A stretch of 64,000 nt of DNA from contig JASEGR010000003.1 of the NCBI GenBank assembly GCA_030017955.1, positions 6,508 through 70,507 on the forward strand, written 5' to 3'. The position numbers and the translations under genes are program-made. Every line of letters starts with the position of its first letter. Within the stretch, counting starts at the first letter, position 1. This document shows positions 1 to 64,000 of this stretch, in pieces. The DNA is from Candidatus Eiseniibacteriota bacterium. GTDB taxonomy: Bacteria > Eisenbacteria > RBG-16-71-46 > JASEGR01. A model generated the notes under the pieces. The model was not told the origin of the DNA and did not search any database. It saw nothing but the letters and a program-made list of their open reading frames with translations.

Positions 1-1020
1 TTCAAGAGCAAGAGCGCGGTTATCTCAAGGCTCAAGATTCTTTCCGAGCTTGATATCTCGGAGAAGAGGCTCCCCCAGGACGGGAGGATCGGGATCAGAA
101 TCGCGGAAAAGACTGTCGATCTGAGAGTCTCGACGCTGCCGACGGTGCATGGGGAGAAGGTTGTCCTCAGAATCCTGGACAGGTCAACACTTACAGTCGA
201 CCTGGGGAGACTCGGATTTCCTGAGTCCGGACTCCAGAACTTCAGACAGGCGATAAAGAGTCCGTATGGAATGGTGCTCGTCACGGGTCCCACCGGCAGC
301 GGGAAGACAACGACCCTCTATTCCGCGCTGAGTTTCATAAATACTCCGGAGGTCAATATAATGACTGCGGAAGACCCGGTCGAGTTCAGCATGGACGGCA
401 TCAATCAGATTCAGATCAATGAACCGATAGGACTTACGTTCGCCGCCGCACTCAGATCATTCTTGAGGCAGGATCCGAACATAATAATGGTGGGAGAGAT
501 CAGGGACGGAGAGACAGGCTCAATAGCAACGAGGGCGGCACTGACCGGGCATCTGGTTCTGTCCACGCTGCACACAAACGATGCTCCGAGCGCTGTATCT
601 AGGATGATAGACATGGGAATTGAGCCCTTCCTTGTTGCTGCCTCAACCAATCTGATTCTTGCGCAACGGCTCTTGAGAAAGGTGTGCAAATCCTGCAAGG
701 AAGAAATAAAACTCCACCCTGAGACACTGGAGGAATGCGGGATCGAACCGGAAGAAGAGAAGGATTGCCATTTCATGAAAGGAAGAGGATGTTCAGAGTG
801 CGACGGATCCGGATACAGGGGAAGAACAGGCGCTTACGAGGTCCTTCCCGTCTCTCCGGCAGTAAAAGACCTGATCCTTGACAGAGCGCCCACTTCCGAG
901 ATCAAGAAGCAAGCCATAGCCGAAGGGATGAAGACCCTGAGAGTGGACGGCATCGAAAAACTCAAGATGGGAATCACGACGGCCGAAGAAGTTCTGAAGG
1001 AAACAGCACTGGATACTTGA
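1..1020 (+). CDS. pilB: Type IV pilus assembly ATPase PilB/GspE family, 5'-truncated at window edge (C-terminal ~340 aa present)
   Basis: Frame open from nt 1. The translation contains DISEKRLPQDGRI...RVSTLPTVHGEKVVLRIL, Walker A GPTGSGKTTT, and a C-terminal tetracysteine CxxC...CxxC. It lies immediately upstream of pilT and pilC. Confidence 0.85.
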   Translation, partial: FKSKSAVISRLKILSELDISEKRLPQDGRIGIRIAEKTVDLRVSTLPTVHGEKVVLRILDRSTLTVDLGRLGFPESGLQNFRQAIKSPYGMVLVTGPTGSGKTTTLYSALSFINTPEVNIMTAEDPVEFSMDGINQIQINEPIGLTFAAALRSFLRQDPNIIMVGEIRDGETGSIATRAALTGHLVLSTLHTNDAPSAVSRMIDMGIEPFLVAASTNLILAQRLLRKVCKSCKEEIKLHPETLEECGIEPEEEKDCHFMKGRGCSECDGSGYRGRTGAYEVLPVSPAVKDLILDRAPTSEIKKQAIAEGMKTLRVDGIEKLKMGITTAEEVLKETALDT

Positions 1021-1042
1021 GAAGACGGCCTAAGGAGCGATC

Positions 1043-2128
1043 ATGCCATCTATCAAAGAGTTGCTTGAGGAGATGACTGAGAGAAATGCTTCAGACCTCT
1101 ACATAGGTCCTGGAGTATCGCCGGTGCTCAGGATTGACGGTGAGCTTGTTGGAATGAAAGAGGAGCCCCTTACCGCAGAGGCAGCAAAGAGTCTGTGCTA
1201 TTCGATGCTTTCGGAAGACCAGATAGCGAAGTTTGAGAACGAGAAGGAGCTTGATCTGTCCTTCGGTATGCCGGGGTTGAGCCGTTTCAGAGCGAACGTG
1301 TTCTTCCAGAGAGGTGTCGTCTCATCCTCGATAAGGCAAATACCGTTCACCATTCCGTCGCCAGAAGAGCTTGGCCTCCCGAGACTGGTGGCAAACATGA
1401 TTTCAAAATCTAAGGGTCTAATTCTTGTCACGGGTCCGACTGGATGCGGGAAATCGACCACGCTGGCATCTATGGTGAAGGTCATAAACGAACAGAGAGC
1501 CGTCCATATCATAACAATTGAAGACCCCATAGAATATGTGCACGGTCACAAGAAGAGCATAGTTGACCAGAGGGAAGTCGGCTCGGACACAAAGTCGTTC
1601 GCAAAAGCCCTCAAGTACGTTCTCAGACAGGACCCCGACGTTATCCTGGTAGGGGAGATGCGTGATCTTGAAACGATTGCAGCTGCTCTCACGATTGCTG
1701 AAACAGGGCACCTTGTCCTTGCTACCCTGCACACAAATTCGGCCTCAGAGTCAGTGAACAGGATAGTTGATGTCTTCCCCGCGGAACAGCAGCACCAAAT
1801 ACTCTCCCAAATTGCATTTGTTATTGAGGGAGTAATAACGCAGCAGCTGATCCCCAGAATGGGTAGACCAGGAAGAGTACTGGCTGCTGAGATTCTCATT
1901 GCTACTCCTGCGGTCAGAAGCGTTATTCGCGAAGGCAAGATACACCAGCTTTATAGCCTCATCCAAACGGGACAGAAGCATGGAATGCAGACAATGAACC
2001 ACTCCCTCTGCCATGCCGTTGTTTCGCGGTTGATTTCCCAAGACGATGCAATGGGCCACTCCCCGGACCCAAAGGAATTGCTGGACCTCCTGACGAGGAG
2101 AAAAGAAGAGGTCTCGATCGGAGCATAG
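1043..2128 (+). CDS. pilT: Twitching motility (pilus retraction) ATPase PilT
   Basis: 361 aa with Walker A GPTGCGKSTT and the PilT-type motifs IITIEDPIEY, LRQDPDVILVGEMRD and ATLHTNSA. An RBS lies upstream. Confidence 0.9.
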   Translation: MPSIKELLEEMTERNASDLYIGPGVSPVLRIDGELVGMKEEPLTAEAAKSLCYSMLSEDQIAKFENEKELDLSFGMPGLSRFRANVFFQRGVVSSSIRQIPFTIPSPEELGLPRLVANMISKSKGLILVTGPTGCGKSTTLASMVKVINEQRAVHIITIEDPIEYVHGHKKSIVDQREVGSDTKSFAKALKYVLRQDPDVILVGEMRDLETIAAALTIAETGHLVLATLHTNSASESVNRIVDVFPAEQQHQILSQIAFVIEGVITQQLIPRMGRPGRVLAAEILIATPAVRSVIREGKIHQLYSLIQTGQKHGMQTMNHSLCHAVVSRLISQDDAMGHSPDPKELLDLLTRRKEEVSIGA

Positions 2129-2149
2129 AGCGCGGAGGATAATCCTCAG

Positions 2150-3361
2150 GTGCCGACGACATTTGTTTGGAAAGGAAAAACATTTTCCGGCCAGCAGGCA
2201 AAGGGAGAACTCACATTTGAGACGAAAGCGGAGCTCACGGGTTACCTGAGAAGAAAGAAGATAGTTGCCACTTCGGTGACCGAGAAAAAGGGAGAAAGAA
2301 GATGGCGTTTGAGGCGAAGGAAAGGCGTCACGACAAAGGACCTCGCCGTTTTCACCCGGCAGTTGGCGACGATGATTAACTCCGGTCTTCCCATATCGCA
2401 ATGCCTCGACATCCTGTCGAAACAGAGCGATAAGGGACCGTTCAGGGAGATGACCAGACAGGTTCTTCATGACGTTGAAGCCGGGTCATCGCTGGCCGAG
2501 GCGATGGGAAAGCACAAAACCTTCTTCGATGATTTGTACATAAATCTCGTAGAGGTTGGAGAGGCGAGTGGAGCGCTTGATCAGATGTTCACAAGGCTTT
2601 CAGGATATCTTGAGAAATCAGCGGCGCTCAAGAGAAAAGTAAAAAGTGCAATGACTTATCCTGTCATGGTGACAGCGGTAGCCCTGGGAGCGAGCTGCTT
2701 CATGTTGGTTTTCATAGTGCCTACTTTTTCCAGGATATTCATTGAGTTCGGAGGTCAGCTTCCGCTTCCCACCAGGATTGTCATCGGCTTGTCCAACTTC
2801 CTGCAAAAATTCTGGTGGGCTCTTGGAGTCTTTGTCTTTCTTCTTGCCGTCGGCTTCAAGCAGGCAAAGAAGTCAAAAGGAGCAAGAGAGTTTATTGACA
2901 GACTCAAACTCAAAGTTCCGGTCTTCGGTGATGTCTTGAGAAAGGCTTCGGTTGCGAGATTCACAAGAACTCTGGGGACTCTCGTCACGAGCGGCGTACC
3001 GATTCTGAAGGGACTTGAGATTACAGCCAAGGTGGCAGGCAACAAGGTCATAGAGAATGCAGTCCTTGCTACCAGAGCGAGCGTCAAGGAAGGCGAGACG
3101 ATATCAAGCCCGCTTGCGGAGTCCGGAGCGTTTCCGCCAATGGTGGTCAAGATGATAAACGTCGGAGAAGAAACCGGCGCGCTCGACGCCATGCTCAACA
3201 AGGTCGCTGATTTCTACGAAGATGAAGTCTGGGCCGCCGTTGAAGGGCTTACGGCAGTGATCGAGCCGGCAATGATCGTTGTCATGGGCCTTCTGGTTGG
3301 AGGAATGCTTGTTTCGATGTATTTGCCTATGTTCAAACTTGTAACGGTGATTTCGGGATGA
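2150..3361 (+). CDS. pilC: Type IV pilus inner-membrane platform protein PilC (GspF family)
   Basis: 403 aa with a duplicated GspF-type domain (motifs like RQLATMINSGLPI... and ...TRTLGTLVTSGVPIL) and transmembrane segments. It follows pilT. Confidence 0.85.
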   Translation: MPTTFVWKGKTFSGQQAKGELTFETKAELTGYLRRKKIVATSVTEKKGERRWRLRRRKGVTTKDLAVFTRQLATMINSGLPISQCLDILSKQSDKGPFREMTRQVLHDVEAGSSLAEAMGKHKTFFDDLYINLVEVGEASGALDQMFTRLSGYLEKSAALKRKVKSAMTYPVMVTAVALGASCFMLVFIVPTFSRIFIEFGGQLPLPTRIVIGLSNFLQKFWWALGVFVFLLAVGFKQAKKSKGAREFIDRLKLKVPVFGDVLRKASVARFTRTLGTLVTSGVPILKGLEITAKVAGNKVIENAVLATRASVKEGETISSPLAESGAFPPMVVKMINVGEETGALDAMLNKVADFYEDEVWAAVEGLTAVIEPAMIVVMGLLVGGMLVSMYLPMFKLVTVISG

Positions 3362-4689
3362 AAAAGCAAGTCACACACGAGAAGGTGCCTTTGGCTGCAG
3401 CCGGCGGAGCCGCTCTAGTAAGTCTCTTGACTATGGGCGGTTCCATGCTGGTCGTCATTCCTCTTACTCTGTCACTGGTCCTGGCAGTCACGAGTCTTTG
3501 TCTTGCGAGGAAGAAAAGGGAACTGAGCGAGAGGACCGATGATCTTGAAGATCTCAAAGTCAATACCGAATGTATGATTGAGAGCCTATCTTCAGGTCTT
3601 ATCACAATTGACGCCGATGGACGAATTCTATCTTTCAACAGGGCAGGGAGAAAAATACTGGGGATTGGCGAGAGGGAAGTGTGCGGGATGTTCCTGAGAG
3701 AAGTCTTCACTGAATCACAAACAGGTTTCGTTGAAAGACTCTTTGAAACCTACATCAGAGGTGAGGGCAAACAACGGTTCGAGATGTCCTTTGCCAAAAC
3801 CGACGGGGAAAGCATGCCTCTTGGCGTGAACACCTCGGTTCTCCGCGACGGAGCGGGGTCCAAGATGGGTGTGATTGCGGTGTTCCAGGATCTTACGCAG
3901 GTAAAGAAGACTGAGGAGATTTCCAGGAGAAAGGACCGTCTGGCAGCGATCGGGGAGCTCTCTGCAGTGATTGCCCACGAGATAAGAAACAGTCTGGGCC
4001 CTATTTCAGGTTCGGTGGACCTCTTGATGCAGGAGTCAAATCAGCCCGAAACTGAAAGGAGGCTTCTGTCGATAGTTTCTGTTGAGTCAAGAAGACTGCA
4101 GAGATTCGTTTCTGAACTCCTCGAGTACGCTGAAGACAGACCGATTCATTCTGAAGAGGTCGACGTTGAGAGTCTTCTTGGGGAAGTGGTGGCAATCTCC
4201 ATGAGACACCCCAGCTATTGCGACGGAATTTCAGTCAGACTCAGCTGTGAACCGGCAGGTCTGACTGCGGCAATCGACGCTGACCTCTTGAGAAGAACCC
4301 TTCTCAATCTCGGCATAAATGCTTTCGAGGCGATTGGAATGGTAGGGACCTTGACGATCGAGGCCTGCGTTGAGAAGAAAGAGCCTGGGGTTGATGGAGG
4401 GAGCAGAGAGAAGGACGAAGAACTTGTCATAAGATTTTCGGATGACGGACCAGGTATGAGTGAAGGGGAATTGAAACAAGCGTTGGAGCCGTTTTTCTCA
4501 ACGAAGCGCGGAGGTACTGGTCTCGGTCTCTCGATTGTCCAGAAGACGGTCGAGCAGCACGGCGGAACGTTGGCAATACGGAGCACCCGGGGACTTGGCA
4601 CTACGGTGACGCTCAGGATTCCAAGAACAGATGAAGAGTCCCGGGGAGACGCGGTGAGTGTTGGAACAAAAAAAGGAGTGCCGGATTGA
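3358..4689 (+). CDS. PAS-domain sensor histidine kinase (PilS-like)
   Basis: Two N-terminal TM segments and a PAS region. H-box AAIGELSAVIAHEIRNSL. HATPase_c motifs DDGPGM and GGTGLGLSIV. Its 4-nt overlap with the downstream sigma-54 regulator suggests co-translation. Confidence 0.8.
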   Translation: MKKQVTHEKVPLAAAGGAALVSLLTMGGSMLVVIPLTLSLVLAVTSLCLARKKRELSERTDDLEDLKVNTECMIESLSSGLITIDADGRILSFNRAGRKILGIGEREVCGMFLREVFTESQTGFVERLFETYIRGEGKQRFEMSFAKTDGESMPLGVNTSVLRDGAGSKMGVIAVFQDLTQVKKTEEISRRKDRLAAIGELSAVIAHEIRNSLGPISGSVDLLMQESNQPETERRLLSIVSVESRRLQRFVSELLEYAEDRPIHSEEVDVESLLGEVVAISMRHPSYCDGISVRLSCEPAGLTAAIDADLLRRTLLNLGINAFEAIGMVGTLTIEACVEKKEPGVDGGSREKDEELVIRFSDDGPGMSEGELKQALEPFFSTKRGGTGLGLSIVQKTVEQHGGTLAIRSTRGLGTTVTLRIPRTDEESRGDAVSVGTKKGVPD

Positions 4690-6071
4690 ATCGGGCCAAG
4701 ATACTTATCGTTGACGACGAGCCCAGTGCACGCGAGTTTCTCAGCGTTCTCCTTGGCAAGGAAGGACACGAGGTCAAACAATCGAGCTCGGCTGAGGGGG
4801 CACTGGGCAGGCTGAAAGACGATTCGTTTGACCTCATAATCGCGGACTTGAAGATGTCAGGCATGGACGGCATCGACCTCCTTTCCCGCGTGAAGAAGAT
4901 GGATCCTTCAGTGCCGGTCATAATCATGACGGGACATGCCTCTCAGAGATCGGCGATCGATGCACTCAATCTTGGAGCTTTTCAATACCTCGAGAAGGAC
5001 TGGAGAGGCGATGAGATCAAACTTGTCGTGCGGAATGCGCTTCAGATGAGGAGGATACAAAGAGAAAACGTCCTGCTCAAGAAGGAACTTAAGCGCGGCC
5101 ATGAGGAACGGGAAACGATTGGGAAGAGCGATGGAATGCGCGACGTGTTCAAAATGGTGGAGAAGGTGGCCGACACCGATTCGACCATCCTGATTTGCGG
5201 GGAAAGCGGGACAGGAAAGGAGCTGATCGCAAGGGAAATACACTACAGGAGCCAGAGAGCAAACTCTTCCTTTGTCTCAATAAACTGCGGTGCCCTTCCA
5301 AAGGACCTCCTGGAGAGTAATCTCTTCGGACATGTAAAGGGGTCATTTACCGGAGCCGTGAAGGATAATGCGGGCCTTCTTGTCGTTGCCGAAGGCGGGA
5401 CATTCTTCCTGGATGAAGTAGGGGAAACTCTTCCTGCTACACAGGTGAAGCTGCTCAGGGCACTTCAAGAGAGAGAGATAATCCCTGTCGGAGGCTTGAG
5501 TCCGATCAAGATAGACGTTAGATTGATAGCTGCCACGAATGCCGATCTGGAAAAGCAGATCGCCGAAGGACGGTTCAGGGCCGACCTTTACTACAGACTG
5601 AACGTGATTCAGATAAGACTCCCTCCGCTTCGGGAAAGGAGCGATGACATTCCGCTTCTCATCAATCACTTCCTGAAGAAGCTTTGCGGGAAAGGCGAGC
5701 CCAAGACGCTCAGCAAGGAAGCGCACGAGCTTCTTCTGCGTTACCACTGGCCGGGAAACGTCAGGGAGCTTGAGAACGTGATCGAACGTGCAATCATCTT
5801 GAGTGAGGCAGATGAGATTACGCCTCAGGACCTGCCGGATAGATTGAGAGAGAAGAGGGACTCAATGCCGGGGCTCTTGATCGGCCCGCCGACAATGACA
5901 TTGGAGGAACTTGAGAAGCAATACATCATGAAGGTGCTTGAGTGCACGAAGAACCGGAAGAAACGTGCCTCCGAGATACTTGGAATAAACCCGTCAACGC
6001 TGTACAGGAAGCTGGTGAGCTACGGACTTATCAGCGAATCAAAGGAGAAGGTCCTGGTTGAGCAATGGTGA
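4686..6071 (+). CDS. pilR: Sigma-54-dependent two-component response regulator (NtrC/PilR family)
   Basis: REC domain (ILIVDDE...DLKMSGMDG), AAA+ sigma-54 activation domain (GESGTGKE, GAFTGA-like GSFTGA, ESNLFGH) and a C-terminal HTH. It sits directly upstream of the pilin gene, which has a sigma-54 promoter. Confidence 0.85.
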   Translation: MNRAKILIVDDEPSAREFLSVLLGKEGHEVKQSSSAEGALGRLKDDSFDLIIADLKMSGMDGIDLLSRVKKMDPSVPVIIMTGHASQRSAIDALNLGAFQYLEKDWRGDEIKLVVRNALQMRRIQRENVLLKKELKRGHEERETIGKSDGMRDVFKMVEKVADTDSTILICGESGTGKELIAREIHYRSQRANSSFVSINCGALPKDLLESNLFGHVKGSFTGAVKDNAGLLVVAEGGTFFLDEVGETLPATQVKLLRALQEREIIPVGGLSPIKIDVRLIAATNADLEKQIAEGRFRADLYYRLNVIQIRLPPLRERSDDIPLLINHFLKKLCGKGEPKTLSKEAHELLLRYHWPGNVRELENVIERAIILSEADEITPQDLPDRLREKRDSMPGLLIGPPTMTLEELEKQYIMKVLECTKNRKKRASEILGINPSTLYRKLVSYGLISESKEKVLVEQW

Positions 6072-6179
6072 TTGCAAAGTTCACTCTCTTTTTGCGAAAT
6101 GCAACCCGGAAGAGCAGCGGCAGAAAGCATCGTCCAGCCCTTCTTTGCCCTGCACACAGACTTATGAAACGCGAAACCA

Positions 6180-6194
6180 GGGCACAAAAGTTGC
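6180..6194 (+). promoter_or_regulatory. Sigma-54 (-24/-12) promoter GGGCAC-N5-TTGC upstream of pilA
   Basis: The sequence gGGCACaaaagTTGCc matches the TGGCAC-N5-TTGC consensus at GG(-24)/GC(-12). It lies ~75 nt upstream of the pilin ATG and downstream of a PilR-like activator gene. Confidence 0.55.
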
Positions 6195-6269
6195 CTAATG
6201 TAACATGCGAACCGTACCGATAGTAACGAACAGGTGGGAAATACGCCATGTAGAAAGGGGGTGCTTAAG

Positions 6270-6689
6270 ATGCTCAAGAACAGAAAGGGTTTCTCGCTTA
6301 TCGAGCTAATGATTGTGGTGGTAATCATAGGAATACTTGTTGCCATCGCAGTTCCAAACTTTATCTCGATGCAGAACAGGGCAAAAGAGGGAAGCGTTAA
6401 GGCAAACATGCACACTTTCCAGCTCGCCATGGAAGACTACGCCGTCCAGAACGACGGAACGTATGCGGTTGCAGCCGACAAGGATGACGTGGAGGCACTT
6501 TTCCCGGGCGGAGCGTGGCCTAAGAACCCGTTCACAGGCTCGGCGTACGCAGACGCAGACGTAGGGTTTGGAGCGGATCCTGACGCTGCCGGTGAGATGG
6601 CTGCCAACCCGGCAACGGCAAGTGGCTACACAATAAAGGGCTATGGGAAGAGCGCTATCCTGGCGCTGACTCTGACAAACGGCTCGTAA
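6270..6689 (+). CDS. pilA: Type IVa major pilin (prepilin with N-methylation/cleavage motif)
   Basis: The ATG at 6270 gives MLKNRKGFSLIELMIVVVIIGILVAIAVPNF, the class III signal with G|FSLIE (Glu at +5). The larger ORF-track start at 6234 is probably too early. Confidence 0.85.
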   Translation: MLKNRKGFSLIELMIVVVIIGILVAIAVPNFISMQNRAKEGSVKANMHTFQLAMEDYAVQNDGTYAVAADKDDVEALFPGGAWPKNPFTGSAYADADVGFGADPDAAGEMAANPATASGYTIKGYGKSAILALTLTNGS

Positions 6690-7720
6690 TGCGTGAAATT
6701 GCCCTGGTCAAAGAGAGAGGCGGTAGAACCCTGCTGCCTCTCTCTTCTTTTCCCGGTCTTCAACGGCCGGCGGGAGAGTCCGAGCCGCAGGTCCGCGCTG
6801 AAGCTGCAGTCAAAGTTGAGGGAATCGGCAAGTGCTTCAAATCGCCATTCCTCAGGACCAGGAAGTGGGCCGTGCGTTCGGTCTCGCTTGAGGTAAGGAG
6901 CGGGGAGATTTTTGGCCTCCTTGGGCCAAACGGTGCGGGGAAAACGACGACTTTGAAACTTCTGAGCGGTCTCATATTACCGACCGAAGGGACCGGCTCG
7001 ATACTAGGAAAGCCAATCGGAGATCCGGAGGCAAGGCGTGAGCTGGGATTCCTTCCAGAGAATCCGTCCTTCTACGAGAGGATTACGGTGGACGCCGTTC
7101 TCAAGTTCGCTGCTCGGTTGGCAGGAGTCTCAAAAAAAGGCACAAACGCGAGAGTGAGGCAGCTCATTTCTCTCCTGCGGCTCGACGAATGGGCTCGGAC
7201 TGAAGCGAGGAAACTCTCCAAAGGCACTCTCCAAAAGTTGGGCATCGCGCAAGCTATCGTAGGCAGTCCGAAGCTTCTTATTCTCGATGAGCCGATGAGT
7301 TCACTCGATCCAATTGGAAGAAGAGAGGTGAGAGAGCTTCTCCTCTCAATGAAGGAAAGCGGGGTCACAATTCTATTCTCAACGCACATCCTTCCTGACG
7401 TAGAGGCCTTGTGCGACAGGGTCGGAATAATGAAGGAGGGAAGAATAAGCCGGATCCTCAACTTGAACGAGACCGCAAGGAACTCGGAATCCTACGAGAT
7501 TCTGATTAGACATCCCAGACACGTAGTCGTTGAGAAACTCTCAAAGATATCGGAGGAAACGAGGCCGTCAAGAGAGGGTATCGCAGCGGTTCTCGACAGC
7601 AACCAGGCCCTGAAGAGAGCACTGATGATTGTTCTCGAAGAGGATGCTGAGCTCCTCGCCGTATCAAGGAAAGGCGAGAAACTGGAGGAATCTTTCATCA
7701 GGGAGGTGACAGAAGTTTGA
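6689..7720 (+). CDS. ABC transporter ATP-binding protein (pil-locus associated, PilH-like)
   Basis: Walker A GPNGAGKTT, signature LSKGTLQKLGIA and Walker B LLILDEP. Positioned between pilA and pilD, as in Myxococcus pilGHI. Confidence 0.8.
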   Translation: MREIALVKERGGRTLLPLSSFPGLQRPAGESEPQVRAEAAVKVEGIGKCFKSPFLRTRKWAVRSVSLEVRSGEIFGLLGPNGAGKTTTLKLLSGLILPTEGTGSILGKPIGDPEARRELGFLPENPSFYERITVDAVLKFAARLAGVSKKGTNARVRQLISLLRLDEWARTEARKLSKGTLQKLGIAQAIVGSPKLLILDEPMSSLDPIGRREVRELLLSMKESGVTILFSTHILPDVEALCDRVGIMKEGRISRILNLNETARNSESYEILIRHPRHVVVEKLSKISEETRPSREGIAAVLDSNQALKRALMIVLEEDAELLAVSRKGEKLEESFIREVTEV

Positions 7721-8481
7721 GGATTTCCGCAATTGTGCTGAACACGTTCAGAGAGGCCATAAGGGAAAAAGCCCTGTATCTCGTTGTTGCGTTCGGAATT
7801 CTCCTCATCATCAGCGGGCGGCTGGTGACACCGCTCGCCCTCGGCGAGGAAGCGAAGATAATGACAGACCTGGGGCTATCGGCTCTCTCTCTTTTTTCAC
7901 TTCTTATAGTTGTTCTTGTCGGGACTTCCCTCCTGAGAAAAGAGATGGAACGCCATACCGCTTATTCCGTCCTCTCCAAGCCCGTGAGGAGGGAGGAGTT
8001 CATTCTGGGGAAATACCTTGGGCTTCTGCTCACGGTCACGCTCGCCATTTTTCTCATGTCTCTTATTCTCATTCTCACTTTGAGAATGACCACCGGAAAA
8101 TGGGAGCCAGTGATGCTTCTTGGCGCATTTTTTGCGTTTCTCGAAGCGGTTGTTCTGACCGGCGCGGCAGTTTTCTTCTCCACTTTCGCCGGCTCCGTGA
8201 CCAGTTCGCTCTTCATCCTCTCGATTTACGTTCTTGGAGAGACAAGCGGAAGCCTGAAATACTGGGTCGACAGGGGCGGCTCACAACTGGGAAAAGGGGC
8301 AGTCTCACTTGCGTATTACATGCTTCCCAATCTCACAGCGCTGAATGTGAGAGGGGAGCTGGTTCACGGTGTTCCAGTCACCGCGGAGAGAATTATCTTC
8401 TGCTTCAGCTATTCACTGCTTTATGCATTCGCAACTCTTGCCATTGCCGTGCTGGTTTTCCGAAGGAGAGATCTGGCTTGA
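7717..8481 (+). CDS. ABC-2 type transporter permease (PilI-like)
   Basis: 254 aa with 6 predicted TM helices. Its 4-nt overlap with the upstream ABC ATPase suggests co-translation. Confidence 0.7.
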   Translation: MRISAIVLNTFREAIREKALYLVVAFGILLIISGRLVTPLALGEEAKIMTDLGLSALSLFSLLIVVLVGTSLLRKEMERHTAYSVLSKPVRREEFILGKYLGLLLTVTLAIFLMSLILILTLRMTTGKWEPVMLLGAFFAFLEAVVLTGAAVFFSTFAGSVTSSLFILSIYVLGETSGSLKYWVDRGGSQLGKGAVSLAYYMLPNLTALNVRGELVHGVPVTAERIIFCFSYSLLYAFATLAIAVLVFRRRDLA

Positions 8482-8505
8482 AAATAAAGTGAGGATTGCA
8501 TCCAA

Positions 8506-9177
8506 ATGCCTGCTGCCGGAAAAATCTCAACGACTCTGATTCTGCTCTCTGCTCTCGTATCATTTGCGATCGCCTGCTCGCTTGCCGACAGGATCGAGCG
8601 CGGGCGGGAGGATTTTTTGAAGGGAGAGCTCATGTACTTCCCGTCAGGGCTCTTTATCAAGGAATTTTCGCTGGGTCATGCTCCCCTGATGGCAGATCTC
8701 ATTTGGCTCCGGGGGATTCAGTACTACGGCGAGCACAAACTCACCGATAGGAATTTCAAATACTTGTCACACATTTTCAACACGCTTACAACGCTGGATC
8801 CACAGTTCTCTGCAGGGTACATATTCGGCTCGCTGATTATCTCGCAGGAGGCCGGGGAGACCGCTTCTGCCATACACCTCCTTGAGAAGGGAGTAAGAGA
8901 AAACCCTGGCAATTGGGAACTTCTTTTCGAGACCGGATTCACTTACTACGTTTTTCTCTCCGATTATAGAAAGTCTGCCCAGTACTTTCGGCTTGCCGCA
9001 CAGATCCCGAACTGCCCCGAGTACGTAACTCGATTTGCCGCCTACAGTTCGTCCAAGTCGGGCGATGTCGATTTTGCAATCAAACTCTGGGCTGAATTGA
9101 TGAGAAATACAAAGAATCAACAAATGAGGGAAATTGCCGAAAGAAATATTAGGAAGCTTACTCTAAGAAGGAGTTAG
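8506..9177 (+). CDS. Tetratricopeptide-repeat protein with N-terminal signal/anchor
   Basis: 223 aa with a hydrophobic N-terminus and TPR-like helical repeats. Positioned between the ABC-2 permease gene and pilD, 25 nt downstream of the permease stop. Confidence 0.55.
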   Translation: MPAAGKISTTLILLSALVSFAIACSLADRIERGREDFLKGELMYFPSGLFIKEFSLGHAPLMADLIWLRGIQYYGEHKLTDRNFKYLSHIFNTLTTLDPQFSAGYIFGSLIISQEAGETASAIHLLEKGVRENPGNWELLFETGFTYYVFLSDYRKSAQYFRLAAQIPNCPEYVTRFAAYSSSKSGDVDFAIKLWAELMRNTKNQQMREIAERNIRKLTLRRS

Positions 9178-9959
9178 TGTTGGAAAGGTTTATCCACATG
9201 TCCTGTCTTTTTGTCCTTGGCGCGGTGATGGGAAGTTTCCTGAATGTCTGCATCCACAGAATCCCGAGAGGGATGTCCATCGTCACGCCACGGTCGCACT
9301 GCCCAAAGTGTCTGGCAAAGATACGGGCAGTCGATAACATTCCAGTCCTGAGCTACATCATCCTTCGCGGCAGATGCCGCGTCTGTCACGAAAGGATCAG
9401 CCTGCGCTATATCGCAGTTGAACTCCTTCTCGGCGTTCTTTTTGTCCTTGGCGGGATCGTCTTTGAGCCGGGCTGGAGACTCTTTTTTCTACTTGCGTTC
9501 ATTTCGCTCGTTCTGAGCTCGATCATGACCGATCTCGAACTGCGCATAATACCGGACCGATTCAGCCTGACAGGACTCGGCCTGGGTGTGATATTCGCGC
9601 TATTCCTGGATGGAAACTGGGTCAAGGGAATAGGGGGGGCAATCTTCGGCGGAGGAAGCTTGTTCCTTGTGGGCTGGGCTTACAAGAGATTCAGAGGGAT
9701 AGATGGAATGGGCGGAGGCGACATCAAGATGGCAGCGATGATCGGCGCATTCCTGGGAATGGGGGGCGCGTTCTATTCTATTTTCTTCGCCTCCCTTGCC
9801 GGATCACTGTATGGCATTGCCTCAATTGTCTTGAAAAAGGGAACCATGAAAACTGAACTTCCGTTCGGGGTATTTCTCGGAATTAGTTCTGTTGCCGTGC
9901 TCTTCTGTCAGGAATTGCTCCTTATCCGGGCGATTCCCGCTCTGTGGGGATGGGGATAG
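9177..9959 (+). CDS. pilD: Prepilin peptidase / N-methyltransferase PilD (A24 family)
   Basis: GTG start. The N-terminal Cys tetrad is CPKC...CRVC. It has multiple TM helices and the conserved GGGD(I/V)K motif (GMGGGDIKMAAMIG). Confidence 0.85.
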   Translation: MLERFIHMSCLFVLGAVMGSFLNVCIHRIPRGMSIVTPRSHCPKCLAKIRAVDNIPVLSYIILRGRCRVCHERISLRYIAVELLLGVLFVLGGIVFEPGWRLFFLLAFISLVLSSIMTDLELRIIPDRFSLTGLGLGVIFALFLDGNWVKGIGGAIFGGGSLFLVGWAYKRFRGIDGMGGGDIKMAAMIGAFLGMGGAFYSIFFASLAGSLYGIASIVLKKGTMKTELPFGVFLGISSVAVLFCQELLLIRAIPALWGWG

Positions 9960-9963
9960 TCTC

Positions 9964-10980
9964 ATGCTCTGGAAGAAGAAAGAGGGAATCGGGCTCGACA
10001 TAGGATCAAGCGCAGCAAAGCTCGTCGTCCTTTCGAGAGCAGGAAAGAGGCTTCAGATCTCCCGGTACGGCATTCGGGAGCTGCCCCCGGAGGCAATTGT
10101 CGGTGGAGAGATCATTGATAGAGAGCTTGTCGTACGCGCCGTCTCCGAGCTGTCGGAAGAGCTCAAGGTGAAGGGTAGAAACGTCGTGACTGCGCTTTCA
10201 GGCAGAGGCGTGATTGTAAAGCGAATAACGACGGAAATGGTCGCAAAAGAGGCGCTAAGAGAGGCCGTGTTCTGCGCTGCAGAAGAGCATATACCGTTCG
10301 ACATAAATGATGTGGCAATGGATTTTCACGTTCTTAAGAGCGAAGGCAAGCCAAAGACCCTGGATGTCCTCCTTGTCGCAGTCAGGAAGGAGACGGTTTC
10401 CAACCTCCTGCAGCTATTGAAAGAGGCCGGGATTGGAGCCTCTGTCGTCGATATAAACCCCATGGCTGTTCTCAACTCTGTCAGTTATTCGGAGGATATA
10501 TCCAAGACCGAGATCTTCGCCGTGGTCGATGTTGGCGCCGAGTCAACATGCATAACCATATCAAGGGAATCAGAACCATTCCTGAGCTGGCACGTCTCAA
10601 CCGGTGCCAGAAGCTTCGCCCAGGCACTTCAGAAAGGCCTCAGCGTCACGCAGGCCGAGGCTCTGAAGATATTGATGGGAGAAGATGGAAAGGAGAAGGA
10701 TGAGGTCGTCAGTCTCATCCTGCCCGGCTTGGAGGAGATTGCCGCTTCTCTGGAGAGGGCTGTTTCCTACCTTTCGGATACAGGCGCCGGAGAGAAATTG
10801 GACAAGCTTTTTCTGTGCGGCGGAGGCTCCGCTTCCCTTGGCCTCACCGACTTCTTCTCGGAGAGATTTCCTGTCAATGTGAAGGTCGCAGACACGGTTC
10901 ACAAAATGGGGAGTGCACCTTCTCCTCTAGGCTCCAGATTGGCGGTTGCCATCGGCCTGGCTCTCAGGGAGGTCACGTAG
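9964..10980 (+). CDS. pilM: Type IV pilus assembly protein PilM (actin-like ATPase fold)
   Basis: The ATG at 9964 gives MLWKKKEGIGLDIGSSAAKLVVL, the actin-like phosphate-1 motif. It is followed by pilNOPQ. Confidence 0.85.
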   Translation: MLWKKKEGIGLDIGSSAAKLVVLSRAGKRLQISRYGIRELPPEAIVGGEIIDRELVVRAVSELSEELKVKGRNVVTALSGRGVIVKRITTEMVAKEALREAVFCAAEEHIPFDINDVAMDFHVLKSEGKPKTLDVLLVAVRKETVSNLLQLLKEAGIGASVVDINPMAVLNSVSYSEDISKTEIFAVVDVGAESTCITISRESEPFLSWHVSTGARSFAQALQKGLSVTQAEALKILMGEDGKEKDEVVSLILPGLEEIAASLERAVSYLSDTGAGEKLDKLFLCGGGSASLGLTDFFSERFPVNVKVADTVHKMGSAPSPLGSRLAVAIGLALREVT

Positions 10981-11043
10981 AAATGCTTCCCGGCAATTGC
11001 CTTGGACGCGCCGTCGACACAGATAGGGAGGGCGGCAAATAGA

Positions 11044-11631
11044 ATGATAAGAATCAACCTTGTTCCAGAAGAAGATAGAGACCGAGGTGCGCTCGGTGAA
11101 AGGCCTCGCGCCATCTCCGTCTTTTCGAAATCATTTCTCACTGTCTCACTCTTCATTGTGTTCGCCGGGACATTTTTTCAGATCGAACAGGGGAGAAGGG
11201 TATCTGAAGCTCTCTCTGAACTGGAGAAGAACATTGAGTTGAGAAAGAAAACGTCTTCAGAGATTTTGACGAGAGAAAGGGAGCTGCTCAAGCTCAAGGA
11301 GTACTTTGCAGGGATTCAAAGTCTGACCGGACAAAGGGGAGTCCCGGTCCTGGTTCTGGAAGAACTCTCGAGAAAACTTCCCGGCGATCTTTGGTACACC
11401 AGCGTTTTCCAGAGCGGGTCCCGGGAGATAACTATCGAGGGAGTCTCTTTCTCAAATCTAAGGGTTGCCCAGCTGATGGGTGGAATAGACCGGTCCACAA
11501 TCTTCGAGGGTACGAAACTGCTGTATTCGGAGAAAGGCACGGTATCCGGGAGAGATGTTGTGAAATTCAAGCTTACGGCAGTAGTGAGCTTCGGCGGAGT
11601 CAGTGAGCCTGCCCCGAGGAGGAAAGGATGA
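11044..11631 (+). CDS. pilN: Type IV pilus assembly protein PilN
   Basis: MIRINLVPEE N-terminus (INLLP-type motif), a single TM and a coiled region. It sits between pilM and pilO. Confidence 0.8.
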   Translation: MIRINLVPEEDRDRGALGERPRAISVFSKSFLTVSLFIVFAGTFFQIEQGRRVSEALSELEKNIELRKKTSSEILTRERELLKLKEYFAGIQSLTGQRGVPVLVLEELSRKLPGDLWYTSVFQSGSREITIEGVSFSNLRVAQLMGGIDRSTIFEGTKLLYSEKGTVSGRDVVKFKLTAVVSFGGVSEPAPRRKG

Positions 11632-12206
11632 ACCAACTCGGCATCTTGAGAAAAGGCGGACCAAAGATAACGATCATCTTCTCGGTTCTCATCCTCCTGA
11701 TTGATCTTGTCCTTCCTGGAATACCGTTCTCGTACTCAAGCTTCGCGACAAGGACAAAGGAGAAGGAGGAGAGGCTCGATTCCCTTGAACAGGAATCAGT
11801 CAGACTCGGGAGAAAGCTCTCTGGCCGGAAGGAAACGATGGATGAGCTTGCTGCTCTTCGCGAGAGATGGAATGTGGAGAAAGACCTCATTCCTGCAGAG
11901 CCGGATGTTGCCTCAATGCTTACGATGATCTCGCTTACCGCGATCGGCTGCGGTGTGACGATACTTCTTGTGAAGCCCGAACAGAAAAGGATCGTCAGGG
12001 GAATGACGGAGCTGCCTGTTTCTATCACGGTTGCCGGCGGCTACCACGAGACTGCCCGTTTCATCTCTGACATATTGAATCTTCCCAGACTCCTGAACGT
12101 AAGCCAGGTCAAGTTTCAATCGTACACGAAGGGCGGTCTGGATGAGACTGTAGAGGCAACGATGATAGTAACCGGGTATTCACATGGCGAGGCCGCAGGC
12201 AAATAG
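11628..12206 (+). CDS. pilO: Type IV pilus assembly protein PilO
   Basis: 192 aa with an N-terminal TM followed by a coiled coil, and a 4-nt overlap with pilN. Position and size are as expected for PilO. Confidence 0.7.
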   Translation: MNQLGILRKGGPKITIIFSVLILLIDLVLPGIPFSYSSFATRTKEKEERLDSLEQESVRLGRKLSGRKETMDELAALRERWNVEKDLIPAEPDVASMLTMISLTAIGCGVTILLVKPEQKRIVRGMTELPVSITVAGGYHETARFISDILNLPRLLNVSQVKFQSYTKGGLDETVEATMIVTGYSHGEAAGK

Positions 12207-12855
12207 CCCTATGAAAAATATCCTTGAACGGCTGATGTTAGCGGCGTTTCGAGCTCAACTTCTGGAAAGGACTGTCAGATGGTTCGGGAACGCTCCGGTG
12301 CGCTGCTTGTTTCACCTGGGCATCGCTGCACTTCTGCTTGTTTCGACAGGGACGGCAGGATCGAATACCGATACTGGAAAGGAGGGCTCCGCCCGGCAGG
12401 CGACCGGCGTGGAGAAGAAGGATGGAAGAGAGCTCCCATCGAACCCGGAGAAGAAGCTTGCCAACAACGGCATTTCTCCGGCAAAGAAAACGATGAACCC
12501 GGAAATAGGGTCTGTCCCCAGAACCTCCTACCAGTCCAGCAGGAGGAGAGACCCATTCTACTCGCTGCTTGACGGGGAATTTGAGTCTGAGTTCCCGGTG
12601 AAGCTCCCGAACATTGGAGAATGCTACCTGGTCGGAGTCGTGTGGGGAGAGGGAGAGTGGCTTGCCATTCTTGAGGACAAAGACGACAGGAGCTACATAG
12701 TCAGGGAAGGTGATCCGGTGATAGACGGCTACACCATTCAGGTGCGGAAGAAAGAAGTAATCTTCACGCAAAGAGGATACGGGGAAACACGGACAGTGAG
12801 TTTAAAACTCAGAGATAGGGAGAAGGCCAGTGGTACTAAGAACAAAGCAGGTTAA
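12184..12855 (+). CDS. pilP: Type IV pilus assembly protein PilP-like (low-complexity linker + C-terminal beta domain)
   Basis: 223 aa between pilO and the secretin. It has a hydrophobic N-terminal region and a Pro/Ser/Gly-rich linker. The start may be the internal ATG at 12211. Confidence 0.6.
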   Translation: MARPQANSPMKNILERLMLAAFRAQLLERTVRWFGNAPVRCLFHLGIAALLLVSTGTAGSNTDTGKEGSARQATGVEKKDGRELPSNPEKKLANNGISPAKKTMNPEIGSVPRTSYQSSRRRDPFYSLLDGEFESEFPVKLPNIGECYLVGVVWGEGEWLAILEDKDDRSYIVREGDPVIDGYTIQVRKKEVIFTQRGYGETRTVSLKLRDREKASGTKNKAG

Positions 12856-14464
12856 GATCATCATTTTCTCTGCTCTCTTCCTTGCGTGTGCCGTGGGGAA
12901 CGGGAGTTGTCTCTCAGTCACCGGCATGACTCTCAGGCAGCTGGGCGAGATAGACGAAGTGACTATCTCATCGGATGGGCCGCTGAGCCACAGGGATTTT
13001 CCTACCACAGCGCCTGACAGGATAGTCATCGACCTTTTCGATGCAACTATGAAGCTCAGCGACACCCTGATCAACGGCTCAGAGAGCCGGTTCGTCAGGG
13101 AGATAAAGGCCGAAGAGTGGCTAAGCGAACCGGGGCCCCTTACCAGGATCTCGATTTTGCTGACAAAGAGAAGTTCGTACTCGGTGCGGACAACGGCGTC
13201 CGGAATTGTTGTCTCGGTGCGGAGCAAAAAGGAAAAGAATTCATTACAGTCGAACGTGTCTTCCAAGATCCAGGGTTCAAAGCCCGGTCTGATCTCGATG
13301 AATATTCAGGCAGCGGACATAGTATCTGTTCTGAGGAGCATTGCAGAATACAGCGGAAGAAACATCGTTGCTACAAAGGACGTCAAGGGAGAGGTGACTG
13401 TCTCGCTCAAGGATGTTCCCTGGAGAGAGGCCTTGAACGCGATCGCAAATGCCCACGGATACGGGGTTGTCGAGGGGGACGAGATAATAACCGTCTCAAG
13501 TCTTCAGGATATCAGGGCTGAACAGCTGAGTGCGGACGAAGCAGAAAGAAAGAAGGAAGACTACCTGCCGCTTGAGATAAAAGTGGTCCGGGTGAAATTC
13601 GCAAACGCGAATGAGCTTTCCAAACCGCTCGCAAGAGTCCTGTCGAGAAGAGGAACAATCGAAGTTGACGAGAGGACCGGTTCCCTGATCGTAAGAGACA
13701 TCGCCTCGTCGATTGCCGAGCTTGAGAAACTTGTCGCTGAACTTGATACCCCGACCCCACAGGTCGAGATCACTGCAAGACTCGTTGACATCGACGTCAC
13801 CGCATCAAGAGAACTCGGAGTCGTGTGGTCCGGCGGAAGGACAGAGTCGGCAGGCGGATGGCAGGGGAAAACCGGCGTGAATTCGCCGGTGGGCAGCGCC
13901 ATTGGAACGATGAACTTCAGGACGACCGGAGGCACACTGGGGCTCGATGCTATTCTTCAGGCCCTTGAGTCAGAGAACAAGGCAACCATAATCTCAAATC
14001 CGAGGATCACTACTGCAGACAACAGGGAAGCCAGAATAATCGTCGGGAAGAAGATTCCTCTGATAGTGTCAGACATCGCAGGCAATCCAATCACCCAGCT
14101 TACTACCATCGGAATCCAACTCCTGGTCAGGCCGCACATAATCTCGGACGGAAGAATAACGATGGACCTTCATCCCGAGGTAAGCGATCTGTCTGCACAG
14201 GCCACAGTCCAAGGCGGCGTAATCATAAATACGAGTGAAGCCGACACAAGAGTGACAGTTCTTGATGGGGAGACTGCAGTAATCGGAGGCTTGACCAGGA
14301 CGAACGAAAGTGTCCTGAAGAGACGTGTTCCTCTTCTCGCCAGGATTCCTCTCCTGGGCAGGCTCTTCGGTTCATCCAGTCTGTCAAAGTCCAAGAGAGA
14401 GCTTGTCATCTTTGTCACACCCAAAATCATAGAGCCGGACGCCAGGCAGACGAAAAAGGACTAG
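12830..14464 (+). CDS. pilQ: Type IV pilus secretin PilQ
   Basis: 544 aa with a signal peptide and AMIN/N0-like domains. The C-terminal secretin domain carries the VxxGxxxxIGG and LGRLFG-type motifs (ETAVIGGL...IPLLGRLFG). Confidence 0.9.
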   Translation: MVLRTKQVKIIIFSALFLACAVGNGSCLSVTGMTLRQLGEIDEVTISSDGPLSHRDFPTTAPDRIVIDLFDATMKLSDTLINGSESRFVREIKAEEWLSEPGPLTRISILLTKRSSYSVRTTASGIVVSVRSKKEKNSLQSNVSSKIQGSKPGLISMNIQAADIVSVLRSIAEYSGRNIVATKDVKGEVTVSLKDVPWREALNAIANAHGYGVVEGDEIITVSSLQDIRAEQLSADEAERKKEDYLPLEIKVVRVKFANANELSKPLARVLSRRGTIEVDERTGSLIVRDIASSIAELEKLVAELDTPTPQVEITARLVDIDVTASRELGVVWSGGRTESAGGWQGKTGVNSPVGSAIGTMNFRTTGGTLGLDAILQALESENKATIISNPRITTADNREARIIVGKKIPLIVSDIAGNPITQLTTIGIQLLVRPHIISDGRITMDLHPEVSDLSAQATVQGGVIINTSEADTRVTVLDGETAVIGGLTRTNESVLKRRVPLLARIPLLGRLFGSSSLSKSKRELVIFVTPKIIEPDARQTKKD

Positions 14465-14668
14465 CCCTCAATCGCCGCTTGGCCGGGACAGCGCCGGGGT
14501 CGAAGAAGAGCGGGACAGAAATTTCCCAGCCGGATAACAATTCCCGGATCAGCGCCAATCCGCAACTTGACAAAAGTTCAAGCTCACCTTAAGGTCTAAC
14601 CGCATTCAGCAGACTTGAAATGGTTCTTGATTCAGGGAAATTCTTCGCCATGAGGTGACATTAATCAT

Positions 14669-15289
14669 TTGAGATCGATACTGCCTGGTCTTCTTGGCGC
14701 CTCACTTCTCATCTCGTTCGTTCACGCTGCGATTCCGAGCCACTGGCTTCCGTTTGTTCTTGTGGGAAGGACACGGAGATGGAGCAAAGCAAAGACTCTT
14801 CTGGTCACGCTAATAGCCGGCGGCGGGCATGTCCTCACTACGGCAGTTCTTGGCGCCCTGGTGGCAGTCACCGGAATGAACCTCTTCGACAGATTCGGGA
14901 CTGCCGCACAGATTCTGGCCGGGACAATCCTCATTCTCTTCGGAACAGTCTACTTCATCACATCCCGAATCAGGCACGGGAGAAGCCACGGCCACAGTCA
15001 CGCGGTCTCAGAGTATGCATCAATTCTTTCCCTTCTCCTTGTCTTGAGCCTTTCCCCGTGTGAGGGAATGCTTCCAATCTACCTGGTTGTAAGCAAATTT
15101 GGCTGGCCTGCTTTCTTCCTTGCGTCCACCGTGCTTGCGCTTGGAACACTCTTTGGAATGTTTCTCTTTGTGAGTGCGGCCATGAGCGGCATGGAACGTT
15201 TTAAGTTGACATCCTTGGAAAAACACGAGGGGCTTCTCATCGGAGGCATGATGATCGGACTCGGAGTCCTCGTTTTCCTTGTCGGCTAG
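14669..15289 (+). CDS. Integral membrane protein with His-rich loop (putative Ni/Co/Zn transporter, UreH/HupE-like)
   Basis: TTG start. About 6 TM helices and an HGRSHGHSH loop. It sits directly upstream of a heavy-metal P1B ATPase in the same frame and orientation. Confidence 0.4.
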   Translation: MRSILPGLLGASLLISFVHAAIPSHWLPFVLVGRTRRWSKAKTLLVTLIAGGGHVLTTAVLGALVAVTGMNLFDRFGTAAQILAGTILILFGTVYFITSRIRHGRSHGHSHAVSEYASILSLLLVLSLSPCEGMLPIYLVVSKFGWPAFFLASTVLALGTLFGMFLFVSAAMSGMERFKLTSLEKHEGLLIGGMMIGLGVLVFLVG

Positions 15290-15292
15290 TGT

Positions 15293-17668
15293 GTGCCGGC
15301 CAGATCTTTAGGGAACTCGCCATTGAAGAAACGCATTCTTAAGCTTTCGGTACTCCTCGATTCTGACAGTGATTGTGACAGATGTGTGGAAAGACTTAAG
15401 GGCCTGCTGGCTCGAATCAGGGGAGTGAGTCTTGCGAAAATTGACCCGTCGAGCCGGACGGTCGCCGTCACTTACGACCCGCAGGCAGTCACAATGGACA
15501 CCCTTGACTCTCTCGCACGGGAAGCGGGCGTCACAATATCCACGAGATTCGCTCACAAGAGATGGGCCGTCACCGGTCTCGATTGTCCTGATTGTGCGTC
15601 GAAGATTGAGAAGAATGTTTCTCTCGTGGATGGGGTATTTTGGGTGGGAGTTTCTCTCCCTCTTTCCATCCTTGAGGTTGAATATGACAGGGAGAAAACG
15701 AGAGAAGAAGAAATTGTCTCCCGCGTGAGGAGACTCGGGTATGGCCTGAGAGACAAAAAGAAGGAAGTGCAGCCCGGACACAGGAGATGGGTTCCGATCT
15801 CAATCTCTGGAATGTTCCTCCTTCTCGGCTTCATTTCCCATCACATGGGGAATTTGTGGCTTTCCGGCTCTCTGTTTCTTGTTTCCGTTCTGATTTCAGG
15901 ACTTCCAACCGTGCGAAAAGCATTCTACTCGCTTTTGTCGCGTTCTCCGGATGTCAGCCTACTCATGTCAATTTCTGCGGTGGGAGCAGGGGCAATAGGG
16001 GAGTGGCCCGAAGGGGCAACGGTGCTTTTTCTCTTCAGTCTGGGAAACAGACTCCAGTTCTACACGATGGAGAAGACAAGACATGCTATCAAGTCACTGG
16101 TCGAAGCTTCACCCGACGAAGCAATGGTTGAAATCGACGGAGCGTTGGTAAGGAAGCCTGTCAGAGACCTGCTGCCTGGTGACACGGCGCTGGTAAGGCC
16201 AGGAGACAAGATTCCAGCCGATGGAGAGATTGCTTCGGGCAGTTCATACATAAACGAGTCAACAATCACGGGGGAAGCCACACCCAGGGAGAAGCGCGCC
16301 GGGGACGAAGTTTACGCTGGAACGATAAATGAAGGAAATCCTATCAGGATAATTGTCCGCAAGAAGTCCAAGGACAGCAGGGTTGCAAGAATAGTAACCC
16401 TCGTTGAAGAGGCGCAGCTGAGAAAGGCGCCGTCTCAGAGTTTCATCGAATCCTTTTCGAGATACTACACGCCCTCTGTTGTTCTTGTGTCCTTGCTCGT
16501 TTTCGCCGTACCTGTATTGGCGATGGGAGGCGAAGTAAGAGAATGGCTCTACCGGGCGCTCACAATTCTTGTTATCTCCTGTCCCTGCGCGCTCGTCATT
16601 TCCATCCCGGTTGCCGTTCTTGCGGCAATCGGAAATGCGTCAAGGAACGGGATACTCATAAAAGGCGGAGTGTTCCTGGAAGAACTCGGCAGAGCAAAGG
16701 TGTTTGCTTTTGACAAGACCGGAACAATTACCAGGGGGACTTCCGCTTTTTGCTCGTTAGATGCGTTTGGGCGAAGCGAGGATGATGCGCTCGCACTGGC
16801 CGCATCTTTGGAGAAGGAATCAACACATACGGTCGCAAAGGCCATACTGCATGAGGCAAGACACAGGAAGATAGAATTCAGAAAGACTTTCGATCCGGTT
16901 TCCTACCCGGGAAGAGGGGTCTCTGCAACGATTGACGGCGAAAGATTCTATCTCGGGAAGGAAGAGCTTCTTGATTCTGCAGGGATATGTTTTGACGCAA
17001 GCCCCTTTCATCTTTCCGGGACTGAGAGAAAAGAAAATCTCGTTTTCCTCGGGAGCAGCGGAAAACTGGTTGCAGTCTTTTTCCTGAGTGACAGGCCAAG
17101 GGAGGAGGCGAAAACCGCAGTGGGTGCCCTGAGCGCAATGAACGCAGCAAGGACAGTTTTGCTCTCCGGCGACACCGCCGAGAATACCGCCTCGGCCGGT
17201 TCCGAGATCGGAGTCAGCGAGAGTGTCGGGAATCTCAAGCCCGAGGATAAGGTCGAGATAATCGAAAGACTCAGGAAGGAAATAGGACCGGTGGTTATGG
17301 TCGGAGACGGTATAAACGATGCTCCCGGGCTCGCGGCGGCAAATGTGGGAATTGCCATGGGGGGAGCAGGAACGGATGTTGCACTCGAGACTGCCGATAT
17401 CGTACTGGCAACTGACGACCTCATGAAGATTCCCTACGCTTTCTCGCTCAGTAAGAAGACGAAGCGAGTTGTGCTCCAGAATGTGGTCTTCTCAATTACG
17501 ATTAAACTCCTCTTTCTCCTCATGGCTTTTCCGGGGTTCCTCACACTCTGGGTTGCCGTACTGGGTGACGTCGGCAGCTCCCTCCTCGTCACGTTGAACG
17601 GAATGCGCTTGCTCGGGCCGGGGGATACGGATGGGAAAACGCCCTTGCAGAAAGCAACGCGCGTCTAG
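15293..17668 (+). CDS. Heavy-metal translocating P1B-type ATPase (Zn/Cd/Pb CadA/ZntA-like)
   Basis: N-terminal HMA-like domains (GLDCPDCASKIE), TM CPC motif (SCPCALVIS), phosphorylation site DKTGTIT, and the GDGINDAP hinge. Confidence 0.9.
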   Translation: MPARSLGNSPLKKRILKLSVLLDSDSDCDRCVERLKGLLARIRGVSLAKIDPSSRTVAVTYDPQAVTMDTLDSLAREAGVTISTRFAHKRWAVTGLDCPDCASKIEKNVSLVDGVFWVGVSLPLSILEVEYDREKTREEEIVSRVRRLGYGLRDKKKEVQPGHRRWVPISISGMFLLLGFISHHMGNLWLSGSLFLVSVLISGLPTVRKAFYSLLSRSPDVSLLMSISAVGAGAIGEWPEGATVLFLFSLGNRLQFYTMEKTRHAIKSLVEASPDEAMVEIDGALVRKPVRDLLPGDTALVRPGDKIPADGEIASGSSYINESTITGEATPREKRAGDEVYAGTINEGNPIRIIVRKKSKDSRVARIVTLVEEAQLRKAPSQSFIESFSRYYTPSVVLVSLLVFAVPVLAMGGEVREWLYRALTILVISCPCALVISIPVAVLAAIGNASRNGILIKGGVFLEELGRAKVFAFDKTGTITRGTSAFCSLDAFGRSEDDALALAASLEKESTHTVAKAILHEARHRKIEFRKTFDPVSYPGRGVSATIDGERFYLGKEELLDSAGICFDASPFHLSGTERKENLVFLGSSGKLVAVFFLSDRPREEAKTAVGALSAMNAARTVLLSGDTAENTASAGSEIGVSESVGNLKPEDKVEIIERLRKEIGPVVMVGDGINDAPGLAAANVGIAMGGAGTDVALETADIVLATDDLMKIPYAFSLSKKTKRVVLQNVVFSITIKLLFLLMAFPGFLTLWVAVLGDVGSSLLVTLNGMRLLGPGDTDGKTPLQKATRV

Positions 17669-17900
17669 CATATTGCAACGAAAGCCGCACCGTCAGATCC
17701 CGTCAATCAGATCCGGCGGCCAGGCGTTTGCGTAGTTCTCCGGAGGAAATCTCCGGATTCGGCAGGGATGCGCGCTGGTTGGGCTTTCTGGGCATGATTC
17801 TGGCGCGCTAATCAACTGACTGCTTTTCACCGTTCTCTCACCGGATCTTCTGCGACTCTGCATGCCTTGAGGCTGCCGCGGACGGCGGCTGGTATGCAAT

Positions 17901-18323
17901 ATGCGACTCTCTCACTTGGAGGAGGTGGCGAATACCTTGAGAAGAACACCAGGTTTGAATCTCCTCTCTGAAAAGAGAGGTTTCACCCTCGTTGAGATTT
18001 GTGTCTCGTTCCTCCTAATGGCTCTCTTTTTTGCCGGGCTCGCCCAGTCATTCCCTCTCGCACTTAAGCTCGTGGTCGAGGGAAAGTTGCGAAATGAGGC
18101 CGCCGCGCTCGCCCAGGGAAAGATGGAGGAGCTCAAGTCGTACGGGTACGGGAGCGGCTTTCTCATTTCTGGATCCGATGAAGTTAGGGGGAAATACCGG
18201 AGAAGCTGGAATGTTACCCAGAATTCGCCGGTGCCGAGGATGAACGAGATAGTAGTCACCGTGAGCTGGAATCTGGGCTCGAAGGAACGCACTTTGGAGT
18301 TCAGGAACTATGTTGCACAGTAG
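17901..18323 (+). CDS. Minor pilin / pseudopilin with prepilin-type N-terminal cleavage-methylation domain
   Basis: The N-terminus RGFTLVEICVSFLLMALFFAG is a class III signal (G|FTLVE). Its 140-aa size is typical of PilV/GspI-like minor pilins. Confidence 0.7.
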   Translation: MRLSHLEEVANTLRRTPGLNLLSEKRGFTLVEICVSFLLMALFFAGLAQSFPLALKLVVEGKLRNEAAALAQGKMEELKSYGYGSGFLISGSDEVRGKYRRSWNVTQNSPVPRMNEIVVTVSWNLGSKERTLEFRNYVAQ

Positions 18324-20787
18324 AAACAGATTGCGTCTCGGGAAAGCCGGAGTCACAGTGGCCGAGCTTCTCGTCGTCATGGCGCTCCTTGCCCTTCTGC
18401 TTCTTTCTGTCTACAGGGTCTTGATAAAATCGGTTGAGTCTTCGATATCGGGACAGAGCCTGCAGGAGGTTGAGCAGCTGGCGAACATGGCGTCTCAGTG
18501 GATCGTGAATGACCTCAGACCGGCCGGCTACACTCTTGGTGTCGGCGACACGGCGTTTGCCCAAGCGACAACGGAGGAGATAGAGTTCCTGGGAGACATT
18601 GATGCCGATGGAACATCCGAAAGAGTCAAATACTATCTCGGCACTACCCAGGAGCTTTCCCGGACAATAAACCCAAGAGACAGATATCTGTACCGCTCGA
18701 TTGACGGCGAATCGCCTGGAAGAAGAGTTACGGAGGGAATTGTCAGCTTGCAGTTTGACTTCTTCGACAATGCAAGAGTATCTCTTCTGGACCATTCGGT
18801 GGAACCCCCGGCTGTGAGAGCTGATCCGTTTCTCGCCGACAAGAATGCAAACGGAATATCGGACGTCGTAGACATCAGGCTTGTTTCGGTTTCGATCCTG
18901 TGCGAGAGCGGAAAACAGGCTCCCAAGTCGGCTGGGAACTACTTCAAGACCACGGTCGTTACATCCGTCGCTCCTCCGAACCTTCCAATTCTTGCGCGTG
19001 GACTTAGGGGAACTGCTCCACCATCTGAGCCGGGGGGAGAAGGCGGCATGGTTCCAGCCTCGATTCTTTTCTCTGCCAGCCCTGAGACAATCATTGCCGA
19101 CGGGTTGAGCACATCAGAGCTCACCGCGCTGGTCACCGATCAGGCGGGAGTCGGCATAAGCGGCCTTACGGTTTCGATGACGGTGCTTTCCGGACCAGGA
19201 AATCTGGGAAATGTTGCAGACGCTGGAACCGGTGAATACGAGGCCACATTCATGTCCTCGGCCAGCATTGGCACCGCACTCATAGAGGCATCGACATCAG
19301 AACTTGCAGACACCACATCGGTCGTGCTTGTTCTGCCTGCCGCAAGCATCGGGCTTACGGCCGATCCTGACAGGATATTCGCGGATGGGAGCTCCACATC
19401 TATAATCAAGGCTTTTGTGAAGGATGCAAATGGCAATAGACTTGCTGGCGTGAACGTCAGAATGAGTTTCACACAGAGGGTCGGAGATGACGCCCTGTCT
19501 TCGGTGAGCTATCAATCATCTGATACCAGCTATGTTGCCACCTACACTAGCGCTACCAGACCCGGCGTGGCAACGATACTCTGCCAGGCAGAGGGGCTAA
19601 GCGGGACCGTCGATGTGCTCAACTACTGGTATCATGTGCTGCCGGTCAGCGAAAGGGTGCTGCACGTGAAGCTTGCCGACATTCAGGAAGACGTAGACCA
19701 AGACCTGGATATTTTCGTCGGAAGACCTTATCCCGCCTCTGAGATTGTGGTCTTCACCAATTCGGGAGCAGAAAACGGGCATATGAGGGAGTTCGGTGCC
19801 GTCTATTTCGACGCTCTCGATGCCCCGTTGGGGATGGCAGTCGAGAAGATGAGAGATGACAGGTTTGACGTGGTAGTCGCTACAGGTTCCAACAGCTACC
19901 AGAAGATGCAGGAGATCTTCAACGGTGACCCCAGGGGCACCCTGACATCTTCCACCATCTACGAAAGGTCTTTTGGAGGAAAGACGGTGTCTCTTGCAAC
20001 AGGGAAACTCTACTATCAAGCGGGAACGCCGGACAACTCTATTGACTGCGTCGTGGGCACAGATGCAGGACAATTTGAAATCTGGCTCAACGACGGCAGC
20101 GGGGGCAGGAATTCGCTTTTCTACAACAATACTTTTCCGAAAGGCGGGAGATTCTTGAGTGGCATCCCCTATGCGGTCAAGACAGGAGATGCAAGAGAGG
20201 ATGCTTCCGGGGATGTGGACATTTTCATAGGAGCAGGGACAAGTCTCGAGCTCTGGTTTGCCAACCCGGGTGCGGATTTCGGCAAACAGTCCAGCTCAAG
20301 GCCCAACGATGTCTTCGGTGAAGGAAGCAAGATTCTCAGCCTTGATGTGGGAGATATTGAAAAGGATGGCTATATCGACATCGTTGCGGGAGAGGAAAAC
20401 GGGGTGATTCAAGTTTTCAAGAACAATGGAAAAAAGAAGGCAGGCGATTTCATAAGGACGGGGCGCTTCCAGGCCGGCGGCAGTGTCTATTGTCTCAAGC
20501 TGTGTGATCTAAACAAAGACGGGTGGCTCGATCTGGTTGCAGGAACGTCAAATAACGAATTTGAGGTGAGACTGTCGAATGGAAACGGCTCCTTTCTTCA
20601 GCCGACTGCGTACGCTACAGCCATGTTCGGAGTCGTCAGCACCGTCGATTGCGGGGACATGAAGAAAGATGGAGGACAAGGCAACATAGATATAGTTGTC
20701 GGAGTGAACCTGTTCGCAGGGTTCGGGTTTGTTGAAATATGGTCCAACAATGGAAATGGCACCTTTCGCGGCCCGGATATACCGTGA
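18310..20787 (+). CDS. Giant prepilin-like protein (825 aa) with Ig-like (Big) repeats and FG-GAP/VCBS beta-propeller repeats; putative tip adhesin
   Basis: N-terminus KAGVTVAELLVVMALLALLLL is a class III signal with Glu at +5. The central region has repeated 'ADGSSTS...V.D' Ig-like segments. The C-terminus carries repeated D-x-D-x-D-G / 'DIDIVVG, DVDIFIGAG, YIDIVAGEENG, WLDLVAGTSNNE' FG-GAP-like motifs. Confidence 0.65.
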   Translation: MLHSRNRLRLGKAGVTVAELLVVMALLALLLLSVYRVLIKSVESSISGQSLQEVEQLANMASQWIVNDLRPAGYTLGVGDTAFAQATTEEIEFLGDIDADGTSERVKYYLGTTQELSRTINPRDRYLYRSIDGESPGRRVTEGIVSLQFDFFDNARVSLLDHSVEPPAVRADPFLADKNANGISDVVDIRLVSVSILCESGKQAPKSAGNYFKTTVVTSVAPPNLPILARGLRGTAPPSEPGGEGGMVPASILFSASPETIIADGLSTSELTALVTDQAGVGISGLTVSMTVLSGPGNLGNVADAGTGEYEATFMSSASIGTALIEASTSELADTTSVVLVLPAASIGLTADPDRIFADGSSTSIIKAFVKDANGNRLAGVNVRMSFTQRVGDDALSSVSYQSSDTSYVATYTSATRPGVATILCQAEGLSGTVDVLNYWYHVLPVSERVLHVKLADIQEDVDQDLDIFVGRPYPASEIVVFTNSGAENGHMREFGAVYFDALDAPLGMAVEKMRDDRFDVVVATGSNSYQKMQEIFNGDPRGTLTSSTIYERSFGGKTVSLATGKLYYQAGTPDNSIDCVVGTDAGQFEIWLNDGSGGRNSLFYNNTFPKGGRFLSGIPYAVKTGDAREDASGDVDIFIGAGTSLELWFANPGADFGKQSSSRPNDVFGEGSKILSLDVGDIEKDGYIDIVAGEENGVIQVFKNNGKKKAGDFIRTGRFQAGGSVYCLKLCDLNKDGWLDLVAGTSNNEFEVRLSNGNGSFLQPTAYATAMFGVVSTVDCGDMKKDGGQGNIDIVVGVNLFAGFGFVEIWSNNGNGTFRGPDIP

Positions 20788-20809
20788 ATTCTTAGAGGGA
20801 GGCACAACA

Positions 20810-22228
20810 ATGAATCTCAGAGAGAAGGGCATTGCACTCGTGACAGTTCTGCTCGTAGGTGTTTGCCTCTTTCTCTTCACCGCCGCTGCCGTCATCGTTG
20901 CTCAAAATGCGATGAGGCATGCAAGGAAGCAGGCAAACGAAACGAAGGTTCAGTATGTGGCCGAAGCCGGCCTTGAGAGAGCCCTGGCAAATCTAGCCCA
21001 AAATTCAAGCTGGCTCAACTTAGATCAAGGAGACCCGAACTTCAACGACGTGCCGTTCCAGCGGGGAATATTCGACGTCGATCCGATTATCGTTGATGGG
21101 AGCGACAGGATTGTCACTTCGCACGGATACATTCCTACAAAGGCAAATCCGCTCGCCGAGTTGACCGTGCGGGCAAGGGTCACGCCTGTTCCGCTGGCTT
21201 TTCGCCACGCACTCTTTTCGGCAGGGGAGTTCGAAGGTGAAGGCAGCGCTGGAACAATAGCGAGGGGATCTCTGTTTGCGTCGAAAGGATACACGCAGAA
21301 TTTCAACCGCTTCGTCTTTGACACAACCGCGGCAAAAGCAAATCAATATTTCATAGAGACACCTTCAAACCAAGTCGCACAGTCTCTTCTTTCGGATTAT
21401 GGTCCATATGTCAGATCCGGTTCCCAGGTGAATGATATATCGCTTCCGGACATAGACTATCTTGAGCTGACAAACCCAGGCAATTTCCCGGGGCAGGACG
21501 TTTACATGCTCACCCCTCCGACAATTGACCACCCTGAAGGTTCCCTGTGGACCGAGGGCGGGAAATACTACTATGCACTAGGCCCTTCATCTGATAAGGG
21601 AGAGAACAAGCTCTATCTCGATATTGCTCTGATCAACTCAACACTAGGGGGAACGTCGGAGACAGGGTCAATCGTTGCTGTGGATTTCGCGAGTTACTTC
21701 GACAGTTATCAGAGAATGGAGGATGAGCTTGTGATAACGAATCCAGGAGGGCTTCGCGGTGGATTAGCCACGACCTCATCCAGCATAGTCGCATACGCTT
21801 CACAGGGGGGAACGGCTACAAGGGACTGCGGGGCCGTGATCCAGGTCACAGGGGCCGATGTGACATTCGCCCCGAGAAACAGGTTTGCCCTTGTTGGCGG
21901 GGACATTAACATCATCAATACAAGCGGTACCGTAAAGATAGGAACTCCAACCTTCCCTGCCATTGCCTTCGGAACATCCACACTGCAGGGCTCCGGCACA
22001 GTTGACCTCTGGCCTGGTACATACCGGGGGGAACAAGGTCATATCGAGATCTACGGCTCCATTGTCTCTTCCAGCGATGTTGCGACAATTCACGGAAAGG
22101 GAAACGGGACCAGTGTGACGATCTGGTATGACGAAAGAGTCCTTGACAGCCAGGCTTCCGGCTTCCAGAAAGCCCTTATTGGCGGGGATTGCTATCTGGA
22201 GAGAAAGAGTATCGCAAGGATAAGGTGA
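20810..22228 (+). CDS. PilX-like minor pilin (PilX N-terminal domain) with large C-terminal domain
   Basis: The ATG at 20810 gives MNLREKGIALVTVLLVGVCLFLFTAAAVIVAQNAMRHARKQ, matching the PilX_N pattern. The ORF-track start at 20729 overlaps the upstream gene and is likely too early. Confidence 0.6.
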   Translation: MNLREKGIALVTVLLVGVCLFLFTAAAVIVAQNAMRHARKQANETKVQYVAEAGLERALANLAQNSSWLNLDQGDPNFNDVPFQRGIFDVDPIIVDGSDRIVTSHGYIPTKANPLAELTVRARVTPVPLAFRHALFSAGEFEGEGSAGTIARGSLFASKGYTQNFNRFVFDTTAAKANQYFIETPSNQVAQSLLSDYGPYVRSGSQVNDISLPDIDYLELTNPGNFPGQDVYMLTPPTIDHPEGSLWTEGGKYYYALGPSSDKGENKLYLDIALINSTLGGTSETGSIVAVDFASYFDSYQRMEDELVITNPGGLRGGLATTSSSIVAYASQGGTATRDCGAVIQVTGADVTFAPRNRFALVGGDINIINTSGTVKIGTPTFPAIAFGTSTLQGSGTVDLWPGTYRGEQGHIEIYGSIVSSSDVATIHGKGNGTSVTIWYDERVLDSQASGFQKALIGGDCYLERKSIARIR

Positions 22229-22647
22229 CACTGGACGGCGCTTGTTGGATGCCGACTTGCCGGGGATGTCCTTTCCCTCCTGCCGAAAATGTCGATCCTT
22301 CTTAGACTCGCTCACTCGAATTTGCGAACTCGGGCTTCGCCCTCAGACAGCGCAAATTCGTCCCTTTCAGGGTCGTTCTCTCGTCCAAGAAGGGAGTCCA
22401 GAGATTTTCAGAAGTCGGTTCAAGGACATCCCCGGGCCTCCCAGAGGACGGCGTGCTATCTCAAAGGGCCACCCCCTTTCCAACTTCTCATTGATTTAAT
22501 ACCCCTCCTGAGATTAGTATCGAATCCATGATGGATGCCTCGTTGATTGAACCCTGTGGCCCCGGCCGAGCACGCCCTCGCCGCAGAACTGTCCGGGAAG
22601 GCCAGAATTCATGGTCCTGCACCTATGTTCAATGAGGGCGGGCAAGA

Positions 22648-23211
22648 GTGAGGGTCACGGGGGGAAGTCTCAAAGGGAGAGAGCTGGCGGCCCCCAAGGG
22701 CAGAGCCGTGAGGCCCACCTCCGGGAAGGTCAGAGAATCAATCTTCAGTGTGATCGGGCCACGGATTGCCGGAAGCAGAGTCCTCGATCTCTTCTGCGGA
22801 GTCGGGACACTCGGCATTGAGGCAATGTCAAGAGGAGCAAGGGAAGCAGTCTTCCTCGAGACATCCCCGGCGGCATTGAAATTCCTGGAGCGGAATCTCT
22901 CGACTCTTGGCATTCGGGACGTCGCCAAAGTGATCAAGTCAGACTGCCGCAGTTTCCTGAGGTCGAAAGCACCGTGTAGGGAGTTCGACCTTGTCTTTGC
23001 AGATCCGCCCTATTCACTGAAGTGCGGCCGCGAGATCGTTGAGCTCCTTGAGGAGCAAGACATTCTTTGTCCCGGCGCGCTAGTCGTTTTCGAGCACTCA
23101 AGATTTGAGGATCTTCCGGACCGAACCGGCAAGCTTCTTCTTGCAAAGCGGAGACGGTTTGGTGATTCGGTTTTCTCTATCTACGAAGCAAGTGCCAAGG
23201 AGGGGAAATGA
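22648..23211 (+). CDS. rsmD: 16S rRNA (guanine966-N2)-methyltransferase RsmD
   Basis: MRVTGGSLKGREL N-terminus, SAM motif DLFCGVGTLGIEA and catalytic DPPY. Confidence 0.85.
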   Translation: MRVTGGSLKGRELAAPKGRAVRPTSGKVRESIFSVIGPRIAGSRVLDLFCGVGTLGIEAMSRGAREAVFLETSPAALKFLERNLSTLGIRDVAKVIKSDCRSFLRSKAPCREFDLVFADPPYSLKCGREIVELLEEQDILCPGALVVFEHSRFEDLPDRTGKLLLAKRRRFGDSVFSIYEASAKEGK

Positions 23212-23684
23212 GATCTGCGATTTTTCCCGGAACGTTTGACCCCGTAACAATGGGGCATCTTGACCTGATTGAGAGGGGCCTCAAGATGTTTGACAGAATC
23301 ATTGTCGCCGTTTCGAGCAAGCCTGACAAGGATTTGCTGTTCTCAGTTGAAGAGAGGGTCGAGATGATCAGGGAAGCAACCAAGGGCATGAAAAACGTTG
23401 AGGTCTCGCACTTTTCAGGCCTGCTTGTCGATTATGCAAGGAAGGCCGGGATTGAGATCGTGATACGCGGTCTCAGGGCTGTGTCCGATTTTGAATACGA
23501 GTTCCAGATGGCGCTTATGAATAGAAAGCTTTCAGGCTCTATCGAGGCGGTTTTCCTCATGCCGAGCGAGCAATACTCGTACCTGAATTCGACAGTCGTG
23601 AAGGAAATAGCGAGGATGGGCGGCAACGTCAGTGAACTCGTCCCGCCTTCAGTGGCAACAAGATTGAAGGAAAGATTGGGTTAG
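23208..23684 (+). CDS. coaD: Phosphopantetheine adenylyltransferase
   Basis: The N-terminus MRSAIFPGTFDPVTMGHLDLIER carries the T/HxGH nucleotidyltransferase motif. The 158-aa size fits coaD. Confidence 0.9.
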   Translation: MRSAIFPGTFDPVTMGHLDLIERGLKMFDRIIVAVSSKPDKDLLFSVEERVEMIREATKGMKNVEVSHFSGLLVDYARKAGIEIVIRGLRAVSDFEYEFQMALMNRKLSGSIEAVFLMPSEQYSYLNSTVVKEIARMGGNVSELVPPSVATRLKERLG

Positions 23685-23687
23685 AGT

Positions 23688-24701
23688 TTGAAGCTTATTC
23701 ACGACATATGGAAGAGGGCCAGGGAGAAGCACGCGAGGATTGCTCTTCCTGAGTCGGAGGACGAAAGGACGCTCAGCGCCATCAGCGAAGTCAGAGAGAG
23801 GGACCTCGCTGAAATCGTGCTAGTTGGCGACGGGAAGAAAATTGCAGGAAGAGTGGCTCAGGCAGGTATCGACCCAGCGTCTATTGAGATTATCGATCTT
23901 TCTTCGGAAGAATCGTACGAGAAATACCTGAAGCTAATGTTGGACCACGGCGCCCGTGGGAGAATTTGGGAGAAAGAAGTTCCCGAGCTCGCAAGGAATC
24001 CTCTTTTTGTTTCTGCACTCCTCTTGGACACGTTCCAAGTGGACGGCGTCGTGGCAGGGGTGAATACAAAATCATCAGATGTCATTCGTGCAGGTTTGAA
24101 ACTTATTGGTACTAAAGAACCTAACGGCCTAGTTTCAAGTTTCATGTTAATGATCTTGCCTGAGGGAGGACAAAACCCGGAGAGGGTGCTCCTGTTTTCG
24201 GATTGTGCCGTTGTTCCCGAGCCGACTCCGGAGGGACTTGCAACCATAGCCTTCTCATCTGCCCTGAGTTTCAGAGCAGTAGTTGGTGAAGAGCCCAGGG
24301 TTGCAATGCTTTCTTTTTCGACAAAGGGCAGCGCGTCTCATCCGCGAACGGATAAGGTGAGGGAAGCAACAGCCATCGCAAGGGACCGTCATCCGGACCT
24401 CGCCATAGACGGCGAGTTTCAGGCAGATGCTGCGCTCGTCCCGTCTGTGTGCAGGACGAAGGCCCCCGGCAGTGTTCTGAAGGGCGATGCCAACGTCTTG
24501 GTCTTCCCTGATCTTGACAGTGGAAACATAGCTTATAAGCTTGTGGAAAGACTTGCAGGTGCAAGGGCCTATGGCCCAATACTTCAAGGTCTCAAGAGGC
24601 CTCTGAATGACCTTTCACGCGGTGCAGATTCCGACGCAATAGTCAACGTGATAGCAATAACTGCTCTTCAGAAGGAGATAGTCAGAAGTGCCGACCTATG
24701 A
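23688..24701 (+). CDS. pta: Phosphate acetyl/butyryl-transferase (Pta family)
   Basis: 337 aa. The N-terminus [14 protein letters not shown] and the C-terminal ...[25 protein letters not shown] are Pta/PTA_PTB family-type segments. Confidence 0.7.
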
Positions 24702-24951
24702 GTACGAATGCCCCCGGTGCGGGCGCATGTTTGAATTGTTTACGTCCATGCTTGATGAGAAGGAAAAGCGATGTCCAAAATGCAGGGGAATCGGGAAGAA
24801 GCTTCCTGGGTCGGGAGCGGGGTTTATATTCAAGGGCAGCGGATTCTACTCGACAGACTATAGAAGCGAGAAATATCACAAGGAGAAAGAAAAGGAAAAG
24901 GGACCGTTGAAGGAGACGAAATCAGAAAAGAAAAAGAAATTAGACAAGTAG
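24688..24951 (+). CDS. FmdB-family zinc-ribbon protein
   Basis: GTG start. [12 protein letters not shown]...RCPKCRG carries the CxxC-N19-CxxC FmdB motif. The C-terminus is a KEKEK low-complexity tail. Confidence 0.75.
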
Positions 24952-26333
24952 AGAATAGCCTGAGGTCGGCCCTTGAGCCGTCAGCCGTTCTTTCGTCTCG
25001 GGAGGAAAGGATCTGCTATTCGTTTGATGCAACGACACTGTCCCGCCTGCCCGACCTCGTAGCACTTCCTTCCACAACTGAAGATGTACAGGCAATTCTG
25101 AGGATTTGCCGGAAGTACAGAGTCCCAGTCACTCCCAGAGGGGCCGGAACCGGCATGAGCGGAGGTTCCGTGCCAATCGAGGGCGGCGTTGTGGTCTCGA
25201 TGGAAAGGATGAACAGCATTCTCTCGCTTTGTCCAGAGGAAAACAAGGTGACCGTCGGACCTGGACTGATAAACGGAGAACTGCAAAAAGTGCTGATGGA
25301 GCGGGGACATTTCTTCCCGCCAGACCCGTCGAGCATGGATTTCTCAAGCATCGGGGGAAATGTTGCACTCAACGCAAGCGGCCCGAGGTGCTTCAAGTAC
25401 GGCGCGACCAAACGCTACGTCGAGGCCTTCGAGTTCGTCACGATCGAGGGTGACGTCCTGGAGGTCGATGCGCGAAATCCCTTACCGGGATTGGGAGATA
25501 TGCTGTCGATTCTTGTGGGGAGCGAGGGCACGCTGGGAGTCCTTACCCGGCTTGATCTCAGGACGGTGCGCCTCCCCGAGATGACAACGTGTTTTCTGGC
25601 AAATTTCAAGGACTTCTCGCATGCAGGAGGAACGGTATCGGTGTTTCTTTCTCAGAAAGTGATCCCATCGGTCATCGAAATAATCGACGGGAATACCGTA
25701 AGATGCGTGGAGGAGTTCGCAAGGACAGGTCTGGCATCCGGCGATGGGACTTTGATGCTGGTTGAGGTTGACGGCCCGGAAGATGAGGTCAGAAGTGGAA
25801 GTTCTGCAGTCGAAGAGATTCTCCGGTCTTCGGCCACGTATGTCAGGAGGGCAGAGGAAAAGGGAGAGAGGGATAAGTTGTGGAAACTCAGGAAGTCGAT
25901 TTCTCCCTCACTTGCGAGGATCGGCCCGACCAAAATAAACGAGGATGTGTGTGTGCCGAGAACGAAAATTCCGGAGCTCGCCAGCGCAGTCGATAAAATG
26001 ATAAAGAAGTATGGATTGAAGATCTTTCTTTTCGGTCACGCCGGAGACGGGAACATTCACGTTAATATAATGACTGACAGGAGAAACCTTGATGAAATGA
26101 AGCGTGTAGAAGAGGCAGTGCGGGTTTTGTTTGACACCACGCTGTCCCTTGGAGGGACTCTCTCCGGGGAACATGGCATAGGTCTTACGAAGAAGGAATT
26201 TCTCAAGGACGAGGTTGGGGAATATGGTATGATGGCCTTCAGGAAAGTGAAAGACGCATTCGACCCGGCGGGAATGCTCAATCCAGGAAAGCTCCTTGAC
26301 TCAACCCGATTTGACAGGGGTTGCCACGTCTGA
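24921..26333 (+). CDS. FAD-binding oxidase (GlcD / D-lactate dehydrogenase family); start codon non-canonical (ATC 24921, ATT 24939 or CTG 24960); first ATG only at 25155
   Basis: The FAD-binding PCMH domain (PDLVALPSTTEDVQAILRICRKYRVPVTPRGAGTGMSGG) is encoded upstream of the ORF-track ATG at 25155. The frame is open from 24864 and contains no ATG/GTG/TTG before 25155. AAGGAG lies 5 nt before the ATC at 24921. Confidence 0.6.
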   Translation: MRKEKEIRQVENSLRSALEPSAVLSSREERICYSFDATTLSRLPDLVALPSTTEDVQAILRICRKYRVPVTPRGAGTGMSGGSVPIEGGVVVSMERMNSILSLCPEENKVTVGPGLINGELQKVLMERGHFFPPDPSSMDFSSIGGNVALNASGPRCFKYGATKRYVEAFEFVTIEGDVLEVDARNPLPGLGDMLSILVGSEGTLGVLTRLDLRTVRLPEMTTCFLANFKDFSHAGGTVSVFLSQKVIPSVIEIIDGNTVRCVEEFARTGLASGDGTLMLVEVDGPEDEVRSGSSAVEEILRSSATYVRRAEEKGERDKLWKLRKSISPSLARIGPTKINEDVCVPRTKIPELASAVDKMIKKYGLKIFLFGHAGDGNIHVNIMTDRRNLDEMKRVEEAVRVLFDTTLSLGGTLSGEHGIGLTKKEFLKDEVGEYGMMAFRKVKDAFDPAGMLNPGKLLDSTRFDRGCHV

Positions 26334-26367
26334 TAGTCATCGTGATGCGCCGGAGACTGCATGATCC

Positions 26368-27354
26368 ATGTTCATCGACAGGGTGACAATTGAAGTTGAG
26401 GCAGGGAGAGGAGGAGACGGCTGCGTAAGCTTCAGAAGAGAGAAGTTTGTCCAAAAGGGAGGACCTGACGGTGGGAAGGGAGGGAATGGCGGAGACGTCA
26501 TTCTTGCCGGTGCACGGAATATCCATACTCTCCTGGATTTCAGATGGAGGAGAATCTTCCGGGCAGAGAGGGGCGGCCACGGCAAGGGGAAAAATATGAC
26601 CGGAGCGTCCGGAAAAGAACTTGTTCTTGGGATTCCCCTGGGCACAGTGGTGGAGGACGTGGTGACGCAGGAATTCCTTGGCGAGATAGTAAAGGAAGGC
26701 GACAGGCTCCGGGTTGCGAAGGGCGGGACTGGCGGAAAGGGAAACGTAGCGTATCGGACTTCCACCGACCGCGCACCCACGCGGAGGGAGCATGGCACCG
26801 ATGGAGAGAAGAGGAATCTCAAACTCGAGCTCAAGCTGATAGCGGATGTGGGAATAGTAGGTCTTCCGAATGCAGGGAAATCTTCACTCCTGAGAAGGGT
26901 GTCCCGTGCGACTCCCAAGATAGGCGACTATCCGTTCACGACTACACATCCGAATCTGGGATTTGTCGGAGCCGGCAATTCCGGGGGTTTCGTTATGGCG
27001 GATATTCCGGGGCTCGTAGAAGGCGCCCATCGCGGAAAAGGAATGGGCCTCGATTTTTTGAGACACATCGAGCGGACAAGGGTTTTGCTCTTTCTTCTTG
27101 ATGGCGGCGCGGGTGACGTGACGCGCCAGTATGAAATCTTGAAAGAAGAGCTGAGCTCCTACGGAGAGAAGCTCCTTCAGAAACCCAGGGCGATCTGCAT
27201 AAACAAGATCGATCTTCTTCAAGAATCGCTTGATAAATTACCTGTAACGATTGACGATGAAAAGATATACAATATATCTGCCCTCACAGGGCAGGGAATA
27301 GGTGAGCTTGTGTCAGCACTGGGCGCTCTACTTGAATATGCCCGGGAAATCTGA
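26368..27354 (+). CDS. obg: GTPase Obg/CgtA
   Basis: MFIDRVTIEVEAGRGGDGCVSFRREKF is the Obg fold N-terminus with a Gly-rich region. G-domain motifs GLPNAGKSSLL, DIPGL and NKID. Confidence 0.9.
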   Translation: MFIDRVTIEVEAGRGGDGCVSFRREKFVQKGGPDGGKGGNGGDVILAGARNIHTLLDFRWRRIFRAERGGHGKGKNMTGASGKELVLGIPLGTVVEDVVTQEFLGEIVKEGDRLRVAKGGTGGKGNVAYRTSTDRAPTRREHGTDGEKRNLKLELKLIADVGIVGLPNAGKSSLLRRVSRATPKIGDYPFTTTHPNLGFVGAGNSGGFVMADIPGLVEGAHRGKGMGLDFLRHIERTRVLLFLLDGGAGDVTRQYEILKEELSSYGEKLLQKPRAICINKIDLLQESLDKLPVTIDDEKIYNISALTGQGIGELVSALGALLEYAREI

Positions 27355-27367
27355 CTAGGAGGAAAAC

Positions 27368-27988
27368 TTGGCAGACGAAAGGCTTCCGCTCAGCAGCACG
27401 CTGCGGTCTCTGAAGATGAGAGACCTTGAGGGTCAGCTCTCGGCCATTGCCGAGCTCAAGAGGGAGAAGAGCCCGAAATCACTTCAGACTCTCCTTGAGT
27501 TTCTCTGTGACGAAAGTTGGTTTCTCAGGGAAAAAGCTGCCGATGCTCTTATGGAGGTGGGCGCTTCGGTGGTGCCTGAACTTCTCAAGCTTGCCCAGAA
27601 CAGTCTTTGGTTCACGAGGGCATGCGCGGCGCGTATTCTTGGAAGGGCCGGCTCTCCCGAGTGTACTGCAAGGTTGGTCGAGCTTTTTGCGGACAGGAAT
27701 CGGACAGTCAGAGACTCGGCATTGGATGCCATTCTGGAACTTGCAGCTCAGGACGGGGGAGAGTCCCTGGCAATATCATTAGTCGCCATTCCGCCGGGGA
27801 TGAGGGAAACTTTCCTCGGGAGTCTCAGGAAGGCGAATGCGCCGTTTGCAGAGAAAGTTGTTGGAATGATGCAGGGGAGAAACCCTGCCCAGGACGGAAC
27901 GGCAGGCGTTGAACAAGAGAGAGAGTCTGAAATAATCGACGTTCGAGACATCATCTCGAGGCCCGGAAGTGACAAGCCGGCGCAATAG
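27368..27988 (+). CDS. HEAT-repeat (PBS lyase-like) protein
   Basis: Repeated 'R..AA.AL..G......L..LL.D' helical repeats (WFLREKAADAL, WFTRACAARILG, RTVRDSALDAI). Confidence 0.5.
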   Translation: MADERLPLSSTLRSLKMRDLEGQLSAIAELKREKSPKSLQTLLEFLCDESWFLREKAADALMEVGASVVPELLKLAQNSLWFTRACAARILGRAGSPECTARLVELFADRNRTVRDSALDAILELAAQDGGESLAISLVAIPPGMRETFLGSLRKANAPFAEKVVGMMQGRNPAQDGTAGVEQERESEIIDVRDIISRPGSDKPAQ

Positions 27989-28056
27989 CCGTCTTCTCTT
28001 GTAGAGCTTGGTCAGGCTTCTTCAGAATGTGATTCAGCACGGGGTGCGGGGCGGGG

Positions 28057-29205
28057 ATGACGTTCAAGATGGACGATGAAGAACTAAGGGCGAAGGTTGC
28101 CCTTTCAATGTTTCTGGGAACGAGCGAAGCCGGGCTCGTGAGATTGCTTAAAACTTTCGGCTCCGCAAGGGAGATTCTGAGATCTGGTGTCTTGAGCCGG
28201 GGATTATTTCCGGATCTCGATTGGATAGGCGGGAGTATCCTCGGGGACGACAGGGTAGAAAGAGCTCTTCGGATATTGACTGCGGGTTCAGTAAGAGTCA
28301 CGTCCATCCTTGAACCTGACTATCCGGCCAGTCTCGGCTTGATTTCGAATCCGCCGCCTATTCTGTACGCCAGAGGGAGGCTTCCGGGCAAAGACGAACC
28401 GCTTATTTCGCTGGTGGGGAGGAGAAACCCGTCAGCAAGCGGGAGAAGTATGGCCTATGAGCTGGGGAGGAGTCTTGCACTTTCGGGGATCGGAGTCGTG
28501 AGCGGTCTGGCCCGCGGGATAGACTCTGAGGCGCACAGGGGAACCCTGGAGGGAGGAGGATACGCAGTAGCAGTCCTCGGCACGGGAATTGATGTTCCTT
28601 ATCCGGTCGAGAATAGAGGCCTTATGGAATCGATTGCAGAGAAGGGATGCGTCTTGAGCGAATTTTCTCCGGGCACTCCGCCCACGAGATACAATTTTCC
28701 AAGGAGGAACCGGCTCATCAGCGGGCTGACCCTCGGGATTGTCGTTATCGAGGCCGGTATGAGGAGCGGTTCACTTACGACCGCACGTAGTGCGGAATCG
28801 CAGGGGAAACGCATCTTTGTGGTTCCGGGAGACCCGACTTTCCCTGGAACAGCCGGCAGTAACACGCTTCTCAGGAGAGGCGCAATTCCAGTTCTTTCGG
28901 CATCCGACGTCGTTAGCAGGATTCCGGGGACCTCTGCGCCCCCGGAGAGGAGACCTGAAAGCAAGCGCCACGACCTTCATGGAGTTGACAAAAGGATATT
29001 CGATGCGCTTCATTCAGGACCTATGGACATAAATTCCATAGTCGAGGAGACGGCCTTACCAGCCAACGTCATTCTCTCTGCGCTTGTCAGGCTGGAGCTC
29101 GACGACGCTGTTGAAAGAATTCCTGGAAATATCTTTAGAATAAGGCCCCGATTCCGCGCGGCCCGGTTACCTTTAGGAAGTAATGGAGGTCAACGCACAA
29201 AGTGA
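28057..29205 (+). CDS. dprA: DNA processing protein DprA (Smf)
   Basis: Rossmann-like DprA core GRRNPSASGR...SGLARGIDSEAHRG...VLGTGIDVPYP...NFPRRNRLISGL...VVIEAG.RSGSL.TAR, and a C-terminal winged-helix region. Confidence 0.85.
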   Translation: MTFKMDDEELRAKVALSMFLGTSEAGLVRLLKTFGSAREILRSGVLSRGLFPDLDWIGGSILGDDRVERALRILTAGSVRVTSILEPDYPASLGLISNPPPILYARGRLPGKDEPLISLVGRRNPSASGRSMAYELGRSLALSGIGVVSGLARGIDSEAHRGTLEGGGYAVAVLGTGIDVPYPVENRGLMESIAEKGCVLSEFSPGTPPTRYNFPRRNRLISGLTLGIVVIEAGMRSGSLTTARSAESQGKRIFVVPGDPTFPGTAGSNTLLRRGAIPVLSASDVVSRIPGTSAPPERRPESKRHDLHGVDKRIFDALHSGPMDINSIVEETALPANVILSALVRLELDDAVERIPGNIFRIRPRFRAARLPLGSNGGQRTK

Positions 29206-30326
29206 AAGAGCCTGTTGTGGCAGTTGCCCGCTCAAGGGGCTACACAAGAGAAGAAATATCCGATTCGCTAAGATACTGCCTTCATCCATTTGGAGGCATG
29301 GAGAAATTCGTGAGACACGGTGACACAGTGCTCGTCAAGCCTAACCTTCTCTCAGCGAGGAACCCTGACAGGGGCATTACAACACATCCGGTCATTGTAC
29401 GGTGTCTCTGCGCGATGGTCAAAGAGGAAGGCGGAGTTCCGGTGATAGGAGACAGCCCGGCCGGGGCGGAAAAAGGGATAGAACGGTTGTGGCGGGAGAC
29501 AGGGATGCTCGATGTCTCAAGGGAGGAAAGGGTCGACCTGGTGAACTTTGAATCAAGCGGCACTGTGGAAATGTCCGTAAACGGAAGCAAATACTATGTT
29601 GCGAAGCCGGTCATAAACGTCGATCTTGTAATCAATGTTCCGAAGCTCAAGACTCACTCTCTTGTGCTCTATACAGGCGCTCTCAAGAACACTTTTGGCA
29701 TTCTCCCGGGATTTCAGAAAAGCGGGTTCCATAAATCTCAGCCTTCAGTGACGCAATTCTCCCAGGTTCTTGCAGACGTGTTCTCACTTGTTAGGCCCGC
29801 ACTGACCGTGATGGACGCCGTTGTCGCGATGGAGGGCGACGGGCCGGCATCAGGAAAACTGAGAGAGACCGGGATGCTCGTGGCAAGCGAGGATGCGGTT
29901 GCGCTCGACGCCGTTGTCTCACGATTGATTGGCCTTTCGAGAAAAGAGATGAAGATTCTCGACATGGCCGAAAGAATGGGGCTGGGAAGTGCGAACCTTG
30001 ACAAAATCCGGATTGCCGGTCCGCAGTTTCGTGATCTTATGATTGACGGCTTTTCTCTTCCATCAAACCGGACTTACCGCAATCTTGCTCCATTTGCAAT
30101 TCGTGCACTGGGAGGACTTGCCTGGATAAGGCCAGTCGAAGACAGGGAGAAATGCACTCTGTGCGAGATCTGTGTCAGCAACTGCCCGGTATCTGCCATA
30201 AGGGTCAAGAAGAAATCGCTCAAGTTTGACTACGACAAGTGCATTGACTGCATGTGCTGCCATGAAATCTGTCCGGAGAATGCCGTCAAACTGAAGAAGA
30301 GCTTTCTGGGAAGGTTCATCTGGTGA
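29202..30326 (+). CDS. DUF362-domain protein with C-terminal 2x[4Fe-4S] ferredoxin domain
   Basis: The C-terminus carries CTLCEICVSNCP...CIDCMCCHEICP, two CxxCxxCxxxCP motifs. The N-terminal domain is typical of DUF362 iron-sulfur proteins. Confidence 0.6.
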   Translation: MKEPVVAVARSRGYTREEISDSLRYCLHPFGGMEKFVRHGDTVLVKPNLLSARNPDRGITTHPVIVRCLCAMVKEEGGVPVIGDSPAGAEKGIERLWRETGMLDVSREERVDLVNFESSGTVEMSVNGSKYYVAKPVINVDLVINVPKLKTHSLVLYTGALKNTFGILPGFQKSGFHKSQPSVTQFSQVLADVFSLVRPALTVMDAVVAMEGDGPASGKLRETGMLVASEDAVALDAVVSRLIGLSRKEMKILDMAERMGLGSANLDKIRIAGPQFRDLMIDGFSLPSNRTYRNLAPFAIRALGGLAWIRPVEDREKCTLCEICVSNCPVSAIRVKKKSLKFDYDKCIDCMCCHEICPENAVKLKKSFLGRFIW

Positions 30327-31213
30327 TGAGACGGGTGTCGCATTTCATCGAATACCTCCTGGTCCTTTCCGTTGTGAAACTGGGCTGCATCCTGCCGTTG
30401 CGGGCTTCTCTCTTTGCAGGACGCCTCATAGGGAAAACTGCCTTCAACCTCGTCCGTGCCAGGCAGCGTGTCACCATTGCGAATCTTGAAGCGGCCTTCG
30501 GAAAAGAGAAAACCCGCGAGGAGATAGTGGGGATTGCGAAGCGGTGCTACGAGAATATCGGCCAGACTTTCATAGAATTCGGAAGATTCCCGGTCACGAA
30601 ACCCGAGACTATCAGAAAGCTTGTCCGGATTGAGGGCCTTGAGCATCTGAGGGATGCCATGGCCGCGGGCAAGGGCGGGCTCTTTGTGGCAGGGCATTTC
30701 GGGAGCTGGGAGTTAATGGGCGCGTCGTTTTTTGCCTACGGATTTCCTGTGAGTTTTCTTGTAGGCGAACAGAGTAACAGGGCAGTTGACAATATGATGA
30801 ACAGATACAGGGAAGCGTGCGGCATCAAGATAATTCCGATGGGAATCAGCATGAGAAAGGTTCTCAAGACTCTCAGATCGAATGAATTTGTTGCGCTGCT
30901 TTCGGACCAGGACGCAGGAAGGAAGGGGGTCTTCGTCGACTTCTTTGGAAGAAAAGCTTCAACTCCTTTCGGTCCCGCGGCCTTCTCCCTGAGGACCGGT
31001 TCTCCAATAATAGTGTGCTCCATAGTGCGGGGGGAGCGTGGAAAGCACACGGTGATCCTGGAGAAGCCCGTCTATCCGGAACCGAGCGGCGACGAGCAAC
31101 GCGACATCGAACGGTACACTCAGCTTTACACCTCCGTCATTGAGAAATATGTGAGGCAGTATCCCGACCACTGGTACTGGCTGCACAGACGCTGGAAAAC
31201 CTCACCCAAATAA
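30323..31213 (+). CDS. Lipid A biosynthesis lauroyl/myristoyl acyltransferase (LpxL/HtrB family, LPLAT superfamily)
   Basis: 296 aa with an N-terminal TM and an HX4D-like catalytic region (AGHFGSWE). Length and layout match Kdo2-lipid IVA acyltransferases. Confidence 0.65.
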   Translation: MMRRVSHFIEYLLVLSVVKLGCILPLRASLFAGRLIGKTAFNLVRARQRVTIANLEAAFGKEKTREEIVGIAKRCYENIGQTFIEFGRFPVTKPETIRKLVRIEGLEHLRDAMAAGKGGLFVAGHFGSWELMGASFFAYGFPVSFLVGEQSNRAVDNMMNRYREACGIKIIPMGISMRKVLKTLRSNEFVALLSDQDAGRKGVFVDFFGRKASTPFGPAAFSLRTGSPIIVCSIVRGERGKHTVILEKPVYPEPSGDEQRDIERYTQLYTSVIEKYVRQYPDHWYWLHRRWKTSPK

Positions 31214-31324
31214 GACCCAAAGTTTCAGATTCGATTGCCGCTAACAGAGTTAACTCTTTGGCACATCATGCCGATGAATAAATAAGGCGGAAGAAGGTAC
31301 CGCCACCGGTCAGGGGGTGAGAAG

Positions 31325-31738
31325 ATGAAGAGAGGCAGAATACTTGTGGTGGACGACGAGGAGGACGTTCTAACAACACTGAGGCACGTTTTTGAGCTGA
31401 ACGGGTTCGATGTGCTGCTTGCAAGAAACGGAGCAGAGACTCTCGACATTGCCAGAAGGGAATCGCCGGATCTGATAGTCCTCGATGTGATGCTTCCGGG
31501 TCAAAATGGTTATGAGATCTCGAGGATTCTCAAGGAGGAGATTGAAAAAGGCAGTATCCGCCGCGACATGAAAATCGTCATCCTCACCGCCAGGAAACTG
31601 GATTCCAGCGAAAGGGAAGAGTTCATATCCACCTGGGCAAAGGCCGACGGGTACCTCTACAAGCCGTTCAAGATGGAGGAACTCATCGAGACTGTTGAAA
31701 CGCTTCTGGGCGTGAAGCCGGCCCACGCGAGAACTTAA
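31325..31738 (+). CDS. Stand-alone response regulator receiver protein (CheY-like)
   Basis: RILVVDDEEDVLTTL...DLIVLDVMLPGQNGYE...YLYKPF contains the conserved Asp pocket and the K(P)F motif. It has no output domain. Confidence 0.8.
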   Translation: MKRGRILVVDDEEDVLTTLRHVFELNGFDVLLARNGAETLDIARRESPDLIVLDVMLPGQNGYEISRILKEEIEKGSIRRDMKIVILTARKLDSSEREEFISTWAKADGYLYKPFKMEELIETVETLLGVKPAHART

Positions 31739-33465
31739 GGAGCCCGGGAGTATTGAAGAGGGTCAATATCAGGAAAGAGGTTGTCTCTTTCTTCGACGGA
31801 TGACAGGAAAGTGATTTCTTCCACGGAGAGCCTCTCCCCGTGTTTCAGTTTCTCCAGAAGTCTTATTAGACTTGTGAAGTCTTCGTAGTGCCTCTCAACT
31901 CTTCCTTCGGCGTAGTCTCTTGCACTCCAGGTCGAGATAAGAAACTGCCAGTCGGATGATTCCAGGAGAAGAAGTTCTCTTATTGCCTGTTTGAGAACCC
32001 TGTAGAACTCGCTTCGATCCGCCTGCCTGGCTTCCGCCGAGATTGAATTCATCGATAGTTCCGCCTCATGTATAAGCTTCCATGTCCATTCTGTCCAACT
32101 GTTCAGCCAGACATAATGAAACCCGCCTTCGCCCCACGATCCTTCCGGGAGAGAGACAACGGTCCGGGGAGGAAATTTCTCCAGATACCTGCGAGGGCTG
32201 AGCGCCTCGATCATGTCATCCTCATCGATTATTCTCAGCACAGTCTCAAACCACTGAACTCCTTCGAACCACCAATGGCCAAGAAGTTCGGTGTCATAGG
32301 GAGCACAGAGCATTCCTGGCGTTCCGAATCTCTTGTGGTGTCCGATCAGAGCTTCTTTCACAAGCGAAACGAAGTGCATAGCATTCTCAGGGATTCTTCC
32401 GAATGCATTCTCCGGCACGTAGGTTTCCTTTCTCGCAAGGTCACTCTTTGAGGCAGTCACCCTCCAGTACCGGATTCCTCCCGGAAAATGCTTCTTGTGA
32501 AACTCAAGATAGTTGCCGTCTCCCGGGTAGCCGCGCTCGCCGCTCCACACCTGCACTGCCGTTCTGGGGTCCCTGGTGAAAAACGAGATTGGCTCTCTCA
32601 GGTGAGGTTCAGATGGTGAAGAAACAAGGTAGGGGACAAGATGTGACCTCTCCTGAACAGGCTTCTCAACCATCTCCAGAATAGATCTTTCCCACATCTC
32701 CTTGAGCGCCTTGAACCTGTCAAGATAGACTCCAATCGCCTTCCCGCCTTTCAACATGTGGGAATCAACGAAGAAAAACTTGATGTGAGCCTCGCCCAGA
32801 AATTCTTCTACACCTCTTCTCTCAAAGGAAAGTTTGTCCGAAACCGGGGACGTCCAGTGGTAGCGGGGCCTGTAGGCACACTCTGGCAGCCAGATGCCTT
32901 TCGGTTCCTCACCGAAGTGTCTCATGTAGGAACTCTTTCCGACGAGGATCTGCGCCTTGACTGCCTCATCCGTGCCGAGAAGAGGGAGATAGCCGTGAGT
33001 CGCCGCCGAAGTAAGAATTTCGACGCTTCCCTCATCGCGGAGTCTGCGGAAACCTCCGATTATGTCTCCCGAATAACGTTCCCTGAAGCTCCTAAGGACA
33101 TTTTCGTAGAACCGCTCCCAAAAAGCCGTGAGCGCGTTGAACTCTGTCTTCCCCGAACCAGAAAAGTCCTTCCTGTCATTTCTCACTGCCTCCAGTCTGT
33201 TTTCGAGATATGCCGTGAACTCCTCTTTGAAGGCCTGACTTGAGAGCTGCTCGCAAAGGACTGGTGTCAAGCCGACTGCGCAGGAGGGATTCCCGCCCCT
33301 CTCGAGAATCGAGGTCAAGACATTGAGAAGAGGAATGTAAGATTCGGCGGATGCCTCATTCAGCCAGTCAGTGCCGTGAGGCCACCTGCCGTGCGACATA
33401 ACATACGGAATGTGTGAATGGAGGACGAAAGAGAAGTAGCCGAGAGGGTTCTTAGTTTTCAGAAT
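31735..33465 (-). CDS. Glycoside hydrolase family 57 1,4-alpha-glucan branching enzyme; non-canonical start (ATT 33465..33463 or CTG 33462..33460), first ATG at 33399
   Basis: The minus-strand frame is open from the TAA at 33515..33513. The GH57 N-terminal signature KNPLGYFSFVLHSHIPYV is encoded upstream of the first ATG (MSHGRWPHGTDWLNEASAESYIPLL...). There is no ATG/GTG/TTG in that stretch, and a GAAGGA Shine-Dalgarno lies 6 nt before the ATT. Confidence 0.75.
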   Translation of the reverse strand: MLKTKNPLGYFSFVLHSHIPYVMSHGRWPHGTDWLNEASAESYIPLLNVLTSILERGGNPSCAVGLTPVLCEQLSSQAFKEEFTAYLENRLEAVRNDRKDFSGSGKTEFNALTAFWERFYENVLRSFRERYSGDIIGGFRRLRDEGSVEILTSAATHGYLPLLGTDEAVKAQILVGKSSYMRHFGEEPKGIWLPECAYRPRYHWTSPVSDKLSFERRGVEEFLGEAHIKFFFVDSHMLKGGKAIGVYLDRFKALKEMWERSILEMVEKPVQERSHLVPYLVSSPSEPHLREPISFFTRDPRTAVQVWSGERGYPGDGNYLEFHKKHFPGGIRYWRVTASKSDLARKETYVPENAFGRIPENAMHFVSLVKEALIGHHKRFGTPGMLCAPYDTELLGHWWFEGVQWFETVLRIIDEDDMIEALSPRRYLEKFPPRTVVSLPEGSWGEGGFHYVWLNSWTEWTWKLIHEAELSMNSISAEARQADRSEFYRVLKQAIRELLLLESSDWQFLISTWSARDYAEGRVERHYEDFTSLIRLLEKLKHGERLSVEEITFLSSVEERDNLFPDIDPLQYSRAP

Positions 33466-33761
33466 CCGATGTCCTTCTTCGAGGGTTCGCCTGGGAAAAT
33501 CTTTATCGGCCCGTACTGTTCCTCAAACTTCTTTATGTTCGTGTCCAGGGCATTGAGAAGGGATTTCGCATGCTGGGGGGTCATCACGATTCTGGCGTAA
33601 ACCCTGCTCTTCGGAACGCCGGGCATGAATCTCGCAAAATCGATTATGAATTCGGAAGGCGAGTGCGCTATGAAGGCAATGTTGGAATAGATGCCTTCGG
33701 CCTCTTTCTCGCCAAGCTCCACGCTTATCTGCGGCTGCGGAATCGGCTGCTGTTTCTCCAT
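33459..33761 (-). CDS. DUF3467-family small protein
   Basis: 100 aa. The motif GIYSNIAFIAHSPSEFIIDFARF matches the DUF3467 G-x-Y-x-N...H...EF..DF signature. Its stop overlaps the putative ATT/CTG start of the downstream GH57 gene (ATTCTGA). Confidence 0.55.
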   Translation of the reverse strand: MEKQQPIPQPQISVELGEKEAEGIYSNIAFIAHSPSEFIIDFARFMPGVPKSRVYARIVMTPQHAKSLLNALDTNIKKFEEQYGPIKIFPGEPSKKDIGF

Positions 33762-34088
33762 CTTGCGCGACCTCCGTCTGAAGAAAGCCAGTTTGAGATC
33801 CCCGTCTCTGTTTACGTCGAATGGGTTCTGACAGGATCAAGAACCGGTGCTCCGATCTCAGAGATTCTTGACCGGGCTCCATGGAATCGTTGAACTTGAA
33901 AGAGATTATGGTGAATGAAGTACCATGTCAAGGAGAAACGGGGCATGCTCCGAATTCGGGGACACATCTCTAAGCCTGTTTGGGGAATCAGACCCTGGCT
34001 CAGGCGTTGAATCCTCTCAAGCTAGCTCCTGGCTTAGCCGATTTAATCCTAGGAAGGTGGTCAGTCGCTGGTCCTAGCAGCATTACAG

Positions 34089-34117
34089 TTGACATGGCAC
34101 AGTCTGTTTCCTAATCT
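34089..34117 (+). promoter_or_regulatory. Sigma-70-like promoter TTGACA-N17-TAATCT upstream of GAF sensor kinase
   Basis: A perfect -35 hexamer sits at 34089-34094 with 17-nt spacing to TAATCT at 34112-34117. It lies ~55 nt upstream of the kinase start codon. Confidence 0.45.
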
Positions 34118-34173
34118 GAGCGTGACGAAGGGGCTTCCAGGACAAGGCTGTCTTCTGCGGGGGAAATCCGTCA

Positions 34174-36156
34174 GTGGAGACCAACATAACCTCAAAGGAT
34201 GCTCTTGAAGAGAAGTGTGTGCTTCTCAACAAGAAGCTCGAAGAACTTTCCCTGATATTCAGAATAATGAATCTTCTCCACAGCACCATGGAGGTCGAGA
34301 AGATTCTGAAAATCGCACTTACCTCAGTGACGACCGGGACGGCGCTTGGTTTCAACAGAGCTCTAATTTTCCTCGTTGACGAGGAAAACGGAGTCCTTGA
34401 GGGCAAGATGGGTGTCGGTCCGAAGAACATGGAAGAGGCAGCAAGAGTCTGGGAGGAGTTGGGAAAATCGTCTCTCCCGTTTGAGGCATTTGCGGCAATG
34501 GCTGCGGAAGATGCTCAGCTCGCAGAGAAAAGTCCTCTCACGAGCCTGGTGCAGACTCTGAGTTTCCCGCTCGAGAGGGATACTGACGTAACAGTTGATT
34601 CTCTTCTTGAGAAGCAGTGCGTGATCGTAAGGAATGCCCCGTTTGACCCGCGGGTAAGCGCAAGATTCAATGCGGTTTTCGAGTCGAGAGAGTTTCTGGT
34701 CACTCCAGTAGTGACAAAAGTGAAACCGGTGGGAGTCATCGTTGCGGACAACCATTACACTGGCAGGCCCATCCTGGAGGAGGACTGCGCGATCCTTTCC
34801 TCAGTCGCGCACCAGGTAGGATTGGCGCTCGACAACGCCAGAACATACGCCGACGTAAAAAGACGACTTTCGGAAATCTCAACACTCCAGGAGATGGGGA
34901 AGAAGATCATCTCAATGATGGATTTGAGGAGCGAGCTGGTCACTGTCGCAAAGGTCTCGTCCACGGTGCTTGGTGCAAGAGGGAGCGTCATCTGGCTTAC
35001 CCAGAACGAGGATGAGCTCACGGCCATCGCGAGATTCGCCGAGAAGGACAGCAGCGAACTGGAATCTGCCATTCCGCTTCTTGAAGAGGCTGCCGCCTGG
35101 TCTGTCTCCGAGGGCACCCCTCTACTCGTAAGAAATTCTTCCGAAGATGAAAGGTTCTCCGGCTGGGAAAAACCCGGGTTCTCGTTTCTTGTCGTTCCGC
35201 TTGTCTCAAAAAGCCGCACGATAGGTGCGATAGCCGTTTACGGAAAAGAGAGACGGAACATCTTTGAGTCACCGACTTTCAACAGGAATGACGAGCAGTT
35301 CCTTACTATTCTTGCAGATGAAACCTCGGTCGCGGTTGAAAACGCCAGGCTGTTTGATGAGGTAAGGAGGAGTGAGGCAAGACTGAGGGAGACCCAGGCG
35401 CTTCTCCTTCACTCCGAGAAGCTGGCGGCTCTTGGTGAGATGAGCGCAAAGGTCGCCCACGAGATAAGGAATCCCCTGGCGTCAATTGGCGGTTTTGCCA
35501 GAAGGGCAGCCAAGAACATGGGAGAACAGGACCCGAACAGAGAATATCTTCAGGTAATCGTGAGAGAAACCGACCGGCTCGAGAGGATTCTGACGGAGCA
35601 ACTTCAGTTTGCCCAGCTTTCCAGACCGACCCTGAAGCTTGAAAACATGAATGCAATCATCCAGGAGACTCTCCAATTGATCTCGGATGACATTGCGAAG
35701 AAGAAGGCAAGACTTCTCAAGAAATTCTCGCTTGATCTTCCGAAGCTCCTTCTTGATGCGGACAAAATGAAGCAGGTCTTCCTGAACATATTTCAGAATG
35801 CCCTGGAGTTCATGCCGAAGGGGGGAAGGCTTAGAGTCGAAAGCAGTCTCACGCAGGCCGACGTGCTCGTGGAGATTGCCAACGACGGGCCAAAGATCCC
35901 CGGCGAGATGCTGGACAGGATCTTTGTTCCATTTGCGACGTCCAAGAAACACGGTTCCGGTCTTGGACTTGCCGTCGCGTATCAGATCGTACGGGAGCAC
36001 GGCGGAGAAATCAATGCCCGCAGCGAAGGCGACTGGAGCGCGATTTTCACTGTGAGCGTTCCCATCAAAGGCAATGAAGATAGAAGGAGGATGTCGGATA
36101 GACGGTCGTCAAACACCGACAGACGCGGGAGAATGAAGTGGATGAACCCGTCCTAG
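34174..36156 (+). CDS. Multi-GAF-domain sensor histidine kinase
   Basis: 660 aa with two or three GAF-like segments. HisKA SEKLAALGEMSAKVAHEIRNPLASIGGFA. HATPase_c (NDGPKIP, GSGLGLAVAYQIV). Confidence 0.8.
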   Translation: METNITSKDALEEKCVLLNKKLEELSLIFRIMNLLHSTMEVEKILKIALTSVTTGTALGFNRALIFLVDEENGVLEGKMGVGPKNMEEAARVWEELGKSSLPFEAFAAMAAEDAQLAEKSPLTSLVQTLSFPLERDTDVTVDSLLEKQCVIVRNAPFDPRVSARFNAVFESREFLVTPVVTKVKPVGVIVADNHYTGRPILEEDCAILSSVAHQVGLALDNARTYADVKRRLSEISTLQEMGKKIISMMDLRSELVTVAKVSSTVLGARGSVIWLTQNEDELTAIARFAEKDSSELESAIPLLEEAAAWSVSEGTPLLVRNSSEDERFSGWEKPGFSFLVVPLVSKSRTIGAIAVYGKERRNIFESPTFNRNDEQFLTILADETSVAVENARLFDEVRRSEARLRETQALLLHSEKLAALGEMSAKVAHEIRNPLASIGGFARRAAKNMGEQDPNREYLQVIVRETDRLERILTEQLQFAQLSRPTLKLENMNAIIQETLQLISDDIAKKKARLLKKFSLDLPKLLLDADKMKQVFLNIFQNALEFMPKGGRLRVESSLTQADVLVEIANDGPKIPGEMLDRIFVPFATSKKHGSGLGLAVAYQIVREHGGEINARSEGDWSAIFTVSVPIKGNEDRRRMSDRRSSNTDRRGRMKWMNPS

Positions 36157-36251
36157 TTTTGGGGAGCCGGCCTTGGTCTTTCCAAATGCCTTCGTTTCAT
36201 TAGACGGCAGCGGCGGGCGGCTTCTGATGGCTCAAGGAAGGAGGTGGCAGG

Positions 36252-36626
36252 GTGAAGAAAGTTTTGGTAGTTGAGGATGATGACAGTCTGAGACTTCTCT
36301 ACACAAGCGAGCTCTCCGATGACGGCTACGAAGTCCTTCCTGTATCATGTGGCGATGAAGCGCTGGAAGTCTTCAAAGAAAAGAAGCCGGATCTTGTTGT
36401 TCTTGACATCAGGTTGAGCGGGATGAGCGGCCTCGAAATACTCGGGGAAATGCTCAAGGTGAAGAAAGACATCCACGTGGTGATAAACTCGGCGTATCCT
36501 AACTTCCAGAGGGAGTTTGCCACCTGGGGAGCGGATGCTTATCTCGTGAAATCGTCGGACACGTCGGTTCTTCGTGAGACAGTGAAGAGCATCCTCGAAG
36601 AGAAGCCGGCGAGTACGTCTGTGTGA
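36252..36626 (+). CDS. Stand-alone response regulator receiver protein
   Basis: KVLVVEDDDSLR...DLVVLDIRLSGMSGLE...YLVKS is a REC domain with no output domain. It lies downstream of the GAF kinase. Confidence 0.8.
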   Translation: MKKVLVVEDDDSLRLLYTSELSDDGYEVLPVSCGDEALEVFKEKKPDLVVLDIRLSGMSGLEILGEMLKVKKDIHVVINSAYPNFQREFATWGADAYLVKSSDTSVLRETVKSILEEKPASTSV

Positions 36627-36761
36627 ATAGAACTGTAGTCACTCATTCTGTTGTTAGGTCTGAGAAGTGCAGCAGTTGGATTTCTGCCGCCCATAGTCCT
36701 GTTTGAATTCCCTTGACCAGAAGCCCTTCTCCATGCTAAGAAAGGTCTTGCATACGGGTGT

Positions 36762-36837
36762 GCGACCCTAGCTCAGTCGGTAGAGCACCAGACTGAAAAT
36801 CTGGGTGTCCGCAGTTCAATTCTGCGGGGTCGCACCA
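36762..36837 (+). tRNA. tRNA-Phe (anticodon GAA)
   Basis: Manual fold: acceptor GCGACCC/GGGTCGC, D-arm GCTCAGTCGGTAGAGC, anticodon stem CCAGA/TCTGG with loop CTGAAAA, T-arm CGCAG-TTCAATT-CTGCG, discriminator A, and an encoded CCA. Confidence 0.85.
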
Positions 36838-36948
36838 TTTCTTGAAGCCCACGAGGCCTGCAAAGACCGTCCTCGGGTTCCGGCTGCTGTTCCCTGGCTT
36901 AAGGCCTGCACATGCCTCGCCGAATCAGGGCAAAGTTCAAACGGAGAA

Positions 36949-37024
36949 GCTGGTGTAGCTCAGCAGGTAGAGCAACGCACTCGTAATGCGTAGGTCAGCG
37001 GTTCGATTCCGCTCACCAGCTCCA
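36949..37024 (+). tRNA. tRNA-Thr (anticodon CGT)
   Basis: Manual fold: acceptor GCTGGTG/CACCAGC, D-arm AGCTCAGCAGGTAGAGC, anticodon stem ACGCA/TGCGT with loop CTCGTAA, T-arm GCGGTTCGATTCCGC, and an encoded CCA. Confidence 0.85.
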
Positions 37025-37140
37025 CGTACAGACAGTCTCTCAAGTACTGAGAGGAATCGAAGCCGACCCGAGCGCCTCCTGTGGAGGATGAAGCGAGGGC
37101 GGCCGGCGACGGAGGAGGAGCGGGAGCGACGGGGGAGGAG

Positions 37141-37160
37141 GATTCCGCTCACCAGCTCCA
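37141..37160 (+). repeat. 20-nt direct repeat of the tRNA-Thr 3' end (att-like remnant)
   Basis: GATTCCGCTCACCAGCTCCA at 37141-37160 is identical to 37005-37024 (T-arm and acceptor 3' strand plus CCA of the tRNA-Thr). Confidence 0.6.
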
Positions 37161-37213
37161 GATGCTTGTTCCTTACCGAGTTGTGAATTGGATAATGCGA
37201 GAAGAGGCTAAAT

Positions 37214-38572
37214 GTGACTGCTGATCCGATTGTGAGCGTCTCCGGCGTAAGAGGCATTGTCGGGGAATCCCTGACGTCCGACTTTGCGCTCAGGCTTGGT
37301 TCAGCCTTTGGGACGACTCGCGGTGCCGGAAGGATAGTAGTCGGCAGAGATACCAGACCGTCCGGCAGAACACTCGTCCGGGCAGTCCTCGCCGGACTAT
37401 CATCCGTCGGATGTCACTGCATCGATACGGGAATTGTGCCCACACCAACCGTTCTCTGTATGGTCGGAGAAGCCGAAGCGAAGGGCGGCATCATCATTAC
37501 TGCCAGCCATAACGGGCCTGAGTGGAATGGCCTGAAATTTGTCTCCGGTGATGGAAGTTTCCTGGATGAGAAGGGAATGAAGGAAGTCGTGTCTCTTGCC
37601 GAGGGCCGCGACGGGTTTGCGTGGAAGGGATACAAGTCGCTTGGAGAATCCTGGCCGAATGCGTGGGCTCCATACCGGCACGTAAGAAGAATCACCGAAT
37701 CCAAGGCCATCGATGTCTGGGGTCTGAGAAAAAGGAACTTCTCAGTGGTTGCCGACTGCGTAAATGGAGCCGCATCTACCGTGCTTCCCGTTTTGCTGAG
37801 CGAGCTCGGCTGCAAGGTAAACCTGATCTTTGATTCCCTGAGCGGGGAGTTTCCTCGCGGCCCGGAACCGGTGGCTGAGAACATCGGTATGCTTGGTGAC
37901 GAGGTGAAGAAAAGAGGGGCGGATATTGGCTTTGCTTTTGACCCTGACGGGGATAGAATCAGTATCGTAGCGAGCAGTGGAAGACCTTTTGGAGAAGAGA
38001 ACTCCATTGTGCTTGCCTCCAGACTCATTCTCACGAAACTGGGAGGCACGCTCGTTGTGAACGCTTCCACGACATCTGCTGTCGATGAGATCGCCAGCCG
38101 GGCCGGCTGCAAAGTGGTGAGATCAAAAGTCGGTGAAAGAAACGTGGTCGAGCTCATGAGGAAGCACGGTGCAATTTTAGGCGGAGAGGGGAATGGCGGT
38201 GTGATTCTTCCACAGGTAAACTGGGGCAGGGATGGAATTGCCGCCTCGGCCCTTTTTCTTCAGGCTTTGCTTGAGTGGGGAGGCGACTCCGATACTCTCC
38301 TCGATTCCCTTCCAAAGTACTTCATGGTGAAGGAGAAGATTACCTGCGAAAAGCCGCTCAAAGAAGTTGAGGCAGTCCTGCTTGGTGCCTTTGCTCCCAC
38401 AAGCATAGATAGGACCGATGGGATAAAACTCTTTTTTGAGGATGGCTGGCTTCACGTTAGAAAATCCGGGACTGAGCCGGTTGTCAGGATCATGGGAGAG
38501 GCCAGGGTAAAAGGAAAAGCAGAGGCAATGGTCGGGGAAGCCATTTCCAGTCTTGGAAAGACCGGGGCGTGA
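37214..38572 (+). CDS. glmM: Phosphoglucosamine mutase / phosphohexomutase family (GlmM-like)
   Basis: GTG start. The N-terminus is VSVSGVRGIVGESLT, the active-site Ser loop is TASHNGPEWNGLK, and the metal-binding loop is DPDGDR. It lies adjacent to glmS. Confidence 0.75.
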   Translation: MTADPIVSVSGVRGIVGESLTSDFALRLGSAFGTTRGAGRIVVGRDTRPSGRTLVRAVLAGLSSVGCHCIDTGIVPTPTVLCMVGEAEAKGGIIITASHNGPEWNGLKFVSGDGSFLDEKGMKEVVSLAEGRDGFAWKGYKSLGESWPNAWAPYRHVRRITESKAIDVWGLRKRNFSVVADCVNGAASTVLPVLLSELGCKVNLIFDSLSGEFPRGPEPVAENIGMLGDEVKKRGADIGFAFDPDGDRISIVASSGRPFGEENSIVLASRLILTKLGGTLVVNASTTSAVDEIASRAGCKVVRSKVGERNVVELMRKHGAILGGEGNGGVILPQVNWGRDGIAASALFLQALLEWGGDSDTLLDSLPKYFMVKEKITCEKPLKEVEAVLLGAFAPTSIDRTDGIKLFFEDGWLHVRKSGTEPVVRIMGEARVKGKAEAMVGEAISSLGKTGA

Positions 38573-38687
38573 GAGAAAAGCGGATCACGAAGAGCGTGCA
38601 TCATGAGACTTTGTCAAGAACGGTGATACGAACTTAGTTTGCGGGCCGTTTGGATCTGGCAACCGAAGGCTGTAAAGGAGAAAAGCA

Positions 38688-40514
38688 ATGTGTGGAATTG
38701 TGGCTTATGTCGGCAAGAAAGAGTGCAAGCCTATTCTCCTCGAAGGCATAAAGAGGCTTGAGTACCGCGGATATGATTCGGCTGGCATAGCGATTATCGG
38801 AAAGGATGGAGTCCTAATCGAGAAAACGGCCGGGAAGATTGCAACCCTCGAGGCAAAACTTCTCTCAATCCCGATGTCTGGGACGTCGGGGGTCGCACAT
38901 ACGCGGTGGGCGACCCATGGTGAGCCGACGGATGAGAATGCCCATCCGCATCTTGACTGCAAGGGAGAGATTGCGGTTGTCCACAACGGAATCATCGAGA
39001 ATTACATGGTGCTGAAGAGCAAACTGGAGAGCGAGGGGCACAAGTTCAGGACCGAGACCGACACCGAAGTCCTTGCTCATTTCATAGAGAAATACTACTC
39101 CGGAGACCTTGTCGAAGCGGTTCGACAGACCCTCACGATGGTCGAAGGAACCTATGGCATTGCAGTCATATGTTCGAAGGAACCTGGCAGGGTCGTGGGT
39201 GCAAGAAATGGCAGTCCGCTGGTGGTTGGAATCGGCCGCGGAGAATATTTCCTCGCCTCAGACGTTTCCGCCGTCCTCAGACACACCAACCAGGTCATCT
39301 ATCTTGATGACAGGGAGCTCGTGGTGATTGACACCGAGGGATTCAGCACGTCCACGATTGAAAACGAGAAGGTTCATAAAACCATTGAGGAGGTTGAGTG
39401 GAATCTTGAAATGGCCGAGAAGGCCGGGTTCAAGCATTTCATGTTGAAAGAGATCTTTGAGCAGCCACAGTCCATAAAGAACACAATGAGGGGAAGGCTG
39501 ATCCTTGACGACGGTGGAGCAAGACTCGGCGGGCTTAATGCGGCCGAGTCCGAACTGAGGGCGGTCAACCGGATAATTATCACCGCCTGCGGGACCTCGT
39601 GGCATGCGGCTACGATTGGCGAGTACATGATTGAGGAACATGCCCGAATCCCGGTCGAAGTCGAGTACGCGTCCGAGTTCAGGTACAGAAACCCGGTCAT
39701 AAGAGACGGCACCGTTGTCATCGTGATAAGCCAGTCCGGCGAGACCGCTGACACCCTGGCCGCAATGAGGGAGGCCAAGCGCAAGGGTGCAAAGACATGG
39801 GGAATCTGTAACGTCGTCGGCAGCACGATCGCAAGGGAGGCAAGCGGAGGAATCTACATCCATGCGGGTCCCGAGATAGGCGTTGCCTCAACCAAAGCAT
39901 TCACGTCTCAGGTGGTGGCGCTTGCCGTTCTCACGGTGCTCCTCGGAAGGCTCAAATCCATGTCCAGAGATACCGGAAAGCAGATTGTGACCGAGCTTCT
40001 GAGGATACCCGGGAAGATGGAGCAGATTCTGAAGAAGAACAAGGAGATCGAATCCATTGCCGAGGAGTACTACAGGCACGAGAACTTCCTCTATCTCGGA
40101 AGGGGATACAACTTCCCAGTCGCCCTTGAAGGGGCGCTCAAGCTCAAGGAGATCTCATATATCCACGCGGAAGGATATCCTGCCGCTGAGATGAAACACG
40201 GGCCCATTGCATTGATCGACCAGAACATGCCTGTGGTCTTCATTTGCACAAAGGACAGCGCGTACGAGAAGATAATGAGCAACATGGAGGAAGTCAAAGC
40301 TAGAAAGGGCAGAATCATAGCAATCGCAAGCGAAGGAGACAAAGAAATCTCGAAGAAGACTGATCATGTCATTTACATTCCCGAGACGGTTGAGCTTCTT
40401 ACGCCGCTGCTTTCGGTGATTCCTCTCCAGCTGCTTGCCTATTACATCGCAGTAAAGAGAGGATGTGATGTTGACCAGCCGAGGAATCTTGCGAAATCCG
40501 TCACAGTCGAATAG
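38688..40514 (+). CDS. glmS: Glutamine--fructose-6-phosphate aminotransferase (isomerizing)
   Basis: The N-terminal nucleophile MCGIVAYVG marks the class II glutamine amidotransferase domain. Two SIS domains follow. The C-terminus is ...KSVTVE. Confidence 0.95.
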   Translation: MCGIVAYVGKKECKPILLEGIKRLEYRGYDSAGIAIIGKDGVLIEKTAGKIATLEAKLLSIPMSGTSGVAHTRWATHGEPTDENAHPHLDCKGEIAVVHNGIIENYMVLKSKLESEGHKFRTETDTEVLAHFIEKYYSGDLVEAVRQTLTMVEGTYGIAVICSKEPGRVVGARNGSPLVVGIGRGEYFLASDVSAVLRHTNQVIYLDDRELVVIDTEGFSTSTIENEKVHKTIEEVEWNLEMAEKAGFKHFMLKEIFEQPQSIKNTMRGRLILDDGGARLGGLNAAESELRAVNRIIITACGTSWHAATIGEYMIEEHARIPVEVEYASEFRYRNPVIRDGTVVIVISQSGETADTLAAMREAKRKGAKTWGICNVVGSTIAREASGGIYIHAGPEIGVASTKAFTSQVVALAVLTVLLGRLKSMSRDTGKQIVTELLRIPGKMEQILKKNKEIESIAEEYYRHENFLYLGRGYNFPVALEGALKLKEISYIHAEGYPAAEMKHGPIALIDQNMPVVFICTKDSAYEKIMSNMEEVKARKGRIIAIASEGDKEISKKTDHVIYIPETVELLTPLLSVIPLQLLAYYIAVKRGCDVDQPRNLAKSVTVE

Positions 40515-40666
40515 CAGAAGAATGGGAGAGCGTGACCGATGAGCCCGCTGGAGCGGACACAGATTCGCGGCCTTGCGGCTTGCCCTCTGCATAGGCGTGC
40601 CGCTCAGCTCGCATCACGGCCGCTGGAATTGTCCCGGGACCATGAGAAGAATGAGGGGAAAACAGT

Positions 40667-41050
40667 ATGAGAGAGATTAGGACTAACCAAGCCCCGGCCG
40701 CAATCGGGCCCTACAGCCAGGGAATCCAGGTCGAGCCCAAAAGGATGTTCTTCTTTTCCGGACAACTCGGAATCGACCCGCAGACAGGGAGCCTGGTGGC
40801 GGGCGGCATTGAAGCAGAGGTCAGGCAGGCTCTGACCAATGTGAAAAACCTGCTCTCATCAGAAGCGATGAATTTTGACAATGTGGTAAAAGTCACAGTC
40901 TTCCTCTCCGGAATGGAACATTTCGAAAGCATGAACAATATCTATTCAACACATTTCCTGAACTTTCGTCCTGCGAGAAGCTGCGTGGCCGTGAAGGGAC
41001 TACCGAAATCTGCCCTCGTCGAAATTGAGGTAGTCGCAGTGAAGGAGTGA
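40667..41050 (+). CDS. ridA: RidA/YjgF/TdcF family reactive-intermediate deaminase
   Basis: 127 aa. The motifs APAAIGPYSQG...GQLGIDP...RSCVAVKGLPK..VEIEVVA are diagnostic for the YjgF family. Confidence 0.85.
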   Translation: MREIRTNQAPAAIGPYSQGIQVEPKRMFFFSGQLGIDPQTGSLVAGGIEAEVRQALTNVKNLLSSEAMNFDNVVKVTVFLSGMEHFESMNNIYSTHFLNFRPARSCVAVKGLPKSALVEIEVVAVKE

Positions 41051-41414
41051 GTTGAGGCCCTGCGACCTCCTATTCCATGGGCTAGTGCACCGTAACATAA
41101 GTAAGTTGACATTCACATTGCCGCTGAACGGTGCACTGCTGGGGGTTTTAGGGGGTCGAGCCCGACCCCCTAAGGGGTTACAGTTGCGAAAGTTGCCGGT
41201 GGCAAGTTTCGAAACGTCATAGGGGCGATAGCCCCTGTGAAAGTGCTGGGTCACCCCATAATAAGTCCGTGAGTTTATGTGACACAGCACTAGGAGGCCC
41301 GAGCAGCAGGCAATCTCCAGAGTGAGCTACCCGGAAGCCCAGCTCCAGGAAGAATCAGGAGGCTGGGCTCAATCAGAAAAGGAGTAGGAGTAGACTTCAC
41401 CTCAATAAGAGGAG

Positions 41415-42470
41415 ATGGCGGTGACCAAAGAGGAACTGAGCCGGCTGACGCAGGAAGTCTCCTGCGCAGGCTGAGCGGCAAAACTGGGTCCGGCGGACCT
41501 TTCGAAAGTCCTTAAGACAGTCCCAAAGCAGAAGGACAAGCGGCTCCTGGTCGGGCTTCACACTTTGGATGATGCCGGCGTCTACAAAATCGGGAAAGAC
41601 CTGGCTATTGTCCAAACAGTCGATTTCTTTCCGCCGGTCGTGGACGATCCGTATGACTTTGGGATGATAGCTGCGGCGAACGCCCTCAGTGATGTGTACG
41701 CCATGGGAGGAACTCCGCTCACTGCAATGAGCATAGTCTGCTTTCCGAGCGAAAGAAAGAATATCGGAGTCCTCGCAAGAATTCTGAAGGGCGGGACCGA
41801 CAAACTCAGGGAAGCAGGCACAGTGCTCGTAGGCGGTCATTCTGTGAAGGACAATGAGCTCAAATTCGGTTTTTCCGTCACAGGGACAGTCAATCCGAGG
41901 AAAATCGTGTCCAATGCCGGAGCCAAGCCGGGAGACGCTTTGATACTCACAAAGCCTCTCGGCACCGGTGTTCTCACAACTGCGCTCAAAATGGGAATCT
42001 TGTCGGAAAATGGCAGAAGAACGGTGACCCGTGTCATGTCGTCGCTCAATTCCACTGCTTCGAGATTGATGTGTAAGTTCGGCGCTGATTCCTGTACGGA
42101 CATCACGGGTTTCGGTCTCGGAGGCCATGCCTGGGAGATGGCACGGGCAAGCAAAGTGACTCTTAGATTCTATTCGGCAAAAATCCCGGTTCTTCCAGGA
42201 GTCCGCGAGCTTGTTGAGAAAAAGTCCGTTCCCGGCGGGACAATATCCAACAAGGAATTTCTTAAAAGAGACGTATTGATCCACAGCTCTGCGGCGGGGC
42301 TATCCCCTCTGATATTCTTTGACCCGCAAACCTCCGGCGGCCTCCTGATCAGCATCAGTCAGAAGCGGACAGAAGCTCTATTGAAAGAACTTCGAAAGAG
42401 CGGGATAAGGGACGCGGCGCTTGTCGGGGAAGTGGTGAGAAGAAAGAAGGCGCTGGTTGAGGTTTTCTAG
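41415..42470 (+). CDS. selD: Selenide, water dikinase (selenophosphate synthetase) SelD - selenoprotein with in-frame TGA (Sec) at 41472-41474
   Basis: The ATG at 41415 gives MAVTKEELSRLTQEVSCAG-U-AAKLGPADLSKVLKTV...LDDAGVYKIG, which aligns with E. coli SelD [24 protein letters not shown]...RDDAAVYDLG. The TGA falls exactly at catalytic Cys17 and the conserved Lys follows 3 residues later. The hairpin GGUCC-GGC-GGACC starts 12 nt after the UGA, which is SECIS-like. The ORF-track version (TTG 41565) lacks the essential N-terminal motif. Confidence 0.8.
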
Positions 42471-42654
42471 CAGCGAGTGCGTGGAAGGGGGTTCCGGAAT
42501 AGAGGTTTTCTCAGTGTCTTCTGCGATTGGCCGGGAGCGAATGGGCTCTGGTGGGCCCCGAGGACTTCAAATCCTTAAGTCGGGCGCCAATACCGTCCGG
42601 GGTGGGTTCGATTCCCACGCGTTCCCGCCATCTCGTTCGTGGTCACAGCAAGGC

Positions 42655-43161
42655 TTGCGTGTGGCGCTTCTGGCTGCTCTCCTGCTTTGCGTCTTGGCGC
42701 AAGGATCTCCTGCTGCCGTCTCGACCGTGGACACCTCGAAGGCGGGATTTTTCGGTACTCCATTTTTTGTGATGATGAGGTCCGGCGTTATTCCTGGATG
42801 GGGACAGGTTCACAACCATAAGTACTTGAAGGGAGCGGGCGTGTTCCTTCTCGAAGGCGCACTGGCTTTCAAAATCTATGATGAGAACAGAAAGGTGAAT
42901 GACTATTGGACGAAGCATGTTGGCGCCGCCACCTACCCCGAGCAAGTACGTTACTTTGACCTCTACGCCTTTCATTACGACAGGCGAAGCAATTACATCT
43001 GGTGGCTTGCTGGTACCACAGTATTGAGCCTCGTTGATGCGTACGTTGACGCACATCTGAGAGGTTTTGACGAAGAGGTAGCGAGGGAAACTGCCGTTGA
43101 CCTTGCGGTCATACGCCGCAGCGGGGAGGCCGTAGCAGTAGTGGTGAGAAAGACATTCTAG
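42655..43161 (+). CDS. Secreted/membrane hypothetical protein with PGWGQ motif (DUF5683-like)
   Basis: A TTG start at 42655 (or GTG at 42661) gives the signal peptide [22 protein letters not shown]. The motif [16 protein letters not shown] resembles the DUF5683 P-G-x-G-Q signature. The ORF-track start at 42457 overlaps the selD 3' end and is probably too early. Confidence 0.4.
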
Positions 43162-43169
43162 AATCGAAG

Positions 43170-44978
43170 ATGGAAGAAAACTCAAATACAAGAAACTTCT
43201 GCATAATTGCCCATATTGACCATGGCAAGTCCACCCTTGCGGATAGATTTCTCGAGCTTACGGGAGCAATCCCGAAGAGCGAGATGAAGGAGCAGGTTCT
43301 GGACGACATGGATCTCGAACGAGAGCGGGGCATAACAATAAAATCGCACCCCGTCACTATGCATTACAAGGCAAAGGATGGGAACACGTACCTTCTGAAT
43401 CTGATAGATACCCCAGGTCATGTTGATTTTTGCTACGAAGTGTCGAGAAGTTTGGCGGCATGCGAGGGCGCAGTTCTTCTCGTTGATGCATCCCAGGGAG
43501 TCGAGGCGCAGACCATAAGCAACCTCTTCCTGGCCAGGGATGCGAACCTTGCAATTGTTCCCGTGATTAATAAAATCGACCTCCCAACGGCTCACATCTC
43601 GAACACAGTAAAAGAAATGATTGATGTGCTCAGCTCCAGGGAAGACGAAATAGTACTTGCAAGCGCGAAGGAGGGGACAGGAGTGGAAGAGATTCTTGAA
43701 GCGGTAATAACGAGAGTCCCTTCTCCGCCCGGCAGTTCGAGAGGTTTTCTCAAGGCGCTGATCTTCGATTCAGTTTTCGATCAGTTCAGAGGTGTTGTGC
43801 CCTACGTGAGAATCTTCGACGGCTCCGTGAAGACAGGGAAAAAGATCGTCCTCCTTTCCTCGATGAAGAGTTTTGAGGTTGTTGAAGTTGGAATCTTCAA
43901 GCCGGCGATGACGCCGGTTGATGAACTTCATGCCGGTGATGTCGGTTACATTGTGGCCGGGGTCAAGGATATACAGGATGCAAAGGTCGGAGACACCATC
44001 GGCGAGGAGGGTGATCCGGCGCCCACAGCGCTTCCCGGATACCGTCAGATGAAACCGATGGTATTCAGCGGGCTCTATCCCGTAAACGCTGAGGGATACG
44101 AGAACTTGCGAGATGCACTTGGCAAACTGTCGCTCAACGATGCATCCCTATCATATGAAGCGGAAAGTTCTGTGGCGCTCGGTTTCGGTTTCAGATGCGG
44201 GTTTCTCGGGCTTCTCCATCTTGAGATTGTGCAGGAACGCCTCGAGAGGGAGTATGATGTCAGCCTCGTCGCTACATTTCCCAGCGTCGGTTACAGAGTC
44301 GTTTTGAAAGACGGTACTTCAATCATGGTCCACAACCCCGTCAACATGCCTGCCCCGGGCAGAATTGACAGAATTGAGGAGCCCTACGTCAGCGCAGAGA
44401 TTATTACGCCGCCTGAGCATCTCGGGGGAATTCTGAAACTTGCACAGGAGAAAAGAGGTATATATGTGAGCATGGAGTTTCTTGAAGCAGACAGGGTGAG
44501 ACTCAAGTATCTAATGCCGTTGTCCGAGATCGTTGTCGATTTCTACGACAAGCTCAAATCCGTTTCAAGGGGATATGCATCATTTGACTATGAGTATGCA
44601 GCCCACAGGGAATCAAAACTCGTGAAACTTGATATACTCCTCAACGGCGACCCGGTCGATGCGCTTTCCCAGGTCGTCCACGACGAGAAGGCATACGAGA
44701 GAGGGAGAACCATAGCGTCCGCTCTGAGGAAACTTATCCCGAAGCACATGTTCCAGATTGCCATACAGGCAAGTATCGGCGGCAAAGTGATCGCGAGAGA
44801 AACAATCTCGGCATTGAGAAAAGACGTGACGGCAAAATGTTATGGAGGAGATATCACAAGAAAACGAAAGCTGCTTGAAAAGCAGAAGGAAGGGAAGAAG
44901 AGGATGAAACGGATTGGGAGTGTTGACATTCCCCAGGAAGCTTTCCTTTCCGTCTTGAGAAGCAGGGAAACCGGGTAG
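43170..44978 (+). CDS. lepA: Translation elongation factor 4 (LepA)
   Basis: The N-terminus is [20 protein letters not shown] with G-domain motifs DTPGH and NKID. The LepA-specific C-terminal domain ends ...[24 protein letters not shown]. Confidence 0.95.
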
Positions 44979-44987
44979 GAGGGAGCC

Positions 44988-45623
44988 GTGGCAAATAGGA
45001 AAGAGCTCAAGAAACGGTCTTTGAAAAGCACAGTCAGAGAGTATCTCGAGGCGATTGCCCTTGCGATTGTCGTTACGCTTTTCGTGAGGGCCTTCATTAT
45101 TCAAGCGTTCAGGATCCCGACTGGTTCGATGACCGATACTCTTCTCGAGGGGGATTTCCTTTTTGTCAGCAAGTTCATCTATGGCGCACAGGTCCCTTTC
45201 ACCAACTGGCATCTCCCCAAAATCAGAGAGCCGAGGCCGGGAGATATAATTGTCTTCAAATATCCCGAAGACCCGAAGAGGGATTTTATCAAGAGATGCG
45301 TGGCCGTTGGCGGGCAGACGATAGAGATTCGGAACAAAGAAATGTATGTAGACGGACGGAAGCAGAACGCCGGTTATGTGAAGCACGTCGATGATCGCAT
45401 ATACTCGGCATTCGAAAGCCCAAGAGACAATTTTGGGCCTTTCTATGTGCCAAAAGGATACCTTTTCATGATGGGTGATAACCGCGACAACAGTCACGAC
45501 AGCCGCTTCTGGGGTCCTCTTGATGAGAAACTCGTGAAGGGAGAGGCGCTCGTCCTTTACTGGTCATGGGACAGGGAGCATTTCAGACCAAGATTCAGCA
45601 GGCTATTTCACCTGATAAAATGA
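44988..45623 (+). CDS. lepB: Signal peptidase I
   Basis: N-terminal TM, catalytic Ser box IPTGSMTDTL, Lys box KRCVAVGGQTIE, and the GDNRDNSHDSR box. It forms the classic lepA-lepB pair. Confidence 0.9.
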   Translation: MANRKELKKRSLKSTVREYLEAIALAIVVTLFVRAFIIQAFRIPTGSMTDTLLEGDFLFVSKFIYGAQVPFTNWHLPKIREPRPGDIIVFKYPEDPKRDFIKRCVAVGGQTIEIRNKEMYVDGRKQNAGYVKHVDDRIYSAFESPRDNFGPFYVPKGYLFMMGDNRDNSHDSRFWGPLDEKLVKGEALVLYWSWDREHFRPRFSRLFHLIK

Positions 45624-45633
45624 GCGAGCACAT

Positions 45634-45669
45634 CCTCTCCCCTCTGGGGAGAGGACCGAGGTGAGGGGA
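45634..45669 (+). repeat. 36-nt palindromic REP-like element, copy 1 (contains SD + GTG start of hemW)
   Basis: CCTCTCCCCTCTGGGGAGAGGACCGAGGTGAGGGGA. The inverted repeat is CCTCTCCCC/GGGGAGAGG. It is near-identical to the copy at 49392-49427. Confidence 0.6.
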
Positions 45670-46818
45670 TTGCCATCTGATTCATCCCTGGGACTCTATC
45701 TCCACATTCCATTCTGCAGAAAGAAGTGCAGCTACTGTTCGTTCATGTCAGTAGTTCCACAAGATGACCTTCTGCGCAGGTTTGCGGCTTGTCTCAAACG
45801 TGAGATTGATCTCAACCGGGATCTTCTCTCTCAGAGGAAGATTGCGACGGTCTATGTCGGCGGCGGAACTCCGGGCGTTCTCGGTGAGCGTCTCCTCGAT
45901 ATTATCCGGTGTCTTTCCGGGAACTTTGATCTAAGCGATATTGTCGAATTCACAGTCGAGCTCAATCCTGAATCTTCGCCAGTCGAGCTCCTCAGAGGAA
46001 TCAGAAAACTCGGGGTAAACAGAGTGAGCATCGGAGTTCAATCATTCCAGGATTCCCTGCTCTCCACGCTTGGCAGGATTCACACCCCAGACATGGCGAG
46101 GACAGCTTACTCGCGGGCGAGGGAAGCCGGATTCCAGAACGTCTCCATCGACCTAATGGCCGGAATCCCTGGCCAGAATCCTGAGCTGCTGAAAGAAGAT
46201 CTGGAACAAGCGGTCTCGCTGCTGCCCGAGCACATATCGTACTACCTTCTTACGCCCGAGAGCATGACACCGCTCTCTCATGCCATTACATCAGGGTATG
46301 CCCATCTCCCGGCCGACTCTCTCGCCAGAAGAATGCTTCTCCATGTTTCGAAGTTTCTGAAACAGAATGACTATGAAAGATACGAGACATCCAACTTCGC
46401 CAGACCAGCGTTCGAGTCGCGGCATAATATAAATTACTGGAAAAGGGGCGAGTACCTTGGGCTAGGGCCGTCTGCCTGTTCTCATCTGTCCGGGAAGAGA
46501 TGGAGGAACAATCCAGACCTGGAGAAATATCTTTCCTCTTTGGAAGATTCGAGAGTTCCAATGGTTGACGAGGAAGTGCTGACAAGCCGCGAGATTCTAA
46601 CAGAGAGCTTCATGCTCGGCTTGAGAATGAAAGAGGGCATCCCTCTTGAATCGCTAAGAGAAACTATCCCTCCTGAAAAGAATGAATCTCTTATGCTGCT
46701 TGTGTCATCTCTTTCCGAACAAGGGCTTCTCAGTCAAAAGGGAGGCAATCTTTCCATAACTGAAGAAGGGCTCCCGGTCTCAGATTCCATAATCGTTGAG
46801 CTTGTTTCCTCACTGTGA
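45661..46818 (+). CDS. hemW: Radical SAM heme chaperone HemW (HemN-like, oxygen-independent coproporphyrinogen III oxidase family)
   Basis: GTG start. LYLHIPFCRKKCSYCSF carries the CxxxCxxC radical-SAM motif. The C-terminal HemN_C-like domain is present. The lepA-hemW neighbourhood is typical. Confidence 0.85.
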   Translation: MRGLPSDSSLGLYLHIPFCRKKCSYCSFMSVVPQDDLLRRFAACLKREIDLNRDLLSQRKIATVYVGGGTPGVLGERLLDIIRCLSGNFDLSDIVEFTVELNPESSPVELLRGIRKLGVNRVSIGVQSFQDSLLSTLGRIHTPDMARTAYSRAREAGFQNVSIDLMAGIPGQNPELLKEDLEQAVSLLPEHISYYLLTPESMTPLSHAITSGYAHLPADSLARRMLLHVSKFLKQNDYERYETSNFARPAFESRHNINYWKRGEYLGLGPSACSHLSGKRWRNNPDLEKYLSSLEDSRVPMVDEEVLTSREILTESFMLGLRMKEGIPLESLRETIPPEKNESLMLLVSSLSEQGLLSQKGGNLSITEEGLPVSDSIIVELVSSL

Positions 46819-47535
46819 GTTTTGCTTCCTTCCTACCGGCATCATACCTAATGGCTGTTCTTCTTCCGGCATATTCAGAACCTTCTTCGTTTTGTCATCA
46901 TCAAAGGCCCCGATGAATACTGTTCCCAACTCTAGCGAGATTGCCTGCAAATAGACATTCTGGGCCGCGCAGCCAACTTCCATGTGCGCGTATCTTGTGC
47001 CTCTCTCCCCATATTTCACAGTTGTTCGTTGATAAACTGCTGTGAATACTATGACTGCAGCGGCATCTTTAACCAAAGACTGGCGAACAACAACGTTGCA
47101 TAGATCCGCTCTTCTATCTCCTTCCATCACTTCTATCAGTTCGCGCCCGTGGGGCTTGTACTTGTAAACGCCACGTGAAAGGTCGGTCACATTGCCTGCC
47201 ACAATATAGAGTTCAAGCGGGTACAGAGCTCCAGCAGAAGGAGATGTTCTGAAGCTTCTCGCTGAATCTGTTATTCCCTGAGCTGCCCACAGAAGCTGTG
47301 ATACTTCAGCTAGTGTCAGTGGTTCATCGTTGTAACCTCTGACCGACCTTCTCTCAAGCAGAGCTTTTTCCACCGAGGTTTTGCCATCGTACTTGGGTTG
47401 AGGGAGTTTTATTGCTTGCTGGTTCAAAACGGATTTGTGCCTCATTTTTTGGGGTGCCAATGTAACAGCCAACACCACCCCTGCAGACATCAGAATTACA
47501 ACTGATATCAAAGCGTACTTCTTCGCTCTGGTCAT
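46810..47535 (-). CDS. SagB/ThcOx-type dehydrogenase (nitroreductase-fold) with N-terminal membrane anchor
   Basis: 241 aa with an N-terminal TM helix. RSVRGY...LSQLLWAAQG...GALYPLELYIV...AHMEVGCAAQNVYLQAISLELGTVFIGAFDD match the SagB-type/nitroreductase family signatures. Confidence 0.65.
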   Translation of the reverse strand: MTRAKKYALISVVILMSAGVVLAVTLAPQKMRHKSVLNQQAIKLPQPKYDGKTSVEKALLERRSVRGYNDEPLTLAEVSQLLWAAQGITDSARSFRTSPSAGALYPLELYIVAGNVTDLSRGVYKYKPHGRELIEVMEGDRRADLCNVVVRQSLVKDAAAVIVFTAVYQRTTVKYGERGTRYAHMEVGCAAQNVYLQAISLELGTVFIGAFDDDKTKKVLNMPEEEQPLGMMPVGRKQNSQ

Positions 47536-47795
47536 TGTTTGTTCTCCTCGCGTATTGGACTAAACTCTTAGGCGTTTGATCTTTTCCACCCAATTCCGTT
47601 CCAACGAATAGCGGCAAGGATACCATTCCCAAGTTAGAGGATATTAAGAGACACGGCAAGTGGAAATACGGGGCAGTGCATCTTATTCATCGAGCGTGTG
47701 CCGGGCGAAAAGATACCTATCTCCCCAAGCCGTGGGAAACTCCCCTTTACCTGTGCTTGCTTGAAGGAGGCGCGTAGAAGTGATATTCTTAAGTA

Positions 47796-49358
47796 TTGGT
47801 ACCTTATCGGACCGCCCGTGGATGGGCCCGGGCATCAGACTTGGAACCTCCGAACTTGCCAAAGGCCACTCAAATACTAGCGTTTTCTGCCATCCTGGTG
47901 CTTGCTGCTGTCCCGGCTTACCTTTTCTCGGCTCCTATTCATACGACATACCTCTGGCATATGCATCAGCCAATCTACTGGCCTGACAAAAGCACGTGGA
48001 ATCCGTGGAGATATGAGACTGCTTTCGAAACCGTAACTCTGGGACATTCACAGAGTGATGTTTTCTCCATATTCAACTGGGTGGTGGTCCCCGATATTCA
48101 CATTGCAAGGGCGTGCAAAGACTATCCGTTCGCCGGCCAGGAGGACAACTGCGATCCGCCAAACCAAGCCGACAAGATAAATCCGCCTCAAGGCACCTAC
48201 ACGAAAACGAGCATTTCGAGAGGAGTGGCCGTAAAGGTGCCGCCCGGATACGCAGAAAGACCGCACTACGCAAAGTACATCGACCCCGGAACCGGGACGG
48301 AATACAAGATCCTGGTCATCCCTTCGGCGATGGCACCGAGTTGGAATGAAGGATACGGCATGTACGGAACGAGTGAGATTGACTCGATGGCCCGGTTCAA
48401 TGATCCGGCGCACCCAATTCTTGTTCTGTTCAGCCACGATGGAGACAACGCCTGGTCAGGCGGATACTCTTATTACTACGAGAATGTATCAAGCTTCAGC
48501 CATCAGGCGGTCTCAAGAGGCTACGAGCCGACAACGGTGGAAGAGTACCTTCAGGATCATCCTGTTGATCTGAACGACATCGTTCATGTCGAAGCGGAAG
48601 ATAGCCAGGGCAATGTAAAGAGAACTCCGATTCAGCACGTCTGGATCGGGACCGGGGCCGGTGGAGATGAGGCTTGCTTCTGGGAACCGGAAACTCCTTC
48701 TTTAGGCGACACTCTCTCCATCTTCTACAGCGCGGTTTATGGCACGCTTCCTGACACAGCAAGCAGAGTCTTCATCCGCATCGGACATAGCGGGTGGAAA
48801 GACATTCTCACGCCTGACCCAGCAATGGTTTTTGATGCCGAAAGAGATTACTGGAAGTACCGCTATGCAATTCCGTCTCAGGCAACCTCCGTCGATTTCG
48901 TTTTCAACGATGGGAGAGGGAATTGGGACAATAACAGTGGTGATGATTGGACAGTACCCGTATCGGGAACCATTCAATTTGTGATGGACGGCGTGCTCGA
49001 TTCGTCTGCTGTGAAGATCGCAAGTTCAAGCGGAATCGATCTGCGGGCTTGTGTGAGCGGTACGGTTCTTTACTTCGCCACTCAGGGGGTCCTATCTACA
49101 AACGGTGTGGATCACTTCGTTTTCGTTTCGACTTCGCCGGGAAGCTTGAAATCGGCACCCTGGGCAAAGTCCGGGAGTGTGGCTTCCTGGAACTACTTCC
49201 TCGGCGGTGAAGATTCAAACAACTGGTGCGGCTGGTTTGACGGGGCAGGAACGTTAGTGAATTCATCTTCTCTTGGGAAGGCGCAAGGAGCTGCGCTTGA
49301 GGGAACGATAGACCTGGAGGCTCTATTCAGGACTATGCCAAGAAGGTCCTCTACCTGA
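47796..49358 (+). CDS. Secreted carbohydrate-active protein: N-terminal GH57-like domain (HxHQPxY motif) and C-terminal CBM25/26-like starch-binding module
   Basis: Signal/anchor ILAFSAILVLAAVPAYLFSA. YLWHMHQPIYWPD is the GH57 conserved-region-I-like motif. The C-terminal FVFNDGRGNWDNNSGDDWTVPV resembles the CBM25/26 (NWDNNxGxNY) motif. Confidence 0.45.
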   Translation: MVPYRTARGWARASDLEPPNLPKATQILAFSAILVLAAVPAYLFSAPIHTTYLWHMHQPIYWPDKSTWNPWRYETAFETVTLGHSQSDVFSIFNWVVVPDIHIARACKDYPFAGQEDNCDPPNQADKINPPQGTYTKTSISRGVAVKVPPGYAERPHYAKYIDPGTGTEYKILVIPSAMAPSWNEGYGMYGTSEIDSMARFNDPAHPILVLFSHDGDNAWSGGYSYYYENVSSFSHQAVSRGYEPTTVEEYLQDHPVDLNDIVHVEAEDSQGNVKRTPIQHVWIGTGAGGDEACFWEPETPSLGDTLSIFYSAVYGTLPDTASRVFIRIGHSGWKDILTPDPAMVFDAERDYWKYRYAIPSQATSVDFVFNDGRGNWDNNSGDDWTVPVSGTIQFVMDGVLDSSAVKIASSSGIDLRACVSGTVLYFATQGVLSTNGVDHFVFVSTSPGSLKSAPWAKSGSVASWNYFLGGEDSNNWCGWFDGAGTLVNSSSLGKAQGAALEGTIDLEALFRTMPRRSST

Positions 49359-49391
49359 AATAGAATAACGAGCTCCGCTGCCCCTCATCAA

Positions 49392-49427
49392 CCTCTCCCC
49401 CTCGGGGAGAGGATCAAGGTGAGGGGA
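49392..49427 (+). repeat. 36-nt palindromic REP-like element, copy 2
   Basis: CCTCTCCCCCTCGGGGAGAGGATCAAGGTGAGGGGA, flanked by an outer inverted repeat CCCCTCA...TGAGGGG. It sits in a ~410-nt gene-free region. Confidence 0.6.
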
Positions 49428-49770
49428 ACTTGCCCTGCGACGCTCCCTTTTCGGGGAGACAGGAACCCAGGAATCTCATTATGTTCGCTCCAACGCCATC
49501 TTACCTTACAGTTGTACACAATGTCTTATTTCTTCACATTAGCCGCTAATTCTGACAGAATACCTGCTCGGCCCAGCACCCGAGACGTTCCGGGCCATGA
49601 AGGAACTGAGTCCCAGTAATCCAAGCATCGTGTATAATGGCGGGTGGTCAAATAGGTTGTGCTGTTCACCGCGCGGATCAAGCTGACTATCATGCGTCTC
49701 CACAACGGCTAGATCTCAGCTGCAGCCTATCCGCGGCAACCCCAGTGACAATAGGAAGCCTACCACCGAA

Positions 49771-50907
49771 ATGAGACAGCATCAGGCAGCAGCGCGCGGT
49801 TCAAAACTGTCAGTTGCTCTTGTCCAGGATTGGCTCACCGGCATGAGGGGAGGGGAGAAGTGCCTCAGCGCCTTCTGCGAGCTCTTCCCTGATGCTCCGG
49901 TATTCACGTTGATTCACAAGAAGGGAACTATCTGGAAGAGCATAGAAGATCACCGTATCGAGACATCTTTCATCGAGAAGCTTCCCTTCGCGTTCAAATC
50001 TCACCAGAAATACCTTCCACTTTTCCCGGCTGCCATCGAGCGGTTCGACCTGCGGGGATTCGATCTTGTCATATCTTCGAGCCACTGCGTTGCCAAGGGT
50101 GTGCTCACATTTCCAGGAACTACTCACATCTGCTACTGTCACACTCCCATGAGGTATGCATGGGACATGTATTGGGACTACTTCGGGCCCGAGAGGGAGC
50201 GCGGAATAAAGGGGAAATTCATTTCGGTCGTCCTGAGCTATCTGAGAACGTGGGATGTGGCATCATCGCAGAGAGTGGATCACTTCATCGCCAATTCGGA
50301 GAACGTGAAGAAGAAGATTGCCAAGTACTACGGGAGAGATTCCGAGGTCATCCATCCCTGGGTTGATACGGAAACCTTCGTAGAAAACGGAAACCCTGGT
50401 GATTACTATCTCATTGTTTCCGCACTCGTTCCTTACAAGAGAATCGACCTTGCCATTGAGGCAACTAGAAGACTCAATGCCCCTCTCGTAATCGTCGGAA
50501 ATGGAGTTGAAAGGAAGAGGCTTGAGAAGCAGGCGGGCCCGAATGTGAAGTTCACCGGATGGCTTGATGGCCAAACGCTTTCGAAGTATTACTCGGGCGC
50601 AAAGGCGGTGATCCTTCCAGGAGAGGAGGATTTCGGAATAGTGCCTCTTGAGGCGCAATCTTGCAGGAGGCCGGTCGTCGCTTACGGAGCCGGAGGAGCC
50701 CTCGAGACCGTGGAAGAGGGGAAGACAGGATTCTTCTTCTATCCGCACACCGTTGAATCCCTGATCGAAGCTCTCGTCAAAGTCGGAAAGGAAAAGCTTG
50801 ATGGGGATGCGATGAGAAAGAACGCTCTCAGATTCACAAAAGAGAACTTCAAAGAAAAGATCAAAGCTTCGATAGAAACAAAGCTGGGGGAGCGAAGTTT
50901 TGGGTAA
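49771..50907 (+). CDS. Glycosyltransferase family 4 (GT-B, RfaG-like)
   Basis: 378 aa. The C-terminal GT4 motif is PGEEDFGIVPLEAQSCRRPVVAYGAGGALETV (E-X7-E). Confidence 0.8.
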   Translation: MRQHQAAARGSKLSVALVQDWLTGMRGGEKCLSAFCELFPDAPVFTLIHKKGTIWKSIEDHRIETSFIEKLPFAFKSHQKYLPLFPAAIERFDLRGFDLVISSSHCVAKGVLTFPGTTHICYCHTPMRYAWDMYWDYFGPERERGIKGKFISVVLSYLRTWDVASSQRVDHFIANSENVKKKIAKYYGRDSEVIHPWVDTETFVENGNPGDYYLIVSALVPYKRIDLAIEATRRLNAPLVIVGNGVERKRLEKQAGPNVKFTGWLDGQTLSKYYSGAKAVILPGEEDFGIVPLEAQSCRRPVVAYGAGGALETVEEGKTGFFFYPHTVESLIEALVKVGKEKLDGDAMRKNALRFTKENFKEKIKASIETKLGERSFG

Positions 50908-52312
50908 GATCGAAAGGCGAAAGAGGGAGACGAAGCTGCAATCCTTCTGGCTTTTGTCCGACTTTGCGTCAATTCTGATTTCGTTCTGCCTCGCATACTC
51001 TTTGAGATTTGGCTGGCCGTTGAGCAAGATCTTCCCGGTCGCGAAAGGTGTCCCATCGTTCACCCTGTATTTCCTGACAGCAGTTTTCCTCGGAGTCTTG
51101 TGGCCTGTTATCTTCCGGACATTTGGATTGTACAGCGTGCGGAGGTCGCTTGCCATCGGCCAGGAAATCTCATCGATCCTGCTAGCGGTCACATCCTGCA
51201 TGATTCTCTCTCTGGCATTGAGCTTCTTCGTAAGGGACTTGAGCTACTCGCGCCTGGTCATCGGCGTAGCATGGGCTCTTTCCATGCTGTTCGTGACTCT
51301 GGGAAGAAGAGTCGTCGGGAAGTTCGTCGGGATTCTTTGGAGAGGAGCGTCTTTCGGAGTGGCAGTTGTCGGCGCAACTGAGGTCGGCCTTCGTCTTGTA
51401 TCGCGACTTCGTGAGAGCCCGCCCCCCGGATTCAAGCTGGCCGGAGTTATTCTTGAAGATGAAGGAACCCAGGTCCCGGAGGATGTCCCGATTCTTGGCT
51501 CTCTGAAGGACATTGGTGAGATCGTTTCGAAGAACGACATACAGACGCTTTGGTTTTCGCTTCCGCTCTCGAAGCATTCCGAGATTCCCGTGCTGATGGA
51601 GAATACGTCTCACCGCGATCTCGATTTTGAATTTGTCCCGGACCTAGTCGAGCTGATGTCGAGAAGATCAAGAGTGACTGAGATTGACGGAATTCCTCTC
51701 CTGTCTCTCAAGGAGTTCCCGCTGGTCGGCTGGAACGTCGTCCTGAAGCGCACCTTTGACGTTGTCTTCTCTTTGGTCCCCCTGATCCTTTTGATTCCGC
51801 TTTTTGCCGTAGTCGCCCTTCTCATCAAGCTTGACTCGAAGGGCCCCGTCTTCTACGAACAACAGAGAATGGGAAGAGACGGCAGGCTCTTTCAGATCCA
51901 CAAATTCCGTTCCATGATTGTAGGAGCCGAGGACAAGACCGGACCTGTCTGGGTGGCGAGAGATGATGTCAGGAGAACCAGGCTGGGGAAACTCCTCAGA
52001 AGGTCCAGTGTGGACGAACTTCCTCAGCTCTTAAATGTGCTCAAGGGAGAAATGAGTCTTGTTGGTCCGCGGCCGGAGAGACCTCACTTTGTCGCGGAGT
52101 TCACGGCGAAGCGGCCCGACTATTTTCAAAGGCACCGGGTGAAGTCCGGAATAACCGGATGGGCGCAGGTGAACGGGCTAAGAGGCGACACGCCTCTCGA
52201 AGAACGGACTGATTACGACCTGTACTACATTGAAAACTGGTCCCTGGGGTTCGATCTGAAGATTCTTGCCATGACCGCCAAGGTGGTCCTGAGCCAAAGG
52301 GGAGCATATTGA
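50900..52312 (+). CDS. Undecaprenyl-phosphate hexose-1-phosphate transferase (WbaP/EpsB-type 'bacterial sugar transferase', initiating enzyme)
   Basis: 470 aa with 4-5 N-terminal TM helices. The C-terminal Bac_transf domain is LDELPQLLNVLKGEMSLVGPRPERPHF...GITGWAQVNG. Confidence 0.85.
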   Translation: MGKIERRKRETKLQSFWLLSDFASILISFCLAYSLRFGWPLSKIFPVAKGVPSFTLYFLTAVFLGVLWPVIFRTFGLYSVRRSLAIGQEISSILLAVTSCMILSLALSFFVRDLSYSRLVIGVAWALSMLFVTLGRRVVGKFVGILWRGASFGVAVVGATEVGLRLVSRLRESPPPGFKLAGVILEDEGTQVPEDVPILGSLKDIGEIVSKNDIQTLWFSLPLSKHSEIPVLMENTSHRDLDFEFVPDLVELMSRRSRVTEIDGIPLLSLKEFPLVGWNVVLKRTFDVVFSLVPLILLIPLFAVVALLIKLDSKGPVFYEQQRMGRDGRLFQIHKFRSMIVGAEDKTGPVWVARDDVRRTRLGKLLRRSSVDELPQLLNVLKGEMSLVGPRPERPHFVAEFTAKRPDYFQRHRVKSGITGWAQVNGLRGDTPLEERTDYDLYYIENWSLGFDLKILAMTAKVVLSQRGAY

Positions 52313-52890
52313 CGAAAGAGCGCCTTGGGAAGATCGTCTTTTCGCTAAGGAGCTATACTCCGATTCCCTTCCTTCTGGCGGCTCTTGTCTGGTCCAGGGT
52401 GAGCTGGGGAAGCTATTTTTCGGGACTCGCACTTGTGATTTCCGGCGAGGCCGTGAGGTTGTGGGCAGTTAGCATAGCTGGCCCCATGACGAGAATGAAG
52501 AATGTCGGGGCCGCAGAGCTAATCACCGCCGGACCTTTTGCTCACACCAGAAATCCCCTTTACTCAGGAAATTTTCTCATCGGATGCGGCTTCTGCATCA
52601 TGTCCTGGGCGCTTATGCCCTGGCTGCTCATGGGATTCGTCTTCGCTTTCTTCGTCCAGTATTCGTTGATCGTCTTGCATGAAGAAGAATTTCTCAAGGA
52701 AAAGTTCGGCGTCAAATACTCCGAATACGCGCATGATGTTCCCGGAATTTTCCCCAGATTCAATCCCTACAAGAAGAGATCAGGGCCTGTTCCGAGCATC
52801 GTGCGGGGCCTGAAGTCCGAGAGAAGAACGCTTCAGACAATCGTGCTTCTCCTGGTCCTCTTCATAGCCCGGCGGCTCCTTCAATCCTGA
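52309..52890 (+). CDS. Isoprenylcysteine carboxyl methyltransferase (ICMT)/PEMT-family membrane methyltransferase
   Basis: 193 aa, multi-TM. The C-terminus GPFAHTRNPLYSGNFL...EEEFLKEKFGVKYSEYAHDVP matches the ICMT/PEMT signature (R-H-P-x-Y...EE..L...FG..Y..Y). Confidence 0.6.
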   Translation: MTKERLGKIVFSLRSYTPIPFLLAALVWSRVSWGSYFSGLALVISGEAVRLWAVSIAGPMTRMKNVGAAELITAGPFAHTRNPLYSGNFLIGCGFCIMSWALMPWLLMGFVFAFFVQYSLIVLHEEEFLKEKFGVKYSEYAHDVPGIFPRFNPYKKRSGPVPSIVRGLKSERRTLQTIVLLLVLFIARRLLQS

Positions 52891-52951
52891 AGGAATCTTT
52901 CATGCCATCTTCCAGAGAAGAGATGGGAACTCTCCAGAGACAGGAGCGGGA

Positions 52952-54040
52952 GTGAGAATCATCTTTGTGAACACCTCGAGGATTTGGGGAGGGAACGAGA
53001 AGTGGACATTTGAAGCCATCAAGGGTCTCCGGTCACGGGGGAACGAGGTGGCTCTTATCTGCGGCAGGAGCCTTCTGGAGAAAAGGGCAAGAGGGCTTGG
53101 GATCCAGGTTGTCCGGATGCGCATGAGAAGCGACATTGACCTCATTTCACTTTTCAGACTCACGGTTTTCTTCAGGACGTGGAAACCTCGGAGCGTCGTA
53201 CTCACGAGGGGAAGGGAATACTGGCTTGGCGGAATCGCCGCGAGAATGGCACGGATTCCGTTCATCGTTGCCAGAATCGGGATTGAAAGAGAGGTAAGAC
53301 GTTCCCTCAAAGACAGACTCATCTTTGGATTCCTTCTCGACAAGATAATCGTGAACTCGTCCTCGATACGCAGCTCTCTCCTGAGCGGCGGCGCAATCCC
53401 TGCCGATAAGGTCGCGGTCATCTATAATGGAGTCAGGACGGATCCGCCTGACGAGAAAGCAAGGCAGCGGATAAGAGAGAGTCTTGGCGTTCAGAAAAAT
53501 GAACTTCTCATTGGGACGGCAGGAAGGCTCATACACAGAAAAGGAGTAGACATCCTGCTCGATGCAGGGAAGAGACTTATGCTCAAGGACAAAAGTGTGA
53601 AACTGGTCTTCTTAGGCGACGGCCCACTGAGAGAAGACATACTTGCAGCATCCAGGGAGGAATGTTTCAGCGGCAGGATTATCGTCACGGGCTTCATCGA
53701 AGGCATCGAAGAATATCTTGCTTCCCTGGACATGTTCGTTCTCCCTTCGCGGGCAGAAGGAATATCGAATGCCCTTCTTGAAGCGATGGGACTCGGTATC
53801 CCATCCATCGCTGCCAGAGCAGGCGGTCAGGAAGAGGCAATTGCAGACGGGGAAACCGGATTTCTGGTCGGGAAAGAAGATGTGAGCTCACTTTGTGAAC
53901 GCCTCCTCGAGCTGACCTCGAAGCCCGACAAGAGATCGACCATGGGGAAGCTGGCAAGACATTTTGTGGGCGAGAGATTCCCAATGGACGTGATGCTCGA
54001 GAAGCTCGAATCGCTGCTCGCCGGCGGCGAGAAAGGCTGA
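52952..54040 (+). CDS. Glycosyltransferase family 4
   Basis: 362 aa. GT4 C-terminal motif PSRAEGISNALLEAMGLGIPSIAARAGGQEEAI. Confidence 0.8.
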   Translation: MRIIFVNTSRIWGGNEKWTFEAIKGLRSRGNEVALICGRSLLEKRARGLGIQVVRMRMRSDIDLISLFRLTVFFRTWKPRSVVLTRGREYWLGGIAARMARIPFIVARIGIEREVRRSLKDRLIFGFLLDKIIVNSSSIRSSLLSGGAIPADKVAVIYNGVRTDPPDEKARQRIRESLGVQKNELLIGTAGRLIHRKGVDILLDAGKRLMLKDKSVKLVFLGDGPLREDILAASREECFSGRIIVTGFIEGIEEYLASLDMFVLPSRAEGISNALLEAMGLGIPSIAARAGGQEEAIADGETGFLVGKEDVSSLCERLLELTSKPDKRSTMGKLARHFVGERFPMDVMLEKLESLLAGGEKG

Positions 54041-54045
54041 TTCCA

Positions 54046-55203
54046 TTGAAAATCCTGAAGAGGCTCGAGAAAGCCAACAAGGCACTTTTTTCTCTCATCC
54101 TCTCTTTGTCTCTCCGTCCCAGAGGAGAAAAGGAAATTCCGGGCAGGGATGAGATCAGAAGGATCCTGCTCGTGAGACATGACGATAGACTCGGGAATCT
54201 AGTTATGCTAACGCCTCTTCTTTCGGCGCTAAGAAGCCATCTTCCTCACGCCAGGGTGACCATGCTCGTCGGAAAAAGATATTCAGACCTGTTCAAGCAT
54301 GACCGGCGAATTGACGAGCTCCTCATCTTCACCCGTGGACTGGGGCCGAGGAACCTCCTGGGTATTCTCCGCCTGGCCATCAGGCTCAGGAAAGAAGAAT
54401 TCGATATTGCCCTCGATCTCTCCCACGGCCATTCGTTTTCGCTCACGAATGCGCTTCTCATCCGGTTTTCAAAGTCCATGGTGAGGATTGGCTACAAGAG
54501 GGGGCTAAGTAACAGATTCATTGATAATGAGCTACGGATGTCTGTTCACGTGACACATGAAATCAATATCTTCCTCGGCCTTCTGAGGACAGTGATAGAA
54601 GTGCCGGTGGATCTGGAGCCCAAAATCGCTCTTCGTGACGAGGACCTTCGCGGCGGGAGGGAACTTCTTCGCAGAATCGGCTTCCGCGGCCGGGAGGCAG
54701 TAGTTGGAATTCATCCGGGCGGAAGAGGAGACAAGCTCTGGCCCATCCAGAATTTCCTGAGAGTTGCCGAGCTCCTGAAGGAAAGTGGAGCGGAGGTCGT
54801 CTTCTTCCTGGGTAATCCTGAGAGAAGGCTGATTTCGATGGCGCACGCGGAAGGAAGATTCAAGATTCTCAAGGGCTCATCCACCTCCGCTGAGGCAGAA
54901 TCGCAGTCCGGCTCGCCTGATTCCTCCTCCTTCGGGGCGTTTCAGCCTTCAGGCGTGATTGAGCTGGCCGCCCTCATTAAGAACTGTTCTGTCTTTCTGT
55001 CAGGGGACTGCGGGCCGATGCATCTTGCAGCCGGGCTGAAGGTTCCAACTGTTACAATCTTTCTCGTTGAGAACTATGGGCGATATGGCTACGCCGGTGA
55101 GATGAACAGGATACTGCACGGCCCCGGTGCGGTGAATCCTGAAACAGCCGCAGATTGCGTGGAAGAACTCCTGAAACTCAGTGAGGAGAAACGCTCTTCG
55201 TGA
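54046..55203 (+). CDS. Glycosyltransferase family 9 (ADP-heptose:LPS heptosyltransferase-like)
   Basis: RILLVRHDDRLGNLVMLTPLLSALRS (the GT9 N-terminal pattern) and C-terminal ...FLSGDCGPMHLAAGLKVPTVTIF. Confidence 0.75.
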   Translation: MKILKRLEKANKALFSLILSLSLRPRGEKEIPGRDEIRRILLVRHDDRLGNLVMLTPLLSALRSHLPHARVTMLVGKRYSDLFKHDRRIDELLIFTRGLGPRNLLGILRLAIRLRKEEFDIALDLSHGHSFSLTNALLIRFSKSMVRIGYKRGLSNRFIDNELRMSVHVTHEINIFLGLLRTVIEVPVDLEPKIALRDEDLRGGRELLRRIGFRGREAVVGIHPGGRGDKLWPIQNFLRVAELLKESGAEVVFFLGNPERRLISMAHAEGRFKILKGSSTSAEAESQSGSPDSSSFGAFQPSGVIELAALIKNCSVFLSGDCGPMHLAAGLKVPTVTIFLVENYGRYGYAGEMNRILHGPGAVNPETAADCVEELLKLSEEKRSS

Positions 55204-56321
55204 CCGCCAAGCTCAAGATTCTTTTTCTCAACTCAGTCCGAAGGGAGATGTGGGGCGGAGGCGAGAAATGGATGGTTACTGTCGCAGCCGGCCTCAAAAA
55301 ACGTGGCCATACAGTTTTTCTCGGGGGCAGGGAAGGTTCCCGTTTTCTTGAGGAGGCACGCAAGGCGGGAGTTGAGACGGTGAGGTTCAATTTTCGTGGA
55401 GACCTTGATCCTGTCACTTCCTTCAGGATTTTCCGTTTCATCTGGGAGAACAATCTCACGACGGTGTGCACCAACTACGACAAGGAGCTCAGGCTGGCGA
55501 TGATTCCCGCAAAGCTGTCGAGGGGCACTGCGGTCGTTGCAAGAAAAGGGCTCCCCTTGATACGGGACAGATTGACTTACAGAATATGCTATCAGCACTT
55601 TGTAGATGCGATCATCGTCCCTTCCAAGAGCCTGAAGAGAGAGTTGAGCCAGATACCGTGGCTCGACAAGAATATCATTAACGTTGTGCCGAACGGGGTT
55701 GATGCTTCAAAATACCTTCCTGGCCTTGACAGATCGCTTCTTGCCGAGTTCAGACTTCTACCGGACAGCCCGTCCGTGGGAGTAGTGGCCCGGCTGTCAG
55801 GCCAGAAGGGGCACCTCGCTTTCCTTCAGGCGGCCAAAAAAGTGAGGGAGAAATTACCTGATGCTGTGTTCTTCGTGGTGGGTGACGGGAAGGAAAGAGG
55901 CGCCCTGGAAGAGAGAGCAAGAGTTCTTTCGCTCGAGAAGAATGTAATTTTTGCCGGGCACAGAAGAGATATGACAAAGGTGTACGCGGCGCTCGACGTC
56001 GTCGTCCTCCCTTCACTCTATGAAGGAATGCCAAACGCAGTTCTTGAAGCGATGTCATGCGGGCGGGCAGTGGTCGCGACACGCACGGGAGGAACTGAGG
56101 AGGTGGTTCAGGACGGCATCTCAGGCTTCATGGTCAACAGGGAAGATCACACTGCAATCGCCGAAAGGGTCATCCAACTCCTCTCCGAACCTGAACTTCG
56201 TGAAAAGATGGGGAATGCCGGAAGACGCCTGGTACTTGAGAAATTCACGGTGGAAGATATGATCAAGTCTGTCGAGACGATTTTTCTGTCGCGCTCATTG
56301 CCGGTACCCAACGCGCTATGA
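55200..56321 (+). CDS. Glycosyltransferase family 4
   Basis: 373 aa. GT4 motif PSLYEGMPNAVLEAMSCGRAVVATRTGGTEEVV. Confidence 0.8.
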   Translation: MTAKLKILFLNSVRREMWGGGEKWMVTVAAGLKKRGHTVFLGGREGSRFLEEARKAGVETVRFNFRGDLDPVTSFRIFRFIWENNLTTVCTNYDKELRLAMIPAKLSRGTAVVARKGLPLIRDRLTYRICYQHFVDAIIVPSKSLKRELSQIPWLDKNIINVVPNGVDASKYLPGLDRSLLAEFRLLPDSPSVGVVARLSGQKGHLAFLQAAKKVREKLPDAVFFVVGDGKERGALEERARVLSLEKNVIFAGHRRDMTKVYAALDVVVLPSLYEGMPNAVLEAMSCGRAVVATRTGGTEEVVQDGISGFMVNREDHTAIAERVIQLLSEPELREKMGNAGRRLVLEKFTVEDMIKSVETIFLSRSLPVPNAL

Positions 56322-57442
56322 ACATTCTGCAGTCTCTCAACTTCAGATGGTGGAATGCGAGTGCAGAGTATGCGATAAGTCTGTCAAAGGGCTTATCCGA
56401 CCTTGGACACAATGTGATCACGTTTTCCCGGAATGGAAGCCCGGCATCGAACAGAGCAGAAGAACTGGGACTCAGGGTCGTTTCGCCGGCCGGTATGGGC
56501 TCAAAGAATCCGCTCTCGAGAGTGCCCGTGCTCCGCAGCATGCTCGCAGTATTCCTGAGAGAGAGAATAGAAATCTCAAATCTTCACGATGGGGAATCTC
56601 ACTTTCTTGGCGCAGTTGCTTCACTCTTCTCGGGGAGAAAGACGAAGGTCGTAAGGACATTGAGTGAGACGAGAGGTTCAAAGGCCAATGCCTTTAACCT
56701 TTTCCTCTACAGATTCATGACGGATGCCGTAATCGTGACAAACGGCTGGACGGTTGATGCATTGGCGCAGAAATTCGGAATCAACAGGGAAAGGGTGTTT
56801 TCAGTCCATCCCGGGATAGACACCGAGAAGTTCTCTGCCGGTATGTTCCGCGGAATGCTGCGTTTGAAACTTGGGATTCCTTCTGATGTGCTGCTGGTTG
56901 GACTAATCGGGAGGCTCTCGCCGGTCAAGGGGCAATACTATTTTGTTAAAGCTGCCTCTCTTCTGAGTGACCCGAGAAACATGCGTTTTGTTGTCTCCGG
57001 CAGGGCCGAGGAAGTGAGACACGAAGACTTGATTGAGACTGCCCGGGCGCTTGGTGTCGAGCACCTGTTCTGTTTCCTGGGCGAGTTCAGTGACGTAAGG
57101 GAGGTTATCGACGACCTCGATATTGCGGTTGTGCCCTCTGTCGGCTCCGAAGAGATCTCAAGAATAGTGCTGGAGCTGATGTCTATGGGGAAGCCGGTCA
57201 TAGCTTCTTCTGTCGGTTCGATTCCGGAGTTGATCGAAGACGGAGTGACCGGGCATCTTGTTCCGCCGGGAGACGCAGCCGCGCTTTCGGATAGAATCAG
57301 CGAACTGACGAGGAAAAAGGAAAAACGAACCTTCCTGGGAAAGGCCGCGAGAGAGGAGGCAGTCCGGAAGTTTGACAGCCGGAATGTCGCGCGAAGGGTC
57401 GAGAGAATATTCGAGGACTGTCTCCAGAGGAAGAGAAGATGA
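56318..57442 (+). CDS. Glycosyltransferase family 4
   Basis: 374 aa. GT4 motif PSVGSEEISRIVLELMSMGKPVIASSVGSIPELI. Confidence 0.75.
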   Translation: MNILQSLNFRWWNASAEYAISLSKGLSDLGHNVITFSRNGSPASNRAEELGLRVVSPAGMGSKNPLSRVPVLRSMLAVFLRERIEISNLHDGESHFLGAVASLFSGRKTKVVRTLSETRGSKANAFNLFLYRFMTDAVIVTNGWTVDALAQKFGINRERVFSVHPGIDTEKFSAGMFRGMLRLKLGIPSDVLLVGLIGRLSPVKGQYYFVKAASLLSDPRNMRFVVSGRAEEVRHEDLIETARALGVEHLFCFLGEFSDVREVIDDLDIAVVPSVGSEEISRIVLELMSMGKPVIASSVGSIPELIEDGVTGHLVPPGDAAALSDRISELTRKKEKRTFLGKAAREEAVRKFDSRNVARRVERIFEDCLQRKRR

Positions 57443-58242
57443 GCGTGGAAAAAACCGATACAAATCCCGGCAACAAGATCTCCGCAACCGTAATTTGCTA
57501 TAACGAAGAGGAGAAAATTGAAGCGTGCCTGGGGAGTCTCCGCTGGGCAGATGAGATTATTGTCATTGACTCCGGGAGCACGGACAAAACCCTTGAGATA
57601 GCAGGCAGGTTCACGGACAAGCTATTCTCTGGTCCCTGGCCCGGCTACGGAGAGCAGAAGAACAAGGCAATTCAGAAGGCAAGCTACGATTGGATACTTT
57701 CAATTGATGCAGACGAAAGAGTTACGGATGAGCTTGCCAGGGAAGTAAGGAAGGCGCTCGATGAGAATGCTGCATGCGATGGATTCTTCATACCGAGGAA
57801 AACATTTTATTGCGGGAAATGGATAAGGCACTGCGGCTGGTATCCGGACCGGAAACTGAGACTTTTCAAGAAGACAAAGGGCAGGTGGTCTCCCGGGCTT
57901 CACGAGAGAGTGATCCTGAACGGGAAAGCCGGAGACCTGAGCGCGAACATACTTCATGAATCCTTTACAAGCATAGGAGAGCACATTCGCACTATCGAGA
58001 ACTTCACCTCGATTGCCGCCCGCGAACTCAGGGATAGCGGAAAGAAAGCACGACTGTTTGACCTTCTCGTGAGGCCGGGGGCGGCGTTCTTCAAGATGTA
58101 CTTCGTGAAGAGGGGATTCCTCGACGGATTCGAGGGTTTCCTGGTTTCGATTCTCTCGTCGTTTCACGTCTTTCTCAAGTACTCGAAACTTGGACTCATT
58201 GAGAGAGAAGAGCGGCGGAGAGGATGGGCGAGGTCCGCGTAA
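57439..58242 (+). CDS. Glycosyltransferase family 2 (LPS-core/KdtX-WaaE-like)
   Basis: ISATVICYNEEEKIEACLGSLRWADEIIVIDSGSTDKT...SIDADER carries the GT2 DxD/DAD motifs. Confidence 0.8.
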   Translation: MSVEKTDTNPGNKISATVICYNEEEKIEACLGSLRWADEIIVIDSGSTDKTLEIAGRFTDKLFSGPWPGYGEQKNKAIQKASYDWILSIDADERVTDELAREVRKALDENAACDGFFIPRKTFYCGKWIRHCGWYPDRKLRLFKKTKGRWSPGLHERVILNGKAGDLSANILHESFTSIGEHIRTIENFTSIAARELRDSGKKARLFDLLVRPGAAFFKMYFVKRGFLDGFEGFLVSILSSFHVFLKYSKLGLIEREERRRGWARSA

Positions 58243-59285
58243 TGAGTCTGGCTGAGCCGCGAAAGCGTGAAAGAATCCTTGTTGTAAGAGCCGACAGAGT
58301 CGGCGACATCATATTGACTATTCCTGTGTTCTGGAATCTGAGAGAGAACTTCCCGAAGAGCACGATAGCTGCCCTTGTCGCCCCGCATGGGAGGGAGATA
58401 CTGAGACTCGAAGAAAGTGTTGATGAATTCATCGTCTATGAACGGGCAGGAAAGCACTCAGGTCTCAGAGGATTACTGTTGCTGACGCGCGAACTGAGGA
58501 AGAATAAGTTTGACTGCGTCCTCTTCATCCAGCCTGAAGGCAAGCTCGCCCTGGCCTCTTATCTGGCACGGATTCAAGAGAGGATCGGGACGCTCTACAG
58601 GCCGTACTCACTCCTCTTCACGAAGAAGCATGCGCAGCACAAATCACCATCCCTTAAGCATGAGATGGAGTATTCACTCGATATCCTGAGAGAGCTCGGA
58701 ATGACACCGAGAAGCGGAGCCCCGGCGATCCGTCTCTCGGATGAGGAAATCGAAAATGCAAATTCCCTCAAGAGGGAAATCGGCCTGGAGGAGTCATCGA
58801 AACCGATCGTAGTCCATCCCGGCTCCAGCGGCTCATCCGGAAGATGGCCTGTAAGTCGGTTTCGAGAGCTCGTAGATCTCATAATAAGTGACGGGAAAGA
58901 AGTTGTGGTGAGCGGAAACTGCGAGGAACTTCCACTTCTGGAGGAAATGATTGAGCCGATGAAAGAGAAACCACTGTCAATTGTCGGGAGGACTGACCTG
59001 AGGACATTGGCTGCATTCTATTCGCTCTCGAAGCTAGTTGTTTCAAACAGTACCGGGGTAGTTCATTTGTCTGCCGCTGTCGGGACTCCGACGGCAGCGG
59101 TCTTTTCACCCGTGATATCTTCGAGCCCCACAAGGTGGAGGCCCATTGGAAAACGCCATAAGGTTTTTCTTCCGGACGTGCCTGAGTGCAAGAAATGCAC
59201 TGAAGAGAAGTGCGTGTATTTTGACTGCATGGAGAAAGTCCTGGCTCAGGATGTGTTTCGTGACATCCGTGATATGATCGCATGA
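58224..59285 (+). CDS. Glycosyltransferase family 9 (heptosyltransferase WaaC/WaaF/WaaQ-like)
   Basis: RILVVRADRVGDIILTIPVFWNLRENFP...VVHPGSSGSSGRWP...LVVSNSTGVVHLSAAVGTPTAAVFSP are GT9 signatures. Confidence 0.75.
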   Translation: MGEVRVMSLAEPRKRERILVVRADRVGDIILTIPVFWNLRENFPKSTIAALVAPHGREILRLEESVDEFIVYERAGKHSGLRGLLLLTRELRKNKFDCVLFIQPEGKLALASYLARIQERIGTLYRPYSLLFTKKHAQHKSPSLKHEMEYSLDILRELGMTPRSGAPAIRLSDEEIENANSLKREIGLEESSKPIVVHPGSSGSSGRWPVSRFRELVDLIISDGKEVVVSGNCEELPLLEEMIEPMKEKPLSIVGRTDLRTLAAFYSLSKLVVSNSTGVVHLSAAVGTPTAAVFSPVISSSPTRWRPIGKRHKVFLPDVPECKKCTEEKCVYFDCMEKVLAQDVFRDIRDMIA

Positions 59286-59449
59286 GCGTGTTTGAGTGCA
59301 AGAAAGTCCTTGACTGTAGGGCGGCTGTCTTGTAGAATGGCAGTGTTGGTTCCGGAGAATGTGTTCGAAAGTGCCAAAACAGAATAATGACAAAGTCTAA
59401 AGGGGCTAAGGTTGCCCCTAATTTTTTGTGAAAGGAGGTTGGGAAGAAG

Positions 59450-59653
59450 ATGCCAGAAAAAGGCCGTGTTAAGTGGTTCAATGAGACCAAGGGATTTGGT
59501 TTCATTGAGCGCACAAATGGCCCGGACGTGTTCGTGCACTATTCTGCAATCGCTGGAGAAGGATTCAGAAGCCTCGAAGAAGGTCAAGAAGTGCAGTTTG
59601 ACGTCACGGAGACCCCAAAAGGGTTGCAGGCAACAAACGTAGTCAAAATATAG
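59450..59653 (+). CDS. cspA: Cold-shock protein (CspA family)
   Basis: [30 protein letters not shown] contains the RNP1/RNP2 motifs. 67 aa with a strong RBS. Confidence 0.95.
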
Positions 59654-59678
59654 ATGTAAATCATCTTATTTGACTGAA

Positions 59679-59714
59679 GGGCTCCGGCCTCCAGGCTGGA
59701 GCCCTAGTTTTTTT
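59679..59714 (+). terminator. Rho-independent terminator after cspA
   Basis: An 11-bp GC-rich stem (GGGCTCCGGCC / GGCTGGAGCCC, one G.U) with loop TCCA is followed by TTTTTTT at 59708-59714. Confidence 0.75.
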
Positions 59715-59869
59715 GTCCGACGGTCCTCGAGCTGGCATCGGTTCCCCGGCCGCGAAAACCGGATTGACACTGTCCCGCAGAGTTGCTACCGTGCGCTTAC
59801 TTCTGAGTGGCAGTCGGCATGTCAACGTCCGAACCAGAAGGCGCAATTCCCCTAACGCGAGGTGGAGAA

Positions 59870-60529
59870 ATGGTACTCAGAAAGCTATTGCTGTTGTTTT
59901 TCGCGCTGGTGTGCGTCGTGATTGCCTACCCTGCTCCTGTCCCGGCTGATGACGTAACTGACCAGATTGACGGAGCGGTGAAGCTCTACAAGGAGGGGAA
60001 ATTCTCCCAGGCCGCTTCGGAGCTAGATTTCGCACTGCAGCAGATCCGGGAAAAACAGGCAGAAAAGCTTAAGGGAGTTTTCCCAAAGCCGCTTGCCGGA
60101 TGGACTGCGGAGGAGCCGGAGATGTCAGCCGCTGGAGCCAGCTTTATGGGAGGCGGAATCTCCGCGTCTGTGAAATATCAAAAGCCGCCTGCCGCGACCG
60201 CGAAACCATCGGAAGAGGGCGCAGAGGAGGTCGAAATCCCGGAAGTTGGTATCGAGATGATGACTGATTCGCCACTCCTCCAGGGTATGCTTCCCTTGCT
60301 CACCAATCCGGCACTAATGGGCAGTCAGGGAGGAAAACTAGTCAAAGTGAAGACATATCGTGGGGTTTCCAAGAAGGCGGGTGACGGCGGTGGCCCGGAA
60401 CTGACCCTTGTCGTTGCCAACAAAGTTCTGCTGACTCTCAAGGGAAGTAATGGCGCAACCGAAGCTGATTTGCTTGCGTATGCTAACGCTATCGACTTCG
60501 TGATGCTGGAGAAACTGGTAGCCCCATAA
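59870..60529 (+). CDS. Secreted hypothetical protein
   Basis: The ATG at 59870 gives the signal peptide MVLRKLLLLFFALVCVVIAYPAPVPA. The mature region is helical and low-complexity. No recognisable family. Confidence 0.45.
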   Translation: MVLRKLLLLFFALVCVVIAYPAPVPADDVTDQIDGAVKLYKEGKFSQAASELDFALQQIREKQAEKLKGVFPKPLAGWTAEEPEMSAAGASFMGGGISASVKYQKPPAATAKPSEEGAEEVEIPEVGIEMMTDSPLLQGMLPLLTNPALMGSQGGKLVKVKTYRGVSKKAGDGGGPELTLVVANKVLLTLKGSNGATEADLLAYANAIDFVMLEKLVAP

Positions 60530-60542
60530 AGCGGCCTTGTGA

Positions 60543-61994
60543 TTGCTGACATCAATGGGTAAACGAGTCGGGCTCATGCGGAAAAGTATTCGATCTGCTT
60601 TCCCGATAATCTTTGTCCTCGTCCTTCAGCTTCTTTCATCGTCTCCACTCTGCTCTCAGAGCAGTTCAGCTCCGAGACTTGTCCTCATCTCAATCGACGG
60701 TCTCTACCCTGATATCTACCGGCAAGCTGTGGAACTCGAGCTCAGGGTTCCGAGCCTTGAGTCTTTGGTCAGAGACGGAGTGAGCGCTGATGGAATGATA
60801 GGGATTTTTCCCACTGTAACTTTTCCTTCTCACGCAGCCATCATAACAGGAGTCCGTTCGTACCTTAACGGAATCACCGGAAACATAACTCTTGGAGATG
60901 GATCACCCCAGGGAACCTGGTACTGGTTCTCGGATTCGCTCCTGGTTCCAAGCCTGCCTGAAGCAGCTCACAGGAAAGGGCTCAAAGTAGCAGTTTCATC
61001 CTGGCCCTCGCTCTGCGGCGCTTCATATGTGGACTTCAGTCTTCCCGAAATATGGACTGTGGAAAAGGGAGTGACTTCGCGGGAGCTTGTTTTTCGCTAT
61101 GACACGCCCGGCCTCACCGAAAAAGTCGAGTCGATGTATGGTCCCTGGACAGATAAGAGATTCGACTGGGGATATCAGGACGATAGGATTGCTGATGGAG
61201 CATGCGCGCTCATAAAGCTCGAGAAGCCCAACTTACTTCTGGTCCATTTGGTTGAGGTTGACCACGTGCTTCACTCCTTCGGGAGAGACTCAAAAGAAGC
61301 TCTGAAGGCATTCGAGTTGGCTGATGCTCAGGTCGGCAGGATACTTGATGCATTGGAAGAGGTTGGCCTTAGAGATAGTACGAACATCATCGTTGTCGGC
61401 GACCATGGCTTCGCCAACATTCATAACGAATTGAGGCCAAACGTGGAGCTTGGAAAGCTCGGCGTTCTGGAGAGCAGAGATTCCAGAGGAAAGACGCAAA
61501 GCTCTCAGACTACCGGCTCTCCAAAGTCATCGCCTCGAGCCACTGCTTTCTTCCGTTCGAGCGGAGGAGGAGGAGCGGTTTACTTCTCGCAAGGAAGCGA
61601 CACAATGGCAATAGCCGATGTGATCTCACACTTCAAGAAGTTGAGTGAGACTGAATACAAGAGGATTTTCTACGTTCTGGACAGGAAGGAGCTTCAAAGA
61701 TACGGCGCATTTCCGGGTGCAGCGTTTGGCCTTGCCTGTGAACCCGGCTACACCTTTTCGGGTGGCAGAGCGGGCAACTTTCTCTCCCCCACGGAATCAC
61801 GCGGCACGCACGGATTCCTGCCTGAGAATCCGCTCATGTATTCAGGTTTCATCGCCTCAGGTCCTTCGTTCAAGAAGGGACTCAGAATTCCGTCCATCAG
61901 CATTCTCGATGTTGCGCCGACTGCGGCAAAAATCCTCGGAACATCTTTAGGCCCGCAAGTCGAGGGAAAAGTCCGGGAAGATATACTGAAGTAG
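60543..61994 (+). CDS. Alkaline-phosphatase superfamily enzyme (nucleotide pyrophosphatase/phosphodiesterase, NPP-like), secreted
   Basis: Signal peptide. VLISIDGLYPD...FPTVTFPSHAAIITG (a Thr nucleophile in the metal-site context typical of NPP/AP family) ...VVGDHGF. Confidence 0.7.
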   Translation: MLTSMGKRVGLMRKSIRSAFPIIFVLVLQLLSSSPLCSQSSSAPRLVLISIDGLYPDIYRQAVELELRVPSLESLVRDGVSADGMIGIFPTVTFPSHAAIITGVRSYLNGITGNITLGDGSPQGTWYWFSDSLLVPSLPEAAHRKGLKVAVSSWPSLCGASYVDFSLPEIWTVEKGVTSRELVFRYDTPGLTEKVESMYGPWTDKRFDWGYQDDRIADGACALIKLEKPNLLLVHLVEVDHVLHSFGRDSKEALKAFELADAQVGRILDALEEVGLRDSTNIIVVGDHGFANIHNELRPNVELGKLGVLESRDSRGKTQSSQTTGSPKSSPRATAFFRSSGGGGAVYFSQGSDTMAIADVISHFKKLSETEYKRIFYVLDRKELQRYGAFPGAAFGLACEPGYTFSGGRAGNFLSPTESRGTHGFLPENPLMYSGFIASGPSFKKGLRIPSISILDVAPTAAKILGTSLGPQVEGKVREDILK

Positions 61995-62149
61995 ACGCGC
62001 AATATTGTGCCGGAGTACACTGTACACCTCGAGGTGTCCGTGATTCACATCATACGCTCTCGCTCCACAAAAGTGGAGATGAAAGATGTGCCTGATCCCG
62101 CGATTAGGCAACGCATAGCCGAGATCACTCATGAGCTTTTGGGTGGCGT

Positions 62150-62500
62150 ATGAAAGACCTCACGGCCATCCGCGAACGCTACTTGCGTGACGACCTCCCT
62201 GTCCGCTTAGGTGGGCTGGCAGCGAACTTGAGTCGAATCAGGTCATTCGCCAGCAACGACGCGAATCGGGAAGCAGTGGAAGGTTTGCTTGAAGAGAGCA
62301 AGTTCTTTATTGAGTGGACTGCGCCAGAAGCTGAGATTGATGCCGCCGCTGAATTGGTTCAATTACAAATTCTGCTGACTTGCTGGCAGCACAGGTGGAA
62401 AAGCATTTGGGCTGATCCTGTAGAACGCGCCAAGGTCGCCGAGCAGTCAAGTTCGTGGGCAAAGCGCATATTAGATCTGTCAGGCCTACTATCTTCTTAA
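62150..62500 (+). CDS. Hypothetical protein
   Basis: 116-aa ORF with reasonable codon usage and no recognisable motifs. Confidence 0.3.
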   Translation: MKDLTAIRERYLRDDLPVRLGGLAANLSRIRSFASNDANREAVEGLLEESKFFIEWTAPEAEIDAAAELVQLQILLTCWQHRWKSIWADPVERAKVAEQSSSWAKRILDLSGLLSS

Positions 62501-62623
62501 CAGGGTATAAGTAGCCCATGTTGCAGCCACCCCGCAAATTGCACAGCACGGGTTCTTCATGATTTCTCTCGCGAGCTCACAATTTCACTCGCAACATGAA
62601 GACATTCATAGCAAGAACAACTT

Positions 62624-62887
62624 TCACCCATGCCTCCGCGCCACAGACAGTGCCTTCTTAATGTCTGACCTCTTCATGCCAGATTGCTTCGCCCGGCGAC
62701 GCGCATCCGCAATTAATCTGTTGAACTCGCGCATGGACGGCGGCAGGATCTCTTTCAGGATGACAACATCCCCATCACCGACGATAATAAACCGCGATCC
62801 AGGTTTCAGGTGAAGCTGTTTACGGATCTCCTCCGGAATAACAACTTGGCCTTTCGACGACATCTTGGTAGTGGCTAGATTCGTCAT
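62624..62887 (-). CDS. AbrB/MazE/SpoVT-type DNA-binding protein (antitoxin-like)
   Basis: SSKGQVVIPEEIRKQLHLKPGSRFIIVGDGDVVILK is the swapped-hairpin AbrB/MazE domain. The real start may be the ATG at 62863. No cognate toxin gene is evident. Confidence 0.6.
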   Translation of the reverse strand: MTNLATTKMSSKGQVVIPEEIRKQLHLKPGSRFIIVGDGDVVILKEILPPSMREFNRLIADARRRAKQSGMKRSDIKKALSVARRHG

Positions 62888-63287
62888 TTTCCAACCCTCC
62901 CTCCGGTATACTCTGACTGCGTCTTACTGGTAAGAATAGCAGTAAGCTCGACAAACTGGAAGCAGAAATTGGCGGCTTGACGTGACGACACGATCTTAAC
63001 GTTGGAGCAGTCTGGCACCTGCGACGATTGCTGGTTAGCGCTAAGAGATAAATGGCCGGCTTCAAAAGTCTTCTGCCGCCAGGAAAGACGACTGGATCCG
63101 CGGGAATGCTTACCCACCGACTTGAGCCCTACGTGGCGGTTTGCAGTCACTCACGTTAGGGTACCTCGGCGATTTGCTCCACCACGCTCTCAGCATCAGC
63201 TTTGGCCCGTTGAGAATGAACTGACTGGGTTATGTCAGCCATGCGCGGTCATTGTATTGTCGCATCCTCTACTTCAGTGGCAGATAC

Positions 63288-63929
63288 TCACCAATTGGAT
63301 GGCTTCTGGATCGCTGTTCCGTCAGGCAAGACCAGTGGATCAGGAAATTGGTTTCGAAGATATGCTTTCAGCTTGATCGAAAAAGACTCGGGGGCAAGAC
63401 CTGCGAGCTCTCTATTGGTTCGCTTATATGGGAAAGCGAAAAACACTAACTTGCTGGGGAACATCCGCTTGCAGACTCTGACTGCGGGTGCCAGGTCCGT
63501 ATCTCCAGTCATAAGAATCACGGTCTCGCACTCATCGCCACAGCAAACTTCAAAAAGTCTAGCGGCAATTGCAACATCGGTCTCTTTTTCTGCATGAGTG
63601 ATGAAGACTCTTTTGCAGTTGGGGCAATAAACCTCCTTCTGCTTGAACCTAGCCAGCTCTACATTTATTCCGGTTGCCCTCAAGCATTTCATGAAAAGCA
63701 GGTGTCGCCCAAGTTTGTCTGGTGTGCGGTGAGTGGGGGGAGCTGAGAAATAATAGACTCGTTCGAGAGTTGCTTTCTCGCTGCCGAACTTGCCCGCAAT
63801 TGGCAGGTAGGAGAAACAGAGCTTCTTGATATCAAGCCATTTTGTCGTCGTGCCGGTAGCGTCTCGGCTGGCTTCCACTACGGAGTGATATAGGTTGAAA
63901 CCATCGACTAGGAAGACGGTTCTATTCAT
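63288..63929 (-). CDS. NYN-domain (LabA/YacP-like PIN-fold) nuclease with C-terminal zinc ribbon
   Basis: The N-terminus MNRTVFLVDGFNLYHS is the NYN/PIN Asp motif, with further acidic residues (TGDTDLAPAV). Zinc-ribbon CPNC...C..C. Confidence 0.65.
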   Translation of the reverse strand: MNRTVFLVDGFNLYHSVVEASRDATGTTTKWLDIKKLCFSYLPIAGKFGSEKATLERVYYFSAPPTHRTPDKLGRHLLFMKCLRATGINVELARFKQKEVYCPNCKRVFITHAEKETDVAIAARLFEVCCGDECETVILMTGDTDLAPAVRVCKRMFPSKLVFFAFPYKRTNRELAGLAPESFSIKLKAYLRNQFPDPLVLPDGTAIQKPSNW

Positions 63930-63941
63930 ATCAAGGAGAAG

Positions 63942-63969
63942 AAAAAACCTCCGGGTCGCAACCCGGAGG
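63942..63969 (-). terminator. Probable rho-independent terminator for a minus-strand gene beyond the window end
   Basis: A perfect 8-bp stem (CCTCCGGG / CCCGGAGG) with loop TCGCAA is preceded on the + strand by AAAAAA, which reads as a U-run after the hairpin on the minus strand. Confidence 0.45.
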
Positions 63970-64000
63970 GGGCCAGCAGGTTCAGAGAACCTGACTGGGG

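Follow-up and report, generated by a model that had tools for sequence, protein, structure and literature searches.

What is the role of three adjacent prepilin-type genes, the middle one of which encodes an 825-aa protein with a stalk and a beta-propeller of its own? In textbook bacteria, the adhesin role belongs to a separate protein, PilY1. The ORFs of the trio lie at 17901-18323, 18310-20787 and 20729-22228 of a 64-kb window (the whole stretch of DNA analysed, which belongs to a Candidatus Eisenbacteria MAG), as the first-pass annotation had placed them; they are closely packed in one orientation within 17901-22228, and all features given below are on the plus strand. We consider it likely that the trio forms the priming complex at the tip of the type IVa pilus (T4aP) encoded by the pilBTC-pilSR-pilA-pilD-pilMNOPQ locus, and that its middle subunit is a modular pilin with an adhesin head.

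The window holds pilB, T, C, A, D, M, N, O and Q, with pilD and pilMNOPQ upstream of the trio. The major pilin PilA (6270..6689; MLKNRKG/FSLIELMIVV, the slash following Gly-1 here and below) matches N_methyl (E 1.9e-9) and the Myxococcus-type PilA N-terminus (1.4e-15). The prepilin peptidase/N-methylase PilD (9177..9959; A24_N_bact E 7.5e-35, Peptidase_A24 E 1.7e-16) is expected to process all three trio proteins. The assembly and secretin genes pilM-pilN-pilO-(pilP)-pilQ occupy 9892..14464, with matches to PilM_2, PilN, PilO, Secretin, Secretin_N and AMIN. Between pilQ and the trio sits a metal module (14669..17668), which is outside the pilus system and encodes a 206-aa His-rich membrane protein and a P1B heavy-metal ATPase (E1-E2_ATPase, Hydrolase and two HMA matches; TIGR01525 E 1e-174). 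No tblastn match to this module was obtained in any of 80 PilQ-anchored metagenome loci, each chosen for its relative of the PilQ in the window, and neither flanking repeats nor a composition break was found at the module. Its absence from all related pilQ loci examined therefore indicates an insertion or rearrangement in the window, in agreement with the earlier suggestion.

Class III-type N-termini had been claimed for all three trio genes, and we indeed found Gly-1 in all three and Glu5 in proteins 1 and 2. A six-frame motif scan of the 64 kb detected prepilin sites in the trio and PilA only, with no fourth, GspH/FimU-like minor pilin in the window. Protein 1 (17901..18323, 140 aa as ORF; N-terminus ...SEKRG/FTLVEICVSFLLMALFF) is PilV/GspI-like, with the site RG/FTLVE, Gly-1, Glu5 and a hydrophobic stretch of ~20 residues. 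Its true start is probably the TTG at 17937 behind GGAGGAGGTGG, giving a 15-aa leader, and its gene overlaps the 825-aa gene by 14 nt. Its N_methyl score (18.2 bits, E 0.0018) is under the Pfam cutoff of 21.2 bits, as are its N-terminal matches to the XpsI/PilV/GspH profiles under theirs. The family profile of protein 1 aligns with the first gene of stand-alone trios (hhalign 98.2%, E 5e-14), and similar genes directly follow pilQ in seven related loci (tblastn).

Protein 3 (20810..22228, 472 aa) is a PilX/GspK-like minor pilin, which likely starts at the ATG at 20810 with a GGGAGG ribosome-binding site, not at the ORF start 20729. Its N-terminus, MNLREKG/IALVTVLLVGVCLF (site KG/IALVT), has Gly-1 and lacks Glu5. 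It matches PilX_N under the Pfam cutoff (E 0.03; family members reach 3e-4) and the GspK N-terminus with 5e-4. By hhalign, its family matches PilX_N-bearing 420-aa proteins (92%, 61 aa) and the third genes of stand-alone trios (96.7%). Homologues of 474-479 aa are syntenic in loci L001 and L002; relatives of the C-terminal ~400 aa were not found outside the cassette family. In the tip complex made up of the HIJK minor pilins, the cap is the subunit without Glu5 (PMC10191384), and protein 3 is presumed to be the cap subunit of the filament. The earlier reading of the trio as a minor-pilin set is supported; its gene order is V/I - W/J - X/K.

The 825-aa protein (18310..20787) has four parts, as delineated by Pfam, hhalign, AF2 and Foldseek. 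Its pilin module is joined by a Pro/Gly linker to two Big_1/Invasin_D3 domains, after which comes an FG-GAP propeller. To our knowledge, no member of the N_methyl - Invasin_D3 - Invasin_D3 - FG-GAP architecture has been studied. A 100% identical MAG protein is named 'invasin domain 3-containing protein [Candidatus Eisenbacteria bacterium]' at NCBI. The basic leader peptide MLHSRNRLRLGKAG (aa 1-14; 18310..18351) ends with Gly-1 and continues as MLHSRNRLRLGKAG/VTVAELLVVMALLALLLL (site AG/VTVAE), with Glu5 and a hydrophobic stretch of ~20 residues. One could regard this helix as merely prepilin-like and the protein as a membrane-anchored or Sec-exported surface adhesin instead of a pilus subunit, considering that position +1 is Val instead of Phe/Met, that N_methyl scores only 16.4 bits against the 21.2-bit cutoff, that the NCBI name refers only to the invasin domain, and that the closest PilQ relatives have a non-pilin Big_1 lipoprotein at the post-pilQ position. 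We find this very improbable. The leader aligns with MNIMRRKNSG/ and MSKKG/ of two full-length metagenome homologues, P0009 and P0015 (both 882 aa, 32-33% identity), in which textbook sites G/FSLIE and G/FTLIE are accompanied by N_methyl scores over the cutoff (28.0 and 26.1 bits). Moreover, G/VTL(V/L)E also occurs in short PilW-type genes of loci L051 and L049, pilins flank the protein on both sides, pilD lies within the locus, and homology to PilW extends ~200 residues past the helix.

This homology covers the pilin module (aa 15-232; 18352..19005), which comprises an alpha1 helix (aa 17-69) and a beta-sheet (aa 84-215) in the AF2 secondary structure and ends at a PilW-type '..PPNL..' (xRNL) motif. 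The Pfam search returned no direct match of the 825-aa protein to PF16074 (PilW). The module aligns over 203 columns with 13 proteins annotated as PilW or matching PF16074 (hhalign 99.7%, E 4e-27); this set is biased, having been selected from the matches of our own search, but the PilW annotations of its members are independent. The profile search with the module found stand-alone pilins of 182-213 aa and PilW/PpdB proteins, and its closest relatives are ~200-aa stand-alone pilins encoded by the middle gene of 161 / ~200 / 340-440-aa trios. The first-pass annotation had described the carrier as a pilin N-terminus. It is a pilin, but these alignments demonstrate whole-length homology and hence a complete PilW/GspJ-class module.

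The module is followed by the flexible linker (...PPNLPILARGLRGTAPPSEPGGEGGMV; aa ~214-248; 18949..19053), which is Pro/Gly-rich, ~35 residues long and predicted with pLDDT <50 over aa 214-246. The stalk consists of two Ig-like domains (aa 249-342 and 343-440; 19054..19629), for which Pfam gave two stretches each of Invasin_D3 (E 4.4e-24) and Big_1 (E 1.4e-16) over aa ~249-440, a PDB sequence search gave invasin (1cwv), and Foldseek gave InvD, invasin, FdeC and intimin. The seven-bladed beta-propeller (aa 448-825; 19651..20784) matches FG-GAP_3 (E 1.5e-17, three stretches) and contains seven sequence repeats. These domain E-values, all well outside the chance range, bear out the earlier description of a pilin with Ig-like and FG-GAP propeller domains; the four propeller motifs it quoted are all present, within blades 4-7, and an FG-GAP propeller of the integrin-alpha type, as it had suggested, is supported. 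The AF2 model, built from an alignment of three sequences, is only of moderate confidence (mean pLDDT 58, pTM 0.47), so the blade count and the fold matches rest partly on the sequence repeats. Canonical DxNxDGxxD-type loops are found in blades 5 and 6, and Asp-rich loops are kept in every blade across nine relatives; by analogy, the propeller is probably Ca2+-binding. PF05567, the PilY1 propeller, matched neither the 825-aa protein nor eight relatives, so that the likeness to PilY1 lies in function and position and not in homology. The earlier proposal of a PilY1-type tip adhesin is thus best read as an analogue of PilY1 and not as a member of its family.

The two full-length homologues lie in a three-gene cassette like that of the window, and L001 and L002 keep its order as a small pilin, an 882-aa pilin and a ~475-aa protein. 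In the PilQ-anchored loci, the site from pilQ to rsmD-coaD exists in four states: nothing lies between them; the Big_1 lipoprotein is present; a canonical set ends with PilY1, in the single locus L051 (short PilV, short PilW with TG/VTLVE, 165-aa PilX, and a VWA + PF05567 PilY1); or, in eight loci, a cassette encodes a GspH-like protein, a PilV-like protein, a ~990-aa PilW-type prepilin (N_methyl + 3 SdrD_B + FG-GAP propeller) and a 420-aa PilX_N protein, without PilY1 between pilQ and rsmD. The stalk type thus differs among relatives, Big_1 versus SdrD_B. Both architectures appear in the 2021 modular-pilin catalogue, N_methyl - Invasin_D3 - Invasin_D3 - FG-GAP with one protein and N_methyl - SdrD_B - FG-GAP with three (PMC8179133); that of the 825-aa protein is accordingly an already catalogued but rare kind of modular pilin. 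Modular pilins are known as adhesins and share FG-GAP modules with the N-termini of PilY1 proteins (PMC8179133).

An I-J-K gene order could also belong to the GspI-J-K-type pseudopilus tip of a T2SS-like secretion system, in which case a secreted substrate, not an outer surface, would be what the propeller recognises. The top NCBIfam N-terminal matches of the trio are XpsI, PpdB/GspJ and GspK, and the HIJK sets of T4aP and T2SS are homologues that can replace each other in piliation (PMC10191384). However, these matches are far under the family cutoffs and restricted to the N-terminal helix; the window contains no T2SS-specific genes, including GspC/L/M, a second secretin or a second ATPase set; the adjoining machine includes PilT, PilM/N/O and a PilQ of the AMIN type; and the relatives' cassette directly follows pilQ. 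A secretion role is quite unlikely.

For a T4aP tip complex, homology suggests that the three proteins would insert in the inner membrane via their hydrophobic N-terminal helices, be cleaved by PilD after Gly-1 and bundle through their alpha1 helices as I/PilV-like, J/PilW-like and K/PilX-like subunits, the last of which, lacking Glu5, would therefore cap the filament. PilA would polymerise below the complex and drive it out via PilQ. Such passage is not trivial for a 600-aa graft, given that the M. xanthus machine becomes jammed, possibly at the secretin, when PilW3 carries a bulky artificial tag at its C-terminus (PMC7541494). The first-pass annotation had also considered an in-fibre adhesin, with the 825-aa protein along the pilus shaft and the graft hanging off the filament side. 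The linker, with its composition and low pLDDT, would suit this arrangement, as would the retained Glu5, which subunits under the cap need, and a body location of modular pilins is possible if the linker is flexible enough (PMC8179133). Yet the carrier is J/PilW-class, the cap subunit of its V-W-X cassette lacks Glu5, core minor pilins of such type are scarce tip components (PMC10191384, PMC7541494), and export through PilQ would be difficult with such a graft on every few subunits. The in-fibre location is unlikely, and the tip far likelier, because J-class subunits are members of the tip/priming complex (PMC10191384, PMC7541494).

At the tip, the stalk and propeller would project as a head, which, judging by analogy and by the locus comparison, may bind a ligand displayed by another cell, a polymer or a surface and be pulled by PilT-driven retraction. 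The covalently attached propeller would probably replace a separate PilY1 adhesin in this lineage; our view is of 64 kb, and the rest of the genome could contain a gene for PilY1. A mainly mechanical or regulatory head, acting as a cork against retraction or as a Ca2+-dependent extension/retraction switch as proposed for PilY1, would agree with the conserved Asp-rich loops, which fit metal binding, and with the service of PilY1 and minor pilins as a primer and as a retraction-ending cork (PMC7541494). Such functions are compatible with adhesion, but as the main role we consider them very unlikely: an Ig stalk with an FG-GAP, lectin-like or integrin-like propeller is a typical ligand-binding device, and the varying stalk type suggests selection for reach instead of a fixed fit in the machine.

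Among known systems, the modular pilins PilB/PilC of Streptococcus sanguinis (Raynaud et al. 2021, PMC8179133) share the pilin module, the short linker and a non-T4P-specific graft, within a tip set of three minor pilins that includes an I-like partner. Unlike them, the 825-aa protein belongs to a diderm T4aP with a secretin, its carrier is shown as a full PilW/J-class module, and its graft is a stalk plus propeller of ~580 aa, not just one vWA or lectin domain. It resembles PilW/GspJ/PpdB in the whole-module profile match, the middle position in V-W-X (I-J-K), Glu5 and the C-terminal xRNL, whereas ordinary members have 180-350 aa and end at xRNL, beyond which the 825-aa protein runs for ~590 aa. 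Protein 3 is comparable to ComZ of Thermus thermophilus and GspK, in which a PilX_N/GspK-like helix without Glu5 precedes a large extra domain; ComZ was the sole PDB sequence match of its family profile, although not significant (E 0.42, 37 aa). The propeller head is comparable to the integrin alpha-subunit head and bacterial FG-GAP (VCBS) propellers. PilY1/PilC of Pseudomonas, Neisseria and Myxococcus is likewise large, tip-associated as proposed for the 825-aa protein, with a seven-bladed propeller bearing Ca2+-type loops, and is encoded together with FimU-PilVWX genes as the 825-aa protein is; the canonical PilY1 cassette of L051 occupies the same pilQ-rsmD site as the modular-pilin cassettes. 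PilY1 rests on PilX/PilW at the tip (PMC7541494). It is itself no pilin, and its C-terminal PF05567 propeller is the docking module, whereas in the 825-aa protein the FG-GAP propeller would be the distal head and docking would occur via the covalently attached pilin.

The three consecutive genes of the trio, all on the forward strand (17901-18323, 18310-20787 and 20810-22228, encoding proteins 1, 2 and 3), each begin with a class III prepilin signal, as the first-pass annotation had described. A short basic leader ending in Gly-1 and about 20 hydrophobic residues are present in all three proteins, with the sites RG/F, AG/V and KG/I (the slash marks the processing site), and the best 19-residue Kyte-Doolittle windows start at residues 30, 21 and 15, respectively. 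Protein 1 has the textbook prepilin site RG/FTLVE, and in protein 2 (825 aa) AG/VTVAE is followed by a hydrophobic stretch of 21 residues; both carry Glu at position +5. Protein 3 (472 aa) has KG/IALVT and lacks Glu5. The capping subunit of minor-pilin tip complexes is marked by the absence of Glu5 (PMC10191384), and the missing residue in protein 3 is as expected for a K/PilX cap subunit. A six-frame motif scan of the 64 kb found the prepilin motif only in the trio and in PilA, and a gene for the prepilin peptidase PilD is located at 9177-9959. The Pfam N_methyl profile (PF07963; gathering score 21.2 bits) matched proteins 1 and 2 below threshold, with 18.2 and 16.4 bits, so that the assignment of protein 2 to the pilins depends on the proteins related to it.

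Protein 2 is 100% identical to an NCBI protein of Candidatus Eisenbacteria named 'invasin domain 3-containing protein'. In a word-indexed search, protein 2 had no relative over its full length, and protein 3 had no match at all. Among the best 150 hits of an exhaustive search, two were true full-length homologues, the metagenome proteins P0009 and P0015 (882 aa each; E 1e-101 and 8e-77), and the rest were giant Big_1/FG-GAP repeat proteins matching the Ig or FG-GAP parts only. Both homologues start with canonical signals (MNIMRRKNSG/FSLIELL in P0009 and MSKKG/FTLIEL in P0015) and exceed the N_methyl threshold with 28.0 and 26.1 bits. N_methyl was matched at E <= 0.01 in nine of nine relatives. 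The scan of genome contigs with protein 2 gave no match, and with the pilin-module alignment it gave a single locus, L003, from the CPR; the metagenome scan with the same alignment gave no match.

The pilin module of protein 2 covers residues 15-232. A profile of the N-terminal 231 residues retrieved stand-alone pilins of 182-213 aa and, more weakly, proteins annotated as PilW with PF16074 or PF27121 (PpdB). Protein 2 has no direct Pfam hit to PF16074 or PF27121, and the PDB matches of the module are confined to the N-terminal helix of pilins. Homology to PilW/PpdB was found by hhalign when the family module was compared with 13 PilW-type proteins taken from our own profile-search hits (99.7%, E 4e-27, 203 columns). 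Because this alignment runs from the signal to the common C-terminal xRNL motif, the carrier is a complete J-class pilin and more than a helix. We read protein 2, from these profile comparisons, as a PilW/GspJ-class pilin bearing a stalk and a propeller.

The Ig-like and FG-GAP repeats noticed in the first-pass annotation were confirmed by Pfam, with two stretches of Invasin_D3 (E 4.4e-24, 85.3 bits, cutoff 33), two of Big_1 (E 1.4e-16, 60.8 bits, cutoff 34.9) and three of FG-GAP_3 (E 1.5e-17, 64.4 bits, cutoff 26.9). The PDB search matched invasin (1cwv, E 4e-5), and Foldseek with the middle part of the model found InvD, invasin, FdeC and intimin. P0009 and P0015 each have three Invasin_D3 domains and the FG-GAP propeller, and FG-GAP was detected in all nine relatives. 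Residues 448-825 accommodate seven FG-GAP-like repeats, consistent with seven four-stranded blades, and the four motifs quoted in the first-pass annotation fall in blades 4-7. Every one of the seven blades has Asp residues that do not vary among the nine relatives, and the integrin-type Dx(E/N)xDGxxD loops DIEKDGYID (blade 5) and DLNKDGWLD (blade 6) are putative Ca2+ sites. The structure prediction that had been proposed as a check gave a model of only moderate confidence: AlphaFold2 on a three-sequence alignment (mean pLDDT 58, pTM 0.47) modelled a helix at residues 17-69, a sheet at 84-215, a disordered Pro/Gly linker at 214-246, two beta-sandwiches at 251-439 and about 27 strands at 452-813. 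A single-sequence prediction (pLDDT 33.5) was discarded as unusable. The C-terminal fold is thus a seven-bladed propeller, and its assignment to the FG-GAP family rests on Pfam.

The genes of the trio are packed like an operon: 14 nt are shared by genes 1 and 2, and 22 nt separate gene 2 from the start of gene 3, which lies behind GGGAGG. Scans for promoters and terminators gave no more than background and were uninformative on operon boundaries. The loci of P0009 and P0015 (L001 and L002) have the same order of a small pilin, the 882-aa pilin and a 474-479-aa protein with a PilX-like N-terminus, and we regard the trio, by homology and gene order, as a conserved cassette. Among stand-alone pilins, those closest to the pilin module are encoded by the middle genes of trios with products of 161, about 200 and 337-441 aa; against these trios, family-to-family hhalign gave 98.2% for gene 1 and 96.7% for gene 3 (N-terminal 117 columns). 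The middle (W/J) slot of a V-W-X (I-J-K) cassette is held by this pilin type in the window, L001, L002, L004 (four tandem trios), L006, L003 and the L023-type loci. The tandem trios homologous to the window trio, four at L004:4438-15589 and two at L006:516-4279, have N-termini without Gly-1 and Glu5 (e.g. MNILLDILSSTFIGG...), and their genes abut, leaving no space for a longer start; they are atypical pilin-like cassettes. At L003:7998-12073 (Minisyncoccia MAG JBAQFI010000007.1, CPR), the same V-W-X trio consists of a first pilin with GG/FTLIELL and about 590 aa in its mature form, a PilW-like protein of 202 aa and a third gene of 492 aa. Since the first pilin is enlarged there instead of the PilW-like one, the graft can sit on different subunits.

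Protein 3 matches PilX_N (PF14341) with 14.7 bits against a cutoff of 25.5, and two of its four family members match at <= 3e-4. The hhalign comparison of its family with PilX_N-positive 420-aa proteins of other loci gave 92% over 61 aa, and that with the 492-aa third gene of L003 was not significant. The sole PDB match of the family, ComZ, was not significant either (E 0.42), so that a ComZ-like beta-solenoid is a tentative candidate fold. For the C-terminal ~400 residues, neither Pfam nor the PDB nor the sequence databases gave a relative beyond the cassette family. The third gene is tandemly duplicated in L001 (L001:4385-7274).

The first 14.5 kb of the window is a complete type IVa pilus locus in a Myxococcus-like order. 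It starts with pilB (cut by the window edge), pilT and pilC, followed by a PAS histidine kinase and a sigma-54 response regulator and then pilA (MLKNRKG/FSLIELM), whose product has the Myxococcus-type PilA N-terminus as its best NCBIfam match. Between pilA and pilD, an ABC ATPase, an ABC-2 permease and a weak TPR protein (6689-9177) may resemble pilGHI of Myxococcus. The order continues with pilD, pilM, pilN, pilO, an unassigned ORF of 223 aa where pilP would be expected, and an AMIN-type pilQ. The 223-aa ORF (12184-12855) has no Pfam or NCBIfam match. By tblastn, however, most related loci encode a homologue in the corresponding place, with 31-41% identity across the C-terminal ~100 aa, and the ORF is therefore taken as a divergent PilP. 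Downstream of the trio lie housekeeping genes, namely an rsmD-type methyltransferase, coaD, pta, obg, dprA and others.

The trio is separated from pilQ by a metal module (14669-17668), which the first-pass annotation took as a sign of insertion or rearrangement. It comprises a 206-aa His-rich multi-pass membrane protein (14669-15289; loop HGRSHGHSH) that matched nothing significant in Pfam and nothing in NCBIfam, and, 4 nt further on, a P1B heavy-metal ATPase (TIGR01525, E 1e-174; two HMA metal-binding domain matches), for which the 206-aa protein is presumably the metal-handling partner. A gap of 232 nt lies between the ATPase and the trio. For the comparison of synteny suggested as a check, a metagenome scan was anchored on the window PilQ, yielding 80 loci that were searched by tblastn with all window proteins and whose post-pilQ ORFs were read. 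None of the 80 loci gave a match to the ATPase or to the 206-aa protein, a robust absence, since P-type ATPases are readily detected. Relatives have a GspH-like pilin gene directly after pilQ, which the window does not have. An insertion or rearrangement is supported by the absence from the 80 loci together with the GspH-like gene held there by relatives, and the ATPase insertion is, as far as these loci tell, lineage-specific. The module is not recognisable as a mobile element: it is not bordered by notable direct or inverted repeats, its GC content does not break from the surroundings, and it matched no plasmid. We saw no functional link of the metal module to the pilus.

The conserved order among these loci is pilA ... 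pilD-pilMNOPQ ... rsmD-coaD(-pta), with rsmD found 0.15 to 6.5 kb past pilQ in 15 loci, and the content between pilQ and rsmD is variable. The site is empty in six loci (L026, L027, L045, L048, L050 and L077). It holds a ~935-aa Big_1 lipoprotein and a 251-aa protein in L010, L017 and L018, and the same lipoprotein follows pilQ in L008, L009, L012, L014 and L016, where the contig ends before rsmD. These lipoprotein loci have the PilQs closest to that of the window (52-55% identity). In the L010:11038-14635 group, the lipoprotein has five Big_1/Invasin_D3 domains and its 251-aa partner a signal peptide, with rsmD next; a non-pilin Big_1 protein thus occupies the exact spot of minor pilins in other relatives. 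Six loci (L023, L024, L025, L034, L046 and L047) carry a GspH-like pilin, a PilV-like pilin, a ~990-aa prepilin (TRG/FTLVEI) and a 420-aa PilX_N protein, with cut copies of the set in L019 and L035. By Pfam, the ~990-aa proteins consist of N_methyl, three SdrD_B/CarboxypepD_reg sandwiches and an FG-GAP propeller, which aligns with that of the window protein (27% identity, 222 aa, E 7e-14). The SdrD_B stalk and the aligned propeller indicate that the design of a PilW-class pilin with a beta-sandwich stalk and an FG-GAP propeller recurs with two stalk types.

A canonical set is found at L051:12024-16932, consisting of a PilV-like protein, a short PilW-like protein (TG/VTLVE), a 165-aa PilX-like protein and a 910-aa PilY1 with VWA and PF05567. 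L049 has a cut copy, with PilV-like and short PilW-like genes resembling those of L051. The short PilW-type gene of L051 has, with G/VTLVE, the same unusual Val at +1 as protein 2. The fused-pilin set and the PilY1-containing set alternate at one site. PF05567 had no match at E <= 1 in protein 2 and none in the nine related fused pilins; the same search detected it in the L051 protein at 2.6e-25. The tblastn search for PilY1-like sequence found none in the window or in loci other than L051.

On the observed domain composition, homology and synteny of the trio, a mechanism can be proposed. PilD would process the three prepilins, and an I-J-K-type tip (priming) complex would assemble with the Glu5-less protein 3 on top. 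PilA would then polymerise beneath this complex, and the fibre would exit through PilQ, so that the J subunit may display its Ig stalk and propeller at the pilus tip as a ligand-binding head. The tip location and the subunit order are drawn by homology from work on GspIJK and PilVWX-PilY1 (PMC10191384, PMC7541494), and a role in adhesion and in replacing PilY1 is suggested by the alternation at the locus and by modular-pilin precedent (PMC8179133). In M. xanthus, PilW3-sfGFP enters the machine and blocks its function, perhaps at the secretin (PMC7541494). This block stands in remaining tension with a large natural graft on PilW. PilY1 proteins, although about 1,000 aa long, nevertheless get through in nature.

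We tentatively propose, while giving it somewhat less than an even chance, that the type IVa pili of Eisenbacteria-like lineages have dispensed with PilY1, that an FG-GAP propeller not homologous to it, borne on an Ig-type stalk and linked covalently to PilW/J, provides tip cap, adhesin and retraction stop, and that the 'PilW-propeller' and 'PilW + PilX + PilY1' cassettes are interchangeable alleles at one pilQ-rsmD hot spot. If so, a propeller head at the pilus tip would be a convergently recruited requirement and not an invention specific to PilY1. Both the way in which type IV pili gain binding specificity and the true contribution of PilY1 to the tip are under active study, and related uncultured bacteria offer a natural experiment, with one conserved site holding either a PilY1 set or a PilW-type pilin with a stalk and an integrin-like propeller. 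If the fused form replaces PilY1, the tip head can attach covalently to the J subunit, which would fix the projecting subunit and therefore constrain models of the tip complex, and the secretin can let through a PilW that carries a graft of 600 aa, in contrast to the jam caused by the artificial PilW-sfGFP in Myxococcus. Putative ecological roles of protein 2 include attachment to particles, polymers or other cells. The analysis also gives a better annotation to a protein so far named only after its invasin domain.

The feature is real and had been well interpreted overall in the first-pass annotation, whose comparison with a PilY1-type tip adhesin holds for the propeller fused to a pilin and fails for PilY1 homology. 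PilY1/PilC is a non-pilin that docks non-covalently on minor pilins, whereas protein 2 is itself a prepilin; identity with PilY1 was rejected on this feature and on the lack of PF05567. Identity with GspI/GspJ/GspK of the type II secretion system was likewise rejected, with NCBIfam scores of 12-20 bits against cutoffs of 65-150. None of the T2SS-specific genes GspC, L and M occurs among the window ORFs scanned, and protein 2 is not demonstrably a T2SS pseudopilin. The modular pilins of Raynaud et al. (2021), defined as a pilin module with domains not specific to type IV pili, accommodate protein 2 with its linker, two Big_1/Invasin_D3 domains and FG-GAP. Their InterPro survey contains more than 1,200 proteins in 264 architectures and also reports FG-GAP modules at PilY1 N-termini (PMC8179133). 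The domain architecture of protein 2 is already catalogued there: Dataset S1 lists IPR012902-IPR015217-IPR015217-IPR013517 with one protein, and also the SdrD_B counterpart IPR012902-IPR033764-IPR013517 with three (PMC8179133). In the literature searched, no paper pairs "minor pilin" with FG-GAP, and Eisenbacteria pili receive passing mentions only. To that catalogue the present analysis contributes the class to which the carrier subunit belongs, the cassette of three genes, the recurrence of the design with two stalk types, its alternation, at one fixed site, with a PilY1 set, and the lineage-specific ATPase insertion.

What the first reader, a model, noticed from the sequence alone, without database searches (positions are those of the whole stretch)
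24861..25157. GlcD-family FAD oxidase also lacks a canonical start; true start overlaps the FmdB gene tail
The conserved FAD-binding N-terminal domain (…LVALPSTTEDVQAILRICRKYRVPVTPRGAGTGMSGG) is encoded upstream of the only ATG in the frame, at 25155. The frame is open back to the TAG at 24861-24863. It contains no ATG/GTG/TTG, only ATA, ATC (24921), ATT (24939) and CTG (24960). The ATC at 24921 is preceded by a perfect AAGGAG with a 5-nt spacer. Any of these starts makes the oxidase gene overlap the last 0-30 nt of the FmdB zinc-ribbon gene in a different frame. This is the second conserved enzyme in 10 kb with the same property (see the GH57 case). That argues for a genuine preference for non-ATG/GTG/TTG initiation, or for overlapped coupling, in this organism rather than a one-off error.
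Basis: seen in the sequence. Interest (0 to 1): 0.5.

Follow-up and report, generated by a model that had tools for sequence, protein, structure and literature searches.

The report
Oxidase gene with non-canonical start codon
A conserved FAD-dependent oxidase gene in an uncultured Eisenbacteria genome has no ATG, GTG or TTG start codon, and a related genome from another sample shares this, so translation most likely begins at a rare "near-cognate" codon (ATC or ATT) inside the tail of the upstream zinc-ribbon gene; this is a real but already known kind of exception.

Summary
The GlcD-family frame is open from TAG 24861-63 and has no ATG/GTG/TTG before ATG 25155. That ATG lies 35 residues inside the Pfam FAD_binding_4 domain.

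- **Not an error.** An independent ENA contig from a relative (L095, 86% nucleotide identity, no indel over 821 nt) has the same stop bound and the same first ATG. It keeps AAGGAG, ATC 24921, ATT 24939 and CTG 24960.
- **The upstream region is translated.** Substitutions between the two genomes upstream of the ATG fit this frame (15 synonymous/11 non-synonymous, against 1/24 and 6/19 in the other frames).
- **Where the start should be.** Of 80 distant GlcD loci, 77 have a canonical start at the equivalent of residues 18-30 (mode 24). ATC is residue 20 and ATT is residue 26.
- **Best reading.** Initiation at a near-cognate codon in the FmdB tail: ATC with SD AAGGAG 5 nt upstream, or else ATT. 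It is probably coupled to FmdB translation.
- **Second case.** The GH57 gene is also real (ATT/CTG; CTG overlaps the upstream gene's TGA stop as CTGA).
- **No organism-wide preference shown.** Only 2 of 56 genes in the window behave this way, and more distant relatives have canonical starts.

NCBI already annotates both genes with CTG starts, and its start for this gene is too far downstream. I rate this a new member of a known kind, of modest interest.

The parts
24688..24951 (+). FmdB-family zinc-ribbon gene (GTG start, TAG stop 24949-51), 87 aa with a Lys/Glu-rich tail
   Evidence: TIGR02605 scores 56.5 bits (cut-off 31.3) and PF09723 matches. It is identical to NCBI MDI6807513.1. Two ENA relatives have the same 87-aa length and the same tail.
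24864..26333 (+). Open frame of the GlcD-family FAD-linked oxidase (489 codons from the upstream TAG to the stop)
   Evidence: PF01565 matches residues 63-201 and PF02913 residues 238-477. TIGR00387 scores 406 bits, below its equivalog cut-off of 568. The best solved homologue is glycolate oxidase 9qgz_A.
24910..24915 (+). Shine-Dalgarno-like AAGGAG, 5 nt upstream of ATC 24921
   Evidence: It is conserved in L095, where two spacer bases change but the spacer length is kept. The spacing matches the strong-SD genes of this window (AGGAG/AGGAGG at 4-8 nt).
24921..24923 (+). ATC, the favoured near-cognate start candidate (would give a 470-aa protein, [14 protein letters not shown]...)
   Evidence: It is conserved in L095. 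It falls in the same alignment column as the annotated GTG start of the complete-genome relative L089. It corresponds to residue 20, within the family start range of 18-30.
24939..24941 (+). ATT, the second near-cognate start candidate (464 aa), 10 nt before the FmdB stop
   Evidence: It is conserved in L095. An in-frame ATT overlaps the FmdB TAG stop ('ATTAG') in 6 of the 7 distant relatives compared. L091, fetched later, repeats L086; L089 has CTT there and L090 has a non-overlapping ATG. It corresponds to residue 26 against a family mode of 24.
24960..24962 (+). CTG, the third candidate, 8 nt after the FmdB stop
   Evidence: It is conserved in L095. It would trim the N-terminal helix seen in homologues.
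25047..25049 (+). CTG used as the start in the NCBI annotation (MDI6807514.1, 428 aa); too far downstream
   Evidence: P0001 begins MPDLVALPS. This start removes the invariant E47, C51, Y52, F54, D55, A56, T57 block.
25155..25157 (+). First canonical start codon (ATG) in the frame, 35 residues inside the FAD-binding domain
   Evidence: The gene caller on L095 started at the equivalent ATG.
24960..25154 (+). N-terminal coding region upstream of the first ATG, under purifying selection in the oxidase frame
   Evidence: Window against L095: 15 synonymous/11 non-synonymous codon changes in this frame, against 1/24 and 6/19 in the other two. Differences by codon position are 5:7:16.
31735..33465 (-). 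GH57 (branching-enzyme-like) gene, the second gene without a canonical start. Candidates are ATT 33465-63 and CTG 33462-60; the first ATG is at 33399.
   Evidence: PF03065 model position 1 aligns 11 residues upstream of the ATG. Sequence read. NCBI MDI6807521.1 starts at the CTG. Homologues start 3-6 residues before the conserved Gly.
33459..33761 (-). DUF3467 gene whose TGA stop (33461-59) overlaps the CTG of the GH57 gene (CTGA)
   Evidence: PF11950 matches; sequence.

Best explanation
The oxidase is a functional GlcD-family FAD-linked oxidase. Its translation starts at a near-cognate codon decoded by initiator tRNA, inside or just after the Lys/Glu-rich tail of the upstream FmdB gene.

Most likely start: AUC 24921, served by the AAGGAG Shine-Dalgarno 5 nt upstream (my estimate about 0.45). 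Next: AUU 24939, 10 nt before the FmdB stop (about 0.3). Then: CUG 24960 (about 0.1).

The two genes overlap or abut, and they are adjacent in every relative examined. Ribosomes translating or terminating FmdB probably feed initiation of the oxidase (translational coupling or re-initiation). That would compensate for a weak start codon and set a low, fixed oxidase:FmdB ratio.

Shown: there is no canonical start; the region upstream of the ATG is translated; the arrangement is conserved in a related genome.

Inferred: which codon is used, and the coupling.
For: (1) There is no ATG/GTG/TTG between TAG 24861 and ATG 25155. The ATG lies 35 aa inside FAD_binding_4.

(2) L095 is an independent ENA contig at 86.4% identity with zero indels over 821 nt. 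It has the same stop bound and the same first ATG, and it keeps AAGGAG, ATC, ATT and CTG.

(3) Substitutions in 24960-25154 are codon-periodic in the oxidase frame: 15 syn/11 nonsyn against 1/24 and 6/19. Upstream of ATC the same frame shows 2 syn/8 nonsyn.

(4) 77 of 80 distant GlcD loci have a canonical start at the equivalent of residues 18-30, with the ATG mode at 24. ATC is residue 20 and ATT is residue 26. Solved homologues 9qgz_A and 7qh2_C have 38-39 residues before the point that the ATC-start protein reaches at residue 39-43.

(5) Many genes in this window use strong AGGAG/AGGAGG motifs at 4-8 nt.

(6) ATC shares an alignment column with the GTG start of relative L089.

(7) FmdB and the oxidase are adjacent in all 11 related loci. 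They overlap by the called or candidate starts in all of these except L090, which has a non-overlapping ATG.

(8) 11 co-directional junctions in the window are 4-nt NTGA overlaps, so tight coupling architecture is the norm here.

(9) The other 54 genes are intact, which rules out a generally error-rich assembly.

(10) In E. coli, AUA/AUC/AUU/CUG initiate at about 1-2% of AUG, and AUU is the native start of infC and pcnB (bioRxiv 10.1101/063800).
Against: - There is no direct evidence (peptide, ribosome profiling) for any start site.
- AAGGAG is frequent in the window (77 copies, 62 expected). It arises naturally from Lys-Glu codons in the FmdB tail.
- The 29-nt block 24919-24947 with no substitutions is the longest identical run, but a run that long appears somewhere in 82% of permutations.
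- More distant relatives all keep some in-frame canonical codon: GTG at -2, GTG at -5, TTG at -16, GTG at -24, or an ATG. So near-cognate use is not demonstrably ancestral.
- No significant RNA structure suggests unfolding-type coupling (z = -0.6).
Confidence: 0.8

Rival explanations
1. Sequencing or assembly artefact: an indel in the A-rich tract (24924-24939) or a base error hides a canonical start.
For: The region has A4/A5/A3 homopolymers. The MAG locus is known from a single contig. No independent assembly of exactly this genome was found.
Against: L095, from a different ENA assembly, aligns without a single indel and has the same start-less frame. Two ENA FmdB relatives have the same 87-aa length and tail. 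A +/-1 indel cannot bring a canonical start into frame. Removing a base puts the upstream part into a frame that is closed by TGA 24908-10 and has no start after it. Adding a base would fuse FmdB to the oxidase. All other genes are intact.
Confidence: 0.02
2. The gene makes an N-terminally shortened protein, starting at CTG 25047 (as NCBI annotates) or at ATG 25155; or it is a decaying pseudogene.
For: NCBI MDI6807514.1 starts at CTG 25047. The gene caller on L095 used the ATG.
Against: Residues upstream of both sites are conserved with homologues: invariant E47, C51, Y52, F54, D55, A56, T57, and the PRGAGTG motif lies before the ATG. Region 24960-25154 evolves as coding sequence in this frame. 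The ATG start would delete 35 residues of the FAD-binding domain. The frame is intact over 489 codons in the window, and over all 185 codons that L095 covers before its contig ends.
Confidence: 0.04
3. Programmed -1 ribosomal frameshifting in the A-rich tract (G AAA AAG, 24930-36) fuses FmdB to the oxidase, so no separate start is needed.
For: The oxidase frame is -1 relative to FmdB. The overlap holds A AAG-type slippery codons, and these are conserved in L095.
Against: The heptamer is imperfect. No stimulatory structure is predicted. In the distant relatives the oxidase frame is +1 relative to FmdB, with no A-tract. None of the 120 best homologues is of fusion length; all are 428-488 aa.
Confidence: 0.03
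4. Re-initiation at AUU 24939 (or CUG 24960) by ribosomes terminating at the FmdB stop 24949-51, without a Shine-Dalgarno, rather than SD-directed initiation at AUC.
For: An in-frame ATT overlaps the FmdB stop ('ATTAG') in 6 of the 7 distant relatives compared (L001, L002, L083, L084, L086, L087). The window keeps ATTAG. ATT sits at the family-typical position (residue 26 against a mode of 24). It lies 10 nt from the stop, within the distances discussed for re-initiation (PMC6728339, PMC12548453). The GH57 gene has ATT-CTG directly on the upstream stop.
Against: ATT in the relatives could be kept by the FmdB C-terminal Asp/Asn codon plus TAG. L085 has ACT there with a GTG two codons upstream, and L089 has CTT. 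No SD lies within range of ATT. In the window the TAG of ATTAG is not in the FmdB frame.
Confidence: 0.35

Closest known systems
Native near-cognate (AUU) start codons of E. coli infC and pcnB
   Same: An essential or conserved protein-coding gene has no AUG/GUG/UUG. It starts at an AUN-type near-cognate codon kept in relatives. Such a start is weak (about 1-2% of AUG in E. coli reporters; bioRxiv 10.1101/063800).
   Different: The infC AUU is tied to IF3 autoregulation (my own knowledge). No such logic is evident for an FAD oxidase. Here the start lies inside the tail of an upstream gene, conservation is shown only in one close relative (L095), and the codon used is not determined.
Translational coupling of overlapping gene pairs by termination-reinitiation (ATGA/TGATG pairs; Huber et al. 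2019, PMC6728339; review PMC12548453)
   Same: A co-directional pair with stop and start overlapping or within a few nucleotides, and an SD inside the upstream gene. The window is rich in 4-nt NTGA overlaps. The GH57 gene has the same geometry with C in place of A/G/T (CTGA).
   Different: Described pairs use canonical start codons. The oxidase start would be near-cognate, and the overlap (31 or 13 nt, or an 8-nt gap) is not the classical -4/-1 class. Dependence on upstream translation is untested.
GlcD / D-lactate dehydrogenase family FAD-linked oxidases (PF01565 + PF02913; PDB 9qgz, 7qh2)
   Same: Both domains are full length, with 44-51% identity to many metagenomic 'glycolate oxidase' proteins and a strong match to solved glycolate oxidase and LctD.
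   Different: It scores below the TIGR00387 and PRK11230 equivalog cut-offs. No GlcE/GlcF partner genes are adjacent. The substrate is unknown.

Membership tests
GlcD-family FAD-linked oxidase | Complete FAD_binding_4 (PF01565) domain | tested here: met
   E = 3.2e-41, model positions 1-138 of 139 on residues 63-201 of the open frame. It is complete only if translation starts upstream of ATG 25155.
GlcD-family FAD-linked oxidase | FAD-oxidase_C (PF02913) domain | tested here: met
   E = 1.6e-65, model positions 2-248 of 248.
Glycolate oxidase subunit GlcD proper (TIGR00387 / PRK11230 equivalogs) | Score above the curated equivalog cut-off | tested here: not met
   406 bits against a cut-off of 568, and 320 bits against 897. 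So it is a family member, not a certified GlcD.
FmdB-family zinc ribbon (TIGR02605) | CxxC...CxxC zinc-ribbon domain above the cut-off | tested here: met
   56.5 bits against a cut-off of 31.3, model positions 1-52.
Genes with a native near-cognate start codon (infC/pcnB type) | No in-frame ATG/GTG/TTG upstream of the conserved N-terminus | tested here: met
Genes with a native near-cognate start codon (infC/pcnB type) | The state is conserved in related genomes and is not an error | tested here: met
   L095 shows the same arrangement, with ATC/ATT/CTG conserved and coding-type substitutions upstream of the ATG. More distant relatives have canonical options.
Genes with a native near-cognate start codon (infC/pcnB type) | Protein N-terminus mapped to the near-cognate codon | not testable with these tools
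   This needs N-terminal proteomics or initiation-site ribosome profiling.
Translationally coupled overlapping gene pair (termination-reinitiation) | Co-directional pair with the start within or next to the end of the upstream ORF | tested here: met
   The start candidates lie 31 or 13 nt inside the FmdB ORF, or 8 nt after it. The genes are adjacent in all 11 related loci, overlapping by the called or candidate starts in all but L090.
Translationally coupled overlapping gene pair (termination-reinitiation) | Downstream translation depends on upstream translation | not testable with these tools
   This needs a reporter with a premature stop in FmdB.
Programmed -1 frameshift fusion | Canonical X XXY YYZ slippery site plus a stimulatory structure, conserved in relatives | tested here: not met
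   Only an imperfect G AAA AAG is present. The fold z-score is -0.6. The frame offset differs in distant relatives. No homologue is of fusion length.

The most novel reading that the evidence does not exclude
In this Eisenbacteria lineage, genes that sit directly on the end of an upstream ORF are stably initiated at near-cognate codons (AUC/AUU/CUG): the FmdB-oxidase pair and the DUF3467-GH57 pair. The oxidase case has been kept across at least 14% nucleotide divergence. That would imply that re-initiating or coupled ribosomes in this phylum tolerate near-cognate starts far better than the E. coli paradigm, or that the weak codon is selected as an expression-ratio device. Non-canonical starts would then be systematically under-called or mis-placed in these genomes.
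Probability: 0.2. Interest if true: 0.5.

Novelty: new member of a known kind. Interest (0 to 1): 0.3.

Why it matters
The practical value is for annotation. NCBI's record starts this oxidase 36-42 residues too late (at CTG 25047). Prodigal-type callers start it 77 residues or more too late (at the ATG), or, in relatives, over-extend it into FmdB. Each choice gives a wrong N-terminus for a conserved enzyme.

Biologically, this is a clean example of a near-cognate start supported by comparison with a related genome, in an uncultured phylum. It sits in a translational-coupling context, and a second example lies 7 kb away. If such starts prove enriched at coupled junctions, that would bear on how strictly re-initiating ribosomes check the start codon. 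By itself the case does not change what is known about initiation.

Tried and rejected
- **Genome scan.** I scanned the GTDB genome collection with a GlcD clade alignment. The tool chose patterns that were too generic, so it returned 80 distant GlcD loci and no Eisenbacteria. I reused these as a background set.
- **Metagenome scan.** The RICYSFDATT pattern gave only 5 true relatives and one chance hit (L088).
- **Exact-product look-ups.** I looked up P0001, the 392-aa ATG-start product and FmdB to find an independent assembly of the same genome. None is on record. The useful relative L095 came instead through the FmdB 90% cluster.
- **GH57 relatives.** P0123 and P0124 have no DUF3467 upstream, so they say nothing about the GH57 start codon beyond N-terminal length.
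- **RNA folding.** Folding 24880-25010 gave no structure beyond shuffles.
- **AAGGAG count.** The motif is too common to be decisive.
- **A possible third start-less gene at 41294-42470.** It turned out to be selD with a Sec-TGA.
- **Indel rescue of TTG 24907.** Rejected, because that TTG is in the FmdB frame and the rescue would fuse the two proteins. It is also CTG in L095.
- **Domain scans of ten further genes on their stop-to-stop frames.** No other hidden N-terminal extension was found.
Full report
**What is in the sequence**

- The FmdB-type zinc-ribbon gene runs 24688-24951 (GTG start, TAG stop). It matches TIGR02605 at 56.5 bits and PF09723.
- In a different frame, an ORF is open from just after TAG 24861-63 to the stop at 26331-33.
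- Its first ATG/GTG/TTG is ATG 25155, which is codon 98.
- In-frame near-cognate codons are ATA 24873, ATC 24921, ATT 24939 and CTG 24960. AAGGAG (24910-15) sits 5 nt before ATC.
- Pfam FAD_binding_4 aligns from codon 63 (model positions 1-138 of 139), and FAD-oxidase_C aligns to codons 238-477. The ATG is therefore 35 residues inside the FAD domain.
- NCBIfam places the protein in the GlcD family but below the equivalog cut-offs: TIGR00387 gives 406 bits against 568.

A 97-codon run without start-type codons is not unusual in itself. These codons make up 5.3% of coding codons here, and several longer runs occur inside genes. What matters is where this run lies.

**Origin and existing annotation**

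The window is part of a 74.6-kb contig of a 'Candidatus Eisenbacteria bacterium' MAG.
- NCBI annotates this gene as MDI6807514.1 (428 aa), beginning MPDLVALPS. That is CTG 25047 read as Met.
- This start removes about 36-42 residues that are conserved in homologues, including the invariant E47, C51, Y52, F54, D55, A56, T57 block.
- The nearest database homologues are only about 50% identical.

**Where the family starts**

I compared the open frame with 80 distant GlcD loci, a by-product of the scan.
- 77 have a canonical start at the equivalent of residues 18-30 of the window's open frame. 63 of them have an ATG there, and the mode is residue 24.
- ATC 24921 is residue 20, ATT 24939 is residue 26 and CTG 24960 is residue 33.
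- The solved homologues glycolate oxidase 9qgz_A (464 aa) and LctD 7qh2_C (467 aa) have 38-39 residues before the point that an ATC-start protein (470 aa) reaches at residue 39-43.

The real N-terminus therefore lies in 24921-24962, where only near-cognate codons exist.

**The decisive control: a related genome**

The exact FmdB sequence belongs to a 90% cluster that contains two ENA proteins of the same length and tail. The 821-nt contig of one of them (L095, ERZ27247960) aligns to window 24600-25420 with no indel and 112 substitutions, which is 86.4% identity.
- L095 has the same TAG bound, no ATG/GTG/TTG until the same ATG, and conserved AAGGAG, ATC, ATT and CTG.
- The out-of-frame TTG 24907 is CTG in L095.
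- Between CTG 24960 and the ATG, changes are 15 synonymous/11 non-synonymous in the oxidase frame, against 1/24 and 6/19 in the other frames. Differences by codon position are 5:7:16. This stretch is translated in both genomes.
- Upstream of ATC the oxidase frame shows 2 synonymous/8 non-synonymous changes, which is the pattern expected if that part is not oxidase-coding.
- The longest identical run of the whole alignment is 24919-24947, covering ATC through ATT. For a block chosen in advance, p = 0.014. However, a run this long occurs somewhere in 82% of permutations, so it is only suggestive.

These results exclude a sequencing or assembly error and a recent one-off mutation. A +/-1 indel could not restore a canonical start anyway. 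Removing a base puts the upstream part into a frame closed by TGA 24908-10. Adding a base would fuse FmdB to the oxidase.

**More distant relatives**

Ten further loci were compared: L001, L002, L083-L087 and L089-L091. They keep the synteny secretin, RsmD, CoaD, FmdB, oxidase..., Obg, HEAT, and FmdB is always directly upstream.
- In 6 of the 7 loci compared first, an in-frame ATT overlaps the FmdB TAG stop ('ATTAG') at the family-typical start position. L091, fetched later, repeats L086.
- L085 has ACT there, with a GTG two codons upstream. L087 has that GTG as well as the ATT.
- L089, from a complete genome, has CTT there and starts at a GTG. That GTG falls in the same alignment column as the window's ATC.
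- L090 has a plain ATG with no overlap.
- Several loci also carry an in-frame TTG 16 codons or a GTG 24 codons upstream. Gene callers used these, producing unusually long Lys/Arg-rich N-termini.
- NCBI started the DG_63 orthologue (P0003) at an ATT.

The start codon of this gene is thus evolutionarily fluid in the clade. Only the window's sub-lineage (window and L095) has no canonical option at all.

**Is it an organism-wide habit?**

I went through 56 genes in the window. For 54, a canonical start fits the neighbouring gene and, where checked, the domain boundaries.

The second exception is the GH57 gene on the minus strand.
- The Pfam model starts 11 residues before the first ATG (33399).
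- The candidates are ATT 33465-63 and CTG 33462-60. The CTG overlaps the TGA stop of the upstream DUF3467 gene as CTGA.
- NCBI uses that CTG for MDI6807521.1.
- Homologue N-termini fit this position.

Eleven co-directional junctions in the window are 4-nt NTGA overlaps. CTGA looks like that standard coupling geometry with a near-cognate first base. Two of 56 is more than the 'very rare' rate reported for bacteria (bioRxiv 10.1101/063800). It is still far from a preference.

An apparent third start-less ORF is selD, which has an in-frame Sec-TGA.

**Mechanism**

- Shown: the protein is made from a start in 24921-24962, where no canonical codon exists.
- Inferred: the start is AUC 24921. It has an AAGGAG SD at the 5-nt spacing typical of the strong-SD genes here. 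It is conserved in L095 and is positionally equivalent to the L089 GTG.
- Alternative: AUU 24939, 10 nt before the FmdB stop, used by terminating ribosomes.
- Near-cognates give about 1-2% of AUG activity in E. coli reporters (10.1101/063800). Coupling to FmdB translation is the natural way to raise and fix that output (PMC6728339, PMC12548453).
- No RNA structure stands out.
- A -1 frameshift fusion is unlikely. The slippery site is imperfect, the frame offset differs in distant relatives, and no homologue is of fusion length.

**Verdict**

This is a real, conserved non-canonical start in a GlcD-family oxidase gene that overlaps the FmdB tail. The closest precedent is the near-cognate start of infC and pcnB, here combined with ordinary translational-coupling architecture. 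The public record already flags it, but with a mis-placed CTG. I rate it a new member of a known kind, with modest interest (0.3). Its main value is correcting the annotation and providing a lead for a phylum-wide survey.

Noticed in passing
window 41418-42470 (+), TGA at 41472-41474; tRNA-Sec at 42533-42630: The selD-like gene (AIRS/AIRS_C domains) has an in-frame TGA in the motif ...EVSCAG-U-AAKLGP..., and a tRNA-Sec gene lies about 60 nt downstream. This is a selenoprotein SelD with its own tRNA-Sec next to it. On an ORF list it looks like a gene without a start.
   Followed up: partly
window 33459-33465 (- strand): The GH57 branching-enzyme-like gene has no canonical start. ATT-CTG sits directly on the TGA stop of the upstream DUF3467 gene (ggATTCTGAaa), with AAGGA 6-9 nt upstream. 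NCBI starts it at the CTG.
   Followed up: partly
L051 2977-3010 (Nitrospirae MAG JAJYGS010000082.1): This is the only one of the 80 distant GlcD loci with no canonical start at all before the conserved region (two others merely lack one within residues 18-30). An in-frame ATT at the family-typical position is preceded by GGAGG with a 7-nt spacer. It may be an independent ATT-start GlcD.
   Followed up: no
L091 3001 (Latescibacteria bacterium DG_63, LJNC01000007.1): The deposited annotation of the orthologous oxidase (P0003, MRALQ...) begins at an ATT codon 5 codons downstream of the ATT that overlaps the FmdB stop. Annotators met the same problem in that genome.
   Followed up: partly
window, 11 junctions (e.g. 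3358, 4686, 7717, 11628, 23208, 29202, 30323, 52309, 55200, 56318, 57439): A high density of 4-nt start/stop overlaps (ATGA/GTGA/TTGA) between co-directional genes. Tight translational coupling seems to be the rule in this genome.
   Followed up: partly
window 26334-26367 compared with L001 4465-6378, L002, L089-L091: The six more distant relatives for which called genes were fetched (L001, L002, L089-L091) carry two aconitase-family genes (PF00330 and PF00694) between the oxidase and obg. In the window, obg follows the oxidase directly, so that gene pair is absent or has moved.
   Followed up: no
P0242 (ENA, 659-nt contig), FmdB tail ...KKSEKKMKSDK: A third close relative of FmdB differs in the overlap region. 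The Leu-to-Ser change implies ATT->ATC at the position of 24939-41 in the oxidase frame (inferred from the protein only).
   Followed up: no
window 25047-25049: The NCBI start for the oxidase (CTG, MDI6807514.1) coincides with position 1 of the Pfam domain. It cuts off the conserved N-terminal segment, including the ICYSFDATT motif, and is probably an artefact of profile-guided start picking.
   Followed up: yes

Follow-up and report, generated by a model that had tools for sequence, protein, structure and literature searches.

A GH57 branching-enzyme-type gene without a canonical start codon at the stop codon of a DUF3467 gene in an Eisenbacteria genome

We analyzed a 64,000-nucleotide stretch of a Candidatus Eiseniibacteriota genome, hereafter the window, in which a DUF3467 gene is followed on the minus strand by a GH57 gene of the alpha-glucan branching-enzyme type. 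The DUF3467 gene (33459..33761, minus strand) encodes 100 amino acids, matches PF11950 (E=2.4e-28) and is the first cistron of a putative two-gene operon; its product is identical to NCBI protein P0241 and ends in ...KDIGF, followed by the stop TGA at 33461-33459. The GH57 gene occupies 31735..33462 on the same strand and encodes 575 amino acids, counted from a CTG codon and with the stop included in the coordinates. Its product matches the GH57 catalytic domain PF03065 (E=9.4e-35; 120.8 bits against a Pfam gathering score of 21.2) and PF09210, the BE_C (DUF1957) domain (E=3.2e-24; 85.7 bits, cut-off 25), which is typical of the branching-enzyme subfamily. Against the PDB branching enzymes 5wu7_A, 3n8t_A and 1ufa_A the product gives E-values of 1e-125 to 1e-137, and the blocks FVLHSHIPYV, WLPECAYRP and APYDTELLGHWWFEG are identical or near-identical to the same blocks in 5wu7_A and 3n8t_A. 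In GH57, the catalytic Glu and Asp lie in the WLPECAY and DxELxGHWW blocks. With the enzymes of P. horikoshii (5wu7), T. kodakarensis (3n8t) and T. thermophilus (1ufa/3p0b) the window protein shares a full-length alignment, the GYxxFVLHxHIPYV strand and BE_C; it differs from them in being about 50% identical, in carrying 6-7 extra residues before GY and in having an activity that is predicted only. Judged by its sequence, the gene is intact and of the glycogen-branching type. The deposited protein P0001 (575 aa, MKTKNPLGYF...) is identical to ours, starts at the CTG and is named DUF1957 domain-containing protein.

As a first-pass annotation had reported, the first in-frame ATG of the GH57 gene lies at 33397..33399 (minus strand), and no in-frame ATG, GTG or TTG was found between it and the upstream stop. 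We place that stop at a TGA (33523..33525, minus strand) and not at a TAA at 33515-33513, so the start-less stretch is 123 nt, or 41 codons, long instead of 114 nt; its peptide, GTVRADKDFPRRTLEEGHRILKTKNPLGYFSFVLHSHIPYV, contains ...TLEEGHRILK... and had been given correctly except for one dropped E. By itself, a run of 41 codons without a canonical start is not improbable, with a chance of (58/61)^41, or ~0.13. It is significant because homology puts the N-terminus of the protein upstream of ATG 33399. The Met encoded there falls within the conserved domain, in ...PYVMSHG.... The PF03065 match covers profile positions 1-291, with position 1 on residue 12 of the ATT-started translation, and in the stop-to-stop translation G28/Y29, which lie 13-14 residues N-terminal of the first Met, pair with residue 3 of each of 5wu7_A, 3n8t_A and 1ufa_A. 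The Pfam boundary and the PDB N-termini thus agree with the earlier placement of the GH57 N-terminal motif upstream of the ATG. Homologs give the same picture: in all 76 informative homologous GH57 loci a canonical start stands 6-16 codons before the VLHSHIPY motif. In the window gene, the motif lies 12 codons from the CTG and 13 from an adjacent ATT. From these alignments, ATG 33399 is unusable as a start, since the conserved N-terminal strand and the HSH motif lie upstream of it.

Within the region where homologs require the GH57 start, the only near-cognate codons are this ATT (33463..33465, minus strand) and, one codon downstream, the CTG (33460..33462, minus strand), and the first-pass proposal that these two are the only plausible initiators stands. 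Both lie behind a GAAGGA motif (33472..33477, minus strand), 6 nt before the ATT and 9 nt before the CTG. Its position and spacing were as first described, but the motif is a moderate Shine-Dalgarno sequence and not a strong one: the duplex with the anti-Shine-Dalgarno sequence is worth -5.9 kcal/mol for either codon, which ranks among the weakest values in the window, where many genes reach -8 to -17 kcal/mol. Each spacing is inside the range of the canonical genes of the window and does not discriminate between the two codons. We found neither RNA structure (z=+1.49) nor an Rfam element at the GH57/DUF3467 junction, and a promoter and terminator scan was uninformative. An indel that would bring a canonical start into frame was considered and rejected, as the 14 codons upstream of VLHSHIPY hold no ATG, GTG or TTG in any frame. 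Together, the sequence comparisons support a start of GH57 at the DUF3467 stop, on ATT 33465 or CTG 33462.

The CTG overlaps that stop, as had been noted, in the form cTGA (33462-33459), which is the co-directional -4 overlap of coupled gene pairs. The same NTGA overlap with ATG, GTG or TTG occurs at 11 other co-directional junctions in the window, three of them of the TTGA type, and three more junctions have a -1 overlap; the -7 overlap that a start at the ATT would create is much rarer than -4. An NTG at -4 is no evidence alone, because a TGA stop in the same phase yields it automatically. The overlapping frame constrains the choice of codon. DUF3467 proteins end in xGF, with Phe invariant in 120/120 homologs. 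The third base of the ATT (33463) is the middle base of this Phe codon (TTY), which fixes 33463 as T, restricts 33462 to C or T and leaves TTG and CTG as the only codons that can stand at 33462-33460. Exchange of T and C at 33462 is the sole change that is silent in the Phe codon, whereas an ATG in place of the ATT would turn Phe into Cys, which disfavours the earlier suggestion that the ATT is a misread ATG. Elsewhere in the window, about 53% of starts are ATG, 25% GTG and 22% TTG (~47% GUG and UUG together), and in 10/10 cases predicted TTG or GTG starts agree exactly with the deposited proteins.

The non-canonical codon is not conserved in GH57 orthologs, given the 76/76 canonical loci. Identity to the best GH57 homolog is 55-56%; we found no relative above 56% and no second assembly of the locus, an index of contigs had no record of the exact protein, and a degenerate 32-mer spanning the junction had no match in JGI metagenome contigs. 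DUF3467 stands upstream of GH57 in 1/80 genome loci (L010), and searching from the DUF3467 side gave further pairs (L086/L092 and L087-89), together with DUF3467 genes that have other neighbours (L090, L091). In relatives the two are separate genes that either overlap by -1 or have 32 or 228 nt between them, and in L010, L086 and L087, which have the DUF3467-GH57 order, GH57 starts at ATG. In L086 (also L092), the same DUF3467 C-terminus is directly coupled to GH57 through ...GGCTTCTGATGAAG, with a -1 overlap and ATG; the junction on a relative's contig reads TTCTGATG. GH57 of L086 begins MK..., as the CTG product would, and homolog N-termini in general are slightly nearer the CTG position than the ATT position.

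We also ran Pfam on stop-to-stop translations of the 10 window ORFs with the longest start-less leaders, among which a GlcD-like FAD-linked oxidase gene alone was positive (24921..26333, plus strand; open frame 24864-26333). Over 97 codons it lacks any canonical start, and its first ATG, at 25155, lies inside FAD_binding_4, which lends support to the earlier idea that rare initiators are tolerated in this genome. The candidates for its start are ATC 24921, ATT 24939 and CTG 24960, and only the ATC has a good Shine-Dalgarno sequence (AAGGAG at 24910-15, 5-nt spacer). That the candidate with the best Shine-Dalgarno sequence in this gene is an AUC, not a CUG, is an observation that counts against CUG. 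The deposited protein starts at an internal CTG and loses roughly 30-40 residues. Upstream lies a small FmdB/Zn_ribbon_8 gene (24688..24951, plus strand; GTG start, TAG stop) whose 3' end overlaps the probable GlcD-like start region, a gene order also seen in L084 and L085. In 24864-24960 we found one canonical codon only, a TTG that belongs to the FmdB frame; the GlcD-like frame is open there, with a K/R-rich N-terminal composition as in relatives. An indel is unneeded to explain the GlcD-like start, though possible. Two other genes were set aside: an apparent SelD case is accounted for by a Sec-TGA, and a GT9 gene is ambiguous, having a plausible TTG at 54046 that agrees with NCBI.

We lean, with a little more than even confidence, towards near-cognate initiation of GH57, most likely at CUG 33462-33460, with translational coupling to DUF3467. 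The conserved GH57 N-terminus follows the DUF3467 stop by a few codons within the two-gene minus-strand operon, and the CUG overlaps the UGA by 4 nt. A ribosome that ends DUF3467 would already be at the junction and could re-initiate there with initiator tRNA (termination-reinitiation), assisted by the moderate GAAGGA 9 nt upstream. A silent T-to-C transition would have turned a TTG into this CTG, and first-position mismatches in start codons are evidently well tolerated, because GUG and UUG starts are very frequent in this genome. Several published observations count against this account. In E. coli reporters, CUG and AUU initiate at ~1-2% of AUG (bioRxiv 10.1101/063800), a figure of about 0.3% is quoted for ATT (PMC10666635), and IF3 opposes non-canonical starts, also during re-initiation (PMC2268962). 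The NCBI choice of CTG, for its part, may perhaps be just what the pipeline permits, as the truncation of the GlcD-like protein at an internal CTG illustrates.

Nor is the CUG the only codon that could serve. In a second account, which we regard as possible though clearly less probable, the Shine-Dalgarno sequence directs de novo initiation at AUU 33465-33463, as at infC and pcnB of E. coli, and the CUG is not involved; because AUU initiates inefficiently, expression would then be low or IF3-sensitive. The distance of 6 nt from AAGGA to the ATT is a usual one in the window, and the T at 33463, held by the DUF3467 Phe codon, argues that the ATT is a genuine call and not a damaged ATG. In the GlcD-like gene, too, the candidate with a good Shine-Dalgarno sequence is AUC 24921 (AAGGAG and 5 nt), followed by AUU 24939, and the sole confirmed non-canonical start in E. 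coli is an AUU (bioRxiv 10.1101/063800). However, the spacing suits the CTG as well, a -7 overlap is much rarer than -4 in the window, and both the homolog N-termini and the MK... start of L086 sit slightly better with the CTG. The lack of a canonical start might instead be an artefact of consensus or strain, with TTG as the true or majority codon at 33462-33460 and the C a miscall or a minority allele in the metagenome-assembled genome. One transition that is silent in DUF3467 would restore a TTGA junction, of which the window has three others, every homolog starts at a canonical codon, and the population is represented by one assembly only. We nevertheless consider this unlikely: a random base error is improbable because a second conserved gene also lacks a canonical start, which would demand two start-codon hits in about 57 genes within 64 kb, all other window ORFs are intact, 10/10 tested proteins match the deposited ones, and the version in which an ATG became the ATT is contradicted by the Phe constraint.

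The remaining two accounts dispense with ordinary initiation of an active gene. A recent loss of the start, leaving GH57 a young pseudogene or essentially untranslated, would fit the absence of a canonical start and the fact that this state was not found in any relative. It is hard to reconcile with an intact ORF of 575 codons whose HSHIPY, WLPECAYRP and APYDTELLGHWWFEG blocks are identical or nearly so to those of crystallised enzymes, with a retained Shine-Dalgarno sequence and stop/start junction, and with the same state in the GlcD-like gene, which suggests tolerance and not decay; we judge it very unlikely. Least credible, to the point of near-dismissal, is a -1 ribosomal frameshift from DUF3467 into the GH57 frame that would produce a fusion protein and make a GH57 start unnecessary. 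The GH57 frame does lie at -1 to that of DUF3467 and stays open over the 20 codons that precede the DUF3467 stop, a U UUC CCA heptamer (33499-33493) matches X XXY YYZ, and the downstream frame at the GlcD-like locus is also -1, with G AAA AAG 10 nt past AAGGAG. A CCA-type heptamer is, however, a poor slippery site, no stable RNA structure was found downstream, and DUF3467 and GH57 are separate in relatives, with 0 fusions among the 120 best GH57 homologs (564-610 aa, carrying only PF03065 and PF09210). The combination expected of programmed -1 frameshifting, an efficient heptamer with a stimulator and fusions in relatives, is thus lacking here.

The start-less GH57 gene is a real oddity of a known kind, its CTG already standing in the public annotation. 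Like infC and pcnB of E. coli, which start at AUU, GH57 is a conserved gene without a canonical start and with a near-cognate codon behind a Shine-Dalgarno sequence; those genes are functional, and their low efficiency of initiation is either tolerated or put to use (bioRxiv 10.1101/063800; PMC2268962 and references there). Unlike them, GH57 may use a CUG that overlaps an upstream stop, and while infC has an AUU that acts in IF3 autoregulation and is conserved throughout bacteria, the non-canonical state of GH57 is unique to the window genome (76/76 homologs canonical). With ATGA, GTGA and TTGA coupled overlaps (PMC6728339, PMC10666635) the DUF3467-GH57 pair shares the co-directional 4-nt NTGA geometry; it differs in that the first base is C, which yields the only NTG outside the canonical starts, and in that coupling is putative. 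The locus is a clean natural example of an overlapping frame that limits the choice of start codon, with an invariant Phe permitting just TTG or CTG, and of a conserved enzyme that would survive although its translation begins at a near-cognate codon in a stop/start junction.

Whether the two start-less genes in 64 kb point to a trait of the lineage is only a lead; we found no literature on start-codon usage in Eisenbacteria. We think it rather unlikely that start-codon selection is generally relaxed there, with a few percent of genes, conserved enzymes included, starting at CUG, AUU or AUC, preferentially where an upstream ORF contains the start or ends at it. If it were, this would imply a changed checkpoint at the level of IF3, initiator tRNA or 16S, or heavy use of re-initiation, standard gene callers would truncate or miss such genes, as with the GlcD-like gene, and, should the rest of the genome hold more of them, the stringency of start-codon choice could usefully be studied in this lineage. 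An ORF finder that accepts only ATG, GTG and TTG loses 21 residues of GH57, among them those of the first strand and of the HxH motif. The deposited record rescues them through the CTG, and the same pipeline truncates the GlcD-like oxidase.

The GH57 gene (31735..33462, minus strand, counted from the CTG) has two Pfam matches, PF03065 at E=9.4e-35 and, for the C-terminal domain of branching enzymes, PF09210 at E=3.2e-24, and lies directly 3' of a minus-strand DUF3467 gene (33761..33459; 100 aa; Pfam E=2.4e-28). The pair is almost the sole minus-strand unit amid a long plus-strand gene run, flanked upstream by a divergent GAF/histidine-kinase gene at 34174 and downstream by a convergent response regulator ending at 31738. 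Nearly all genes of the window (1-64000) are on the plus strand, the clear exceptions being the 31735-33761 pair and a gene at 46810-47559. The contig is part of a MAG labelled Candidatus Eisenbacteria bacterium, and NCBI holds proteins identical to the products of GH57 (P0001), DUF3467 (P0241) and ten more genes of the window.

As the first-pass annotation had it, the first canonical start in the GH57 frame is ATG 33399, and the ORF list agrees. The translation upstream of this ATG reads *GTVRADKDFPRRTLEEGHRILKTKNPLGYFSFVLHSHIPYV-M, a start-less leader of 41 codons; the upstream stop is TGA 33525-33523 and not, as first proposed, a TAA at 33515-33513, and the leader peptide originally given lacked one E. 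Both suggested initiators, ATT (33465-33463) and CTG (33462-33460), are in place, as are the Shine-Dalgarno (SD) GAAGGA (33477-33472), which we grade as moderate and not strong, and the overlap of the CTG with the DUF3467 stop (cTGA). Between the stop and the GH57 motif, this ATT and this CTG are the sole in-frame codons that differ from ATG by one base (NTG or ATN type). When the extended translation is aligned to PF03065, model position 1 falls on residue 12 counted from ATT, and for the solved branching enzymes 5wu7_A, 3n8t_A and 1ufa_A the alignment begins with their residue 3, opposite G28/Y29 of the stop-to-stop translation, in which the first Met is residue 42. We also searched 80 homologous genome loci for the motif [LIV][LIV]HxHxP[FYW]. 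It was located in 77, and all 76 with upstream sequence carry an ATG, GTG or TTG (ATG in about nine in ten) 6-16 codons before it; in the window this distance is 12 codons from CTG and 13 from ATT. We conclude that the observation is real and that the original interpretation was correct in essence; the GH57 start most likely lies at ATT or CTG on the DUF3467 stop.

The in-genome context added by our analysis is one of frequent NTGA junctions and heavy GTG/TTG use. In the window, -4 NTGA overlaps with ATG, GTG or TTG join eleven co-directional gene pairs, and -1 overlaps join three; the NTGA junction is the norm here. By our reading, about 47% of starts in the window are non-ATG (GTG about 25%, TTG about 22%), and all 10 predicted TTG- or GTG-started proteins tested are identical to deposited NCBI proteins. 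The eleven -4 overlaps indicate tightly coupled operons. Positions that illustrate this start and junction usage include 3358, 4686, 7717, 11628, 23208, 29202, 30323, 52309, 55200, 56318 and 57439. In a GT9 heptosyltransferase-like gene (54046-55203, plus strand), the N-termini of PDB proteins fall close to ATT 54136 and ATC 54154, about 30 codons past the annotated TTG 54046; either the protein has a genuine N-terminal extension, or the gene may be a further case of a non-canonical start. Elsewhere on the plus strand, the selenophosphate synthetase gene SelD (41417-42470) is interrupted in frame by TGA 41472-41474, within ...SCAG-U-AAKLGPADL..., probably a selenocysteine codon; the next feature downstream is a tRNA-Sec gene (42533-42630).

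The analysis also added a second start-less conserved gene, a mis-annotated GlcD-like FAD-linked oxidase (24864..26333 stop-to-stop, plus strand) whose frame opens with 97 codons free of ATG, GTG and TTG. The first ATG, at 25155, is downstream of the GAGTG of the FAD_binding_4 domain, which starts at residue 63 of the stop-to-stop translation; residue 39 of PDB 9qgz_A aligns with residue 62. All GlcD homologues have 20-50 extra residues, including ...EDRICYSFDAT, and the window frame encodes this conserved N-terminus (...EERICYSFDAT...) upstream of ATG 25155. NCBI P0121 (428 aa) begins at an internal CTG (25047), lacks the conserved segment and is truncated relative to all homologues. A JGI contig and one complete genome of Eiseniibacteriota share with the window the gene order RsmD-CoaD-FmdB-GlcD-aconitase-Obg; in those two GlcD starts at a GTG within the FmdB 3' end, and the equivalent window region offers only ATC 24921 (AAGGAG + 5 nt), ATT 24939 and CTG 24960. 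The tail of FmdB (24688-24951, plus strand) has, at 24910-24942, AAGGAG, 10 nt and an A-rich run, GAA AAG AAA AAG AAA. GlcD is read in the -1 frame with respect to FmdB, and the FmdB stop is out of phase with the TAG that relatives have at the homologous place (ATT AGx); slippage by -1, or an indel within these A-runs, is conceivable.

Could the missing GH57 start be an error? The DUF3467 product ends ...DIGF, with xGF near the C-terminus in 120/120 best homologues, and its Phe codon TTC occupies 33464-33462. Changing ATT to ATG would turn this codon into TGC (Cys), so the proposed misreading of ATG as ATT is unlikely. Only C or T at 33462 keeps the Phe, which limits the -4 codon to CTG or TTG. 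This constraint, new to our analysis, thus singles out a TTG/CTG exchange: the canonical TTGA is a single silent transition from the observed CTGA. The CTGA is known from a single assembly: a second copy of the junction turned up neither in the contig index nor in a scan of JGI metagenomes. With two start codons affected among about 57 otherwise intact window genes, random consensus errors are very unlikely, and we regard a TTG miscalled as CTG as improbable. An indel hiding a normal start was rejected, since all frames are devoid of canonical starts over the 14 codons upstream of the motif. We give little credence to a young pseudogene: the 575-codon ORF is intact, WLPECAYRP, APYDTELLGHWWFEG and the BE_C domain align to solved structures, and the protein looks functional on these grounds.

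We favor, with somewhat better than even confidence, re-initiation: a ribosome terminating at the UGA (33461-33459) of DUF3467 would re-initiate on the overlapping CUG, with help from the moderate SD that lies 9 nt before it. Because the RNA around the junction is unstructured (z=+1.49), ribosomes may also initiate there de novo. The main rival is initiation at AUU one codon upstream, a tentative possibility; the SD spacing suits it as well as CUG, and the best SD of the GlcD-like gene precedes AUC. Both codons may contribute. A -1 frameshift fusion of DUF3467 with GH57 is barely credible: the heptamer U UUC CCA would slip poorly, and 0/120 homologues are fusions. Such near-cognate codons yield roughly 0.3-2% of AUG in E. 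coli (bioRxiv 10.1101/063800; PMC10666635), and IF3 acts against them, re-initiation included (PMC2268962); GH57 expression would therefore be low unless the organism's initiation checkpoint is laxer. The second start-less gene fits the earlier suggestion that this genome tolerates rare initiators; such tolerance of near-cognate codons would apply at least to starts placed inside an upstream ORF or at its end. Genome-wide relaxation of start-codon choice is rather unlikely; if true, it would be more interesting than the present finding.

The finding falls in a known category, near-cognate start codons with NTGA coupling, and is of modest weight; the public annotation already has the CTG start. 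The best database match, P0001 (100% identity, 575 aa), begins MKTKNPLGYF, with CTG read as Met. It is a singleton cluster, and the closest homologues after it are only 55-56% identical. DUF3467 also lies upstream of ATG-started GH57 genes at other loci: with a 32-nt spacer at L010 (DUF3467 2658-2966), a 228-nt spacer at L087-L089 (L087 DUF3467 3001-3330), whose GH57 is that of P0005, among the five closest homologues, and a -1 overlap at L086 (DUF3467 1404-1802) and L092. DUF3467 likewise ends ...GIGF at L086 and L092, where the junction, GGCTTCTGATGAAG, holds the ATG that opens the GH57 gene MKAAPGRLLLTLHAHLPYV; the tight junction is thus not confined to this genome. Compared with these loci, only the C at start-codon position 1 is peculiar to the window. 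DUF3467, a family of unknown function, adjoins the GH57 branching-enzyme gene upstream in at least four separate lineages, and this gene order hints at a functional link between the two. The DUF3467 genes of L090 and L091 have other neighbours.
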